A DNA stretch of 59,451 nucleotides, the filler included. It is 4 parts of 4 records of this genome, joined end to end, with 100 filler letters (N's around TTAATTAATTAA, not from the genome) between each part and the next. Parts side by side here need not be neighbours in the genome. Positions count along the whole stretch, not along the records: positions 21,874 to 45,205 come from SRR31156797_5877; 3 more parts are not named here. One strand, given 5' to 3'. The position numbers were made by a program, and so were the translations under genes. The notes beneath the pieces were generated by a model. That model was not told the origin of the DNA. It made no database searches and was given only the letters and a program-made list of their open reading frames with translations. Position 1 is the first letter of the stretch, and each line of letters begins with the position of its first letter. Of the stretch, positions 1 through 59,451 are shown piece by piece.

Positions 1-57
1 GTTGTACGTGTGGTATTTGAATCAAAATTACTGGTAGGTAAAGTGATATTGAAATAA
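1..57 (+). CDS. 3' end of a truncated gene, possibly ending in a T9SS C-terminal sorting domain
   Basis: Frame 1 reads VVRVVFESKLLVGKVILK* and is followed by a hairpin. The K-V-I-L-K ending resembles T9SS type A CTD ends. Only 18 codons are visible. Confidence 0.35.
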   Translation, partial: VVRVVFESKLLVGKVILK

Positions 58-78
58 AAGATGTAAAAAAAATAAGCG

Positions 79-116
79 AATGGGAATCTGGATGTATTAT
101 CCGGCTTCCCATTTTT
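79..116. terminator. Intrinsic terminator-like hairpin between convergent genes
   Basis: AATGGGAATCTGGAT-gtatt-ATCCGGCTTCCCATT followed by a T-run. Confidence 0.6.
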
Positions 117-223
117 ATTTGTTGAAATATTAAAGTATTTAATTCTTTTGTGTTGCTGAATATTTGGAAGAATTACCTATTAGGATTTCATTATAAAGAA
201 AAGAAGGTGTTGTATAGCAAGTT

Positions 224-928
224 CTAAAAAGTTCCAATTAAAGCGTACTTATCTGCGTTACAGAATACCTGACTATAAAATGAAAAATCAGGTCTGTTGG
301 TGTCTATTTTTCTGTCTAACTGAATGATAGGTTGATCTTTACTGACGTTAAAGTAGTTTTGAAGCTTGTCGGTTGCTAAAATGGCCTGTATTTTTTGCTC
401 TCCACCGGTCACTTCAATCTGATGATATTCTCTCATTATATTAAACAAAGACTTGTTTTCAAAGTTCCTGGAGGTAAAGCGAGGAAGGTTGATATTAGGT
501 ATTTTAGTGATGTCATAGAATACGGGTTCATCATTTATTAAACGCAATCGCTCAAGGTGAATGCAGCCAAATTCTTTCTCGCGTTCAGAAATAGAGAAGG
601 AAAAAGCTTCTTCCCACGGTCTTATTTCTGGTTTAATAATGATTTTAGTGCTTAAGTTTTCCTGAGCCAGAGCACTGGTGGTTCCACCGATAGATAAGAT
701 GCCGATGCCTTTAGGAGTTCCCTTAACAATGCTTCCTTTTCCTTTTCTTTTTACTATAAAACCATCATTAACCAATTTATCTAAAGCTTTTCTGATAGTG
801 GGTCTTGTTACACCATAGGTCGCGCAAAGTTCATTTTCTGAGGGAAGTAAATCTCCTTCGGAATACACACCTTCTAAAATGTGTTTGCGGAGTGCTTCGT
901 ATACAATGGTATGTTGAGGTTTATTCAT
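224..928 (-). CDS. GntR family (HutC/UTRA subfamily) transcriptional regulator
   Basis: N-terminal wHTH LPSENELCATYGVTRPTIRKAL plus a C-terminal UTRA-like domain. ATG at 928 preferred over TTG at 946. Confidence 0.9.
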   Translation of the reverse strand: MNKPQHTIVYEALRKHILEGVYSEGDLLPSENELCATYGVTRPTIRKALDKLVNDGFIVKRKGKGSIVKGTPKGIGILSIGGTTSALAQENLSTKIIIKPEIRPWEEAFSFSISEREKEFGCIHLERLRLINDEPVFYDITKIPNINLPRFTSRNFENKSLFNIMREYHQIEVTGGEQKIQAILATDKLQNYFNVSKDQPIIQLDRKIDTNRPDFSFYSQVFCNADKYALIGTF

Positions 929-1150
929 ATTGTTCTCTTTTATCAAATCTCCATGCGAGATCAGGGATAAAGGCCCAAAATTATAAAATATAATTCATTT
1001 ACAATATTGGGTGACTTTGTCTGATCTATATCTTCTTGTTTTGTTTGTCTGCCTGTGTGTGCTTATTAGTTTACTTTCTCATTGTCTAATGAAATTACAT
1101 ATGGATTCAGAAAGTAAGGAATTCGCGTTTAGTAAAAGTATATAATTTAA

Positions 1151-1278
1151 ATGTAAATACATGTAGAACTAACATGTAAATACATAAATAAATTATTTGA
1201 ATTGTATAAAACTCAGTAAAAGAGAGGTTTAAGAATTTTAAGTAAAAAATTAATAATTGTAACTTGTAAATACAAGTT
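1151..1278. promoter_or_regulatory. Three copies of palindromic TGTAAATACA, candidate GntR operators
   Basis: ATGTAAATACAT at 1151-1162 and 1174-1185, and AACTTGTAAATACAAGTT at 1261-1278, in the divergent gntR/E2 intergenic region. Confidence 0.7.
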
Positions 1279-1314
1279 GATATTTGTAAGTTTGATGCAA
1301 ATTAAAATCAGTTT

Positions 1315-2646
1315 ATGGCTACAGTTGTTATTATGCCCCGTCAAGGGCAGTCCGTTGAATCCTGCATATTTACAGAATGGTTTAAGCAGGTTGGCGATGA
1401 AGTTAAACAAGGCGACATGTTGTTTGCTTACGAAACAGATAAAGCATCTTTTGAAGAAGAGGCTCAGGCAGATGGTGTATTGCTGGCTGTATTTTGCAAT
1501 GAAGGAGATGAGGTTCCTGTGTTGCAAAATATTGCAGTAATTGGTCAGCCTGGTGAAAATATAGATGAATTTAAAGCTGGAGGAGGTGAATCAGAAGCTT
1601 CTTCTAATGCTGGAAGTTCTGCAGGTGAAGAAAAAGAAGAGGCCTTGGTTGAGGCAGCTCCTGAAGTTGAGGTAAAAACCAAAGAAGTTGTTGACGGTGA
1701 AAAGGTGAAGATATCTCCTCGTGCTAAAAGATTAGCAGAAAAAGAGGGTGTTCCTTATGAAACAATTGAAGGTTCAGGTCCTGAAGGACGAATTATTGAA
1801 AGAGATGTGGAGGCATTTGCAGCTACTCGACCAAAAGTTACTCCATTAGCTAAAGAAGTAATGAAAGAGGAAGGTTTACTTCCGGTAGAAGAAGGTTCTG
1901 GTTTAGGAGGAGCTGTAAAAGCTGCCGATCTTACTTCTTCGAATCCTGTCTATGCAGAAGACTTTGAGATTAGGAAATTACCAAATATACGTAAGTTGAT
2001 TGCTAAAGCTATGCATGCTTCCTTACAGAATTCTGCTCAGTTAACGCACCATTTAGGTGCCGATGCTCGCAAAGTAATGGAGTTGCGCAAGCAGGTTAAG
2101 GCAAAAGAAGGTGCGCCAAATATTACTATTAATGATATGGTTTGTCTGGCAGTTATTAAAGCATTAAAAGCATTTCCTGATGCCAATGCACACTTCCTGG
2201 GCGATAGTATTAAGTATTTCAATAAAGTGCATCTGGGATTGGCTGTGGATACCGATAGAGGATTAATGGTTCCGGTTATTAAAAATGCAGATGACTTGTC
2301 AGTAACAGGACTTAGTCGTCAAATGAAAGAGGTGGCCGATGCTTGTCGTCAGGGAAATATTGCGCCTGAATTATTGGCATCAGAAGCAGCTTCGTTTACG
2401 GTTTCTAATTTGGGAGCTTATGGCGTGGAGATGTTTACCCCGGTTATCAATTTACCTCAGGTGGCTATTTTAGGTGTGAATACCATTGTGCCTCGTCCTA
2501 CTGATTTAGGTGGAGGAGTATACGGATTTGTGCCATATATGGGATTGAGTTTAACCTACGATCACCAGGCATTGGATGGAGGTATTGCTACGCGATTCCT
2601 AAAACAGATAGCCATTGAAATAGAAAATCTGGAAATTGATATTTAA
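1315..2646 (+). CDS. Dihydrolipoamide acyltransferase (E2) of a 2-oxoacid/acetoin dehydrogenase-type complex
   Basis: Single lipoyl domain (YETDKA), E3-binding domain (ISPRAKRLA...GSGPEGRI), catalytic YDHQALDG. Confidence 0.92.
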   Translation: MATVVIMPRQGQSVESCIFTEWFKQVGDEVKQGDMLFAYETDKASFEEEAQADGVLLAVFCNEGDEVPVLQNIAVIGQPGENIDEFKAGGGESEASSNAGSSAGEEKEEALVEAAPEVEVKTKEVVDGEKVKISPRAKRLAEKEGVPYETIEGSGPEGRIIERDVEAFAATRPKVTPLAKEVMKEEGLLPVEEGSGLGGAVKAADLTSSNPVYAEDFEIRKLPNIRKLIAKAMHASLQNSAQLTHHLGADARKVMELRKQVKAKEGAPNITINDMVCLAVIKALKAFPDANAHFLGDSIKYFNKVHLGLAVDTDRGLMVPVIKNADDLSVTGLSRQMKEVADACRQGNIAPELLASEAASFTVSNLGAYGVEMFTPVINLPQVAILGVNTIVPRPTDLGGGVYGFVPYMGLSLTYDHQALDGGIATRFLKQIAIEIENLEIDI

Positions 2647-2701
2647 GCGATTTGAGTTTATAGTTTGATTAATTGATAGGTAGTTTTTAGAAAAAGTTAG
2701 C

Positions 2702-2737
2702 GGAGTAAAAAGGAAATTGTCCCTTCTTTTTACTCCC
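2702..2737 (+). terminator. Intergenic hairpin between E2 and E3 (terminator/attenuator or stability element)
   Basis: GGAGTAAAAAGGA...TTCTTTTTACTCC inverted repeat. Confidence 0.45.
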
Positions 2738-2768
2738 GGCTTTTATCCTTAAAAGAAAAAATACGCAA

Positions 2769-4130
2769 ATGTATGATTTAGCAATTATAGGTGGTGGTCC
2801 TGCAGGTTATGTAGCTGCAGAAAGGGCTGGTGCCAAAGGTTTAAAAGTGGTATTAGTTGAGAAGAAAGAGTTGGGTGGTGTTTGTTTAAACGAAGGCTGT
2901 ATTCCAACTAAAACTTTATTGTATAGTGCTAAGCTTTATGATGGAGCTATAGGCGGTGCCAAATATGGAATTGAAGCTAAAGAAGTAAGCTTCAATTTTG
3001 GTAAGATGATGGCACGCAAGAATAAAATTGTGAAGAAATTAGTGGGTGGTGTGGGAGCAAAAATGAAGATGTTCAATGTCACTACCATAAAAGGAAATGC
3101 CTTGATAAAAGGACGTAGCCAACAAGGTGTGGAGATAGCCATTGACGATCAAATTGTGATGGCAACTAATTTATTGATTTGTACAGGATCAGAGGCTTTT
3201 GTTCCTCCTATTCCTGGTTTAGGTGAGCCGAATGACATCATACTAACCAATAGAGAAATACTGGACTTAAAAGAAAAACCGGATTCCTTAATTGTAATTG
3301 GTGGCGGTGTGATAGGGATGGAGTTTGCCAGTTTCTTTAATAGTCTGGGAACCAAAGTTACTATTGTTGAGATGTTGGATGAAATCCTGACGGGAATGGA
3401 TGTTGAGATGAGCGCCATGTTACGTCAGATGTATGTCAAAAAAGGCATCGAATTTAATTTGTCTTCAAAAGTGACTAAAGTCGAGGGTAATCAAGTCACC
3501 TTTGAGAAAAATGGAAAAGAGACAACTATTTCAGGAGATAAAATATTAGTGAGCGTAGGTCGAAAACCAGTAACCACAGGTTTTGGATTGGAGAATCTGG
3601 GTGTTGAGTTATTCCGTGGAGGAATTAAGGTGGATGAAAAAATGCAAACCAATATTCCTAATGTATATGCAGCAGGAGATGTTACAGGTTTCTCATTGTT
3701 AGCTCATACTGCCAGCCGCGAAGGAGAAGTGGTGGTGAATAATTTGTCTGGACGTCCGGATAAAATGCGCTATAATGCTATTCCTGGCGTAGTGTATACC
3801 AACCCTGAAATTGCCGGAGTAGGTTTGACAGAAGAAGCAGCTAAAGCCAAAGGAATTGAATATAAGGTTTCAAAATTACCGATGGCTTATGCAGGTCGCT
3901 TTGTAGCTGAAAACGAAGGCGGATCAGGTCTTTGTAAAGTATTAGTGGGAGCTAAATATGGAGAGGTACTTGGTGTTCATATGTTGGGAAATCCTTCCAG
4001 TGAAATGATTTACGGTGCTTGTATGGCCATCGAAGGAGAGTTTACACTTAAGGAAATGGAAGAAGTGGTATTTCCGCATCCAACCGTTTCCGAAATATTT
4101 AAAGAAACGGTATTCGGGTTTGGACACTAA
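2769..4130 (+). CDS. lpdA: Dihydrolipoyl dehydrogenase (E3)
   Basis: GGGPAGY FAD motif, redox disulfide GGVCLNEGCIPTK, GGGVIG NAD motif, C-terminal HPTVSE. Confidence 0.95.
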   Translation: MYDLAIIGGGPAGYVAAERAGAKGLKVVLVEKKELGGVCLNEGCIPTKTLLYSAKLYDGAIGGAKYGIEAKEVSFNFGKMMARKNKIVKKLVGGVGAKMKMFNVTTIKGNALIKGRSQQGVEIAIDDQIVMATNLLICTGSEAFVPPIPGLGEPNDIILTNREILDLKEKPDSLIVIGGGVIGMEFASFFNSLGTKVTIVEMLDEILTGMDVEMSAMLRQMYVKKGIEFNLSSKVTKVEGNQVTFEKNGKETTISGDKILVSVGRKPVTTGFGLENLGVELFRGGIKVDEKMQTNIPNVYAAGDVTGFSLLAHTASREGEVVVNNLSGRPDKMRYNAIPGVVYTNPEIAGVGLTEEAAKAKGIEYKVSKLPMAYAGRFVAENEGGSGLCKVLVGAKYGEVLGVHMLGNPSSEMIYGACMAIEGEFTLKEMEEVVFPHPTVSEIFKETVFGFGH

Positions 4131-4238
4131 AACCTGTGATGAATCATATAGAATTTAAAAATAAAAAAATCAAGAAAACAGAAAATCAGAGTTGGTAAAA
4201 CTGCAATAGTTTATCTGTGATCTAAAAATCTTAAAAAT

Positions 4239-6707
4239 ATGCCAAAGTCACAATTTATTGACCCTACGAAGGTCAGAAAATCAGGGAAAGTAAAAATTAA
4301 AGATATTCCCGTAAATCAGTATGATAAAACCATGGAAGAGGAGAAGTCGAATTTCTCCAAAGAGCAGTTGATTGGTATTTATCATGACATGGCACTTATC
4401 CGTGAGTTTGAAACAATGTTAAACTTAATCAAAACGCGCGGTGAATATGAAGGAATAGAGTATAACCATCCTGGACCAGCTCACTTGTCAATTGGACAGG
4501 AATCTGCTGCTGTAGGTATGGCTTATCACTTAAATGTGGAAGATTTTATTTTTGGTTCGCACCGTTCGCATGGTGAGATCTTAGCTAAAGGAATGTCTGC
4601 TATTCATAAGCTATCGGATGATGCTTTGATGGACATCATGCAAAATTTCTTCGACGGAACTATTCTTAAAATTGTATCTAAAAATCACGATGGTGATGTG
4701 AAATCATTGGCTCGTCGATTTTTAGTTTACGGAACCTTGGCAGAGATTTTTGCTCGCGAGACAGGTTTCAACAAAGGACTAGGTGGTTCTATGCATGCCT
4801 TCTTTACACCTTTTGGAGTATATCCAAATAATGCAATTGTAGGTGGATCAGGCGATATTGCTGTGGGTGCTGCCTTGTTTAAAAAAGTAAATCAAAAAGA
4901 TGGTATTGTAGTAGCAAACATAGGTGATGCTTCTATGGCTTGTGGTCCGGTTTGGGAAGGTTTGGCCTTTGCATCTATGGATCAGTTTGAGCAATTGTGG
5001 GAAGGTGCTTACAAAGGCGGACTTCCAATCATCTTTAATATCATGAATAACCAATATGGTATGGGCGGTCAAACTTGTGGTGAAACCATGGGATATGATA
5101 TTGCGGCTCGTATTGGTGCGGGTGTAAACCGCGATAGTATGCATGCGGAACGTGTTGATGGTTATAATCCATTGGCTGTGATTGATGCTTACAAGCGTAA
5201 AATGGAGTTGATTAAGGATAAAAAAGGTCCTGTATTGCTGGATGTGCTGACTTATCGTTATAGTGGTCACTCTCCTTCGGATGCTTCTTCGTATCGTTCA
5301 AAGGAAGAGATTGAAGCTTGGGAAGCACAGGATTGTATTGTTTCTTTCGGTAAAGAGTTGGTTGGAGCCAGTCTTGCCAGTGATGCAGAATTAGATGCGA
5401 TTAAAGCCGACATCACTGAACTGATGAAGTATGCCATGAAATTATCTATTGATGAGGAAGTTTCTCCGCGTATGGATTTAGTAAAACATCCTGAAATTAT
5501 TGGAGATATGATGTTCTCTAATGAGAGTGTGGATAAAATGGAAGATCGTCCGGTTGAGGTGAATCATCCTTATGAAGAAAATCTTCGTGTTCAGCAAATC
5601 GCCAAAAAAGAGCGTTTTGCCTTTGATGCAAACGGAAAAGCATTTTCAAAAATCAAGCAATATCAGTTAAGGGATGGTTTATTCGAAGCGATCGCTGATC
5701 GTTTTTATAAAGATCCAACTTTAGTAGCTTATGGTGAAGAAAATCGTGATTGGGGTGGTGCTTTCGCTGTGTATCGTGGATTGACAGAGGCACTTCCTTA
5801 TAATCGTTTATTTAACTCTCCAATTTCAGAGGCATCTATCATTGGTACTGCTATTGGTTATGCCATGTGTGGTGGTCGTGTGATTCCGGAAATTATGTAT
5901 TGCGATTTCTTGGGTCGTTGTGGTGATGAGGTGTTTAATCAGTTACCAAAATGGCAGGCCATGTCAGGTAATGTGATTAAAATGCCGGTTGTTATTCGGG
6001 TATCGGTAGGTTCTAAATATGGAGCTCAGCACTCACAGGACTGGTCATCGTTGGTAGCGCATATTCCGGGATTAAAAGTTTGTTTCCCTGCTACACCATA
6101 TGATGCAAAAGGATTAATGAATACAGCGCTTCAAGGAACTGATCCTGTTATTTTCTTTGAAAGTCAGCGTATTTACGATATAGGTGAGCAATTCCATACG
6201 GAAGGTGTACCTGCAGAATATTATGAAATTCCATTCGGTGAGCCGGATGTTAAACGAGAAGGTAAAGATGTGACAATCGTTTCGATTGGAGCGACACTTT
6301 ACAGAGCTTTAGAAGCAGCAGAAGAATTGAAAGAGAAATACGGAATGGAAGCTGAGGTAATTGATGCCCGTTCTATCGTTCCATTCAACTATGAGCCGGT
6401 AATTGAGTCGTTGAAAAAGACAGGTCGCATTATTCTGACAAGTGATGCCAATGAAAGAGGTTCTTATCTGAAAGATATGGCTGCTCGTATTACAGAGCTA
6501 GCATTCGACGAATTGGATGCACCACCGGTTGTGGTAGGGTCACGTAACTGGATTACACCTGCTTACGAGTTAGAAGAATTCTTCTTCCCAAGCAAAGAAT
6601 GGATAATTGATGCCATTCATGAGAAGATAGTTCCGTTAAAAGGACATGTAGTGAAAAATAATTTTACAAATGCTGAAATTATCCGTCGTGGTAAATTAGG
6701 TATTTAA
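4239..6707 (+). CDS. Fused E1 alpha/beta thiamine-diphosphate-dependent dehydrogenase component
   Basis: E1-alpha motifs HLSIGQE, SHRSHGE, GGSMH, GDA...NN and YRYSGHS fused to E1-beta motifs YGEE, NSPISEASIIG, EIMYCDF and GAQHSQ. Confidence 0.9.
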   Translation: MPKSQFIDPTKVRKSGKVKIKDIPVNQYDKTMEEEKSNFSKEQLIGIYHDMALIREFETMLNLIKTRGEYEGIEYNHPGPAHLSIGQESAAVGMAYHLNVEDFIFGSHRSHGEILAKGMSAIHKLSDDALMDIMQNFFDGTILKIVSKNHDGDVKSLARRFLVYGTLAEIFARETGFNKGLGGSMHAFFTPFGVYPNNAIVGGSGDIAVGAALFKKVNQKDGIVVANIGDASMACGPVWEGLAFASMDQFEQLWEGAYKGGLPIIFNIMNNQYGMGGQTCGETMGYDIAARIGAGVNRDSMHAERVDGYNPLAVIDAYKRKMELIKDKKGPVLLDVLTYRYSGHSPSDASSYRSKEEIEAWEAQDCIVSFGKELVGASLASDAELDAIKADITELMKYAMKLSIDEEVSPRMDLVKHPEIIGDMMFSNESVDKMEDRPVEVNHPYEENLRVQQIAKKERFAFDANGKAFSKIKQYQLRDGLFEAIADRFYKDPTLVAYGEENRDWGGAFAVYRGLTEALPYNRLFNSPISEASIIGTAIGYAMCGGRVIPEIMYCDFLGRCGDEVFNQLPKWQAMSGNVIKMPVVIRVSVGSKYGAQHSQDWSSLVAHIPGLKVCFPATPYDAKGLMNTALQGTDPVIFFESQRIYDIGEQFHTEGVPAEYYEIPFGEPDVKREGKDVTIVSIGATLYRALEAAEELKEKYGMEAEVIDARSIVPFNYEPVIESLKKTGRIILTSDANERGSYLKDMAARITELAFDELDAPPVVVGSRNWITPAYELEEFFFPSKEWIIDAIHEKIVPLKGHVVKNNFTNAEIIRRGKLGI

Positions 6708-6721
6708 TACTCCTCTGATCT

Positions 6722-6752
6722 ATGCCGGGTATCTGTAATGGATGCCCGGTAT
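6722..6752 (+). terminator. Intergenic hairpin after E1
   Basis: ATGCCGGGTATC-tgtaatg-GATGCCCGGTAT inverted repeat with no clear T-tract on the + strand. Confidence 0.4.
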
Positions 6753-6775
6753 TAAAAAAATCTACAAATAAAACC

Positions 6776-7993
6776 ATGGAAAATCTATCTACAATACCCG
6801 AAAAATCAAACGTTTTGTCATGGATTAAAGACAATCGCATTTTAAATGTGAATGGTCACGTGCATACGCCTTATTCCTTTAGTGCATTCGAAAATATTCC
6901 ACAAATGTTTCAGCTGGCACAAAAAGAAGAGGTGAAAGTATTAGGCATCAATGATTTTTATACCACGGATGGCTACGAAGAATTTAATAAGCTGGCGCAG
7001 GAGAGCAAAGTATTTCCTTTGTTTAATATTGAGTTTATTGGCTTAAATGTCGAAGATCAGCAAAAGGGTTTAAAAGTAAATGATCCTGGAAATCCGGGAC
7101 GAACCTATTTTTCAGGCAAAGGTTTGGCTTTTCCGGCTAAACTGGATGAGCCATATGCTTCCAAGCTTAATAATGTAAAAGCAGAGACTTTAAAACAAGT
7201 GGAAGCGATGGTGGATAAAACCAACGAATTATTTGAGGAAATTGGTTCTGATATTCGTATCTCAATGACCGAAATATTTGAAAAATATGCCGTTGATCAG
7301 GTAAGAGAAAGACATATCGCTAAAATCATAAGAGTAAAGGTGTATGAAAAGTACAGTTCAGATGCTGATCGTTTGGCTTTCTTTCAAAAACTATATTCTG
7401 GTAAAGAAGCAGCGGCCGATTTGGAAAATAACTCTGCTGTAGAAAATGAAATCAGAGGGAATTTGTTAAAGGCAGGCGGGAAAGCTTTTGTGGCTGAAGA
7501 TCCTAAAGCCTTTTTAGCAGTGACGGAGGTAAAAGAAATTATCCTGAATGCGGGGGGAATTCCAACTTATCCTTTATTAGCGGATAATGCCAAGGGAGAA
7601 TATACCGACTTTGAGGAAAACAAGGAGTTATTACTTCAAAATTTAAAGGAAAGAGGAATTTATTCTATTGAATTTATTCCTAATCGTAACGATTTGCAGA
7701 AGTTAAAAGAGTATGCCAGATTTTTTTGGAATAATGGAATTCTGGTGACTTTTGGTACAGAACACAATACGCCTGATTTAATTCCCTTGTTGGTTGAAAC
7801 CCGTGGACATGTTGATTTAGATGAAGAGATGAAACTGTTATCTTATCAAGGTGCTTGTGTGGTTGCGGCTCATCAATATTTGATTGCAAATGGTAAATTT
7901 GGTTTTGTTAAAGAAAACGGAGATAGAAATGGCGATTCGTTACAACCATTTGTAGAACTAGGGGATCGAATTATAAAAGAATACATAAACTAA
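6776..7993 (+). CDS. PHP-domain metal-dependent phosphoesterase family protein
   Basis: HxHT motif NGHVHTPYSFS, GINDF and GTEHN. ATG at 6776 preferred because 6722 lies in the hairpin. Confidence 0.75.
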   Translation: MENLSTIPEKSNVLSWIKDNRILNVNGHVHTPYSFSAFENIPQMFQLAQKEEVKVLGINDFYTTDGYEEFNKLAQESKVFPLFNIEFIGLNVEDQQKGLKVNDPGNPGRTYFSGKGLAFPAKLDEPYASKLNNVKAETLKQVEAMVDKTNELFEEIGSDIRISMTEIFEKYAVDQVRERHIAKIIRVKVYEKYSSDADRLAFFQKLYSGKEAAADLENNSAVENEIRGNLLKAGGKAFVAEDPKAFLAVTEVKEIILNAGGIPTYPLLADNAKGEYTDFEENKELLLQNLKERGIYSIEFIPNRNDLQKLKEYARFFWNNGILVTFGTEHNTPDLIPLLVETRGHVDLDEEMKLLSYQGACVVAAHQYLIANGKFGFVKENGDRNGDSLQPFVELGDRIIKEYIN

Positions 7994-8028
7994 ATATTCT
8001 TGCCTGAAAAAGATAAAAATGAATAAAA

Positions 8029-9168
8029 ATGGCAATAGACAAAAAAGTAGTTGAAATAGTTCCTGCTCTTCGAACCATGCTTTCGGAAGAAGCGATTAAA
8101 GTAGCCAGGGTGGCCGAAAATGCAGATGCTTCCATAGCGCAAATTAGCGTTGAGTTAAGTGATAATGCAGCGGATACCGTAGCAAAGGTGAAAGAATTAG
8201 CAGAGGCATTTAAAAAGGAGCAAGGGCAGTTTCCAAAGCTCATTTATATAAAAGGAATTGGTTTAGTGGCTGTGGCTGAAACCAGTTATGAAGTGACTTG
8301 CCTATTGGAACAAAAAGAACCTGGAGAAATCAATCCGGGCACAGGAAGAGCTGTTGGTAAAACAGCCGTTATTACCGGAGGTGCCCAGGGATTTGGTGGT
8401 GGTTTGGTGGAGTATATGATCAAAGATGGAGGTAATGTAATTATCGCCGACTTAAATGAGGAGAAAGGGAAAGAGTTTGCAGCTGAACTGAATCAAAAAG
8501 CAAAATATAACAAAGCTTGTTTTGTGAAGGTGGATGTTTCTAATCCAGAATCTGTAGAGAATTTGATTCACGAAACAGTATGTGAGTTTGGAGGTTTTGA
8601 TGTGTTTATTTCCAATGCCGGGGTATTGAGAGCCGGTGGTTTGGATGAAATGACACCGGAAACCTTTGATTTTATGACCAAGGTAAATTATACCGGATTC
8701 TTCTATTGTGCCAAGTACGCTGCTAAAGTTTTAAAAGTACAGACAGCTAGTAAGCCGGGTTATTATGGCGATATTATTCAGATAAATTCCAAATCAGGAT
8801 TAAAAGGAAGTAACCGAAACTTTGCGTATGCAGGTGGTAAGTTTGGAGGCATTGGTTTAACCCAGTCTTTTGCCTTAGAGCTGATGCCTAGCAGAGTAAA
8901 AGTGAATTCTATTTGCCCGGGAAATTTCTTTGATGGCACGCTATGGAGCGATCCTGAAAAAGGACTATTTGTGCAGTATTTAAATGCCGGTAAGGTAAAA
9001 GGCGCCAAAACCATTGAAGATGTAAAAGCATTTTACGAAGCACAGGTTCCGGCAGGAAGAGGATGTACCGTTATTGATGTAATGCGTGCTGTGTACTATG
9101 TAATGGAGCAGGAATACGAAACAGGCCAGGCCGTTCCGGTAACCGGAGGTCAGGAAATGTTGAAATAA
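8029..9168 (+). CDS. SDR oxidoreductase, sorbitol-6-phosphate 2-dehydrogenase (SrlD)-like, with an extra N-terminal region of about 105 aa
   Basis: TGGAQGFG, IIQINSKSG, YAGGKFGGIGLTQSFALEL and ETGQAVPVTGGQEM match SrlD-type SDRs. Confidence 0.8.
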   Translation: MAIDKKVVEIVPALRTMLSEEAIKVARVAENADASIAQISVELSDNAADTVAKVKELAEAFKKEQGQFPKLIYIKGIGLVAVAETSYEVTCLLEQKEPGEINPGTGRAVGKTAVITGGAQGFGGGLVEYMIKDGGNVIIADLNEEKGKEFAAELNQKAKYNKACFVKVDVSNPESVENLIHETVCEFGGFDVFISNAGVLRAGGLDEMTPETFDFMTKVNYTGFFYCAKYAAKVLKVQTASKPGYYGDIIQINSKSGLKGSNRNFAYAGGKFGGIGLTQSFALELMPSRVKVNSICPGNFFDGTLWSDPEKGLFVQYLNAGKVKGAKTIEDVKAFYEAQVPAGRGCTVIDVMRAVYYVMEQEYETGQAVPVTGGQEMLK

Positions 9169-9202
9169 TAGAATACCTACAGACAAACTAAACAAACTAA
9201 GG

Positions 9203-9868
9203 ATGGAGTATGAAGTGAAGGGAGTGATCTTCGATTTGGATGGTACATTGGTAGATTCCATTGAAGATATGGCAGATGCAGCCAACGAGATGTTGCAGCA
9301 AAATGGTTTTCCTACGCATGAGTTGAAGGATTATAAAAGATGGATTGGTAATGGTGCCCGAAGATTAGTTGAAGCATCGCTGCCACCTTGCGAAAGAGGC
9401 GATGATGTAACGATTTATTTATTGCAGTATGAAAAGCATTATGCTGCTAAGCTTTTATCAAAGACAAAACTATTCGACGGAATAGAAGTGGTTTTGAATG
9501 AAATTAGCCGGGCAGGAATTCCAATGGCTGTTTTAACCAATAAAAAGCAATCGTGGGCTGAGCAAATTGTGAAAGAGTTGTTGCATCAATGGCATTTCGA
9601 AAAGATTATAGGTCATGGTAATGCTTTTCCGCATAAACCCGATTCTCAGGGAGCTTTGCATTTCTGTAAATCAATTAGTGCTGCCCCACAACAGGTTCTT
9701 ATCATAGGGGATTCTGTGGTAGATATGCAAACGGCCAGGACAGCAGCCATGATTCCTTTGGGTGTAAAATGGGGATATGGTTATCCTCAGATGGAAGGCA
9801 ATCATGTGGAAGTTGTAAATACCCCACTTGAAATACTCCGGCATCTTCGTTTACAGCTCAGAGCCTGA
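9203..9868 (+). CDS. HAD-superfamily phosphatase (phosphoglycolate phosphatase-like)
   Basis: FDLDGTLVDS, LTNK, HKPD and IGDS motifs. Confidence 0.88.
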   Translation: MEYEVKGVIFDLDGTLVDSIEDMADAANEMLQQNGFPTHELKDYKRWIGNGARRLVEASLPPCERGDDVTIYLLQYEKHYAAKLLSKTKLFDGIEVVLNEISRAGIPMAVLTNKKQSWAEQIVKELLHQWHFEKIIGHGNAFPHKPDSQGALHFCKSISAAPQQVLIIGDSVVDMQTARTAAMIPLGVKWGYGYPQMEGNHVEVVNTPLEILRHLRLQLRA

Positions 9869-9947
9869 TTAAGCTTTGACGGCATTATGATGTTTAAATG
9901 AAGATTCGGAAAAGGTTTAGGATGTTTAAAAAATAAAAACAAGAGAA

Positions 9948-11228
9948 ATGAATACTAAAGCAGTTCGTTTATATGGTAAAAAAGACCTTCGTTTGGAAGA
10001 GTTTGAATTACCGGCCATCAAAGAGGATGAGATATTAGCTAAAGTAGTTTGCGATAGTTTATGTATGTCATCGTATAAGGCGGCTAACCAGGGAACCGAT
10101 CATAAGCGCGTTCCTGATGATGTGGCCGAAAACCCGATAATCATTGGACATGAATTTGCCGGAGAACTGGTTGAGGTCGGTTCTAAATGGAGTTCTCAGT
10201 TTAAGGTCGGAGATAAATTCTCGATTCAACCAGCTTTGAACTACAAACAAGGTCCGGTAGGAATTTTAAGTGCGCCGGGTTATTCGTATCATCATATTGG
10301 AGGAGATGCAACTTATGTAGTTATTCCGGCTGAGGTAATGGAATTAGGTTGTTTACTACCCTATAAAGGCGAAGGATTTTATCCGGCTTCTCTTTCGGAA
10401 CCATTATCATGTGTGATAGGAGCTATGCATGCCAATTATCATACAACTCCGGGATCTTATATTCATAATATGGAGATTGTAGGTGGTGGAAAAATGGCTA
10501 TTCTGGCCGGAGTTGGCCCAATGGGATTGGCGGCCATTAATTATGCTTTGCGCAGAGAAGATCGTAAACCTGCCTTATTGGTGGTAACCGATATCGATCA
10601 AACAAGATTAGATAGAGCAGCTAGTTTGTACACTGTTGATTTTGCCAAATCCAGAGGGATTGATTTACGCTATGTAAACACCTCGGAAATGAGCGATGCG
10701 GTGGCCGGATTAAAAGAAATTTCGGGCGATACAGGTTACGATGATGTGTTTGTATTTGCTCCGGTAGCACCAGTTGTGGAGCAGGCTGATGCTATTTTAG
10801 GTTTTGATGGATGTTTAAACTTTTTTGCAGGGCCATCGAATCCTGAGTTTAAAGCACAAATGAATTTTTATAATGTGCATTATGCATTTACCCATGTCGT
10901 TGGGACCAGCGGTGGAAATACCGATGATATGAAAGAGGCGCTGGATGTAATGTCTAAAGGCTTGGATCCTGCCGGTTTGGTAACGCATATTGGAGGGTTA
11001 AACGCGGTGGCGGATGCTACTTTAAAACTTCCGGAAATACCGGGCGGTAAAAAATTAATCTACAACCACGTAGAAATGCCATTAACTGCTATTAACGATT
11101 TTAAGAAACTGGGACAGGAAAATGCCGTTTATGCACTACTAGCTGATGTTTGCGAAAGACACAAAGGACTATGGAGTGTGGAAGCCGAAGAATTATTGCT
11201 CGCCAATGCCAAAAAACTGAATTATTGA
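9948..11228 (+). CDS. Zn-dependent medium-chain dehydrogenase, L-sorbose-1-phosphate reductase (SorE/YggP)-like
   Basis: RLYGKKDLRLEEFELP, DSLCMSSYKA, HKRVPDD...GHEF, EPLSCVIGA and GVGPMG. Confidence 0.82.
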   Translation: MNTKAVRLYGKKDLRLEEFELPAIKEDEILAKVVCDSLCMSSYKAANQGTDHKRVPDDVAENPIIIGHEFAGELVEVGSKWSSQFKVGDKFSIQPALNYKQGPVGILSAPGYSYHHIGGDATYVVIPAEVMELGCLLPYKGEGFYPASLSEPLSCVIGAMHANYHTTPGSYIHNMEIVGGGKMAILAGVGPMGLAAINYALRREDRKPALLVVTDIDQTRLDRAASLYTVDFAKSRGIDLRYVNTSEMSDAVAGLKEISGDTGYDDVFVFAPVAPVVEQADAILGFDGCLNFFAGPSNPEFKAQMNFYNVHYAFTHVVGTSGGNTDDMKEALDVMSKGLDPAGLVTHIGGLNAVADATLKLPEIPGGKKLIYNHVEMPLTAINDFKKLGQENAVYALLADVCERHKGLWSVEAEELLLANAKKLNY

Positions 11229-11255
11229 TTTAGGATAAACTAAAAATAAGATATT

Positions 11256-11300
11256 CTCAAGCCCCGGCTATTAGCGTAATGCGCATAGCCGGGGTTTGAG
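11256..11300 (+). terminator. Strong hairpin after the MDR gene
   Basis: CTCAAGCCCCGGCTA...TAGCCGGGGTTTGAG followed by TTT. Confidence 0.6.
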
Positions 11301-11323
11301 TTTAAGCTCTAAAAAATGAACTC

Positions 11324-12040
11324 ATGCATAAACCCATTGCACTCATAACCGGATCAACCCGGGGAATTGGAAAAGCCATAGCTCTGGAGATGGCGAAGAA
11401 TAATTATCAGGTGATGATTACCGGAACCAATCAGGAATTAATCAATCAGGTAGTGTCTCAGATTATAGAAGAAGGTGGAGAGGCAGAAGGGTTTCCATGC
11501 AATCTTTTAGAAAGCAATTCACCTGCAGATTTGATTCAACAAATAATCACAAACCATGGTCGTTTGGATGTGTTGGTGAATAACGCAGGAGTGGCCTGGG
11601 CTAATTCCTTTGAAAATGTAACTGAAGAGGATTTTGATAAAGTGATGACTTTAAATGCAAAGACACCTATGTTTCTGACCAAAGCAGTATTGCCATACCT
11701 AAAGAAATCGGAAGAAAAGGCCATTGTTAATATTACTTCGGTGGTGGGACATAAGGCCTATCCCAACCAAACGTTGTATGCCGCATCAAAGCATGCGCTG
11801 GAAGGTATGATGAGTGCTTTGGCTAAAGAATATCAATCAGAAGGATTACGAGTGTACAACGTAGCTCCCGGCGGTGTAGCTACAGAAATGATTCAAACTG
11901 CACGACCGGATTTAGACCCGGAAGGCTTAATTCAACCCGAAGAAATTGCCAAAATCGTGATGTTCCTTTTGTCTTTAAAAGGCAATGCGCAAATCGATCG
12001 CATCAACATCCGACGAAAAGAGAATACGCCTTTTGAGTAG
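11324..12040 (+). CDS. Classical SDR family oxidoreductase
   Basis: TGSTRGIG, NNAG and YAASK motifs. Confidence 0.9.
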   Translation: MHKPIALITGSTRGIGKAIALEMAKNNYQVMITGTNQELINQVVSQIIEEGGEAEGFPCNLLESNSPADLIQQIITNHGRLDVLVNNAGVAWANSFENVTEEDFDKVMTLNAKTPMFLTKAVLPYLKKSEEKAIVNITSVVGHKAYPNQTLYAASKHALEGMMSALAKEYQSEGLRVYNVAPGGVATEMIQTARPDLDPEGLIQPEEIAKIVMFLLSLKGNAQIDRINIRRKENTPFE

Positions 12041-12215
12041 TGTATTTTCAATTTCAAAATATCACTATCCAATAGATTGATGTAAATAATTGTACTATAC
12101 TTCTTAAGAATCGAGTATACACAATTAGATTTATTTCATACAAGCAAATGCAGTCTGACCTCGTTTTTAAATGTCGTTTGTTTTGACTAAAACGTTAGTA
12201 AGACCGGGAAGTTGA

Positions 12216-12315
12216 NNNNNNNNNNNNNNNNNNNNNNNNNNNNNNNNNNNNNNNNNNNNTTAATTAATTAANNNNNNNNNNNNNNNNNNNNNNNNNNNNN
12301 NNNNNNNNNNNNNNN
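12216..12315. other. Artificial contig linker
   Basis: 44 N + TTAATTAATTAA (stops in all six frames) + 44 N. Confidence 0.98.
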
Positions 12316-12316
12316 G

Positions 12317-12826
12317 GATATGTTATGGATGGGATATATGAATCCTTTTTATAATTATGGATTAGAAAACTTCTTAAAAAAAGCCGATGAATTTGGTGTA
12401 AATGGTATGATTATTCCAGATTTACCTTTTGAGGAAGCACAATTAGTTAAACCTTTATTTGATAAATACAATAAAGCAAATATTGCCTTTGTAGCTCCTA
12501 CTCACCATGAAAATAGAATTAAGCAAGTAGTTCAAAATGCTGAAAAATTTATTTATATGGTTGCTTATGCTGGTATTACGGGAAGTGGTCAAAGTGAAGA
12601 TTTAACTTACATTATTGATACAGTGAAAAAATACTCAGACACTCCTTTATACATAGGTTTTGGTGTTGATGAAAAGACTTGTAAAGAGAAGGCTAAAGGT
12701 GTTGATGGTGTTATTGTTGGAAGTGCTTTTGTAAAACACTTAATTGATACTTCATTGTCAAATAGTGAAAAAATTGATAGAATAACAAAAATCGCAAAAG
12801 AAATAAAAGAGAAGATAAACGAATAG
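12317..12826 (+). CDS. trpA: Tryptophan synthase alpha chain, 5'-truncated by the contig edge
   Basis: MGYMNP, IIPDLPFEE, FIYMVAYAGITG, IGFGV and DGVIVGSA. Confidence 0.92.
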   Translation, partial: DMLWMGYMNPFYNYGLENFLKKADEFGVNGMIIPDLPFEEAQLVKPLFDKYNKANIAFVAPTHHENRIKQVVQNAEKFIYMVAYAGITGSGQSEDLTYIIDTVKKYSDTPLYIGFGVDEKTCKEKAKGVDGVIVGSAFVKHLIDTSLSNSEKIDRITKIAKEIKEKINE

Positions 12827-12833
12827 ATAGATT

Positions 12834-13571
12834 ATGCATATTTTAGAACGGGACGTAGAATTTGTAGAAGAGCAACGAGAGTGCTCATATTTTGATGATG
12901 AAATATCTGATATAAGATATAGGTACATAAGTAATTGCAAAAAAGAAGACTACCAAAACATGCTAGAACATGGTTGGCGTAGATTTGGTAAAATGCATTT
13001 TGTACCTGAATGTAGAGATTGCACAAAATGTATCTCTATGCGTATCGATGTAAAAAACTATAAATTTTCTCGTTCTGAAAAAAGAGTATTTAAAAAGAAT
13101 CTAGATACAAAAGTTTATATTCAACCCCCATCTCTTACTTTAGACCATTTAAAACTTTATGATAAATATCATTACCACATGAACAAAAAGAAAAACTGGA
13201 ATTACTCTCCAATTGAACCTGCTGAGTATGACAGGTCTTACGTTCAAGGGAAAGATGATTTTACAAAAGAGTTTTTATATGTAAGGGATGATAAGTTAAT
13301 TGGAGTAGCTTTAGTTGATATTTTATCTGGGGCTATTTCTTCTATTTACTGTTTTTATGACCATGACTACGAAGACCTATCTATAGGGAAGTTTTCAATT
13401 CTAGCTCAAATAAAAATAGCAAAAGAGTTAAATGTTCCATATATCTATTTAGGGTATTGGATTAAAGACCATTTTTCAATGGGATATAAAGATGCATATA
13501 AGCCTTTTGAAATTTTAACTAATAGAGCAACTCTTAAAGAAGAGGCTATTTGGGAAGAGTACAAATCGTAA
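12834..13571 (+). CDS. ate: Bacterial ATE-like aminoacyl-tRNA--protein transferase (Bpt-type, N-degron pathway)
   Basis: CSY, GWRRFG, CxxCxxCxxxR, YCFYD and YIYLGYWI. Confidence 0.88.
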   Translation: MHILERDVEFVEEQRECSYFDDEISDIRYRYISNCKKEDYQNMLEHGWRRFGKMHFVPECRDCTKCISMRIDVKNYKFSRSEKRVFKKNLDTKVYIQPPSLTLDHLKLYDKYHYHMNKKKNWNYSPIEPAEYDRSYVQGKDDFTKEFLYVRDDKLIGVALVDILSGAISSIYCFYDHDYEDLSIGKFSILAQIKIAKELNVPYIYLGYWIKDHFSMGYKDAYKPFEILTNRATLKEEAIWEEYKS

Positions 13572-13616
13572 CCAAAATATGATATAATTTCTCCAACATA
13601 AATAAAGTGAGAAGAT

Positions 13617-13955
13617 ATGAAAAAAATTATATTAATATCTCTTTTTTTACTTTCAACAATTTTTGCAGAGACAATTGATGAAGATACAAAATATAGTGCT
13701 GATTGTTTAATTTTAGAGGATGAGAACTCTATAGTTTGTAAATATATTCATGAGCGTTCAGAGGAAGACAAAGAGATTCAAGTTCAGTGGATTGACCCAG
13801 ATGGTGAGATTTCAAGGGATAGAGTTTTACTTATTCCAGCAGGGCATGGATCAATTTATGATTTTAGATATATTGCAGGTAGACTTCCTGGAATATGGCA
13901 ATTTAAAGTTATAGATAATAAAAGAGAGACAGTAACTACTTTCGAAATCAAGTAA
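13617..13955 (+). CDS. Hypothetical exported protein
   Basis: Signal peptide MKKIILISLFLLSTIFA followed by a small beta-rich mature domain. Confidence 0.7.
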   Translation: MKKIILISLFLLSTIFAETIDEDTKYSADCLILEDENSIVCKYIHERSEEDKEIQVQWIDPDGEISRDRVLLIPAGHGSIYDFRYIAGRLPGIWQFKVIDNKRETVTTFEIK

Positions 13956-13963
13956 TAGTTAGT

Positions 13964-16072
13964 TTAACTAACTATTACTTTTGCTACATTATAAGCTATA
14001 AATGACAGTATCCACGCTGTTACAGTTGTGAAAACAAATAGATAAGCCAGATACTTCCAACCTCCAGCCTCTTTTGCAAATACCATTGAAGCAGCTAAGC
14101 AAGGTAAATAAATCATAACAAATACAATAAATGATATTGCAGAAACAAAAGGAATATTTGCTTTAACTTTATTTATAAGTGTATCACTCTCTTCTGAATT
14201 ATCTTCACCTAAACCATATAAAATTCCTAAAGTTGAGACAACAATCTCTTTTGCTGCAAGTCCAGTTTCAAGTGCAACTGTCATTCTCCAATCAAACCCA
14301 AGTGGTTCAAATAAGGGTTGAGAAAACTTACCAATTTTACCTAAATAAGAGTTTTCAAGATTGTATAAAGCTAAGTCATTTTCAAGTTTCTCAATTTCAT
14401 TTATACTAGAAGCTTGTTCTATCTTTGTATTAACCATCTCTTCATACTCTAAATGCTTAGGATAGTTTGAAGCAAACCAAATTAAAATAGAAGCAGCAAG
14501 GATAAAAGTACCTGCTTTTTTTAAGTACATTAAGGCTTGATTTGAGACTGTATGCCAAATAAGTTTAAATGAAGGCATTCTATATTTGGGCATTTCCATA
14601 ACAAAAGGTTCATCTTCATTTTTAAATGCAGTTACAGTTAAAACTTTTGCAGCTAATAAACCTAGAAGTGCACCACTTATGTAGATTAAAAATAGAATAT
14701 TCCCGGCATTCTCTTTAGAAAAAAAGGCTCCAGTAAATAGAACATAAATAGGAAGCCTAGCTCCACAAGACATAAACCCTATGATGAAAAGAGTTAATAA
14801 TCTATCTTTTTCATTTTTTAAAGTTCTAGCTGCCATATAAGCTGGAACTGAACATCCAAATCCTGTAACAAGAGGAATAAATGATTTTCCATGTAATCCA
14901 AATTTATGAAAGAAGCCATCAAGTAAGAAAGCAACTCTACTCATATAACCTGTTGTTTCTAAAAGGGCAATTCCAAAGAATAAAATCACAATATTTGGTA
15001 AGAATAAAATTACAGAACCAACTCCTGCAATTGCACCATCTGCTATTACTGAGGAGATTTGATTATCCCCTAAAGCATTTTTTGTACTATCAATTAAGCT
15101 TGCAAAAAATGAATCAATAATATCCATTGGAATATTTCCAAGTTCAAAGGTTAATTGAAATAAAACCCACATTAAAAATAAGAAAATAGGAAGTCCAACA
15201 AACTTATTGATTAGAATATTATCAATTTTATCACTTAAAGATTTATCTTCAATTTTTTCATTTAAAGTAACAGTCTCTTTTACTGCACCTTTTGCAAAAG
15301 CAAACTTTTCATCATCAAAAATATCTTGCATATTTTTAGTATGAAAGTGAATATATAGATGTTCAAAAGAGTTATTTACTAAAGGTTGTAACTCTATCCA
15401 TATTGGCTCATTGTGGAACTTTAGAAAGGTTTGTTTATTTTCTTTTAAAAGCTTAACTGCTAAATCTCTATATGGTACATCTGAAGGGAAGTTTTTTTCT
15501 TTTAATAGTTTACAAATATTTGAAATCTCTTCTTCAATAACATCAGAAAAAATAAGTTTTGATTCAAGTTTTTTAGTTTCAAATTTTTTTATTAAGTTTT
15601 TAATTAACTCATCTACACCTTGTTTGTTTTTTGCAGATGTTTTAATACAAGGTTTGCCAAGTATTTTACTTAGTTGCTCCTCATCTATAGTGATATTCTC
15701 TTTTTTTGCTTCATCACTCATGTTTAAAGCAATAACCATTTTTTTGTCAAGTTCTAAAAGTTCTGTTGTTAAATAAAGATTTCTCTCTAAGTTTGTTGAG
15801 TCAACAACATTTAGAATAATATCGTAATCACTATCTTGTAAATAATTTTTTGTCACTTTCTCTTCTAGAGTATAATCACTTAAAGAGTAAGAACCAGGTA
15901 AGTCTGTAATTTCTAAAAGATAGTTTTCATACTCAAATTCAACTACAGTTTTCTCAACAGTTACACCTGAAAAGTTTCCTACTTTTAATTTTGAGTTTGA
16001 AATTGAGTTGATAAGCATAGACTTACCAACATTTGGTTGCCCAACAAGGGCAATTTTAATTAGTTTTTGCAT
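13964..16072 (-). CDS. feoB: Ferrous iron transporter B
   Basis: GQPNVGKS, VGNFSGVTVEK, DLPGSYSL and NMSD G-domain motifs; membrane motifs GFGCSVP and MSCGARLP. Confidence 0.96.
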   Translation of the reverse strand: MQKLIKIALVGQPNVGKSMLINSISNSKLKVGNFSGVTVEKTVVEFEYENYLLEITDLPGSYSLSDYTLEEKVTKNYLQDSDYDIILNVVDSTNLERNLYLTTELLELDKKMVIALNMSDEAKKENITIDEEQLSKILGKPCIKTSAKNKQGVDELIKNLIKKFETKKLESKLIFSDVIEEEISNICKLLKEKNFPSDVPYRDLAVKLLKENKQTFLKFHNEPIWIELQPLVNNSFEHLYIHFHTKNMQDIFDDEKFAFAKGAVKETVTLNEKIEDKSLSDKIDNILINKFVGLPIFLFLMWVLFQLTFELGNIPMDIIDSFFASLIDSTKNALGDNQISSVIADGAIAGVGSVILFLPNIVILFFGIALLETTGYMSRVAFLLDGFFHKFGLHGKSFIPLVTGFGCSVPAYMAARTLKNEKDRLLTLFIIGFMSCGARLPIYVLFTGAFFSKENAGNILFLIYISGALLGLLAAKVLTVTAFKNEDEPFVMEMPKYRMPSFKLIWHTVSNQALMYLKKAGTFILAASILIWFASNYPKHLEYEEMVNTKIEQASSINEIEKLENDLALYNLENSYLGKIGKFSQPLFEPLGFDWRMTVALETGLAAKEIVVSTLGILYGLGEDNSEESDTLINKVKANIPFVSAISFIVFVMIYLPCLAASMVFAKEAGGWKYLAYLFVFTTVTAWILSFIAYNVAKVIVS

Positions 16073-16296
16073 GATAGTTTCTCTACTTCAATATATCTTG
16101 CTTCTGATTTTCGTAAGGCAATCTTTGTATTATTTACTTTTATTTCGATTGTGTTTTTTGATAAGGTTTGCTCTATAACTACTACTTCTGAATTTCTTGT
16201 AATACCAAAAGAGTTAAGTCTTGCTTTTAGTTTATCTGTACATGAGATAGAAATAATTTTCGCACACTCATTTTTAGATAGTTCATTTAAATACAA
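16060..16296 (-). CDS. feoA: Ferrous iron transport protein A
   Basis: RLNSFGI...IALRKSEA SH3-like FeoA pattern; overlaps the feoB start; GGA RBS before the TTG start. Confidence 0.88.
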   Translation of the reverse strand: MYLNELSKNECAKIISISCTDKLKARLNSFGITRNSEVVVIEQTLSKNTIEIKVNNTKIALRKSEARYIEVEKLSCKN

Positions 16297-16311
16297 TTAA
16301 GGTCCTTCATT

Positions 16312-16330
16312 AATAATGATTATCATTAGT
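16312..16330. promoter_or_regulatory. Fur box upstream of feoA
   Basis: AATAATGATTATCATTAGT matches GATAATGATAATCATTATC at 15/19 and contains a perfect 7-1-7 palindrome TAATGAT-T-ATCATTA at 16314-16328. Confidence 0.85.
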
Positions 16331-16491
16331 CAATAGTACTGAAAAAATACTTAAAATATTAAATTAATTTCTTTGCTATGAAGAGTTTTTGGTGTAATAT
16401 AACTAAAATTAATGCTATTTGTGAAAGAGTTTAAGTAAAATTGAACTGTTTTGTGCAATAATTATATAATAAAATATTTAAGGGTAGATTG

Positions 16492-16932
16492 ATGGCAGAT
16501 AGCAATGAAGTAATTGATGAACTGAAAAAAATTGTTAAACAAAAAGGTTTAAAATATACAGAGCAAAGAGAAATTGTTCTAAATGTTTTACTTCACGCTG
16601 ATGACCACTTAACTGCTGAGGAAATTTATAATCTGATTAAAACAACTAATCCAGACTCTAATATAGGTATTGCTACTGTTTATAGAGCACTAAGTTTTCT
16701 AGAAGAAGTTAATTTAATTGCATCAATTAATTTTGGTGTAGATGGTAAGAAGTATGAGAGTAATAAAAAAGAGCATCATGATCATCTAATTTGTACATCT
16801 TGTGGAAAGATTATTGAGTTCTTAGATGATGAAATTGAAAAAAGACAAGACAGAATTGCTAAGAAGAACAAGTTTAAGATCACTAGTCACTCTATGCAAC
16901 TTTATGGTACTTGTCCAGATTGTCAAGAGTAA
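16492..16932 (+). CDS. fur: Ferric uptake regulator
   Basis: GLKYTEQR, HLTAEE, IGIATVYR, HHDHLICTSCG and CPDC; TATAAT at 16465-16470 upstream; divergent from Fur-boxed feoAB. Confidence 0.9.
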   Translation: MADSNEVIDELKKIVKQKGLKYTEQREIVLNVLLHADDHLTAEEIYNLIKTTNPDSNIGIATVYRALSFLEEVNLIASINFGVDGKKYESNKKEHHDHLICTSCGKIIEFLDDEIEKRQDRIAKKNKFKITSHSMQLYGTCPDCQE

Positions 16933-16949
16933 AAATAGGAATACTTTTC

Positions 16950-17447
16950 CTATTTAAACTCATTTTTTAAAACCTTCGTCCAATCCTCTATTTTTTCTGA
17001 ATAATTTTCATCATTTTCAATATCAAGTGCTAAGCCTACAAAAGAGTTTTTAATAACTGCTTCTGACTTCTCAAATTCATAACCTAAAGTAGAAGTAAAA
17101 CCTATAACTTGTGCATTGGCTTTAATAAGTTGTAAATAAATTTTGCCCATGGCATCTAGAAAATTATTTTTATATTTTTTCTGATTTCCTAAGCCAAATA
17201 TTGCAACTTTTTTATTTTTAAAATTTATTTTTGAAAACTGATTCCAGACCTTTTCCCAGTCATCTTGCATTCTTCCTTCTTCCCAAGTGGAAACACCAAG
17301 GATTATATTTTCATAGTCTTGCATATATTCGCAACCTGTAACTTTTAGATCATACTCTTTTATACCATCTAAACTTTTTGAAATCTGCTTTGCAATCTCT
17401 TTTGTATTACCCGTATTGCTAGCATAAAAAATTGCTATATTTTTCAT
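16950..17447 (-). CDS. Long-chain flavodoxin
   Basis: YASNTGNT phosphate loop, STW..G.MQDDW, VAIFGLG and FVGLALD. Confidence 0.88.
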   Translation of the reverse strand: MKNIAIFYASNTGNTKEIAKQISKSLDGIKEYDLKVTGCEYMQDYENIILGVSTWEEGRMQDDWEKVWNQFSKINFKNKKVAIFGLGNQKKYKNNFLDAMGKIYLQLIKANAQVIGFTSTLGYEFEKSEAVIKNSFVGLALDIENDENYSEKIEDWTKVLKNEFK

Positions 17448-17538
17448 AGATAATCCTTGATGATTTTTTATTATTATATCAAAATTTTTGTTTTTTTTTG
17501 TTATAATCCGCGAATTAATATATAAGCTAAGGTTTTAA

Positions 17539-18447
17539 TTGTTTTTCAAAAAAATATTTCTTTTTAACTTTCTTACGCTAACACTTCTTGCTTCAAGTAT
17601 TGAACCAATTCCTTTAAAACTTGAATATGATTATGATAAAGCTATTTTAGGGAAAAAACTCTTCTTTGATAAAAGACTTTCAAAGGATAATAGTATCTCT
17701 TGTGCAAGCTGCCATGATTTAACTAAAGGTGGAGATGATGGACTAAAGTTTTCTGTTGGAATAGATGGAAAACTAGGGGACATAAATGCTCCAACAGTTT
17801 TAAACTCTGTATTTAATTTTAGACAGTTTTGGGATGGAAGAGCAAAAGATTTAGCAGAACAAGCTAAAGGACCTATTGAAAATCCAATTGAGATGGGCCA
17901 TGATTTTACTAAACTTTTAGAGGTTTTAAAAACAAGTTCTTATGAAAAAAGTTTTAAAGCTATATATGAAGATGGAATTACAAAAGAAAATCTTGTAGAT
18001 GCAATTGCTGAGTTTGAAAAAACATTAATTACTCCTAATTCTGCTTTTGATAGATATTTAAAAGGTGATGAGAATGCAATAAACTCTTTTGAGAAAGAGG
18101 GCTTTGAGTTATTTAAAAATAAAGGTTGTATCTCTTGTCATAATGGTGTAAATATTGGTGGAAACTTATATAGTAAGTTTGGAATGCTTATAGATGTTGA
18201 CAGTAAAAACCTAGGTAAATATAATGTTACTAAAAATGAGTTGGACAAGTATTATTTTAAAGTACCAACATTAAGAAATATAAGTTTAACTGCACCATAC
18301 TTTCATGATGGTAGATACTACGATTTAAAAGAAGCAGTAAAAACTATGGCATTAGTACAGTTAGGTAGACCTGTTACAGATTTAGAAATAGAAAAAATTG
18401 TAGCATTTCTAAAAACATTAAATGGGGAATTAAAAATAATAGAATAG
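17539..18447 (+). CDS. Diheme cytochrome c peroxidase (bCCP/MauG superfamily)-like periplasmic protein
   Basis: Signal peptide, two CxxCH motifs (CASCH, CISCH), FWDGRA, KVPTLRN and APYFHDG. Confidence 0.88.
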   Translation: MFFKKIFLFNFLTLTLLASSIEPIPLKLEYDYDKAILGKKLFFDKRLSKDNSISCASCHDLTKGGDDGLKFSVGIDGKLGDINAPTVLNSVFNFRQFWDGRAKDLAEQAKGPIENPIEMGHDFTKLLEVLKTSSYEKSFKAIYEDGITKENLVDAIAEFEKTLITPNSAFDRYLKGDENAINSFEKEGFELFKNKGCISCHNGVNIGGNLYSKFGMLIDVDSKNLGKYNVTKNELDKYYFKVPTLRNISLTAPYFHDGRYYDLKEAVKTMALVQLGRPVTDLEIEKIVAFLKTLNGELKIIE

Positions 18448-21294
18448 ATGAAAAAACTTTTTAAAACCTTTGAAATGAAGTTAGTTTTATTTACTTTCTT
18501 CATTGGCTCTCTTTTTATATATTTATACCATATAGAAAATAGTATCAAAAACTATAGTTTATATAAAAAAGGTATAAATGACTTAAAATTTATAAATTTA
18601 TATTTAGATAATTTTTTAGAGAAACAAGATAAGTTTGTAAATTTTGATGAAATAGTTAAAAATACAAAAGAGTTTAATCGAATAATTGATGATATCTTAT
18701 CAAGTGAAATTAAAACAGAGTTTTCTCATATTGTTTATATTGAACTAGCAGAAGCCCATGGACTATTTACTGAAAAATTAGAATATATAGAAAGATATAA
18801 ATCCTTACAAGCTTCTAATTTAAGCTCAATTTATTTTATCTATGATTTAAACCACTACTTTAATAAAAGTAAACTTTCTAATGAAGATAAGGTTTTAATT
18901 AATCAGACTCTTTTTATATTAATGCAGAGTTTTATTAATATAAATGACAATAAAAAACTACTAGCTAAAAACTTAGAAGCAATTCATAAATTATCAGAAA
19001 AAAACAGAGATAAAAGATTAGAACTTTTATATATTCACACTAAAAAAACAATAGAAAAAATAGAAAAAATCAATGAAATTAATAAGAAAGTAAGTGAATT
19101 AGATTTAGCTAAAAAACTAAATAAAGTAGATATTTTCTTAATTGATAGTTATAACAAAAAAATGTTAATGCAGTTAATTATTGCATCAGTATTTTTCTTA
19201 TTTTTAATTTTTATGATTATTGTTATCTATTTTGAACATAAAAAAACTAGAAAAATAAAAAATGAGTTATTAGGCTTTAAGTACGCTGTAGAAAACTCTG
19301 ATAACTCAATAATTCTTACAGACCCAGAGCAAAATATAATATATGTAAATGAAAACTTTGAGCATAATAGTGGATATGATAAAGAAGAAGTATTAGGTCA
19401 TAATCCAAGATTCTTAAGTTCTGGTTCTACAGAGAGTAAAATCTATGAAGAGTTAAATAAGAAGCTTGAAAAAGGTGAAAAGTGGGAAGGTGAGTTTATA
19501 AATAAAAGAAAAGATGGAACAATTTTCTATGAAAAAGCTTCTATTGTGCCTATCTTACTTAACAATAAAATAGTTAATTACCTTGCTATTAAACTTGATA
19601 TTACAAAGTATGTAAAACAAAAAGAGAACTTAGAGCTTTCTTCTATTGCCTTTGATAATGTTCAAGAGGGGATTTTAATTTGTGATGGAGACAAAAAAAT
19701 CATTACTGTAAATAGTGCCTTTGAAAATATTACAGGTTATGATAAATCTGAGTTAATTGGAATGACTCCAACTATTTTACAATCTGGTCGTCATGATAAA
19801 GTATTCTATAGCAAAATGTGGAGTTCTATTATTGACAATGGCTATTGGAGAGGTAAAATCTATGATAGAAGAAGAGACGGCGAGATTATTCCTATTTGGT
19901 TAAATATTACAGCAATAAAAGATAAAAATGGTAAATTTAGTAGATTTATTGCAGTTCATACAAACCTAAAAGAGATTATAGAAACTCAAGAAAAAGCAGA
20001 TTTCTTGGCATATCATGACCCTTTAACAAAACTTCCAAATAGAGCAAAATTAGAAGAGGATTTAGCCTATTCAATTTCAGTTGCAAAAAGAAATGATTTA
20101 AATATTTTTGTACTGTTTATTGATTTAGATAGATTTAAAATTATCAACGATACTTTAGGTCATCAAACCGGAGATGAGTTATTAAAAGTATTAGCAAAAA
20201 GACTACAAAAAGTATTAAGAGGTACTGACTCTGTATCAAGAATGGGTGGTGATGAATTTATTGTTACATTAGATTCAAGTAGAACTAAAAAAGCAGCTGG
20301 ATATGTTTGTGAAAGAATTTTAGAGATAATTAAAGAACCTATAAAAGTAAAAGGTCATGTTCTAAATACAAGTGCAAGTATTGGAGTATCAATGTATCCA
20401 GATGATGGAACTGATATCTCAACTTTAATTAAAAATGCTGATACTGCTATGTATCATGCAAAAGAGAAAGGGAAAAATAATTTCCAATACTATGATAAAC
20501 AATTATCAATAGATGTACATGAACAACTATCTATTGAACAGGCATTAAAAGGAGTACTTCAAAGGGAAGAACTCTATTTATGTTATCAACCTCAATATTT
20601 ATTAGATACAAAAGAGATCGTTTCTTTTGAAGCTTTAGTTAGATGGGAACACCCAGAAATAGGATTTATTAGACCTGATAAATTTATAACTATTGCAGAA
20701 GATACGGGGATGATTATAGATATAGGAAAATATATTTTCAAAACTGCCTGTAAAGATTTTGTTGAGTTTAAGAAAATTAATCCAACTCTTAGATATATGG
20801 CTATAAATATTTCAAGTGTTCAGTTTAAAGATAAAAACTTTGTTGACGATGTTTTTAGAATTGTTAAAATGTTTAATCTAAAACCAAATGAAATAGAACT
20901 AGAAGTTACAGAACGATATATGATGGAGTTTACTCAAACTAATATGGATAGTATGAATAAGTTAAGAGAGTTAGGTTTTAGATTCTCAATTGATGACTTT
21001 GGAACAGGCTATTCATCTATGAGTTATCTTACAAAACTTCCTATTGATGTGATTAAAGTCGATAAAGCATTTATTGATGGCACGCCAAAGGATCATGGAA
21101 ATGTACAAATCTCAACAGCAATTGTTGCCCTTGCAAAAAGTTTAGGTTATAGTGTTATTGCTGAGGGAATTGAGTATGAAGAGCAAGAAGAGTATTTAAA
21201 AGGGATTGATTGTAATATGGGACAAGGTTACTTATTCTCTAAACCTTTAACATTCAATGATACTAAAACACTTCTAGAAAAGAGTAATACTTAA
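18448..21294 (+). CDS. Membrane-anchored periplasmic-sensor PAS-PAS-GGDEF-EAL protein
   Basis: Two TM segments flanking a helical periplasmic region, two PAS/PAC repeats, intact RMGGDEF, FEALVRW and DDFGTGYSS. Confidence 0.92.
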   Translation: MKKLFKTFEMKLVLFTFFIGSLFIYLYHIENSIKNYSLYKKGINDLKFINLYLDNFLEKQDKFVNFDEIVKNTKEFNRIIDDILSSEIKTEFSHIVYIELAEAHGLFTEKLEYIERYKSLQASNLSSIYFIYDLNHYFNKSKLSNEDKVLINQTLFILMQSFININDNKKLLAKNLEAIHKLSEKNRDKRLELLYIHTKKTIEKIEKINEINKKVSELDLAKKLNKVDIFLIDSYNKKMLMQLIIASVFFLFLIFMIIVIYFEHKKTRKIKNELLGFKYAVENSDNSIILTDPEQNIIYVNENFEHNSGYDKEEVLGHNPRFLSSGSTESKIYEELNKKLEKGEKWEGEFINKRKDGTIFYEKASIVPILLNNKIVNYLAIKLDITKYVKQKENLELSSIAFDNVQEGILICDGDKKIITVNSAFENITGYDKSELIGMTPTILQSGRHDKVFYSKMWSSIIDNGYWRGKIYDRRRDGEIIPIWLNITAIKDKNGKFSRFIAVHTNLKEIIETQEKADFLAYHDPLTKLPNRAKLEEDLAYSISVAKRNDLNIFVLFIDLDRFKIINDTLGHQTGDELLKVLAKRLQKVLRGTDSVSRMGGDEFIVTLDSSRTKKAAGYVCERILEIIKEPIKVKGHVLNTSASIGVSMYPDDGTDISTLIKNADTAMYHAKEKGKNNFQYYDKQLSIDVHEQLSIEQALKGVLQREELYLCYQPQYLLDTKEIVSFEALVRWEHPEIGFIRPDKFITIAEDTGMIIDIGKYIFKTACKDFVEFKKINPTLRYMAINISSVQFKDKNFVDDVFRIVKMFNLKPNEIELEVTERYMMEFTQTNMDSMNKLRELGFRFSIDDFGTGYSSMSYLTKLPIDVIKVDKAFIDGTPKDHGNVQISTAIVALAKSLGYSVIAEGIEYEEQEEYLKGIDCNMGQGYLFSKPLTFNDTKTLLEKSNT

Positions 21295-21773
21295 AAGGTA
21301 GAGACTTTATCTCTTCCTGACTCTTTGGCTTTATATAAAGCCTTATCTGCACATATATAAAACTCTTTACTTTTCATATCTTCTTCTAAAAAAGCAACTC
21401 CACAAGATACTGTTATAAATGAAGAGATTTTACTGCTATCATGTCTAATATGAAGGTTTTTAACTCTCTCTTTAAACTCTGTAGCTAGTGTTATTGCCTC
21501 TTCTTTACTCTTAGGGTATAGTAAAACAGCAAACTCTTCCCCACCAAGTCTAAAGCTATAAGAATCAAAACCTTTAAAGAACTCTTTTAACGTGTTTGCT
21601 ACTTTATATAGTGCTTCATCACCTTGCTGATGTCCATATGTATCATTATAGTCTTTGAAGTAATCTATATCAATCATAAATAAAGAAAATAAACTATTTT
21701 TCTCTTTTGCTATTTTTATACCATCTTCTATTTTACTATTAAAATATCTTCTATTATAAAGTTTTGTTAATTC
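21291..21773 (-). CDS. Diguanylate cyclase (GGDEF) C-terminal part, 5'-truncated by the contig edge
   Basis: Frame is open from the contig end: ELTKLYNRRYF...MIDIDYFKDYNDTYGH...RLGGEEF...ADKALYKAKESGRD. Confidence 0.9.
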   Translation of the reverse strand, partial: ELTKLYNRRYFNSKIEDGIKIAKEKNSLFSLFMIDIDYFKDYNDTYGHQQGDEALYKVANTLKEFFKGFDSYSFRLGGEEFAVLLYPKSKEEAITLATEFKERVKNLHIRHDSSKISSFITVSCGVAFLEEDMKSKEFYICADKALYKAKESGRDKVSTF

Positions 21774-21873
21774 NNNNNNNNNNNNNNNNNNNNNNNNNNN
21801 NNNNNNNNNNNNNNNNNTTAATTAATTAANNNNNNNNNNNNNNNNNNNNNNNNNNNNNNNNNNNNNNNNNNNN
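21774..21873. other. Artificial contig linker
   Basis: 44 N + TTAATTAATTAA + 44 N. Confidence 0.98.
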
Positions 21874-22012
21874 TGCGAGGAGGAACGACGAAGCAATCTG
21901 TTACAATTAAATGGAACCAGATTGGCTTCGCCGAGCTTGAGCTTCGCTCTGCGGTTGCTTTGTCGCGCTTTGCCTTCGCTATGCTACGGCGAAAGTCGCT
22001 CCTCGCAATGAC
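21874..22012. repeat. Palindromic REP/MITE-like element cut by the contig start
   Basis: TGCGAGGAG...GAAGCAATCTG...CAGATTGGCTTC...CTCCTCGCAATGAC nested inverted repeats. Confidence 0.7.
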
Positions 22013-22142
22013 GTCTTTGAATTTTCTTGATTTTTCTATCATCTTGCTACAATTAATTTGTTTTCAGATTGTAGCAGACGATACTGAGGATAGCTTTTAC
22101 AGTATTCTCGACTTCCTGTTCACCGCAGGCTACGAATCTGTT

Positions 22143-22318
22143 ATCAGTGGCAGGTCTTCTGACTCTCCTCCGGTTTTCGACGCCTTCCCATTCTCCTGTA
22201 AAGAAAAGTGGCTTGTGGTCGATCCGTTAATGAGGATCACAGCAGCGGGAACTGTTGCCGAGTTTCACGGCATTCCCTTTTAATTCCCAGTGGAAATTCC
22301 ACGATGGAAACCAATGAT
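22143..22318 (-). ncRNA. Cobalamin (B12) riboswitch
   Basis: Minus strand reads ATCATTGGT...TAAAAGGGAATGCCGTGAAACTCGGCAACAGTTCCCGCTGCTGT...GCCAC...TGGGAAGG...GAGTCAGAAGACCTGCCACTGAT; B12 box and P1 pairing present. Confidence 0.92.
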
Positions 22319-22322
22319 GAAG

Positions 22323-22330
22323 CAAAGGTA
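22323..22330 (-). promoter_or_regulatory. Bacteroidota -7 promoter element (TAnnTTTG) for the riboswitch transcript
   Basis: TACCTTTG on the minus strand, directly 5' of the riboswitch. Confidence 0.7.
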
Positions 22331-22466
22331 AATTATTTTTGGAAATAAAAATATGAGAAATGATTTTTTAAAACATATTGAATCATGTAGATTTTAGAAT
22401 GTGTATAAATTAGGGTTTTCTGTTGTAATGCATCCTCAATTATGCTGTAAACATTGTAAAACTGAT

Positions 22467-22474
22467 TAAATTTG
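22467..22474 (+). promoter_or_regulatory. Bacteroidota -7 promoter element for sdhCAB
   Basis: TAAATTTG, 38 nt upstream of the sdhC ATG. Confidence 0.55.
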
Positions 22475-22512
22475 TTAGCAATGAATGAAAATAATCACAA
22501 AAAGTTATACAT

Positions 22513-23196
22513 ATGAGTAGCTTTCTTAACTCTTCGATAGGCCGCAAAGTACTGGTGAGCTTATCGGGTCTATTCTTAATGATCTTTTTATTGGTTCACC
22601 TTACAGTGAATCTTATGTTAATTTTCGATGATACAGGTGTGCTTTTTAACAAAGCAGCCCATTTCATGGCCACCAACCCAGCCATTAAAGTAATGGAACC
22701 TGTTTTAGCACTGGGTTTTATCATACATATTTTGTATGCATCCATTGTAACGTTGAAGAACTACTTGGCAAGACCTGCCAGGTATAATAAACGTAATTCG
22801 CAGGAGACAGGTGGTTGGGCATCAAGAAACATGTTCTTCTTGGGCTCTACTGTTTTTATTTTCCTAGTGATTCACGTTTGGAACTTCTTTTGGAAAATGC
22901 GTTTTACGGGTGATCCGTTACTAGACCATATCACAATTGATGGTGAGCAAATGGAGAATGCATATAATCTTGTTGCAACACTATTTAAAACAAGCTATGT
23001 GTATGGTGGAATTTACATTTTAGGTGCAATAGCACTTGGATTACACCTTTCACACGGTTTTTGGTCGTCATTCCACACTATAGGATGGAACAATGATATT
23101 TGGATGAAAAGACTAAGAAATGTGGCTATTGTTTATGCAGTAATTATTGCCGGTGGATTTATCTCAATTCCGGTTTACTATATGATATTCTTCTAA
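22513..23196 (+). CDS. sdhC: Succinate dehydrogenase/fumarate reductase cytochrome b subunit
   Basis: SSIGRK...GLFL...HL..NL, about five TM helices with conserved His, HLSHGFWS; first gene of the operon. Confidence 0.92.
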   Translation: MSSFLNSSIGRKVLVSLSGLFLMIFLLVHLTVNLMLIFDDTGVLFNKAAHFMATNPAIKVMEPVLALGFIIHILYASIVTLKNYLARPARYNKRNSQETGGWASRNMFFLGSTVFIFLVIHVWNFFWKMRFTGDPLLDHITIDGEQMENAYNLVATLFKTSYVYGGIYILGAIALGLHLSHGFWSSFHTIGWNNDIWMKRLRNVAIVYAVIIAGGFISIPVYYMIFF

Positions 23197-23208
23197 AATC
23201 TATTGGAT

Positions 23209-25149
23209 ATGAGTATAATAAAAACAGATATACCCGAAGGGCCTTTGGCTCAGAAGTGGTCAAAACATAAAGCCGACTTAAAAGTAGTAAGTCCGGCAAA
23301 CAAGCGTAAATTAGATATTATTGTAGTGGGAACAGGTTTGGCAGGAGCATCAGCAGCAGCCAGCTTCGCAGAGTTAGGATATAATGTGCTGAATTTCTGT
23401 TACCAGGATAGTCCTCGTCGTGCACACTCTATTGCTGCACAGGGAGGAATCAATGCTTCTAAAAACTATCAGAACGATAATGATAGCGATTATCGTCTAT
23501 TTTATGATACTATTAAGGGTGGTGACTATCGTGCCCGTGAAGCAAACGTGTATCGCCTGGCAGAAGTAAGTGGAGATATTATCGATCAGTGTGTGGCGCA
23601 AGGTGTTCCTTTTGCCCGTGAATATGGCGGAACGCTTGCTAACCGTTCATTTGGCGGCGTGTTGGTTTCACGTACATTTTATGCACGTGGTCAAACTGGT
23701 CAGCAATTACTTTTAGGTGCTTATGGAGCATTAAATCGTCAGATTGCAAAAGGAAATGTTGAGATGTATTACCGTCACGACATGCTGGATGTAGTAATGA
23801 TTGATGGTAAAGCTCGTGGGATTATTGCCCGTGATTTAAAAACAGGTGAAGTTAAACGTTTTGGAGCACATGCTGTTGTTGTTGCTACAGGTGGTTATGG
23901 AAATGTATTTTTCCTCTCTACAAATGCAATGGGTAGCAATGGTAGTGTAGCGTGGCAGTGTTATAAGAGAGGCGCATATATGTCGAATCCAGCCTTTGTG
24001 CAAATTCACCCAACATGTATTCCGGTACATGGTGATCAGCAAAGTAAACTGACGTTAATGTCAGAATCATTGCGTAATGATGGTCGTGTGTGGGTACCAA
24101 AAGACAAAGAAACAGTTGAAAAATTAAGGAAAGGTGAAATAAAAGCATCACAAGTACCTGAAGATGCTCGCGATTATTATTTGGAACGTCGTTATCCTTC
24201 ATATGGAAACCTTGTTCCACGCGATGTGGCTTCTCGTGCAGCTAAAGAACGTTGCGATGCCGGTTTTGGTGTAAATGAAACAGGAAAAGCAGTATACCTT
24301 GATTTTAAAGATTCAATCAATCGTCTGGGCAAGGATGTGGTTGAAGCGCGTTATGGTAACCTTTTCCAGATGTATGAAAAGATTACCGACGTGAATCCAT
24401 ACGAAGAGCCTATGATGATTTATCCGGCTATTCACTATACTATGGGCGGACTTTGGGTTGATTATAACTTGATGACTAATATTCCAGGATTATATGCTAT
24501 TGGTGAAGCTAATTTTAGTGATCACGGTGCAAACCGTTTGGGTGCTTCTGCCTTAATGCAAGGATTAGCTGACGGATATTTCGTTATTCCTTACACAATT
24601 GGTAATTATTTGGCAGATGAAATTCAAACGCCAAAAATCGATATTAATCATGAGGCATTTGCTAAAACGGAAAAAGAGATAACGGACAAGCTTGAAAAGC
24701 TGAAAAACATCAATGGTAAAACACCGGTTGATCATTTCCATAAAGAGTTGGGAAAAATTATGTGGGATAAAGTTGGAATGAGCCGGAATGAGAAAGAGTT
24801 GAAAGAAGCTATTGAAGAGATTAAAGCAATACGCAAAAAATTCTGGGAAGATGTACGCATTCCGGGAGAGCTGAATGAATTCAACCAGGAAATTGAAAAA
24901 GCCATGCGTGTAGCTGATTTCATTGAGATGGGCGAGTTGATGGCTCGAGATGCATTGGAGCGTAACGAATCATGCGGTGGACACTTCCGTGAAGAGTCGA
25001 AAACCGAAGAAGGCGAAGCTTTGCGTGACGATGAAAATGGAAATTATGTAAGTGCCTGGGAATTTAAAGGAGACGATAAAGATCCTGAGATGCACAAGGA
25101 GATGCTTAATTTTGAATTTGTAACTCCAACTCAACGTAGTTACAAGTAA
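23209..25149 (+). CDS. sdhA: Succinate dehydrogenase/fumarate reductase flavoprotein
   Basis: [32 protein letters not shown] and [11 protein letters not shown]. Confidence 0.96.
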
Positions 25150-25172
25150 TTTAATCTTAAAATCAGTGCTTT

Positions 25173-25934
25173 ATGGCAGACAAGATATTAAAAGAGATAA
25201 AAATTAAGGTTTGGCGTCAGAAAAACGCTAAAGCCAAAGGTAAATTTGAAACTTATACAGTTAGGGATATATCTACCGGTTCATCATTTCTTGAAATGTT
25301 GGACATTCTAAACGACCAATTGATTTTAGAAGGTAAAGACCCAATTGCATTTGACCACGATTGTCGTGAAGGTATTTGCGGTATTTGCAGCTTATATGTA
25401 AATGGCCGTCCACATGGTCCGGATGATGATGTTACGACTTGTCAGTTGCACATGCGTAAATTCAAAGATGGAGAGACTATCGTCATTGAGCCTTACCGAT
25501 CAAAAGCATTCCCTGTAATTAAAGATTTGGTTGTTGAGCGTAATGCATTTGATAAAATATTACAGGCTGGAGGTTATGTATCGGTAAATACTGGTGGAAT
25601 ACCAGATGGTAATGCTATTCCAATTAGTTCTGTTGATGCAGAAGCTGCAATGGATGCAGCTGCATGTATTGGTTGTGGTGCTTGTGTAGCTGCATGTAAA
25701 AATGCCTCGGCCATGTTATTTGTTTCAGCTAAAGTATCGCATTTAGCTCGCTTACCACAAGGTAAAGTTGAAGCTAAAGAGCGTGTAAAAGCTATGGTAG
25801 CTAAAATGGATGAGCTTGGATTTGGTAATTGTACCAACACAGGAGCTTGCGAAGCTGAATGTCCTAAAAGTATAAGCATTAGCAATATTGCTAAAATGAA
25901 CCGCGAGTATCTGGCGGCAAAGATTAGAGACTAA
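25173..25934 (+). CDS. sdhB: Succinate dehydrogenase/fumarate reductase Fe-S subunit
   Basis: [21 protein letters not shown] and [12 protein letters not shown]. Confidence 0.96.
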
Positions 25935-25954
25935 CTCTTTTATTTTAGATATAG

Positions 25955-25984
25955 AAAACCGAGGCTGAGGTCTCGGTTTTTTTT
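25955..25984 (+). terminator. Rho-independent terminator of sdhCAB
   Basis: AAAACCGAGGC-tgag-GTCTCGGTTTT followed by further Ts. Confidence 0.85.
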
Positions 25985-25988
25985 GTTT

Positions 25989-26073
25989 AACTCCGCTGGA
26001 GTTTGCAATTCATTTCGCTGCGCTCAGATGAATTTTCATACGGAGTTAGTCAAGTTCAACTCCTTCGGAGTTG
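25989..26073. repeat. REP-like cluster of short palindromes
   Basis: AACTCCGCTGGAGTT, AATTCAT...ATGAATT and CAACTCCTTCGGAGTTG. Confidence 0.55.
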
Positions 26074-26074
26074 T

Positions 26075-26108
26075 AAAAAAACACCGTCTCAATAAATTGA
26101 AACGGTGT
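26075..26108 (-). terminator. Terminator of the rubrerythrin gene
   Basis: ACACCGTCTCAAT-aa-ATTGAAACGGTGT preceded by an A-run, which is a U-tract on the minus strand. Confidence 0.7.
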
Positions 26109-26130
26109 AATTATAAAGGTATACTTAATT

Positions 26131-26706
26131 CTAATAATTCGTTTTTTCTAACTCGAAATAGGCTTGTGGATGTTCACAAATTGGACAGTTTCTAAGGGCT
26201 TTTTTACTTTCATGCACATGACCACATTTGCGACATACCCATTTTACTTTCTCTTCGCGTTCAAATACTTTTTCATTCTTTAAATTCTCAAGTAATTTGC
26301 GATAGCGTGCTTCGTGTTCTGCTTCTACTTTTGCAATTAATTTAAAAGCAGTAGCAACTTTTTTAAATCCTTCTTCTTCAGCTATTTTGGCAAATTCAGG
26401 GTAAAGTTCTTCCCATTCTTCATTTTCACCATCGGCTGCAGCTTTAAGGTTTTCGGCTGTTGTTTCAATAACTCCTGCAGGATAAGCAGCAGTAATTTCT
26501 ACCATACCACCTTCTAAAAACTTAAAGAAAGTTTTGGCGTGTTGTTGCTCTTGCATAGCTGTTTCTTGAAAGAATTCAGCTATTTGCTCATAACCTTCTT
26601 TTTTAGCTACTTTGGCCGCGAATTCATATCTGTTTTTTGCTTGTGATTCACCAGCAAAAGCTTTCAATAAGTTCTGCTCAGTACGTGTTCCTTTGATTGA
26701 CTCCAT
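26131..26706 (-). CDS. rbr: Rubrerythrin
   Basis: AFAGESQA, EQQHA, GENEEW and EAEHE diiron ligands; C-terminal CRKCG...CPIC. Confidence 0.95.
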   Translation of the reverse strand: MESIKGTRTEQNLLKAFAGESQAKNRYEFAAKVAKKEGYEQIAEFFQETAMQEQQHAKTFFKFLEGGMVEITAAYPAGVIETTAENLKAAADGENEEWEELYPEFAKIAEEEGFKKVATAFKLIAKVEAEHEARYRKLLENLKNEKVFEREEKVKWVCRKCGHVHESKKALRNCPICEHPQAYFELEKTNY

Positions 26707-26862
26707 GATGTGTAATTAATATTGTTTTCGTATTAGATATTGGAGCTCGAAGATAGATATAATAACCATTTCCAAAAAGGAGGTTTGTCAGTTTTTGCGG
26801 AAATAGGAAATGGAGCACAGTGCTTGTGTGAAAGTAACGTTTTGTTATGCTTTCGGTATAAT

Positions 26863-28044
26863 TTACTGATACATTAACCGCCGCCAAACCCATTCAAGTG
26901 GGCCATATTGGTATTGTTTCAGATAGATTTTGCAATATATGACTTGTATGGCGAAAAATAGAACAGCTGAAATGACTAACTCAACTGGAGTAAAACTTCC
27001 AAATAGTCCAAAACCGTAACTATACATTATAGTGGTAAAAATCACGGAATAGGTGAGGTAGTTGGTTAGCGACATGCGACCAACAAATCGCAATGGAGAA
27101 AGTATTTTTTGAAAGAAAGTGCTTTTTGATCCAACAAGAATTATAAGTAAGTAACTCGAAATAAGAAAAATATTGGTGATTTCGAACACTCCCATGAAAA
27201 GTGCTGTAAAATAGGGGTTTGTTTTTGCGTCGGTTACGTAATTTAGCATTTCTATTGCATAGGTATTCAGTAGAATTCCTACTAACAAAAATGATAGGCC
27301 AATGATGAGAAACTTACGTCTGGATTGGTTGATTTTCTCTAAAAAATTTTGTTTTTGAAATACATATCCGGCAAGAAACAACCCCAAAATTTTAGGGAAA
27401 TAATATATCAGGTTGATGTTTCGAAAGGCATAATATTCTGCTAATCGTAGTTTGAAAATTTCTACAATAGATCCATGAGCATAGGTTTCTTTAATAGCAT
27501 CCATACTAATGTTGCTTGTAGAACTTAGCGCATCGGGCAATGATGGGATGATTACATTGAGGGCGATATAAAACACAGACGAGAAGTAAATGAGCATACT
27601 TAAAATAAGTAAAAGTCGGGGCTTTAAGTTTCTTGCGGAAAGCAATATCATCCCTAATAATGCATAGGGTAACAAGATATCGCCTGCCCAAAAGAACATT
27701 ATATGTAAAATACCAAACCCTAAAAGAATGATTAAACGGCGGAGATATAATCTTGTGAACTCAGACTCTTGTGCTTTATATTTGGCAAACATTATTGCAA
27801 ATCCAACTCCGAAGAGGAATGAGAACAGACCTATAAACTTATCAGACCCATAATTAATCATTAGGTTAAAAATGGTGCTATTCAATGGATCTTCGAACTG
27901 ACTGTAGAATCCACTAAAATCAAAAAACGATGCATTGTATCCAAATAAATTGACCAATAGTACACCAAAAAGTGCAAATCCTCGTAGGATATCAATTTGC
28001 ACAATTCTGTTTTGTGGTTTAACCGGAGCGAATTCACTATTCAT
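26863..28044 (-). CDS. DUF418 (YeiB-like) membrane protein
   Basis: RIVQIDILRGFALFGVLLVN, FSFLFGVG, GDIL, GRMSLTNY and GPLEWVWR. ATG at 28044 preferred. Confidence 0.9.
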   Translation of the reverse strand: MNSEFAPVKPQNRIVQIDILRGFALFGVLLVNLFGYNASFFDFSGFYSQFEDPLNSTIFNLMINYGSDKFIGLFSFLFGVGFAIMFAKYKAQESEFTRLYLRRLIILLGFGILHIMFFWAGDILLPYALLGMILLSARNLKPRLLLILSMLIYFSSVFYIALNVIIPSLPDALSSTSNISMDAIKETYAHGSIVEIFKLRLAEYYAFRNINLIYYFPKILGLFLAGYVFQKQNFLEKINQSRRKFLIIGLSFLLVGILLNTYAIEMLNYVTDAKTNPYFTALFMGVFEITNIFLISSYLLIILVGSKSTFFQKILSPLRFVGRMSLTNYLTYSVIFTTIMYSYGFGLFGSFTPVELVISAVLFFAIQVIYCKIYLKQYQYGPLEWVWRRLMYQ

Positions 28045-28093
28045 GGTAGGTGTTTTTATCAAAGGTAGGCTAAAAATATAATAAAATGGATAG

Positions 28094-28214
28094 TAGTCTC
28101 GGCGTGAATGCTTTATTTATGGTTTTATATGCTCCAACCTTTTCGATTTTTCATAAATAATTCACACCGAGACTAGTGAAAATGGAAAGGCACGAGCAAA
28201 ATGCTCGCGCCAGC
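28094..28214. repeat. Intergenic inverted repeats (REP-like) downstream of gatD
   Basis: TAGTCTCGGCGTGAAT...ATTCACACCGAGACTA (28094-28175) and GCACGAGC-aaaat-GCTCGCGC (28190-28210). Confidence 0.55.
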
Positions 28215-28306
28215 CTATCTAATATCTTAGATCCAAGATCTGTTTCTTTATCTATCCCGCTTAAAATCAAGAGAATAACTTGAAACATGGGACTTGAAAC
28301 CTGAAA

Positions 28307-29692
28307 CTATTTCCTCACTTTCTGCACAAACTCCTCAACTTCAGGAACTCCACCTTGATAAACGAGGTATCCGTTATATGGCTCACGTTCAGTGATTTCA
28401 TCGTTGATTGGTGTGAGCATCATCTCTTTTACTTTTTCAGGATCATCGGTTTGTCCCAGTGCCCAACCCAATTTTATGAATGCCACTTCAGGTAACATAT
28501 TGCCTGCAGGAATAATACCTCGTGCCATCATATCGCGTCCTGTATCATATACAAACATGTGCACATAACCCCAGATGGTTTGGAGTGTCATGTACATGTG
28601 TACCCCTTTCTTATGAGCCCGCTCAATGGCCGGATAAAGTTCTTTGTTGACGTGTCCCAGTCCTGTACCGACAATTACAATTCCCTTGTAACCAGCATCA
28701 ACCAAGGCATCGATAGTGTCTGGTTTCATACCCGGATAGTAATATAGCATGGTTACTTTATCGCTGAAATAAGGTAATATTTTAACATCGCGGTCTTTAC
28801 GACGTGGCTTGTATGATTTATGAATGGTTTCAATTCCATCTCTGCGAATCATGGCCAAAGGTGTATGTCCAATAGTACGGAATGTAGAACGATACGATGA
28901 GTGCATTTTGCGCACACGTGTTCCTTTGTGCAATAATCCATAATCGTCTGACGTAGGTCCAAACATTGAAACCATTACCTCAGCAATATCACCATGGCCG
29001 GCAGCATACATGGCATGCATCAGGTTCAGTGCAGCATCGGAACTAGGTCGGTCGGATGAACGCTGCGATCCTACAAGCACAATTGGTACAGGAGGATTTT
29101 GAACCATAAATGTTAAGGCAGCTGCTGTATGATGTAATGTATCGGTACCATGACCAATTACAATTCCGTCAATTCCTTTTTCAATCTCTTTTCCGATAGC
29201 TTTTGCTAAGGCAATGTATTGGGTAGGGCCCATATTTTCGCTGAATACAGCAAAAACTTTTTCGGTTTCGAGGTTGCAAATATCAGCCAATTCAGGCACT
29301 GCACCATAAAGCTCACCCGGTGAAAAAGCCGGGATTACGGCTCCTGTGCGGTAATCTAATCGCGAAGCAATGGTTCCACCGGTTCCAAATAATTTTACGT
29401 TTGGTAAACCTTTGGAGTATGGAAATTCTTGTTCCGGAATGGCGTAATTGGCTTTTGAATAGCCCACCTCTTTCATTGTTGTAATAGTGTTGATATCAAT
29501 TCCAATGTTGTATCCGGTGGCAATTTTCATTACAATGTGTTCATCGTCCTGGTGTTCGGCGCGAGGAAGTACTGTTCCTTCGAAATTTCCACGGGTTGTT
29601 TCCATTTCGCATTTTCCCCAAACACGCACATTGTATTTTTGTAAAACAGCCAGGGCTTTTCCTTTGTATCCCTGAAATATATCGTTATCCAT
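28307..29692 (-). CDS. gatD: Glu-tRNA(Gln) amidotransferase subunit D (archaeal-type)
   Basis: GatD N-terminal barrel (EGTVLP...IVMKIATGYNIGID) plus asparaginase-like core TGGTIASRLDYRTGAV, HGTDT, GSQRSSDRPSSDA, GTRVRKMH and GTGLGHV. Confidence 0.93.
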   Translation of the reverse strand: MDNDIFQGYKGKALAVLQKYNVRVWGKCEMETTRGNFEGTVLPRAEHQDDEHIVMKIATGYNIGIDINTITTMKEVGYSKANYAIPEQEFPYSKGLPNVKLFGTGGTIASRLDYRTGAVIPAFSPGELYGAVPELADICNLETEKVFAVFSENMGPTQYIALAKAIGKEIEKGIDGIVIGHGTDTLHHTAAALTFMVQNPPVPIVLVGSQRSSDRPSSDAALNLMHAMYAAGHGDIAEVMVSMFGPTSDDYGLLHKGTRVRKMHSSYRSTFRTIGHTPLAMIRRDGIETIHKSYKPRRKDRDVKILPYFSDKVTMLYYYPGMKPDTIDALVDAGYKGIVIVGTGLGHVNKELYPAIERAHKKGVHMYMTLQTIWGYVHMFVYDTGRDMMARGIIPAGNMLPEVAFIKLGWALGQTDDPEKVKEMMLTPINDEITEREPYNGYLVYQGGVPEVEEFVQKVRK

Positions 29693-29698
29693 GATTGG

Positions 29699-31672
29699 CT
29701 AGTTTTTCTTAGTTAATTCTTTCATTAATACATCGTAAGGCATATTTCCCATTGCACGGTGACGCAATTCACCCATTATCCAATTGGTTTCAGCTTCCGG
29801 TGTTTGTTTTTTACCGATTTCCCTATATTTTTCACGAAGGAAATCTACTGGTGCCAAAATCTCTTCTTTGTCATGAGCTTTATAACGGATATCTGTAAGC
29901 ACCGACTCAAATTGCATTTGAGGTTGCTCATAAATCATAGGAAGCATAGGATAAAGAATGTTGCTTTCCAGTTTTTGATCCTTTACAAATTTGAATAGTC
30001 CATATACAATATGATAATCAAAATCACGACCGCGCTTATAATGTCCTTCTACAAATTTGAGATAATGTCCAAAGAAAGTGCCCGTAAATTTTGGGTTGAA
30101 TTTGAGTTTCTTTATTACATTTTCTATATGCGGATAAAGGTTTTTACTCAATATATAAGTGAAAGTATCTTCAGGAATACCCCATTTTTTCAATTGCTTG
30201 TAGCGATCAATAACATCGCTTGGCATGTTTTTCTTGAGGTTTTCTATATAATCATTAGAAAGCGGAATTGGGGCCGAATCAGTATCAGGGTACATGCGAT
30301 CTGCACCTGGCAAAACGCGCTCAAAAATAGTAGATCCATCTTCGAATGATTTTCGTGTTTCCTGAGGAATACCTTCCATTGCCATTTCGCAACGTTCTTG
30401 TATTACTTCAAGGGCTGTTTTGATGTCATCCTCTGGACCGCGGAATATCATTAAAGCATCTTTTTTACCAGCTTTGATGATTTTTTCCATACTATTCCAG
30501 AATTCAACATCAAAAGTGGGCTTCAGTTCTTCAGTGTGATACATGTTTGGTCTTTCCAAACAAGCAATAACCTTAAGTCTATCTGCTAATTCATCAGCAA
30601 ACATTTTTCCAGGTTGGGTAAAATGTGATAGGATACCCTCGAAATCAGGCAATTTAACCAGAACCAATTTTTCACATTGATTGAGATATTGTTTCTTGAA
30701 TTTATCGGATATTTCAATGGTATCTGTATTGAGAACTTTATGGCTAATTTCCCATTTTTTAGCCTCTATTTTACGTTTTTTAAGTTCGTCGCGCACCGCA
30801 AGTAATGCCCACTGGCGGAATGACTCCACGTGTGTTAGCTCAGGAATCCATTTGGTGTGTGCTACTCCTTTGATTTCCACACGAGTACCACCTTTGCAGC
30901 TTACGTTCACATCTTGTCGTCCGGCACCCATTCCGGTAAGTACTTTTCCTGTGCTGCGGTTAAGGAATCGAATGTAGTCACATGTTTCTTTTACCTCATC
31001 AGGGTTTACCATGTCCGGGTAGGTCACTGTTTCAATAAGTGGCATACCTAAACGGTCTGTTTTATAAACCCGGTTGTGGCCAATATCTGATATTTCTCGA
31101 CATGAGTCTTCTTCAATACTAAGCTGGATAAGGCGTACTGTTTTTTTCTTCAATTCAATTGCACCTTCAACACCAAGTATGGCAGTGCGCTGAAATCCGG
31201 TTGGAATACTGCCGTCCAGATATTGCTTACGTGTAATATGTACTTCGCCTACCACATTAAGTTTGGAAAGTAATGAAATTTCAAGTGCAGTTTCCAATGC
31301 TTCTTTGTCCATTAAAAAGGGTGGTGTATCATCTACTTCATAGGTGCAGGCATTTTCATTATTGATACGATAAAAGATGTTTTTGCGGGTTTTAAATTCC
31401 ATTAGCGCAGTTCCATCATATTCACCCAGCTCACTCAGTGTTGGGCGCATGTGGCGAATAAGTTCTGCATCAAAATCATCGTCATCGTGGTAAATGCCTG
31501 CCGGGCAGCGGCAAAATAATTTATATTTTGTTTTAAGTTGTTGGTGAACTTCCAGTCCCGACATAAAACCAATACGGTCGTAGTCTTTTTGGGTGGCTTC
31601 TTTCCGGTTTACGTAGCCAATTTTTTTGCGGGTAGCTTCGTAATTGGCTTTGGCATCGAAAGTGTCCTTCAT
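29699..31672 (-). CDS. gatE: Glu-tRNA(Gln) amidotransferase subunit E (archaeal-type)
   Basis: GLEVHQQL..KLFCRCP, RPTLSELGE, DGS..GFQRT, EED, DRLGMPLIE, RSTGKV...RQDVNVS..GGTRVEIKGV, GAD-like insert and LPGADRMYPDTD. Confidence 0.93.
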   Translation of the reverse strand: MKDTFDAKANYEATRKKIGYVNRKEATQKDYDRIGFMSGLEVHQQLKTKYKLFCRCPAGIYHDDDDFDAELIRHMRPTLSELGEYDGTALMEFKTRKNIFYRINNENACTYEVDDTPPFLMDKEALETALEISLLSKLNVVGEVHITRKQYLDGSIPTGFQRTAILGVEGAIELKKKTVRLIQLSIEEDSCREISDIGHNRVYKTDRLGMPLIETVTYPDMVNPDEVKETCDYIRFLNRSTGKVLTGMGAGRQDVNVSCKGGTRVEIKGVAHTKWIPELTHVESFRQWALLAVRDELKKRKIEAKKWEISHKVLNTDTIEISDKFKKQYLNQCEKLVLVKLPDFEGILSHFTQPGKMFADELADRLKVIACLERPNMYHTEELKPTFDVEFWNSMEKIIKAGKKDALMIFRGPEDDIKTALEVIQERCEMAMEGIPQETRKSFEDGSTIFERVLPGADRMYPDTDSAPIPLSNDYIENLKKNMPSDVIDRYKQLKKWGIPEDTFTYILSKNLYPHIENVIKKLKFNPKFTGTFFGHYLKFVEGHYKRGRDFDYHIVYGLFKFVKDQKLESNILYPMLPMIYEQPQMQFESVLTDIRYKAHDKEEILAPVDFLREKYREIGKKQTPEAETNWIMGELRHRAMGNMPYDVLMKELTKKN

Positions 31673-31913
31673 TTTAAAGTAATTTAGTGAGGTTCGGAGA
31701 GGAGAATAATACTCTCATCCTTTATTTGCTCTTAAAAGTAATCAACACTTTTGCAATTGCCAAATTACCGTAACTTTTTTAAAATTAACTATTGAGGATT
31801 GATATTTTGAGTTATATTTGAGGTTCCCAAAATTTTCCACTCCAATATTTGAAATGGTATTTTTTTAAAAATGGTACAGATTGTGTGCTATCCATTTTAA
31901 ATAGATTTAAATT

Positions 31914-33053
31914 ATGTATAAAATTTACTACCTGTCAATTTTAGTTTCAACAATATTTGTTAACTCAGTTTTTGCTCAAAGGAGCATTGATTTTGGAACC
32001 GATACTACTTTTGAATTAGCTACATGGAATATTGAACATTTTCCCAAGAATGGTCAAACTACCATTGATTACGTATCACTTTTAATTGAAGAAATGGATA
32101 TTGATTTATTTGCATTGCAGGAAATTGAAAGCCAGTCGAGTTTCAATTCATTGGTTGCAAATCTGGATGAGTTTGAAGGTTATTGGGCTTATGATCAGTA
32201 TGCACCATTGGCAATTTTATACAAAAGTAATCTTGTGGAATTGAATAATACTTACAGAATTCTTGCATCCTATTCTCGTGAATTTCCAAGAGCTCCTTTA
32301 GTGGCAGAAATAACTGTTCGAGGCGATTCTTATGTGATAATTGTAAATCATTACAAATGTTGTGGCGATGGCATAATAGATGAGGGTGATTTGTGGGATG
32401 AAGAAAAGCGCAGATATGACGCATCCGTTTTATTGAAAGATTATGTCAATACGCATTATGCAGATGATCGTGTTATTATGTTAGGTGACTTTAACGATGA
32501 GATATTGGATGAAACTGAAAATAATGTATTTCAACCTTTTCTTGATGTTCCGACTGAATTTGCATTCGCAGATTTGTCTGTGGCCCAATCTTCAGCTTCA
32601 AATTGGAGTTATCCTTCATGGCCATCTCATTTAGATCATATTTTAGTCACTAATGAGGTATTTGAAGAATTTGAAAATGGCATTGCTGATGTGGAATGTT
32701 TAAAACCTGATGAGCTTATACCGGGTGGGTGGGCCGTTTACGACAGTGATATTTCTGATCACAGACCTGTTGCGTTACGTATGGCAATGGTTGCTGATAC
32801 AGTTGGATTAGTTGAAAGTAATATTATAGATTTAGCAGTATATCCTAATCCTGCTAAAGACTTTGTACAGATTTCTTCAAGTGTTTCAAATATGAAGGTA
32901 TCTTTTTATAATACAATTGGAATTTTAGTAAATGAAATTCAATCGTCTGGTAATAGTGTTATTGATATATCAGCGCTGCAATCCGGATTTTATTTCATGA
33001 AAATTGAATCAGAAAATTTCAACATAACAAAAAGATTGGTAATAGAGCGCTAA
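31914..33053 (+). CDS. Endonuclease/exonuclease/phosphatase (DNase I-like) protein with T9SS C-terminal sorting domain
   Basis: Signal peptide, ATWNIE, LQEI, GDFND, LDHI and SDHRPV; CTD VYPNP...SGFYF...KRLVIER; TATATTTG -7 element at 31813-31820. Confidence 0.9.
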   Translation: MYKIYYLSILVSTIFVNSVFAQRSIDFGTDTTFELATWNIEHFPKNGQTTIDYVSLLIEEMDIDLFALQEIESQSSFNSLVANLDEFEGYWAYDQYAPLAILYKSNLVELNNTYRILASYSREFPRAPLVAEITVRGDSYVIIVNHYKCCGDGIIDEGDLWDEEKRRYDASVLLKDYVNTHYADDRVIMLGDFNDEILDETENNVFQPFLDVPTEFAFADLSVAQSSASNWSYPSWPSHLDHILVTNEVFEEFENGIADVECLKPDELIPGGWAVYDSDISDHRPVALRMAMVADTVGLVESNIIDLAVYPNPAKDFVQISSSVSNMKVSFYNTIGILVNEIQSSGNSVIDISALQSGFYFMKIESENFNITKRLVIER

Positions 33054-33057
33054 TTTA

Positions 33058-36000
33058 CTATCCGGCATCAACCAATTTGAAAGTGAAGCTAAACCCAAAG
33101 TTTATCTCTGTTGTTTTGAATGTTGTTTGTATTTTCGGATCTTTCAATGTGTAATCAAGAAATGCTCTTAATTCTAAGTTTTTCGAGAAGCGATAATCAG
33201 CTGTGAATCCAAGTTTATATACTAATGTTCCACTTACTAATTCTGTAAATCCGTCATCAGGTTTGTGAACATATTTTACGTCATCTTTAACACTGAAATC
33301 AGCACGCAACTCTACGGGGCTATCAAATTTGCGTTGCCCTCCACCTCTTGTTCTGAAAACCAATGTAAGGTTATCAAATCGGTACCCACTTCCAAGGACT
33401 AATTCTGTTCTACGACTTTCAGCTAAATTGTTGTCAGAAGTGTTTAAGCTAATTGTGCGACTTTTATTAAATGCTACCCTTGTTGTGATATTGCTTTTCC
33501 AGGTCATGTTTACTTCAAAAAACGGCATAAAGTCTTCGCTTATGGTAATTTGATTTATATTGTATCTGGCTGCAAACATGGTTGAGTCAGCATTTCTTAT
33601 AGATGAAAAAGCTTCTTCAGCACTTATGTCTCTAATCCAATCTGGATTATTACTAAATCCTCCCATGGTGAATACCCCTTTATAGCTATGAAGTACTTTA
33701 AAGTTTCTAAATTTGCGTTTGAACCATCCAAATTGCATAAATCCATCATATTCAACCCGCCAATCAGGTCTCAATAGTGACATAATTGGTTTTGCTGCTT
33801 TAAGCACTACATTGTTTGCTGAAGGGCCATCAACATATGCCGATATAAATGCCGGAACAGTAACTTCTTGAGAAAATGCCGGGTAACCATCTGGAAATCC
33901 ATTAATTCCCGATTGGCCTGCATAGTTTCCTAATGCATCTATTCTTTGTTGCTCAAGCCGTTTTGCTATAACCAAACGATTATTGATAAATTCCCGATAT
34001 ACATTGTTTTCGTATGTTCTATCATCAATTTTGTCGAAAGTACTGCTGAATGTCCAAACAGACATACTCCAGTTCCCTGTTGTACTTTTGGAAGTTGGGT
34101 TGTCAAAACGAGAAGTACTGATTGTATTATCTCCATAAGCCAAATAATAGCGATCTGTATTTCTTGATCTTGCAAATTGAGATTTCAATTTTATTTCCAG
34201 GCCATTTAAAGGTTCAAAAGTTCCATTAATGGTTAAATTTTCCTGAAATGTCATTGTGTATGGTTGAATGATTGAGTTATCAAGATCTTCAGACAACCAA
34301 CCATTTTCAATAACACGTTCCATAAAATCAATATCAGAAAGTCCAAACACGTATTCCCATCCGGGCTTTTGCTCTCCATCATTGAAATTCATACCCATTG
34401 ATGTTGGAGCATACTTAAATCCACTCGCAATTGATCCATTATTTTGAGTGTAATTGAAACGTACAGATTTCAATCCGGTAGTAATTCTTACAAGATACTC
34501 TGTGGCTATTTGGAATGGGCTTTGGCTACGCTCCTTTTCACCTGTTATTGTGAGACTAACTCCTTCTAAATCCTGATCAGGTTTTAACAGGATACGTTTT
34601 TCATCTACAATTTCAAATGGTACTTTTATTTCTTTTTTATCTGGACCTGCGATTAGGACTTTAATTTTCTCTGTGCCAAGTTTATGATAAACTTTCTTTT
34701 CTTCCCCTGCTTTCAAGTCAATCTTTTCTTTGGTATAAGTAACTTCGAACTTTATTTTCTCTTTAAATCGGGTCGGCAACGGTTTTTTGAACTTTTTATG
34801 TATTTGATCAATGTATTCAACATTTTTGAATAACCTGTCAAAGCTCAAGTTTAAGGCAGCATTGTATCTGTTTGAATTAGATAAATCATTACCCGGATTA
34901 AGGGCACTATCAGATAAAATTGGAGCTCTTCGCCAGTTGAATAGACCGTTATAACCTGCTGTGGCATTCATCCATTTTAATCCCGGAATTTTATTAATTG
35001 GCACCTGCCATGTAGCATCAAATGTTTGATTGTAATCGGTCATTCTACCTAATTGTTTGATGCTGGTTATAATTGAGTCTTTTGCATTAGTATAATTGTC
35101 TTTTCCTCTCTCAACAACTCCGGCAGGTTCATCAATTTGAGCTGTAACTTTGGCGTTGTAACTAAGTTTTATGCTCTTGGATAAATTGTAAACTAACCCA
35201 TAATTTCGATCCCAACGGAAATCTTTATCGTAAGTCGGCAGGAATATCTGATCCGGTATATTTAAATTTCTGCGCTTCATTTTGTTGTACTTACGTGTTA
35301 CAACAGTTGAGAATGAATATTGAGATGGGGCATAATTCAGATTGAAGTCTTTAATAAGTCCAAAATATTTGGCACTAAGTTTTATGTTTTTTAGAGGTTC
35401 CCATGGTTTCACTCTGTTATTAAATACATAGTTTACAGAACCGGTATGTCTTTTTTGATTATGGTAACGAAGATTGATATTTCGGTCGTATACCTGTGTG
35501 AAGGCATAAGAGAAAGTCCAGTTGCTAACATCATAAAATCTGGGTTTCTCACCGGCTTTACCAAACCTAACTCCGGTAAAGTTTAGACTTTTACGCATGT
35601 TATATTCACGGGCAACCCGCAAGAGTTCTTCTTGCTCGTCACCTGATAAGACTTTCAGTGCATCTTCCATTTTAATATCCTGATCAAGAGGATTGTATTC
35701 CGGATTAATAAAAGTTTCCGCATATCCAAAGTACATTGGTATTTTAATACCTGATTCCTGTGGGAAAAACTGGCCTAACTGGAGACTTGTATTGATATCG
35801 TACTGATAAATTTCATCTAATTGACGTTCATTTAATTTCTCTTCTAATCCACCAAAACCCGGTTTTGATGTGGCTCCTGCAACTGTTACTGATCCTAAGT
35901 CTGCCAGCTGAGCTGTTATGCGAGCATTGGCCGCCCAACCACCTTCCTGATCAAATTCGGTAAGTCGCAATTCATTTACCCATATTTCTCCTGATTGTTC

Positions 36001-39000
36001 TTGTCTATCGTCTCTTGGGTTTCTGACTCCAATTGTAAATGTAACAACGTCGCTGAGACTGGGGTTACCTCTAACTTTTACTTTGTTAGAGCCATCCATA
36101 ACTTGATATTCTGTAAGCAAACTTACACCAGATTCCTGATCTCCCAATAGCTGATTTCTTTCAAGTTTGGTATCTGTAAATAGTGAAAGTGGAATGTTTA
36201 ATTCATTCTCACTTGGCCAAACCATTTTTCTATCACCACTATTATTGGAATAGCTTCCCGGAGGAGTAACTTTCACAGGAATTTCATATTCGTAATAGTT
36301 TTCGCGTATATCTGTTCCTAGCCTTACAAAAACAGTTAAATCGTCATCATTCAAGTCGTAGTCTTCTAGCTTTTCAGCATGAATAAACATTTTTAGACGT
36401 TTGTACTGACGCATATCAAAACGAATGTTCTTGTAAATGGCTTTGGCAAAACCATCCGGTAAATCTCGTACTCGCATGCTGATTGACTGCTCATTTAATT
36501 GACGCAATTGACTATTTGAGGGATCAATTACACGATCTACATCAGGGGGCATTACATAGTTAACAGGAGAGCGTTGTCCATTCTCTTCAATATTTACCGT
36601 AGAGACTTCAAATTGGGTGTTACTTAGATCAATATCATCATCAACTACTTCACCACCTTCTTCTAAAACATAATCATATTTTCGCCATTCTCCACGTATG
36701 AAATTTAACTCAGCGAATCGTAAAGTAACATCTCTTGTGAATCCGGTCATATACATTCTTATGAATCGAATCGATCTGAAATCACTAATATTACCTACTA
36801 CTAAATCGGGTTCTTCAATCGGTATTTTGAATTGATACCAGGTAACGGTTTTTGAATCACCGTTGGGCATATCTACCTCAATTTCGTTTTCATCAACGAT
36901 GTATTTTTTCATTTCATCAAGGTTTTCCTTACTGAGGTCTACCTTATATTCATAATAGGCATCAATTTGGTTAAGGGTATTGTCATCGTTGATATCTTCG
37001 TTGTTTGGTATTGAGGTTTGCATCCTAACTTCAGAAGCATTTGATGAAGGGGTGTTACCGTGCGGGTTAGTGAAATATCGATAACGATTAATAAGATTGT
37101 TTTTATAAAATGAGTTGCCATCAAAAAAGCCTTCTTTATGATAGAGGAAATCATCTTGCGAAGGGTCTGCTAATAATTCATTTCTAGCAGTTTCAGTTAG
37201 GTTGCCTAAAAAAGTATCATCAAAAACATTGTTATTTATAAAAAACTGAACCTCTCTCTCGTTTGTTAATCCATCATAACCCACATCTTGTTGGTCACGT
37301 CCATCATCTTCAAATCCTGTGGTTATGGTTTGTTTGTTTGAGACATAACCCCAGGCAGTAGAGTCCATATTAACGGTGCTTCCATCTTTTGGAATGGCAT
37401 TTTCCACAGAGCGTCTTCCATCTTTAAGTATATCTTCAGAGATATTTCCCAAATTGATATAAAGCGCCGGATTAGGATCGTTGCGCACAATTCCATCTAA
37501 TTCATCTTGCGCATAAGGGTCCATCATCCAAAATTCAATAAACTCTATGTTTGATTCTTCAAAATCACTGGTGGATACATTTCTTTGAATACCTGCCCAA
37601 CGCTCGTCTGTGAAAAGTAGTGAATCAGTTGAGGAAACTCTTTTATCGTAGTTATATGGCCCTCTTTCACTAGGAAAAAATGAGAGATTAAATACACTTA
37701 ATGCATTATAAACGCCCTGTTCAGGATCACGATTGGGAAAAATCTGATTTTCTTTAACCTGAAAGGTGTTCAGGCTGGATATGCCATTATCTGAAACAGG
37801 CGAGTTGCCCTCATAATATAATGGATCGATAAAATACCATGATAGTTGTGCTCTGTTTCTATTATAGTTGTAGATATCAGCACCTGATGCTTCATAATCT
37901 TCAATAAATCTTTTTGGTGTACTGGCAAGAAACCAATAGTAGGGCTCTTTGAGGGTGATGTCCGCTGTGGCACCTTCAAAATCATCCAGGTATGCTTCAC
38001 CTGTATGTTTAATTGCCTTATTATGACCAGGTTTTAAATATGCAAATTCTGCTGATGCTATGATTTTGGAAGGAGCTTTTGTTTCTATAAAAGGGAGCTT
38101 ATCAACCAGTTTGGTTAATAAAGGAACCTCCTTTTCATAATTCACATTTACACCCATAATGGTGTTAGAAATTGGCTCGCTACCAACATTAACCTTCTGT
38201 GTGAGAGGTCTTTCAGTGAGATTTAAAATAGATCCTCCAAACATCAGATCTTCGTTTACACGGTACTCCATAGTAGCACCCAGCAACGTTTTAGATTGAA
38301 TGCTAAATAGTGTATTACTCTCTAATGAAATATTAATTGGTGTTCCACTGGATAATAATCCTTGATCTAGGATTTTTACACGACCTAGATAATAGTCTAC
38401 CTTATAGTGAACATTTTCAGTCAACTCCATACCACCCGCGGTAACTTTAACAGAACCTTTGGGAATATTAATTGCATTCAGCGGAATTTCACTTCCTGTT
38501 GATGATTTGTATGTTCCCTGAATGGAAAACTTATTTTTCTCGGTAATCTGCTCGGCAAATGTTTTGGTTGAATCATACAATACGTTGTATGTAAATTGAT
38601 CTGCTTGAGAAAGATATTCTTCGTTATTAGGATTATTGTTTGTGAAGACTTTTTCTAAGTGAGACCCAAATGGTTCAAGTACAGGAAAGATTACGTAGCC
38701 TCTTGAAGCATTGATGGTAATACCTTCTTCAAAGTCAAAAATACCATCACCATTGGGAGCAAAGTTTCCTTGAGCATTCATTCTGTCAAGGTTCATCAGT
38801 TTTAAAAGTGTTACTCCTTCTACGTATTCGTTATCGGTGGGTAATGTAAATACATCTGTACCAACAGCCACATCGTTATACATCACATCCAACATAAAGT
38901 CTTCCCGGCTCACACTGTAGGCATCTAATTTATAGATGTTTTTCATCATTAAATCCCACGATTTATGTCTTGGAGAGAAACTGGTTGGTTTTAATAGTTT

Positions 39001-40476
39001 AACAATCAGTAGGTTCGTGCTATCGCCATCAGGATTTGCAGATGCTAATTCTCCAACTTTGTTTTGATTGTCACCATTTTTATTTACTCGGTATGAAACA
39101 GCTAAAATTTCATCTGATCGAAGCTGCATGTTAAGTGATATAAATCCAAGGTCCCGATTTAGCGTATACTCAGAGGTACTTAATTTTCTTGCACTTTCTA
39201 TAACTTCGTAATCTGATCCATTTTCCAGGCTTAATCCTTCCAGATAATTAACAGCTGTGGCTATATCATTGACATTGCCCATTAGGTCATATAAGTTATT
39301 GGCACTGTTTTCTGGAAAACCAGTTTGCGGAGACATCTGGGATACAGTTACTTGTGATTGGAAAACTTCATCATTAAACTCACCAAGGTCAGTAAGCGCC
39401 ACAATATTCCGGGTATTTTCAACTACTGCGTTTTTATTGAGCACCCACACTTCTATTTCTTCGACAAAAACATCTCTGGTAATTTGGGGGTAGTTTTTCA
39501 GAGCGTCTTCATATTTGTCTCTAAAATAGTGAGATAGGAAATAGTGTCTGTTATCATCATATTCATCAGCCTGAACTTCGAATCTTCTTTTTTGAGCACC
39601 ACCTTCAACGGTAATGTTTTTGGCTTCACTTTTTTGTTGTGAAAATATGGTGGTGATATTAAGTTTACCAAACTTAAATTCACTTAATATACCAAAGAGA
39701 TTTTGACTACCCTGAATGAGGGTTCCATTGAGAGGCAGAGATACGTTACCGGCTTCTATTCTTTGAATTATGTCATCCTCATTACCCTGGTAGCGAATAT
39801 TCATTTCATTTTCAAACTCAAAGCTTGCCTCTGTATCGTAGCTTAACTTTAATGTCAGGTTTTCACCAATCTTACCGGTTACATTCATTTGGATGCGTTC
39901 ATCAAAATCGAATGTAAAATCACTACGCAACTCTTCAGCAAGTGTTGGATTATCTTGTTTGGTATACTTTAAACCAAATTTTAAGGTGGCTTGACCTCGT
40001 GGTTTAATGTTAATGGTATTACTTCCGAATATAGTTTCAAAAACTCTGGATCCGATATGTAATTGTGGAATTAAAGCTCTTTGATGCTCGAAGTTTTCTG
40101 AGCGGGCTCGCTGTTTCCAAAAGTCTCTTTTAAATGATTGAAGATCGTAATTAAGATAATCTTCAACGGAAAGGTAGGTTGGTGCTTTGTAATCTCGCTT
40201 GCCAAGTTTGTTTCTGAGAATATATCGATTGTTTTCCGGGTCGTATTCAATTTCTGTTTTTAACAGATCAGGAATATCCATCATAAGTGGCGAAGTAAAC
40301 CTGGTGCTGTCAATTAAAAGATAGCTATCGCTACCAAAATTATAAGGAAGATTAAAACGGTTTTCACTGGTTGAGTCCTCAACCGGAAAAACATTTGTTT
40401 GAGCTATTAATTTATTTGCCGGCCATATACCCAGCCATATCAGCGCCAGCAGAATTACAACACTATATCGTTTCAA
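33058..40476 (-). CDS. sprA: Type IX secretion system translocon SprA/Sov
   Basis: 2472 aa with IEAGNVSLPL, YLDDFEG, INLGNISEDILKDG, FRSIRFIRMY and IWVNELRL; lies downstream of ruvA as is usual in Bacteroidota. Confidence 0.93.
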   Translation of the reverse strand: MKRYSVVILLALIWLGIWPANKLIAQTNVFPVEDSTSENRFNLPYNFGSDSYLLIDSTRFTSPLMMDIPDLLKTEIEYDPENNRYILRNKLGKRDYKAPTYLSVEDYLNYDLQSFKRDFWKQRARSENFEHQRALIPQLHIGSRVFETIFGSNTINIKPRGQATLKFGLKYTKQDNPTLAEELRSDFTFDFDERIQMNVTGKIGENLTLKLSYDTEASFEFENEMNIRYQGNEDDIIQRIEAGNVSLPLNGTLIQGSQNLFGILSEFKFGKLNITTIFSQQKSEAKNITVEGGAQKRRFEVQADEYDDNRHYFLSHYFRDKYEDALKNYPQITRDVFVEEIEVWVLNKNAVVENTRNIVALTDLGEFNDEVFQSQVTVSQMSPQTGFPENSANNLYDLMGNVNDIATAVNYLEGLSLENGSDYEVIESARKLSTSEYTLNRDLGFISLNMQLRSDEILAVSYRVNKNGDNQNKVGELASANPDGDSTNLLIVKLLKPTSFSPRHKSWDLMMKNIYKLDAYSVSREDFMLDVMYNDVAVGTDVFTLPTDNEYVEGVTLLKLMNLDRMNAQGNFAPNGDGIFDFEEGITINASRGYVIFPVLEPFGSHLEKVFTNNNPNNEEYLSQADQFTYNVLYDSTKTFAEQITEKNKFSIQGTYKSSTGSEIPLNAINIPKGSVKVTAGGMELTENVHYKVDYYLGRVKILDQGLLSSGTPINISLESNTLFSIQSKTLLGATMEYRVNEDLMFGGSILNLTERPLTQKVNVGSEPISNTIMGVNVNYEKEVPLLTKLVDKLPFIETKAPSKIIASAEFAYLKPGHNKAIKHTGEAYLDDFEGATADITLKEPYYWFLASTPKRFIEDYEASGADIYNYNRNRAQLSWYFIDPLYYEGNSPVSDNGISSLNTFQVKENQIFPNRDPEQGVYNALSVFNLSFFPSERGPYNYDKRVSSTDSLLFTDERWAGIQRNVSTSDFEESNIEFIEFWMMDPYAQDELDGIVRNDPNPALYINLGNISEDILKDGRRSVENAIPKDGSTVNMDSTAWGYVSNKQTITTGFEDDGRDQQDVGYDGLTNEREVQFFINNNVFDDTFLGNLTETARNELLADPSQDDFLYHKEGFFDGNSFYKNNLINRYRYFTNPHGNTPSSNASEVRMQTSIPNNEDINDDNTLNQIDAYYEYKVDLSKENLDEMKKYIVDENEIEVDMPNGDSKTVTWYQFKIPIEEPDLVVGNISDFRSIRFIRMYMTGFTRDVTLRFAELNFIRGEWRKYDYVLEEGGEVVDDDIDLSNTQFEVSTVNIEENGQRSPVNYVMPPDVDRVIDPSNSQLRQLNEQSISMRVRDLPDGFAKAIYKNIRFDMRQYKRLKMFIHAEKLEDYDLNDDDLTVFVRLGTDIRENYYEYEIPVKVTPPGSYSNNSGDRKMVWPSENELNIPLSLFTDTKLERNQLLGDQESGVSLLTEYQVMDGSNKVKVRGNPSLSDVVTFTIGVRNPRDDRQEQSGEIWVNELRLTEFDQEGGWAANARITAQLADLGSVTVAGATSKPGFGGLEEKLNERQLDEIYQYDINTSLQLGQFFPQESGIKIPMYFGYAETFINPEYNPLDQDIKMEDALKVLSGDEQEELLRVAREYNMRKSLNFTGVRFGKAGEKPRFYDVSNWTFSYAFTQVYDRNINLRYHNQKRHTGSVNYVFNNRVKPWEPLKNIKLSAKYFGLIKDFNLNYAPSQYSFSTVVTRKYNKMKRRNLNIPDQIFLPTYDKDFRWDRNYGLVYNLSKSIKLSYNAKVTAQIDEPAGVVERGKDNYTNAKDSIITSIKQLGRMTDYNQTFDATWQVPINKIPGLKWMNATAGYNGLFNWRRAPILSDSALNPGNDLSNSNRYNAALNLSFDRLFKNVEYIDQIHKKFKKPLPTRFKEKIKFEVTYTKEKIDLKAGEEKKVYHKLGTEKIKVLIAGPDKKEIKVPFEIVDEKRILLKPDQDLEGVSLTITGEKERSQSPFQIATEYLVRITTGLKSVRFNYTQNNGSIASGFKYAPTSMGMNFNDGEQKPGWEYVFGLSDIDFMERVIENGWLSEDLDNSIIQPYTMTFQENLTINGTFEPLNGLEIKLKSQFARSRNTDRYYLAYGDNTISTSRFDNPTSKSTTGNWSMSVWTFSSTFDKIDDRTYENNVYREFINNRLVIAKRLEQQRIDALGNYAGQSGINGFPDGYPAFSQEVTVPAFISAYVDGPSANNVVLKAAKPIMSLLRPDWRVEYDGFMQFGWFKRKFRNFKVLHSYKGVFTMGGFSNNPDWIRDISAEEAFSSIRNADSTMFAARYNINQITISEDFMPFFEVNMTWKSNITTRVAFNKSRTISLNTSDNNLAESRRTELVLGSGYRFDNLTLVFRTRGGGQRKFDSPVELRADFSVKDDVKYVHKPDDGFTELVSGTLVYKLGFTADYRFSKNLELRAFLDYTLKDPKIQTTFKTTEINFGFSFTFKLVDAG

Positions 40477-40499
40477 AATCTTTCCTTAATTTATTGTTT

Positions 40500-41081
40500 C
40501 TATAACTTCTTCAACGCTTGCTTGATAATATCTTCAACGGATAATCCAGGATCGTTTTTTAATAGTTGACCCATAACTTTCTCCACTGGTTTTTTGGCAA
40601 AACCAAGCATCATCAATGCAGATAACGCTTCTTCGTTTGTTGTATTGCCCTGATGAGTGAATATTTCACCCGAATCTTCACCAACTTTTACTTTATCCTT
40701 TAAATCAACTACAATTCTTTCTGCAGAGCGCTGCCCAATACCTTTTATACTTTTTAATGCAGCAACTTCTTCATTTACAATTGCACTGATAAGTTGGTTA
40801 GGAGGCATGGATGATAGCATCATGCGCGCTGTATTTGCTCCAACGCCTGAAACACTAATCAATTGGCGAAATAGTGTCCGCTCATCTTCTGACGAAAACC
40901 CAAAAAGCTGTTGGTTATCTTCTCTATAAATGGCATGAACTAATAATTCCTTCTCTTCTGATTCTTTTAAATCACTATAAGTGGTCAAAGAAATATTGAG
41001 TAAATATCCGACTCCATTGACATCAATAACACAGTGAGCGGGAGAAAGCCTTGTAATTAAGCCTCTTATATATTCAAACAT
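40500..41081 (-). CDS. ruvA: Holliday junction branch migration protein RuvA
   Basis: MFEYIRG, VNGVGY, LISVSGVG, IKGIGQRSAERI and EALSALMMLGF; start corrected to ATG at 41081; TAGTTTTG -7 element at 41109-41116 (minus strand). Confidence 0.95.
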   Translation of the reverse strand: MFEYIRGLITRLSPAHCVIDVNGVGYLLNISLTTYSDLKESEEKELLVHAIYREDNQQLFGFSSEDERTLFRQLISVSGVGANTARMMLSSMPPNQLISAIVNEEVAALKSIKGIGQRSAERIVVDLKDKVKVGEDSGEIFTHQGNTTNEEALSALMMLGFAKKPVEKVMGQLLKNDPGLSVEDIIKQALKKL

Positions 41082-41288
41082 ACCAAATTGATTAGTTAAA
41101 CAAGAGGGCAAAACTACTAAAAATCGGAGAATATGAAAAGGTTTTGTAGGATATAAACAAGTCAAAATCAACAGATGTTTTTTCAAGTGGGAAGATGCAT
41201 ATTATCAATTGCTTTAAACAATTAATGGAAGTATCTTTGTAATTATAATATGATTTTACGTAAGTTCGTCATAGAAAAGTATTGAAGG

Positions 41289-41969
41289 ATGCGGAAGTTT
41301 TTCATCATAATTATTTTAGGAGTTACAGTTGGATCATTATATGGTCAGGTAGAGGTTACGCGGTATTTCGATAAAGATCAATTAGGAATAGAGCTTCTGT
41401 CGCTCCAATGGATGGATGCACCAGAAAATGTTGAAATCAGCCCGTTTTCGAATGCTTTCAATTTACAGTATATGATCACTTTTGTGGGAAAGAATTCTAA
41501 TATTGCTCTTGCAATTGGTGCTGGATTATTAACTGAAAACTACCATTTGGATGCCATACCCATAAAGGGTGTAGATGAACTTAGGCTGGTAGCAATTAAT
41601 GAAGATATAAATTATACCCGGAATAAAATAAGGTTTTTGACCGTTGATATGCCACTTGAGCTAAGGATTAGGAGTAACAAAAACAGTCGAAACAAACACT
41701 GGAAATTGTATTTAGGAGGAAAAGTGGGTTATACATTTCAAAGCATGCATAAATATGTGGGTGAAAATCCGGTGTTACCAGAGGATAATTTGAAACAGAA
41801 AACTTATAACCTTCGCTATATGGAACCATTGAGCTATGGTGTTTCGGCTAAGATAGGTTACGGACAGTTTTTTATATCAGGTTATTATAACTTTACAAAT
41901 CATTTTCAGAAAGATAAAGGCCCTGAACTTGTTCCTTTTATGGTGGGAATAACGTTGTTTTTGTATTAA
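41289..41969 (+). CDS. Outer membrane beta-barrel protein (PorT/porin-like)
   Basis: Signal peptide, MPLELRIRS, alternating beta strands and aromatic C-terminus; TATCTTTG -7 element at 41232-41239. Confidence 0.7.
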   Translation: MRKFFIIIILGVTVGSLYGQVEVTRYFDKDQLGIELLSLQWMDAPENVEISPFSNAFNLQYMITFVGKNSNIALAIGAGLLTENYHLDAIPIKGVDELRLVAINEDINYTRNKIRFLTVDMPLELRIRSNKNSRNKHWKLYLGGKVGYTFQSMHKYVGENPVLPEDNLKQKTYNLRYMEPLSYGVSAKIGYGQFFISGYYNFTNHFQKDKGPELVPFMVGITLFLY

Positions 41970-42052
41970 TGTATGGCTCGGCCATTTCGATTCGCATACT
42001 CCAACCCACAAGTAACTCAATGGCCTATAGTTCCTTCAAATTTTATAATTGT

Positions 42053-42523
42053 TTATTTTTTCCGGCTGTTGTTTTTTAGCTGACTTTCATAGAGATTTAT
42101 ATATTCATCAACAGTCATTTTTGAGGCTAATTGTCCAATTAGTTCAAAAGGGATGTGTTCCGGTTTTTTGAAACGAACGCAGCTTTTCCCCATATCCAAC
42201 TTCCGGGTCGCATATTTTGGATAATCAGTAGTAAACCATTTCAAAAGCGGTTCATCGGTAAATAGACCCATATGGTAAACAGCGATATGGTTTTTTTGTG
42301 AAGCGACATTGATAAACGGCAACGGAATTTCAGGGTTTACATGATATCCTTTGGGATAAATGGAATGGGGCACCACGTAACCAATCATACCGTAGTTCAT
42401 TTCTTCCACAAAACCTTCAGGTAAATTTTCTTTGATTAGAGTACGAAGCTTTTGGACGGCTTCTTTTCTTTCTTCTGGTAATTCGTTGATATATTGATCA
42501 ACTGTTTCAGCGTTACTTTGCAT
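42053..42523 (-). CDS. DUF1801 (YdhG-like) protein
   Basis: TVDQYINELPEERK, YGMIGYVVP, ASQKNHIAVY and LDMGKSCVRFK. Confidence 0.88.
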   Translation of the reverse strand: MQSNAETVDQYINELPEERKEAVQKLRTLIKENLPEGFVEEMNYGMIGYVVPHSIYPKGYHVNPEIPLPFINVASQKNHIAVYHMGLFTDEPLLKWFTTDYPKYATRKLDMGKSCVRFKKPEHIPFELIGQLASKMTVDEYINLYESQLKNNSRKK

Positions 42524-42770
42524 GCTTTTTTATTTTTCAAACAAATAAGCAGTCAATTAGGTTGAAATTTTTAGAGAACGATTTTGCTGTTTGGCTGATA
42601 TGTAAATCGAAGAAACTTAAATCCTCGCTCTAAAATGTATATGTTTTAATTGAACGCGGATTTAACTGATTACTTTTATTATCAAGATTACGTTAAGACA
42701 TTAATTTGAATTTGTTTTCAACCTGTTGTTTGCTTAATATCAAATAGATATGCGGATCATCACAGATTAA

Positions 42771-43463
42771 TTATTTCACTGAGAAAAGGTATCCTTTGCC
42801 CTTAAGGGTAACAATTTCAATATTTTCATCGGTAGCAAAATGTTCCCTGAGTTTACGAATATATACATCCAGATTTCGGGAGTTAAAATAGGAATCATCA
42901 CCCCAAATAGCATTAAGCATGGCTTTGCGATCAAGGGTTTGGTTTTGGTTATCAATTAGCATATTTAACACTTCATGCTCCCTCTGTGATAACCGAACCT
43001 GAACATCAGGTCCTTTCAATTCATACTGATGACGATGATATTGAAAATTTCCAAATTGTATTATTACCGAATGATTTGGCTTTTGCTGATTACTTGAACC
43101 CGCTATCTGGAATTGATTGTGAATTCTGGCAATTAATTCTTCAATGCTAAATGGTTTACGGATATAATCTGTGCCTCCGGATTCAAATCCTTTAATAACA
43201 TCTTTCGTTTCTGTTTTGGCTGTTAAAAAAACAATGGGCATTGAAGGATAACGCTTTCGAATCATTTGTCCAAGCGTGTATCCATCCACATTGGGCAACA
43301 TAATATCTACAATGCAAATGTCTGGAATAAAATCATTGAAAGCTTGCATTACGCGGGCACCATCGGCAACAAGCCTAGTTTCAAAGCCCTCTTTTTCAAG
43401 GGTTTCGTGTACGATTTTACCTAAGAAGGGCTCGTCTTCAATATATAAAACCTTTTTCTTCAT
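42771..43463 (-). CDS. OmpR-family response regulator
   Basis: IEDE, DIMLP, FLTAK and KPF receiver motifs; wHTH RNLDVYIRKLR...GKGY. Confidence 0.93.
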   Translation of the reverse strand: MKKKVLYIEDEPFLGKIVHETLEKEGFETRLVADGARVMQAFNDFIPDICIVDIMLPNVDGYTLGQMIRKRYPSMPIVFLTAKTETKDVIKGFESGGTDYIRKPFSIEELIARIHNQFQIAGSSNQQKPNHSVIIQFGNFQYHRHQYELKGPDVQVRLSQREHEVLNMLIDNQNQTLDRKAMLNAIWGDDSYFNSRNLDVYIRKLREHFATDENIEIVTLKGKGYLFSVK

Positions 43464-45009
43464 TTGATTTAGCCTTAGGGATTTTTATTGTAAATGTGCA
43501 CCCTTCAGTTTTATTATTCTTCACTGATATTTTTCCATCATGTTGAGATATGATAGTTGATACATAATTTAGCCCTAGTCCATGACCTTTTACATTATGT
43601 GTATCTCCGGATGGCACTCTGAACAGTTTTTCAAATATTTTATCGATGTATTCTTCAGGAATACCCGGACCGTTATCAACTACCTTGATTATTTGATAAT
43701 GCTCTTCATTATTAAACCTAATTTCAACAACAGGATTAGACTTACTATATTTTAAACTATTATCAATAAGGTTATAAAGCACCCCTTTCATATGCATTTT
43801 ATCAGCACTAATCATTACAGGTTCGTTAGGTGGAATAATGGATATCCGGGCTTGCTTATTTTCTATAACTGATTTTAGAGAAACTATTACATCATGAGTG
43901 ATTTGTAGCACATTGATTGACTCTTTTCGAATAACAGTTTCTTGTTTATTTTCAATTGATGAAACCATAACGTTACTGATTAAGCTTTCCAGTCTTTCCA
44001 ATTCTTGGCTTGCCATACCAATATATTCTTCAGTTTTAGCCGGGTCTTTTGTTAGTTTATATTTTTGAATGGCTTCTAAAGCAACTTTTACTGTAGAAAC
44101 AGGGGTTTTTAGCTCATGTGAAATGTTTGCCACAAAATCGTTTCGCATTTCATTAAGCTGAAATTGCTTTTTGAGCGTTCTGAAAGTAAATGAAAATGCA
44201 ATTCCAACTATTGATAATAAGAAAACTGAAAATAGGATGTTTGGTGCCAATTTTTTCCAATAATAATAACCGGTATTTTTTACTTCAACAAAAATATGAT
44301 CTGCACCATAATCAGATTGAAAAAGTAATGCTGCTGTATCTCCCAGACTATCAATAGAAATATCACTTACCCAAACAGAAACTAATTTGTTATCATCAAG
44401 TTTTTGCTGAAAATCACGGATAAAAACGGTACTGTCAAAAGCATCATCGAAAGAAAACTTAAGATTATTGTTTAATCTGATACTATCCTTATTGTTTTCC
44501 AGCATCATTTTTAAACTTTGTAGCATCATTTTCTTTTGGTATTTACCTTTAGGAGCTCCAATTTGTATAAAAGTCTGTTTCGTTTTCTTAATTTGAGTCC
44601 CACTATCTTTTTCGTCATCAATAACTTTTATCTCAATTAGGTCTTCTACTCCATTATTCCTTATGTGCAGTGGTTTACCGCTTCCCATTATTACATGGGG
44701 ACCCTCAGGAATAGTGTCAATTTCAATGGTATATTTATTTATACTTTTGACGTTTGCAACTAATGAATCAAATCTCTTGTATTCTGCTTTCATTTCTATC
44801 AAAAAGGGCTCTACAATATTTACTGTGGCGAGAGAATCAAAAACCTGATTCTGAGTTAGCTCAAATTCTAGCGACAATGATTTACGTAATGATTTTTGCT
44901 CCTGAAGAAATCTTTCATTTAACCATTTTCCCACAAACAACGCCAATACAATCATGCTCACAACCATGAGTACTCTTATTTGTGTCAACTTTCTTTTTGG
45001 CGACTTCAT
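43438..45009 (-). CDS. Sensor histidine kinase
   Basis: Two TMs, H-box ISHELKTP, NLIDNSLKY, DNGPGI and GHGLGL; overlaps the regulator start. Confidence 0.93.
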   Translation of the reverse strand: MKSPKRKLTQIRVLMVVSMIVLALFVGKWLNERFLQEQKSLRKSLSLEFELTQNQVFDSLATVNIVEPFLIEMKAEYKRFDSLVANVKSINKYTIEIDTIPEGPHVIMGSGKPLHIRNNGVEDLIEIKVIDDEKDSGTQIKKTKQTFIQIGAPKGKYQKKMMLQSLKMMLENNKDSIRLNNNLKFSFDDAFDSTVFIRDFQQKLDDNKLVSVWVSDISIDSLGDTAALLFQSDYGADHIFVEVKNTGYYYWKKLAPNILFSVFLLSIVGIAFSFTFRTLKKQFQLNEMRNDFVANISHELKTPVSTVKVALEAIQKYKLTKDPAKTEEYIGMASQELERLESLISNVMVSSIENKQETVIRKESINVLQITHDVIVSLKSVIENKQARISIIPPNEPVMISADKMHMKGVLYNLIDNSLKYSKSNPVVEIRFNNEEHYQIIKVVDNGPGIPEEYIDKIFEKLFRVPSGDTHNVKGHGLGLNYVSTIISQHDGKISVKNNKTEGCTFTIKIPKAKSNEEKGFIY

Positions 45010-45205
45010 ATTTAATGTTTTAAATCAGTAATAACTATAGTCGGTAATTAACAAATTTGTATAAAGGTGTTTTGAACATTAATTCTTTCATCCTTTTCTG
45101 CCAGCTGTCGGAAGCAAATTGATTTGAGAGTTATTTAATAACTATCGAATTATTTATCCCAAGCTAGAAGACTTGGTCTCTGATAAAGAAAGCTTCATTT
45201 TTGAG

Positions 45206-45305
45206 NNNNNNNNNNNNNNNNNNNNNNNNNNNNNNNNNNNNNNNNNNNNTTAATTAATTAANNNNNNNNNNNNNNNNNNNNNNNNNNNNNNNNNNNNNNN
45301 NNNNN
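45206..45305. other. Artificial contig linker
   Basis: 44 N + TTAATTAATTAA + 44 N. Confidence 0.98.
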
Positions 45306-45590
45306 CGCAGGCAAAAAACGCCAAAAGCCTTTTCTACGGCCCTGGATGAGGCCAGTATTTTCAGTGTGGCACCGGGGCAGTGGACCGTTTACGCCATTGT
45401 GATTTCAACTATTATTTTTGCTGCAGGCCATGTGGTTGCCGAATGGCCCGCTGCCATTGCCTACGGCCTACTCATGGCTTTTTTGTGGATATTGAGAAAG
45501 GATTTGATTTCCTGCATTGTTGCCCACGGGGTAACCAATATCGGATTGGCCCTTTATGTCTATTACTTCGGGCATTGGGAGTTATGGTAA
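45306..45590 (+). CDS. CPBP/CAAX protease-like protein (PEP-CTERM-system associated), 5'-truncated
   Basis: Frame open from the contig start; FAAGH and IVAHGVTN motifs. Confidence 0.8.
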
Positions 45591-45648
45591 AACCGAGGAT
45601 TGCGATCAACAGATATTAAACAACATATTAAACAGTAGGTATATACAT

Positions 45649-46686
45649 ATGCGTTTCACATTAATTGAGCAGAATTTAAAAAAAAATCCAAGATCCTGGC
45701 TGATCACTGGATGCGCCGGGTTCATTGGCTCCAATCTTCTGGAAACTCTGCTTAATCTCGGGCAAATAGTGACCGGCCTGGATAATTTCTCCACAGGATT
45801 TCAGCATAATCTGGATCAGGTCAAAGAGGCTGTAGATCCTGAGACATGGCAGAAATTTTCTTTTATTGAAGGGGATATCACCAATGCCGATACCTGTGCG
45901 GCCGTTTGCAAAGGACAGGATTATGTGCTTCACCAGGCGGCTTTGGGTTCTGTTCCCCGATCAGTTGCCGATCCTTTGACCACCAATGAAAATAATATTA
46001 CAGGCTTTTTAAATATGCTGACCGCAGCCCGGGACGCGGACGTAAAACGATTCGTATATGCTGCATCAAGTTCCACCTATGGGGATCATCCAACACTTCC
46101 TAAAAAAGAGGATAATATCGGTAATCCTCTTTCCCCCTATGCCGTGACAAAACTGGTTAACGAACTGTACGCCCGGGTGTTTGCTTCCACCTACGGGTTT
46201 AAAAGCATCGGATTGCGATATTTTAATGTATTCGGCCGCCGCCAGGACCCTAACGGGGCCTATGCCGCAGTAATTCCTTTATGGTTTGGTGCATTGATCC
46301 GTAAAAGCACGGTTTATATAAATGGGGACGGTGAAACCAGCCGGGATTTCTGTTTCATTGATAATTGTGTTCAGGCCAATCTTTTGGCTGCAACAGCCGG
46401 GGATGACGCCGCAGGCCAGGTATATAATGTTGCATTTGGGCAGCGCACCACGCTAAATCAGCTGTTTTCATTGATCCGTGACCGGGTGGCCGGGGCACTG
46501 CCGGATCGCGCCGGCGCAAATCCGGAATACAGGGATTTCAGGCCGGGAGATGTTCGCCATTCCCTGGCAGATATATCCAAGGCACGGAATCTTTTGGGAT
46601 ACAGCCCGCAGTACTCGGTGCAGGATGGCCTTGATGGGGCAGCCCTCTGGTACATGAACTATTTGAATAAACCAGGAAAAGCATAA
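45649..46686 (+). CDS. UDP-GlcNAc(A) 4-epimerase, WbpP/TviC-like extended SDR
   Basis: [33 protein letters not shown] and [16 protein letters not shown] at 45649 preferred. Confidence 0.9.
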
Positions 46687-47912
46687 TGCGTTTTTCTATT
46701 GGCATTTTTGCAGCTTTACTTTCTTTATTCAGCTTTTCCATCATGCCGTCCTTGGCTTTGTCTCCGGATGAAGTGCTTGTTATTGCCAACCGCAATGCCG
46801 CTAAAAGCCAGGGCCTTGCCGCCTGGTACATGGAGAAACGGCAAATCCCCAAGGAGAATCTGCTGCTGGTATTTATCACAGACAAGGAAACCTGTTCACG
46901 TGACGCTTATTTGAAAAAAATCGTTCCACCGGTCCGCCGTGCCTTAAAAAAGAATCGGAAGATTAACGCCATTGTCACTATGTATGGGCTTCCGCTAAGA
47001 ATTTCTTCGCCAGGAATTACAAAAGAGGACCAGGCGCAAATGGACCGATTAACAGCAAAAAAGGAAACGCTGAATGCCCTGAAAAAAAAAAACGGGCAGT
47101 TGACCAAAGAACAAAAAAAAGTGCTAAGTCAGGTAAATAAAACAATTAAACAGTTCAAGGCTTCCACGGACAAAGTGGCGTCCTTTGATTCTGAATTGAT
47201 GCTTGTCAAAAAAGATGAATACACGCTTAATTTCTGGCTGCCCAATCCTTTTTTCCTGCCATGGCGCTCCCAGAATAACACAATTGACAAGTCTGACGTG
47301 ATCATGGTCAGCCGTCTGGACGGGGCTGACGAAAGCACTGTCAAACGAATCGTAAATGACAGCATTGAAGCTGAAACAAATGGCTTGTCCGGTACGGCCT
47401 ACTTTGATGCCAGATGGAAAGATCCTGGTCAAAAAAAAGTTTCCGGATATGGACGTTATGATAAATCCATCCATAATGCGGCGGGCAGTCTGAAAAAAGA
47501 GGGGTTGAAGGTAATCCTGGATGACAAGCAGAATTTGTTTCAGCCCGGGGACTGCCCCAATGCGTCTCTTTATTGCGGGTGGTACAGCCTGGCCAACTAT
47601 GTGGATGCCTTTACCTGGGAAAAAGGGGCGGTTGGGTACCATATCGCAAGCTCGGAATGCACGACTCTAAAACGCAAAAACAGCAATGTTTGGTGCAAAA
47701 AAATGTTGGATAACGGTATTGCCGCCACCGTCGGCCCTGTGGGAGAGCCTTATGTCCAGTCTTTCCCTATGCCGGAAATATTTTTTGATTTTCTCACCAA
47801 GGGCAAATTGACCCTGGTCGAATGCTATCTGGTCAGCCTGCCGTATCTGTCCTGGAAACAGGTGCTTGTGGGGGACCCTTTGTATCGGGTCAAAATAAAC
47901 AATCCATCATAA
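46686..47912 (+). CDS. TIGR03790-like exported protein of PEP-CTERM loci
   Basis: Signal peptide, ALSPDEVLVIAN, DSEL, VSRLDG, YCGWY, GYHIAS, GPVGEPY and VGDPLY. Confidence 0.8.
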   Translation: MRFSIGIFAALLSLFSFSIMPSLALSPDEVLVIANRNAAKSQGLAAWYMEKRQIPKENLLLVFITDKETCSRDAYLKKIVPPVRRALKKNRKINAIVTMYGLPLRISSPGITKEDQAQMDRLTAKKETLNALKKKNGQLTKEQKKVLSQVNKTIKQFKASTDKVASFDSELMLVKKDEYTLNFWLPNPFFLPWRSQNNTIDKSDVIMVSRLDGADESTVKRIVNDSIEAETNGLSGTAYFDARWKDPGQKKVSGYGRYDKSIHNAAGSLKKEGLKVILDDKQNLFQPGDCPNASLYCGWYSLANYVDAFTWEKGAVGYHIASSECTTLKRKNSNVWCKKMLDNGIAATVGPVGEPYVQSFPMPEIFFDFLTKGKLTLVECYLVSLPYLSWKQVLVGDPLYRVKINNPS

Positions 47913-50272
47913 TGGAAAATAGTATGAATACAAATAAATACAAAGGGCTTTTGGCGCTATTTATTGGCTGTTTTCTGGTCTTTACGGCCGGGTGTTTTGA
48001 CAATAACAAGGCAAAAGTAGATGCTTATATAAAAAATGCCAGAAAATTTCTGTCCCAAAACAAGGTGCAAACAGCCATTATTGAGTATAGGAATGCCGTA
48101 AACCTTGATCCGAATAACAGTGTGGTCCTGTTTGAACTTGCCGAAGCCTATGTCCTCAATAAGCAGATCAGCAATGCGGTTCGATATTATAACCTGGCAG
48201 CCAAAGCAAATCCGGATAGTATCCTTGCCTATCTGCGCCTGGCCCAGATACATATGCAGACAAATGCGCTTTTAGAAGCCAGGAATGACATCTCAAAGGC
48301 GTTGAGCGTTTTTCCAAATTCCATTGAAGCCTATCATATTCTATCCGGCATCCAGCTAAAGGAGCGGGATATCGCTGCTGCCATTGAAACCCTTGAAAAG
48401 GCTGCCGCAATAGATGATAAAAATGTCAAAACCTATACCTCGCTGGCAATTTTATATTTAAAAAACAGCGATGGAGACAAAGCTGAACAGGCCTATAAAA
48501 AAGCCATAAAATGCGACAGCGCGTCAAGGAGCGCATATATGGGATTGGTTCGGCTGTATACGGCCCACAAAAAATGGGATAAGGCTGAAAACCTGTTGAA
48601 ACAGGTGATGGAAACACCCGGTATCAAGATTGAAAAATATTCTGATATGGCCATGTTTTACCAGGGGGTACGCAGGTTTGACCTGGCCGAAACCTATTTT
48701 CAAAAAGCTGTGGACCATGATCCGGACAATGTAGATTCCCTGATGCACCTTGCTGAATTTTATACCCGGATCAACCAGCAGGACAAAGCGGTCATCACCA
48801 TAGGAAAGGCCTTGGCTAAAAAACCGAAATCTCCCAGGGTGCTGGCCAATCAGGCCCAGTTGCTCCTTCATTTCAACCGGGTGGACGAAGCCCGGCAGTC
48901 CGTTGAAAAAGCCTTGAAAATCAACAGCAGTTATACCGCGGCCTTGTTCCAGAAAGGGCGGATATTGATGGTGGAAAAAAATTTTAAAGAAGCACTGGAT
49001 ATATTTGACCAGGTGGTTGCCCAGGATAAATTAAATGCAAAAGCCTATTATTATAGGGGGTTGTGTATTCAACAAAGAGGCGCAACAGACCGGCCTGAGC
49101 AAAAAATATTCAGGGCTGCAGCAGGTATGCTTGATGATCCCGAGGAATTTGAAAGGGAACAGGTTAAACGAAACTTTCTTGCTGCCGTAGCAATTGATCC
49201 AAGGTTTGTTAAAGTAAGGTGCAGGCTTCTTGAAATATACCTGATGGAAAAAAATATCAAAGCATCAAAGGCCCAGATGGACGCAATTTTAAGACTGGCA
49301 CCGCCGGACCGCAGGACAATGGAGCTGATGTCCGGTTTGAAGTTTCTTGAAGGAGATGTTGAAGGCGCTCAAAAAATTCTTTTGAGCATCGTAAAAGAAC
49401 AGCCTGACTATATCCCTGCTAATATCAGGCTTGCAAGGCTGTATTACATGCAAAAAAACAATGATTCAGCCCTGGAGCACTACCGCAAAGCATTTGATAT
49501 GGCACCTGAACTTGTGGGGATTGTTAAAATGATGTCTGATATTTATCTTTCACAAAAACAGTATGATAAGGCAATTGAGCTTGTTGACACCCTTAGCGCA
49601 AAAAGCGCAAAAGACAAAGCAGCATTCTACAACAACCTTAGAGGCGAAATATATCTTGCAGCAGGAAAACCTGACAAAGCCTTTGGCCTGTTTGAAAAAG
49701 CCGCTGCCCAACAGCCTCAATACATAACCCCGAAAATGCATACAGCAAGGCTTTTAATGAAACGCGGGAAACTGCCACAAGCCCTTAAGTTGTATAAGAA
49801 TATCGAATCCGAAAGACCTGATTTTGTTCCGGCTCTTTTTGCCATAGGCATAATTGAGCATAATAAGAATAATTTCAAAAAAGCTGAAGAGTATTACAGA
49901 AAAGTTATAGATATAGCTCCGGGTTATGTAAATGCCATTAATAACCTTGCTTTTATTTTATCAGAGAGAAAAGAAGGTGTTGATGAAGCTCTGAAATTAG
50001 CAATAATTGCCAGGGAAAAAGCGCCCAAAAATGCAGATGTGCTTGATACACTGGGGTGGGTGTACTACCAAAAAGGCAACTATTTGAGCGCATTATCAGA
50101 ATTTGAAGAAAGCCTGAAAATAAAGCCTGACAGCGCTTTAACCTGTTTTCATTACGGCATGGCCCTATATCGTTCACAAAAATTTGAAGAGGCAAGAAAA
50201 TATTTTAAAAAGGCCTTAAATATTGATCCTGACTTCAAAGGAGCCCAGAAAGCAAGGCAGATGCTCAACTAA
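47912..50272 (+). CDS. TPR-repeat lipoprotein (PrsT-like, PEP-CTERM system)
   Basis: Lipobox FTAGC, many TPR repeats and C-terminal NNLAF...DTLGWVYY; TAATG stop/start overlap at 47910-47914. Confidence 0.85.
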   Translation: MENSMNTNKYKGLLALFIGCFLVFTAGCFDNNKAKVDAYIKNARKFLSQNKVQTAIIEYRNAVNLDPNNSVVLFELAEAYVLNKQISNAVRYYNLAAKANPDSILAYLRLAQIHMQTNALLEARNDISKALSVFPNSIEAYHILSGIQLKERDIAAAIETLEKAAAIDDKNVKTYTSLAILYLKNSDGDKAEQAYKKAIKCDSASRSAYMGLVRLYTAHKKWDKAENLLKQVMETPGIKIEKYSDMAMFYQGVRRFDLAETYFQKAVDHDPDNVDSLMHLAEFYTRINQQDKAVITIGKALAKKPKSPRVLANQAQLLLHFNRVDEARQSVEKALKINSSYTAALFQKGRILMVEKNFKEALDIFDQVVAQDKLNAKAYYYRGLCIQQRGATDRPEQKIFRAAAGMLDDPEEFEREQVKRNFLAAVAIDPRFVKVRCRLLEIYLMEKNIKASKAQMDAILRLAPPDRRTMELMSGLKFLEGDVEGAQKILLSIVKEQPDYIPANIRLARLYYMQKNNDSALEHYRKAFDMAPELVGIVKMMSDIYLSQKQYDKAIELVDTLSAKSAKDKAAFYNNLRGEIYLAAGKPDKAFGLFEKAAAQQPQYITPKMHTARLLMKRGKLPQALKLYKNIESERPDFVPALFAIGIIEHNKNNFKKAEEYYRKVIDIAPGYVNAINNLAFILSERKEGVDEALKLAIIAREKAPKNADVLDTLGWVYYQKGNYLSALSEFEESLKIKPDSALTCFHYGMALYRSQKFEEARKYFKKALNIDPDFKGAQKARQMLN

Positions 50273-50489
50273 CAACTGCTGTATAAATTTAAAGAAAAAA
50301 TTTTTCTTTTGTTACTTTTTTTTCATACTTTTAACACCTTTTATAGTCTCATTTATATTTTTATAGTCACACTTATATAAAGCTGGTTATAAAGGTGTCT
50401 GGACATCCGTTTAAAGTTCGCTCAGAATGTATAGACACCAATGCTCTTTTAAAATAATAATTAATTTTCAAAATGTTTCTCATAGCATG

Positions 50490-50505
50490 TGGCATTATCA
50501 TTGCA
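50490..50505 (+). promoter_or_regulatory. Sigma-54 (-24/-12) promoter of the PEP-CTERM gene
   Basis: TGGCAT-TATCA-TTGCA matches TGGCAC-N5-TTGCW with exact spacing. Confidence 0.8.
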
Positions 50506-50576
50506 TTATAAACCCCCATCAATAAGCTTTAATTACAATTATAGAAAGTCTATTTAAAACGTGTGGGGGTGATGTC

Positions 50577-51446
50577 ATGAAAACTTTTATCAGGTGTTTT
50601 GCTTTAGTGTTCCTTTCAGCAACTCTTTTTTGCGTGCAGGTTTTTGCTGCTCCTACTATAGGAGGGTTTGTGTATATTGATGAATGGGGCTCAGGTGATT
50701 ATAATCAAACCCAAACCACAGGGGGGGGGATTAACCCAACCCCTACAACAAGGGGGAATCTTCATTTAGAGGATGGAGGAAGTTCGCCGGAAAATACTTG
50801 GGCTTATGATGCTGAAAAACTTGGGCTCATCATTGAAGATGATACTCTTTATATTGCATTGCAGACTGACTATGATTTTACAAATGAGTCTCAAACCTAT
50901 AAACCCGGAGATTTTATTTTTCAGTTTGAAGATGTTGAAGGCACCACGGATATAAACGCAAACTCAAGCCTTGCCCTGGATTTTGATTTTGACGACAACA
51001 ATCAATTAACAAATCTGACTTTTTACTGGGGAGATATGACGTTTGAAGGATCTACTGATTTTCAACAGGGTCTTGCATCTTATGTGGCCACACCCGAAGA
51101 CGGAAAATCCGACTCAGACTTTGCCTATAACGCCAAATACCAATACAATAATTATAATGATCCCCTTGATAACGGCCACACCCTTGAACTTGCCATTGGT
51201 CTCGCATCCCTTGACACCCAAATCCAAAACCTTTTTGCCGGCTCCAGCTACGCCCAGATGCACTGGCAGATGAGTTGTGGAAACGATATCCTTTATGTGG
51301 CTGACAACTATCAATATTCAAATAGCAGTAGCAGTACTCAAGGTGCCAATGCCGTGCCGGAACCAGCTACCTTCTTTTTGCTCGGCTTAGGGCTCTTAGG
51401 TGCAGGCTTTCTGGAGCGTCGGCGCCAGCATCAGAAAACGAGCTGA
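50577..51446 (+). CDS. PEP-CTERM sorting-domain surface protein
   Basis: Signal peptide, acidic mature region containing WQMSCGND, Ser linker and C-terminal VPEPATFFLLGLGLLGAGFLERRR. Confidence 0.93.
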   Translation: MKTFIRCFALVFLSATLFCVQVFAAPTIGGFVYIDEWGSGDYNQTQTTGGGINPTPTTRGNLHLEDGGSSPENTWAYDAEKLGLIIEDDTLYIALQTDYDFTNESQTYKPGDFIFQFEDVEGTTDINANSSLALDFDFDDNNQLTNLTFYWGDMTFEGSTDFQQGLASYVATPEDGKSDSDFAYNAKYQYNNYNDPLDNGHTLELAIGLASLDTQIQNLFAGSSYAQMHWQMSCGNDILYVADNYQYSNSSSSTQGANAVPEPATFFLLGLGLLGAGFLERRRQHQKTS

Positions 51447-51480
51447 CACTAACACTTTCATGATTATCTATATCTTTTGA

Positions 51481-51520
51481 AAACAGGCTGTGAATGCTTT
51501 TAGCACAGCCTGTTTGATTT
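51481..51520 (+). terminator. Terminator after the PEP-CTERM gene
   Basis: AAACAGGCTGTG...CACAGCCTGTTT followed by a T-rich tail. Confidence 0.8.
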
Positions 51521-51676
51521 TCTGCAAGACAATTTTCAACCCCAATCTATTGTTAAATTCTTCTTAAATACCTTTTTACTCAAAATAAAGCATTGACAAA
51601 AAAACATAAGGTGATATGTATTAATTTTCCTTTTTACGATAATTTATGATAAAAATTGTTTTAGTTTTACCCAGGA

Positions 51677-53305
51677 ATGAATATGACAGATCCGTTCCAA
51701 TCGCAGACACAAATAAAACCCGACTATATCATTGATACCCTTATCCGGGGACGATGGTTCTTGATTTTTCCTTTGTGCATTTCTCTGACATTGGGGCTTG
51801 GGATGACACTGACAGCCAATAAAACCTACCAGGCCAGAACATCGATCCTTGTCCAGCCCCAGCGGGTTCCTACCAGTTATATAAGATCTGTTGTGTCTTC
51901 CACTATCGGCCAGCGGATCAGCACCATATCCCAACAGGTCCTGAGCCGCAGCAATCTTGAACAGATTATTGACCAGTTCGGTTTGTACGAAAATAGCGCC
52001 GGTATGTATCAGGAAGAAAAAATAGACGGGTTAAGAAAACGGATAAAGGTTAGAAGTGAACGTGCCAGACAAGGGGCGGAGTCCTTTTCCATTTCTTTCA
52101 CCGGCAGTGAGCCACAGCGGGTAATGCGGGTTGCCAATACCCTGGCGTCATATTTTATGGATGAAAACCTCAAAGTCCGTGAGGCCCAGGCTATAGGTAC
52201 CAGTGAATTCCTTGACTCAGAGTTAGAGAAGACCAAAAAGCGACTTGAGGAAAAAGAGCAAAAGCTTGCGGCGTTCAGGGCAAAACACCTCGGAGGCCTG
52301 CCTGACGAACTTGAAACAAATTTGCGGACTCTTGACCGTATGCAACAACAGCTTACTGACAAGACAACCCTTCTACGAGAGGCTAAAAATTCCATTGGTA
52401 TTATCGATTCCCAGATTTCCCAGCTAACTGGGGCCGATTCCGGGACAACGGAAGGTGATGACAGTGGTCAGAGCATTACAGTCCCGTTGTCGGAAGACGA
52501 ACAGGCCCTTGAGGCAGCCCATGATCAATATGAAGCACTTTTGCTCAGATATACGGAAAAGCACCCGGATGTTCAAAAGTTAAAAAAGAGGATTGAGAAA
52601 TTAAAACAAAACGTTGCGGCGGCCAAAATTGAGCAGTCTAATACCGGGAATAAGAATACAAACACAGCTGCTGCCAGGCGTAATCCGACTATAAGGCCTT
52701 TGATTCTTCAACGCACCCAGCTGAAAACTGACGTGGCTACACTTCAAAAAGAGATTAACGGTATTCAGGAAAAGATGAAGGTGTACCAGCAGCGCGTTGA
52801 AGATACACCCAAACGAGAACTTGAACTTCAGTCACTTAAACGGGATTATGGGAATATACAGGACGTATACAACTCTATTTTGGACAGAAAGCTGGAAGCC
52901 GAATTGTCCGTCAACATGGAAAAAAAACAAAAAGGGGAACAGTTCCGGATCCTGGATTATGCCCGCCTGCCGGAAAAACCGATTTCGCCCAATGTTAAAA
53001 TGATGTTTTTATTATCCGTAGCCGGGGGCCTTGGATTGGGCGGAGGTGTGCTCTTTTTAAAAGAGTTGCTTAGCTTCTCTGTTATCCGGCGGGATGATCA
53101 AATTGAAACCGAGTTGGGATTGCCGATTTTGGCATCTATTCCCCCGCTGCAAAAACCGGGCGCCAAGATGAAGCAAAAAATTGAATGGGTCTTGTTTATA
53201 TGTTGCTGCAGCTATAGTGCAGTGTTTCTGGTATTTTTTGCAATATTGAATCAGAAAGGTTTGGACAGGACAATCAATTTTATAAAAACGACACTCAATT
53301 TATAA
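51677..53305 (+). CDS. Polysaccharide chain-length determinant/co-polymerase (Wzz/GumC-like)
   Basis: Two terminal TM regions, coiled coil, YTEKHPDV and FRILDYARLPEKPISP; TTGACA at 51593-51598 upstream. Confidence 0.9.
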   Translation: MNMTDPFQSQTQIKPDYIIDTLIRGRWFLIFPLCISLTLGLGMTLTANKTYQARTSILVQPQRVPTSYIRSVVSSTIGQRISTISQQVLSRSNLEQIIDQFGLYENSAGMYQEEKIDGLRKRIKVRSERARQGAESFSISFTGSEPQRVMRVANTLASYFMDENLKVREAQAIGTSEFLDSELEKTKKRLEEKEQKLAAFRAKHLGGLPDELETNLRTLDRMQQQLTDKTTLLREAKNSIGIIDSQISQLTGADSGTTEGDDSGQSITVPLSEDEQALEAAHDQYEALLLRYTEKHPDVQKLKKRIEKLKQNVAAAKIEQSNTGNKNTNTAAARRNPTIRPLILQRTQLKTDVATLQKEINGIQEKMKVYQQRVEDTPKRELELQSLKRDYGNIQDVYNSILDRKLEAELSVNMEKKQKGEQFRILDYARLPEKPISPNVKMMFLLSVAGGLGLGGGVLFLKELLSFSVIRRDDQIETELGLPILASIPPLQKPGAKMKQKIEWVLFICCCSYSAVFLVFFAILNQKGLDRTINFIKTTLNL

Positions 53306-53451
53306 TGCCGGCAATTCTAATTTTATTCTCGTACAAAACCTCAAAGGCACAAGGGGTTACAAAACCAAATAAAGCATTGGTGTCTTTGTGCGATTTTTTC
53401 AACTAAAGATTCATGTTTAAAAATGCTTTTATATTGCTGAGGATATAAGAT

Positions 53452-54306
53452 TTGGGAAAAATATTTAGGGCGCTGAAAAAAACAGGACATAACATAACAC
53501 CGGAAAAAAAATTTGCATCGGGTGATGATACTGCTATGGCCTGTGATGATTCAGACAACGAGGTTTCCGGACAATCAGAGGTGACAACTCAATCCCACTC
53601 CAGACCCACGAATTCAGCTCTTGTCACAGCCACAAAACCTCATTCGCCGGCTTCGGAGCAGTTCAGGCTGTTAAAAAACAATATTTTGTTTCCTGAAAAA
53701 GGAAATCCGCCAAAAACCATCATGGTGACAAGCGCCTCTCCAGATGAAGGCAAATCCTTTGTGGCCGCCAATCTTGCCGTAAGCATAGCCCAGAGTATCG
53801 ATGAGTACGTTCTTCTCATGGACTGCGATCTAAGGTCTCCTACGATCCATACATTCTTTGGTTATGCAGATAAAGAGCAGGGATTGAGCGATTACCTGAC
53901 AAATTCGATACCTTTGTCTTCGGTCCTTAAAAAAGCATCTGTAAATAAATTAACTATTCTAACTGCAGGGCGGATTCCGTCTAATCCCTCAGAACTTCTC
54001 TCTTCCGATCAGATGCGTCGCCTGCTACATGAGGTCAAATTGCGTTACAATGACAGATATGTCATTATTGATACGCCACCTCCTTATATGACATCAGAAA
54101 CCAATGCCATTGCCCGGTTTGTAGATGGCATTATTCTGGTTATCCGCCAGGGAAAAACACGGACCAAAGAGGTGGCAGATATCCTGGATATTTACGGCCG
54201 TGAAAAGATCTTGGGGGTTGTTACGAATTTCTCTAAAAAAACAATTGGCTATGGATATGGATATAATAAGATCGGTTATGGATACGGATATCATCAGCGA
54301 AGATGA
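53452..54306 (+). CDS. Polysaccharide biosynthesis tyrosine autokinase (CpsD/CapB, split Wzc)
   Basis: SASPDEGKS, DCDLRSP, IIDTPP and Tyr cluster GYGYGYNKIGYGYGY. Confidence 0.93.
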   Translation: MGKIFRALKKTGHNITPEKKFASGDDTAMACDDSDNEVSGQSEVTTQSHSRPTNSALVTATKPHSPASEQFRLLKNNILFPEKGNPPKTIMVTSASPDEGKSFVAANLAVSIAQSIDEYVLLMDCDLRSPTIHTFFGYADKEQGLSDYLTNSIPLSSVLKKASVNKLTILTAGRIPSNPSELLSSDQMRRLLHEVKLRYNDRYVIIDTPPPYMTSETNAIARFVDGIILVIRQGKTRTKEVADILDIYGREKILGVVTNFSKKTIGYGYGYNKIGYGYGYHQRR

Positions 54307-54329
54307 TTAAAACAGGAGGTGTTTAAAAA

Positions 54330-55721
54330 ATGCTCAGCATTTTGCGCCAATATTTCCCTGTCAGAAACATGTTGTTTTTTATTCTGGAAGGATGCGTGAT
54401 TTTCAGCTGTTTTCTCTTATCAACAGCCCTTTTAACCGTTTCCAGCTCATACTGGTTTGATCTGATGCTGGTTTTAAGAATCCTTCTGATTACCGCTATT
54501 ATACAGACCTGCTTGTTTTATAATGACCTTTATGATTTTGATATTGCTTATCAGATCACGGAGATTATAATCCGTTTGCTCCAGTCTTTAGGGGTTGCCT
54601 CCATCCTCCTGGCCGGTGTCTACTTTCTTTTTCCTCTGGTGATTATGGACCAGAGGATATATATTTTAAGCATATTTTTTCTGATTTTTTTCATCATTTT
54701 CTGGCGAGTCGGTTATCTTCAAATTCTTAACAAAGGAATGTTCAACCAGCGTATTATCATTCTTGGTTCCAGTAAGCTGGCTAAAGATATTTATGAAAAA
54801 ATCACGAGGACTATCGATTGCGGCTATACAGTATGTGTTGTTATTCCTGATGATGTTGACAAGGAAACAGAAAAACTGCCTGAGCATTTGCTGATTGATC
54901 AAAAGGATAAAACGCTTTCTGAAATTTCCAAAACACATAATATAAACAAAATTATTGTGGCGTTTAAGGAAAAAAGAGGGCTGTTTCCTACCCAGGAGCT
55001 TATTCAATGCAGGACCGAAGGCATTGATGTGATTTCTGGCAGTTCTTTCTATGAATTGCTGACCGGAAAAGTCCTGGTTCGGGAGATAGAACCATCATGG
55101 TTGATTTTTTCCAAAGGGTTCCAAAAATCACGGTTTAAGGCGGCTATGAAGCGAATGCAGGATATCATTTTGTCTTTAATTCTTTTGACACTTCTTTCTC
55201 CTTTGCTTATAGTGGTGGCCATTCTGATCAAGATGGATTCAAAAGGTCCGGTTCTTTTTGCCCAGGACCGGGTTGGCGGTGGCAAAAAAGAATATATGAT
55301 GCATAAATTCCGCTCTATGGTGCAGGATGCTGAAAAATTAACAGGCCCGGTATGGGCCGGTGATAACGATAAACGCATCACACGGGTGGGACGCATCATA
55401 AGGAAATACAGAATAGATGAACTGCCCCAATTGTGGGAGGTCCTTATGGGAACCATGAGCCTTGTGGGGCCCCGTCCCGAACGTAAATACTTCACGGATC
55501 AACTGGAAAAAAAAATTCCTTTTTACACCCAGAGATTCAACGTAAAGCCAGGGATTACTGGGTGGGCTCAGATCTGTTATGATTACGGCGCAACCGTAGA
55601 AGATGCTGTGGAAAAACTCAATTATGATCTTTTTTATATTAAAAATATGTCCTTTACCCTAGATGTGGTCATTCTTTTAAAAACCGTTAAAACGGTTCTT
55701 TTTGGCAAGGGTGCAAGGTAA
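54330..55721 (+). CDS. Priming polyprenyl glycosylphosphotransferase (PEP-CTERM locus sugar transferase)
   Basis: N-terminal TMs, KFRSM, RIDELPQLW, MSLVGPRPE, KPGITGWAQ and YDLFYIKN. Confidence 0.93.
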   Translation: MLSILRQYFPVRNMLFFILEGCVIFSCFLLSTALLTVSSSYWFDLMLVLRILLITAIIQTCLFYNDLYDFDIAYQITEIIIRLLQSLGVASILLAGVYFLFPLVIMDQRIYILSIFFLIFFIIFWRVGYLQILNKGMFNQRIIILGSSKLAKDIYEKITRTIDCGYTVCVVIPDDVDKETEKLPEHLLIDQKDKTLSEISKTHNINKIIVAFKEKRGLFPTQELIQCRTEGIDVISGSSFYELLTGKVLVREIEPSWLIFSKGFQKSRFKAAMKRMQDIILSLILLTLLSPLLIVVAILIKMDSKGPVLFAQDRVGGGKKEYMMHKFRSMVQDAEKLTGPVWAGDNDKRITRVGRIIRKYRIDELPQLWEVLMGTMSLVGPRPERKYFTDQLEKKIPFYTQRFNVKPGITGWAQICYDYGATVEDAVEKLNYDLFYIKNMSFTLDVVILLKTVKTVLFGKGAR

Positions 55722-55834
55722 GTAATAAGCAACAGGCAAAATTTTTAGTTTTAATCGGTCATGGAATGCAGAAATTCTATGGCTTATACAGATTTCAAAA
55801 AGATATTAATCGATGTAATCGAAGGGGCGGAGCT

Positions 55835-56431
55835 ATGTTTAAAATTAATATAATAAAGTGTTTTTTTTGTTCCTTTTTTATGTTGTTTGCCTTGTACTCT
55901 TGTCTGGCAGGGAATGTTGCGGCAGACAGCGCCGAATCATCCACGGATGGGGATTATAAAATTGGTGTCGGAGATGTCCTTCAAGTGACAACATGGAAGG
56001 AAGAAGATCTGACATTTGAGAAAGTGTTTGTCCGAAATGACGGTAAAATCACCATTCCTCTGCTGGATGATATCCAGGCTGAAGACCGCACTACAATGGA
56101 ACTAAAAAAAGCAATTGAGATTGGGTTGGCTGAGTTTGTGGAAGCTCCGACTGTCACTGTCACTCTGGCAAACCCGGGAAGTCAGAAATATTATATACTT
56201 GGCGAAGTAATGGACGTGGGTGAATATCCTTTAATTAAAAAACTGACTGTTGTACAGGCGTTTGCTTTGGCCAAAGGATTTACTGAATGGGCGTCCAAGG
56301 ATGAGATCATCCTGGTCCGCAGGGACAACGGAAAGGAACAGATGATCAAAATTGATTATGACGACATTACGGACGGCGAGCTTGGAAATGATATTCTACT
56401 CAAGGCCGACGATATCATTATCGTTCCCTAA
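55835..56431 (+). CDS. Polysaccharide export protein (Wza/OPX family, short form)
   Basis: YKIGVGDVLQV, VRNDGKITIPLL and SLBB motif YILGEV; GGAG RBS before ATG at 55835. Confidence 0.9.
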   Translation: MFKINIIKCFFCSFFMLFALYSCLAGNVAADSAESSTDGDYKIGVGDVLQVTTWKEEDLTFEKVFVRNDGKITIPLLDDIQAEDRTTMELKKAIEIGLAEFVEAPTVTVTLANPGSQKYYILGEVMDVGEYPLIKKLTVVQAFALAKGFTEWASKDEIILVRRDNGKEQMIKIDYDDITDGELGNDILLKADDIIIVP

Positions 56432-56446
56432 AGTGGAAGGCTTCTC

Positions 56447-57874
56447 ATGAAATCGTCCATGATCACTCCCCTTGCATGTCTTTTGGCTGCTGCGACCTGT
56501 CTTCTGCTGCCGGTCTCATTTGCCCAGGCAAGAATGGTTACCCAGATTGTACCGACCCTGACAGTCACAGAGGAGTATACGGACAACTATTTTCAAACCG
56601 AGACCGACCCGTTTGAAGAGTGGACTACGTCCTATGAACTTGGTTTTTCCGTGGGGTTTTTAAGCAAAAGAAGCAAAATTTATCTGGAGTACAATCCGGA
56701 GTATACGGATTATAAAAATCTGAATGAAAGGGACGGCCTGGACCATAACGCAAGTCTGTCCGCTGCCTGTCAGGTCACAAGACATACCTCTGCCAAGGCA
56801 GATATCAGCTATGACGGGCATGACGGAAACAATACCGGAGAGTCCTGGGAGCATTCTGCAAGTGCCTCGGTGGACAGCCAATTAACAAAAACGGTTAAAA
56901 CATCCCTTGCCTATGACTATTCCAACAGCTTTGACCAGCAGGTCAGAACCGGTGATTACAAGGAACACCAAACGCATAATGCCAATGCTTTTATCCGTAA
57001 AGCGTTTGGTCCCCGGAACAGTATGGGGGCAAATCTTTCTTACGAAACAGATAACTATCAAAATTCAGACGCCGATGAATATCAAAGCTATGAACCCAGC
57101 GCCTTTATGACTTACTGGCTTACCCGGAAGGACGGCGTTGAAACCAATCTGGAATATAAGGACAAAAAGTTTGATACGGCTGACGGTAATGATTACGAGA
57201 CCATTGCCGGGGATATGCGATATATCCGGAAATTTACCCGGCATTTTGATGGATATGTCAAGTACCGGCATTATATGTCTGACAGGGAGGATGGAGATCA
57301 TATCATTTATCATCCTTCCGTGGGTATTGACTGGGATATAACAGAGGACTCCGGCGTCTCAATAGGCGTCGGCATCCTTTTCCATGAGTGGGACAATGAC
57401 AATGACGATTCAACAGACCCCTTTTTGGATCTCAACGTCTACAAGGTGTTTAATTTCAGTCCAAAAGGATCGATGACCATCACAGCCAGCAGTTCATATG
57501 AAGAATCTGATGAGGAGGCCGCAAGTTTGGGTTACAACACGAGCTATCGGGCGGGGTTTTATTTGAATTATATGTTGGCAAGACGTCTGTCCTCCCAGCT
57601 GTTTGGTTCTTACAAGCTTCAACAGTTCGAGGAGACCGCAGTAGACCGCCAGGACGACACCTACGAAATCGGCGGCGGCCTGACATGGAATCCGTTAAAA
57701 TGGCTTCAGATAGGTGCCAATGCCACCCATACAAATTATAAAACAGATGATGCATCAAGAGAAAATTACGAAGATAATACAATTAGTGTTTTTGTTCGTT
57801 TTGTCCCGGAGAGGCCTATACGGCCGGATAAGATGCCATCCAGAAAGAGCCTTGAAAAAGGACTTTTTGATTAG
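56447..57874 (+). CDS. Outer membrane beta-barrel protein of the EPS export locus
   Basis: Signal peptide, EEYTDN motif, Tyr/Asp-rich amphipathic strands; follows the short OPX gene. Confidence 0.75.
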   Translation: MKSSMITPLACLLAAATCLLLPVSFAQARMVTQIVPTLTVTEEYTDNYFQTETDPFEEWTTSYELGFSVGFLSKRSKIYLEYNPEYTDYKNLNERDGLDHNASLSAACQVTRHTSAKADISYDGHDGNNTGESWEHSASASVDSQLTKTVKTSLAYDYSNSFDQQVRTGDYKEHQTHNANAFIRKAFGPRNSMGANLSYETDNYQNSDADEYQSYEPSAFMTYWLTRKDGVETNLEYKDKKFDTADGNDYETIAGDMRYIRKFTRHFDGYVKYRHYMSDREDGDHIIYHPSVGIDWDITEDSGVSIGVGILFHEWDNDNDDSTDPFLDLNVYKVFNFSPKGSMTITASSSYEESDEEAASLGYNTSYRAGFYLNYMLARRLSSQLFGSYKLQQFEETAVDRQDDTYEIGGGLTWNPLKWLQIGANATHTNYKTDDASRENYEDNTISVFVRFVPERPIRPDKMPSRKSLEKGLFD

Positions 57875-57927
57875 TGTTTGCCCAAACATGGGGTTTTTGT
57901 TCACGTACTAATTAAAGCGTAATTGCT

Positions 57928-58575
57928 TTGGATAATAAATTGTCGCCAAAACATACTGCCATTATCGTAATCCTTCTTATTTCAGCCGCTGGTCTGACAA
58001 CGCTGCTTTCAAACTCAGAGCGCATCAAACCGAACCGGCCCTTTAGTCAATTTCCCCTTGAGATTGGCCCCTGGCAGGGTGTAACCAGTCAAATGGACGA
58101 ACAAGTGTACAATATTCTGGGTGTAGAAGACTATATTATGGCGGACTTCAGCAAAGGCCCGGACCAGGCGGTGAATCTTTATGTGGGATTTTATCAAAGC
58201 CAGAGCAAAGGCGATCTAATCCACTCACCCAAGCACTGTATGCCCGGCTCAGGGTGGAATATCGTCCAAAGTTCTTCCATTCCCATTGACTTGCCCAAGA
58301 GCGGTAAAACTATAAAAATTGCAAAACTTTTGCTGGCCAAAGGCGGACAGAAGCAGGTGGTATATTACTGGTTCCAGTCCCGGGGCCGGATTATTAGTTC
58401 AGAATATATGCAAAAAATCTGGTTAGTGGTGGATTCAATTACGAAAAACCGGACGGACGGCTCCTTTGTCCGCCTGATTGCACCGGTCATAAAAAATGAA
58501 ACAACAACCGAATTACTTTTAACCCAATTTGCAGATGCAATTTACCCTACCCTTAATCAATTCATTCCCAACTAA
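57928..58575 (+). CDS. epsI: Exosortase-associated EpsI family protein
   Basis: FPLEIGPWQG, LYVGFY.SQ, HSPKHCMPGSGW, VYYWFQ and RTDGSFVRL. Confidence 0.88.
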   Translation: MDNKLSPKHTAIIVILLISAAGLTTLLSNSERIKPNRPFSQFPLEIGPWQGVTSQMDEQVYNILGVEDYIMADFSKGPDQAVNLYVGFYQSQSKGDLIHSPKHCMPGSGWNIVQSSSIPIDLPKSGKTIKIAKLLLAKGGQKQVVYYWFQSRGRIISSEYMQKIWLVVDSITKNRTDGSFVRLIAPVIKNETTTELLLTQFADAIYPTLNQFIPN

Positions 58576-58579
58576 TTTT

Positions 58580-59425
58580 ATGAAATCAAAGTCCATTATC
58601 CAGACTTTTTTGATTGCCGCCGCATTTGGTTTAGTGTACTGGTCGACTTTAAGAGACCTCATAGGAGATTGGTTTAATGATCCCAATTTTTCCCATGGCT
58701 TTCTTATTCCCTTTGTTGCCGGCTATATGGTCTGGTATCGCCAGAATTATTTGCGTCAGATTCCATGCAAATCATCAATGTCAGGTATTTTTATCATTAT
58801 TTTCGGTATGATAGTATATATGGCGGGCAGTCTTGGCGCAGAGTTTTTTTTAATGCGGACTTCCATGATCATCTCTCTGGCCGGCATCATAGCGTTCAGC
58901 TTTGGGACGGCCATGCTCAAAGCAGTTGCTGTGCCGTTGTGCTATCTAATCATGATGATTCCCATTCCAGCCATTATCTGGAACAAAATCGCTTTTCCCC
59001 TTCAGCTTTTTGCTGCCGGGATTTCTTCGGAAACAATCAGCATGATCGGCATCCCGGTGTTCAGGGAGGGCAATATCCTTCACCTGGCCAATACCTCCCT
59101 GGAAGTTGTGGACGCCTGCTCGGGAATTCGCTCATTGACTTCTCTGCTGGCATTAACCGGAGCGTTTGCATTTTTATCCCATGTCAACCAGTGGAAAAAA
59201 TGGGTGATATTTTTATCCGCCATTCCCATTGCCGTTGCAGTAAACGTTGTCAGGCTGACCATCACCGGCATGCTGGCTGCCTGGGTGGGCCCGGATGCGG
59301 CCCATGGATTTCTTCATGACATGTCCGGCTTAATTGTCTTTGGCATAGCCCTTGTTCTGGTTTATCTTTTATTTATTTTATTAAAGAAAATTGAAAAAAA
59401 AAACCACAATACTTCTGACAATTGA
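58580..59425 (+). CDS. Exosortase (EpsH family)
   Basis: FSHGFLIP, catalytic VVDACSGIRS (Cys), NVVRL (Arg) and FLHD (His); ATG at 58580 preferred. Confidence 0.93.
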   Translation: MKSKSIIQTFLIAAAFGLVYWSTLRDLIGDWFNDPNFSHGFLIPFVAGYMVWYRQNYLRQIPCKSSMSGIFIIIFGMIVYMAGSLGAEFFLMRTSMIISLAGIIAFSFGTAMLKAVAVPLCYLIMMIPIPAIIWNKIAFPLQLFAAGISSETISMIGIPVFREGNILHLANTSLEVVDACSGIRSLTSLLALTGAFAFLSHVNQWKKWVIFLSAIPIAVAVNVVRLTITGMLAAWVGPDAAHGFLHDMSGLIVFGIALVLVYLLFILLKKIEKKNHNTSDN

Positions 59426-59451
59426 TGTAGAAGACTGGTTCCAGGTTGAAA
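59391..59451 (+). CDS. Start of a PEP-CTERM-locus polysaccharide deacetylase, truncated by the window end
   Basis: TTG start gives MKKKTTILLTIDVEDWFQVE; TIDVEDWFQV is the characteristic N-terminal motif. Not in the ORF track. Confidence 0.8.
   Translation, partial: MKKKTTILLTIDVEDWFQVE

Follow-up and report, generated by a model that had tools for sequence, protein, structure and literature searches.

A GatDE-type amidotransferase in Bacteroidales belongs to a large bacterial clade and may make asparagine on tRNA

In reviews published between 2008 and 2022, GatDE is regarded as an archaea-specific enzyme, and on this understanding it has entered arguments on how glutamine joined the genetic code and on the content of LUCA. 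The window analysed here, a stretch of DNA of 59,451 nucleotides, carries an apparent gatE-gatD operon among bacterial genes. This raises the questions of whether the pair really is GatDE, how it came to be in a bacterium, and which reaction it could carry out there. A sequence-only reading had proposed an archaeal-type operon acquired across domains, giving its host either the archaeal glutamine route or an enzyme repurposed for some other amidation.

The window consists of four pieces joined by N44-TTAATTAATTAA-N44 spacers at 12216-12315, 21774-21873 and 45206-45305, and the two genes lie in one of them (Table 1). The earlier statement that they share a contig with sprA, a T9SS cargo gene and sdh genes holds for this piece, but not for the window as a whole. 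The piece encodes SdhA/SdhB, rubrerythrin, a DUF418 protein, GatD, GatE, an Exo_endo_phos protein bearing a T9SS Por_Secre_tail, SprA, RuvA and an OMP.

Table 1. Features of the gatDE locus, in window coordinates.
Feature	Position	Strand	Description
gatDE-bearing contig piece	21874..45205	.	23,332 nt, bounded by N spacers, bacterial flanking genes
Terminator-like hairpin	28189..28211	-	10 pairs, 7 G-C, then TTTCCATTTT; ~96 nt 3' of gatD stop
gatD, asparaginase-type glutaminase subunit	28307..29692	-	intact ORF, 461 aa
gatE, kinase/amidotransferase and tRNA-binding subunit	29699..31672	-	intact ORF, 657 aa
Intergenic region 5' of gatE, presumed promoter region	31673..31913	-	241 nt, divergent from the T9SS-cargo nuclease gene

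A window of four concatenated contigs could harbour a chimeric assembly, or archaeal contamination fused to bacterial DNA, and the piece at 12316-21773 does originate from, or is common to, a different low-GC genome. However, gatDE lie within a single piece with bacterial genes on each side, and their GC content (0.37-0.41) is the same as that of the flanks. A separate assembly of the source run (X1) returned one 23,332-nt contig of uniform word depth (182) that shows 0 differences from the window across the compared 21874-41873. The order sprA...gatE-gatD...rubrerythrin...sdhB is found again in an independent Salinivirgaceae MAG, and relatives with 65-93% identity are present in many Bacteroidales genomes and in a cultured Salinivirga, on a contig of 4.8 Mb. 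The GatE of the cultured Salinivirga cyanobacteriivorans is 84% identical. We therefore regard an artefact as extremely improbable. The host of gatDE is a bacterium of the Bacteroidota, as had been read from the flanking genes, and is Salinivirgaceae-like, and the locus is a settled one rather than a fresh insertion: the absence of transposase and integrase noted before extends to all nine flanking ORFs scanned around gatDE. The genome nominally nearest to the window (G001) was rejected as kin, its 99% identity being confined to window 12316-20000+; because nothing else in the window matches it, its lack of GatDE says nothing about the host.

In the region upstream of gatE, inspection by eye gave only near-matches to TAnnTTTG. 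A small contig of an unrelated marine run (X3 record 30; 31557-31735, 0 differences) spans the gatE start together with this upstream region. The hairpin downstream of gatD is a likely end of the gatE-gatD unit, but is only suggestive as such, because terminator-like sites in the region are no more numerous than expected by chance (4 observed versus 3.2 expected). Contigs of an RNA run (X14) cover the nuclease gene and sprA and almost nothing of gatDE, which gives no expression reading either way.

The two ORFs are intact, 6 nt apart and on the same strand, as described before, and their products were compared with NCBIfam models of GatE, GatD, GatB and asparaginases at the curated equivalog cut-offs. 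GatD reaches 498.7 bits with TIGR02153 (cut-off 324) and 497.9 bits with NF003217 (cut-off 310). It falls below the cut-offs of the type II asparaginase model (174.4 bits; 314.3) and of the AnsA/AnsB equivalogs (125-146 bits; 376-506), the broad type I asparaginase subfamily model being the sole matched asparaginase model for which it does not. Its Pfam domains are PF18195 GatD_N (residues 35-70), PF00710 Asparaginase (98-292) and PF17763 Asparaginase_C (312-425), and against solved archaeal structures it scores 389.5 bits (2d6f_A) and 380.7 bits (1zq1_A). Both structures have counterparts of its motifs GTGGTIAS, HGTDT, RSSDRPSSDA and RKMH at the aligned positions, and TGGTIAS, HGTDT and RKMH, taken to hold the catalytic Thr, Thr-Asp and Lys of the asparaginase fold, are identical in the two chains.

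GatE reaches 475.9 bits with NF003107 (cut-off 456), in an alignment of residues 28-655 of 657 with model positions 3-626 of 630, and 416.1 bits against TIGR00134 (cut-off 319.55), while all six GatB models are far under their cut-offs (the best at 122.5 bits, cut-off 338). The best matches to solved structures, 2d6f_C (308.5 bits) and 1zq1_C (293.6 bits), start at query residue 30, this GatE being ~29 residues longer at its N terminus than the solved archaeal chains. The GatB_N model has 277 positions and its match extends from residue 38 to 477, which implies a large insertion; 2d6f_C and 1zq1_C align across this insertion, and PF02938, which stands for a likeness to AspRS/GAD, is recorded for some relatives. 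The GatB_Yqey tail domain of Pfam (PF02637) has no match in this protein, and the alignments to solved GatE end at residues 491-539. On these profile scores and alignments we assign the pair to the tRNA-dependent amidotransferase GatD plus GatE, and not to AnsA plus GatB. The sequence-only reading was thus right in its essentials here: a GatD with the N-terminal barrel and catalytic motifs, and a GatE, distinct from GatB, with a large insertion.

The pair is far from unique to this contig. We sampled 201 species genomes of the host's order, the Bacteroidales, to which the aaRS inventory is confined, and GatE exceeds its curated cut-off in 91 of them (~45%). The Bacteroidales GatE sequences form one clade within a wider clade, and an acquisition peculiar to the contig, as first supposed, is contradicted by both results. 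gatDE is kept as a unit, gatD coming after gatE on the same strand in 22 of the 23 loci; the one exception is a genome whose gatD (499.9 bits) is encoded ~340 kb away from gatE. Neighbouring genes were discarded as a clue to function, as none beyond gatD recurs in more than five of the 23 loci. There are no tRNA genes in the window; the related loci include one with a tRNA-Asn (L015) and none with a tRNA-Gln.

Organism-named relatives in the wider clade are all bacterial (10/10 in one set and 1/1 in another), under the names KSB1, Latescibacteria, Calditrichia, Krumholzibacteria, Aminicenantes, Desulfobacterota and Rhodothermaceae. The bacterial GatE clade has an SH-aLRT support of 100 (28 rows; all supports are from a quick IQ-TREE search only), and its stem is long, at 0.35-0.59 changes per site. 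The GatDE pair is a member of this large bacterial clade, and neither a recent nor a private transfer from archaea. Of the inter-domain acquisition proposed earlier, what stands is that a transfer of GatDE from archaea to bacteria is possible; yet a tree in which the archaeal sequences form a single clade, sister to the bacterial one, is not rejected by the AU test (p-AU 0.70), and the tree constrained to archaeal monophyly scores 19 log-likelihood units higher. Heimdallarchaeota, sister to the bacterial clade with support of 94-95 in two trees, were considered as donor and rejected, because archaeal monophyly survives that same test. Because reciprocal monophyly of the two clades is not rejected, GatDE could, on the trees, be older than the divergence of the two domains. 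Sheppard and Soll are said to have speculated on the presence of GatDE in LUCA. Our literature search for bacterial GatDE found no paper, and this very large bacterial branch is apparently undescribed.

Turning to function, the canonical role would be the amidation of Glu-tRNA(Gln) produced by a relaxed GluRS, which would either supplement GlnRS as a second source of Gln-tRNA(Gln) or clear away mischarged tRNA. All characterised GatDE enzymes amidate Glu-tRNA(Gln), and for those of archaea it is the only substrate (PMC2330236). GatD and GatE both exceed the cut-offs of equivalogs defined for Glu-tRNA(Gln) amidotransferase, and five GatE-positive genomes lack both GlnRS, even at E 1e-20, and GatB. 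However, GlnRS is encoded in 191/201 genomes of the order and in 3/3 of the window's nearest kin, there is one GluRS gene per genome with no second copy, and no GluRS column co-varies with GatE (best overlap 0.29). All 39 of 39 GluRS sequences have Arg at the position aligned to Arg358 of the T. thermophilus enzyme, which we take to be the discrimination site. The five carriers without GlnRS and GatB were rejected as evidence for a glutamate route: they are scattered on the GatE tree (5 changes, the same as in shuffles), with GluRS unchanged in four (the other, G112, has no GluRS match), and they fit the expectation for incomplete MAGs. This role would also leave the distribution of asparagine synthetases, described below, unexplained. 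The archaeal glutamine route is weakened by the coexistence with GlnRS and by a single GluRS that bears no sign of relaxed specificity, and we consider it unlikely, if still a serious contender. Nor does the description of GatDE as a signature of Archaea, tied to the absence of GlnRS and to a non-discriminating GluRS, agree with the bacterial flanks, the frequency of GlnRS and the invariant Arg.

The inventory of the relatives points towards asparagine instead. AsnRS is encoded in 194/201 genomes and GatB in 11/201. The AsnB equivalog occurs in 6/91 GatE-positive versus 59/110 GatE-negative genomes and AsnA in 11/91 versus 57/110, so that at least one of the two is present in 16/91 versus 78/110 (Fisher p 1.5e-14, not phylogeny-corrected) and neither in 75 of the 91 carriers. 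When AsnB-like matches of any kind are counted, 8/21 GatE-positive and 1/20 GatE-negative genomes have neither these nor AsnA. GatE and AsnA/AsnB are both labile on a marker tree of 40 genomes (at least nine and at least seven changes, respectively), and an independent-pairs test, with only four well-supported pairs, is not significant (trait b opposite 1.4, same 0.1, equal 2.5). GatE, GatB, AsnA and AsnB are all missing from 31/201 genomes; other routes or auxotrophy therefore exist.

Since GlnRS and AsnRS are common, GatB is rare, GluRS is single and AsnA/AsnB are scarce where GatE is present, we favour tRNA-dependent asparagine synthesis, the conversion of Asp-tRNA(Asn) to Asn-tRNA(Asn), as the usual role of GatDE in the clade, and rank it above the canonical Glu-tRNA(Gln) role; we hold it tentatively, at slightly less than an even chance. 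The complementary distribution with asparagine synthetases lends support to the part of the earlier proposal that envisaged another amidation. To our knowledge, and within our literature search, activity on Asp-tRNA(Asn) has never been reported for any GatDE. There is a precedent for the AspRS: in a bacterium that has AsnRS, GlnRS and GatCAB but neither AsnA nor AsnB, a lone bacterial-type AspRS does not discriminate (PMC4206432).

Several candidate correlates among the synthetases were tried and rejected. No AspRS column divides 20 GatE-positive from 20 GatE-negative genomes (best overlap 0.25), an anticodon-loop position showing only a bias (D in 16/20 versus 6/20, respectively). An archaeal-type non-discriminating AspRS exceeds the cut-off in 0/41 genomes, and loss of AsnRS is not enriched with GatE, two of the six genomes without an AsnRS match being GatE-positive.

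The window's own lineage may differ from the usual carrier. Its nearest kin, G002 (outside the 201-genome sample) and G003 (inside it), both encode AsnA, and for this reason GatDE is probably a second, redundant route there. Redundancy with GlnRS, AsnRS and, in these kin, AsnA is also what might be expected if the system had been repurposed more radically, for instance with GatD working on its own as an asparaginase/glutaminase or with the two proteins together amidating a non-tRNA substrate; the long stem of the bacterial clade and the unmatched tail domain of GatE could be read in the same way. Against this, the full-length GatE model covers nearly the entire protein, both subunits are retained whether linked or unlinked, no conserved neighbour suggests another pathway, and a separate asparaginase of ~350 aa is present in the carrier genomes checked. 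We judge such repurposing improbable.

If tRNA-dependent asparagine synthesis is the usual role, gatE and gatD would encode a functional heterodimer-type tRNA-dependent amidotransferase. The single bacterial-type AspRS, presumably non-discriminating, would make Asp-tRNA(Asn); GatD would free ammonia from Gln or Asn, and GatE would phosphorylate the side-chain carboxyl of the mischarged aminoacyl-tRNA and then amidate it, yielding Asn-tRNA(Asn). We infer Asp-tRNA(Asn) as the usual substrate from the direct charging of tRNA(Gln) and tRNA(Asn) in these bacteria, and action on Glu-tRNA(Gln) may persist alongside. Taken as one statement, that GatDE is not an archaeal signature, that it forms a deep bacterial clade, and that in bacteria it is an Asp-tRNA(Asn) amidotransferase providing the sole asparagine-making route in most carriers, the proposal is doubtful.

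The premise that GatDE is found in archaea only needs revising, because nearly half of the sampled Bacteroidales species carry it intact, together with GlnRS and AsnRS, and names in databases hint at further phyla. The near-exclusive distribution of GatDE and AsnA/AsnB offers a hypothesis that can be tested in cultured Salinivirga. If it is true, this would be the first GatDE with a role in asparagine synthesis, and the prediction of asparagine prototrophy from Bacteroidales genomes would change.

The closest known systems are the archaeal GatDE enzymes of Methanothermobacter thermautotrophicus (2D6F) and Pyrococcus abyssi (1ZQ1), which have the same two-subunit architecture and match the same equivalog models. 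The likeness includes the N-terminal barrel and asparaginase fold of GatD with its catalytic motifs, and the GatB-type core and large insertion of GatE, perhaps with its C-terminal tail. The window-type GatDE differs in its bacterial host and separate clade, and its GatE scores only ~300 bits against the solved archaeal chains, compared with 518-660 bits for two archaeal-type representatives. It coexists with GlnRS and AsnRS, whereas archaeal organisms with GatDE lack GlnRS, and its substrate may differ too. In this genomic setting it resembles GatCAB, which makes asparagine on tRNA in Bdellovibrio, Thermus and Deinococcus, bacteria in which AsnRS and GlnRS are present too (PMC4206432): there, as among the Bacteroidales carriers, an amidotransferase stands beside both synthetases, AsnA/AsnB are mostly missing, and AspRS is single and of bacterial type. 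The enzymes themselves are built differently, with an asparaginase-type GatD as the glutaminase in GatDE where GatCAB has the amidase-type GatA, and with GatE in place of GatB and no GatC.

The gatE–gatD pair of the window is a real and intact bacterial GatDE. Both genes lie on the minus strand and are spaced by 6 nt in the ORF listing. In Pfam terms, the GatD protein has its family's N-terminal domain ahead of the two asparaginase domains; it scores 498.7 bits against the GatD equivalog model (cut-off 324) and stays under the cut-offs of the models for AnsA/AnsB and for type II asparaginase. Its partner passes two GatE equivalog models (475.9 bits, cut-off 456; 416.1 bits, cut-off 319.55), with all GatB models falling far short of cut-off. 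Among solved structures, the top matches are the archaeal GatDE complexes of Methanothermobacter thermautotrophicus (2d6f) and Pyrococcus abyssi (1zq1), with which the TGGT, HGTDT, RSSDRPSSDA and RKMH motifs of GatD align, as do the catalytic core and large insertion of GatE. Equivalog scores, domains and structure matches thus agree with the sequence-only reading, which had seen two intact ORFs and named them GatE and GatD; the HMM comparison it had suggested, GatD with AnsA and GatE with GatB, came out the same way. A strong hairpin with a T-run follows about 96 nt past the gatD stop.

Three spacers split the window into four concatenated pieces, and gene neighbourhood across these points is without biological meaning. 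The low-GC piece (25–30%) is 99% identical to contig C63 of comparison genome G001, and may have been mis-binned from a different organism or be a mobile block that both share. No match to G001 was found in the remaining pieces; since only this piece is common to both, G001 was rejected as a guide to the gatDE host.

A chimeric join at gatDE is effectively excluded. In sequencing run X1, a possible source of the window, a different assembler yielded a single contig of exactly the same length as the gatDE-bearing piece (23,332 nt; word depth 182), with 0 differences across the 20 kb compared. An independently assembled Salinivirgaceae MAG (L009), whose GatE is 92% identical, has the same gene order as the window, sprA...gatE-gatD...rubrerythrin...sdhB. 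Unrelated marine metagenomes contain small near-identical contigs over parts of gatE, one of which spans its start and upstream region. By Pfam, the flanks encode SdhA, SdhB, rubrerythrin, DUF418, RuvA, an Exo_endo_phos protein with a T9SS sorting tail, SprA and an outer-membrane barrel; the nine flanking ORFs scanned include no transposase or integrase, as had been noted from the sequence.

Elsewhere on this piece, the DUF418 membrane-protein gene adjoining gatD is missing from the otherwise syntenic L009. A cobalamin riboswitch (100.6 bits) faces the left end of the piece, and the gene under it is either cut by the contig end or lies within the short stretch left over. A marine metatranscriptome (X14) has contigs that match sprA and the gene of the T9SS-cargo nuclease, with 0–3 differences, so this RNA library includes a close relative.

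Table. Features of the window and of gatE neighbourhoods in other genomes
Feature	Sequence	Position	Strand	Remark
gatE	window	29699-31672	-	intact ORF, 657 aa, upstream
gatD	window	28307-29692	-	intact ORF, 461 aa, downstream
gatDE-bearing piece	window	21874-45205
Low-GC piece	window	12316-21773
Spacers (N44, TTAATTAATTAA, N44)	window	12216-12315, 21774-21873, 45206-45305		100 nt each
DUF418 gene	window	26863-28062	-
Cobalamin riboswitch	window	22132-22330	-
X14 matches	window	31984-32498, 32958-33070, 37262-37512
ORF between gatE and gatD	L015	9967-12114		715 aa
ORF between gatE and gatD	L016	6711-7943		410 aa
tRNA-Asn(GTT)	L015	15559-15633
Unlinked gatD	G078:C1	1105439-1106641		sole unlinked case among 23 loci
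Unlinked gatE	L030	7914-9893		same case

Databases already annotate relatives under the name GatE. Organism names are attached to 17 of the 120 best GatE relatives (65–93% identity), all 17 Bacteroidota and including the cultured Salinivirga cyanobacteriivorans. We sampled 201 species-representative genomes of the order of G003 (Bacteroidales), counting those over each family cut-off: GatE was present in 91, GatB in 11, GlnRS in 191 and AsnRS in 194. In 22 of 23 neighbourhoods gatD follows gatE on the same strand, with a gap of -17 to 385 nt in 20 of these and another ORF between the genes in two; in the remaining genome (G078) a full, intact GatD lies about 340 kb from an intact gatE. Any other neighbour is shared by at most five of the 23, and the pair is a self-contained module maintained over a long time. 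At a single locus, gatD is followed some 2 kb further downstream by a gene for tRNA-Asn(GTT), likely by chance.

A GatE search of 1.84 billion representatives returned 599 proteins at E 1e-30 or better. Both trees (FastTree, 143 rows; quick IQ-TREE search under LG+C20 PMSF, 61 rows) unite the Bacteroidales sequences in a single clade (support 100), which sits within a larger one (support 100) that counts 28 rows in the 61-row tree. We infer the larger clade, whose rows are mostly nameless with few named members, to be bacterial, because one representative is itself named Deltaproteobacteria and all 10 organism-named proteins among the 120 matches listed for a profile of 18 representatives are bacterial (KSB1, Latescibacteria, Calditrichia, two Aminicenantes, Krumholzibacteria, Desulfaltia, Rhodothermaceae, a Clostridiales MAG and 'bacterium'). 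Representatives of the other large clade score 518–660 bits against solved archaeal GatE, versus about 300 bits for the window's GatE. Three of 10 basal representatives looked up have organism names: Heimdallarchaeota, Thorarchaeota and Odinarchaeota.

A Heimdall-cluster row is sister to the bacterial clade (support 94–95 in both trees), with a single, long-branched GatB outgroup. Forcing the archaeal rows together gave a tree that the AU test did not reject (p 0.70) and whose log-likelihood is 19 units above that of the free quick search. The bacterial clade could stem from an early transfer from archaea, the inter-domain acquisition first proposed, or from a deeper split.

In passages of published work, GatDE is termed 'an archaeal signature protein' (PMC2330236, 2008) and placed 'only in archaea' (PMC8007984, 2021). 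Full-text literature with few subscription journals, covering GatDE in Bacteroidetes, GatDE and horizontal transfer in bacteria, GatDE in papers since 2016, and tRNA-dependent asparagine in Bacteroidetes, yielded no paper on bacterial GatDE; an earlier description may exist. The clade to which the window's GatDE belongs is very large; databases annotate it, but the searched literature does not describe it.

The canonical role of GatDE requires Glu-tRNA(Gln), which seems the less likely physiological substrate here. Carriers possess GlnRS, and their GluRS is single-copy (a match in 39 of 41 genomes, two full copies in none). No GluRS column separates 18 genomes with GatE from 17 without, and all 35, plus four more, have Arg at the position aligned to Thermus thermophilus Arg358, which we take to be a discrimination determinant. 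GlnRS and GatB both went undetected in five carriers, whose scatter over the GatE tree fits incomplete MAGs. The sequence-only reading had offered a glutamine route or another amidation, and the relatives' inventory, with near-universal GlnRS and one GluRS, weakens the former.

Asparagine synthetases, in contrast, differ between genomes with and without GatE: the AsnB equivalog occurs in 6/91 versus 59/110, AsnA in 11/91 versus 57/110, and either in 16/91 versus 78/110 (odds ratio 0.09, Fisher p 1.5e-14, kinship ignored). Long AsnB-like paralogs (600–690 aa) are about equally frequent in both sets. Across a marker tree of 40 genomes the two traits are labile (at least nine and at least seven changes), and an independent-pairs sign test, with only four well-supported pairs, was not significant. 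For AspRS the only signal is a bias at a single position of the anticodon loop, no archaeal-type AspRS was found in the 41 genomes of the order examined, and AsnRS loss is not enriched among carriers in the 201-genome sample. All of GatE, GatB, AsnA and AsnB are missing from 31 of the 201 genomes. Many of these are small (~2 Mb), and asparagine auxotrophy, MAG incompleteness or use of a different route may account for them. GatDE looks redundant in the window's lineage, because its nearest kin (G002 and G003) carry AsnA alongside GatDE, GlnRS and AsnRS.

From these genome comparisons we tentatively favour Asp-tRNA(Asn) over Glu-tRNA(Gln) as the physiological substrate. Bacterial GatDE would then form asparagine on tRNA, in the place that GatCAB holds elsewhere. 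According to passages of PMC4206432, Bdellovibrio, Thermus and Deinococcus keep GatCAB in addition to AsnRS and GlnRS and use it to form asparagine on tRNA; a bacterial-type AspRS that is the only one present can be non-discriminating there. GatDE carriers have a like configuration, an amidotransferase kept with AsnRS and GlnRS, and it is for this likeness that we propose the same job for bacterial GatDE.
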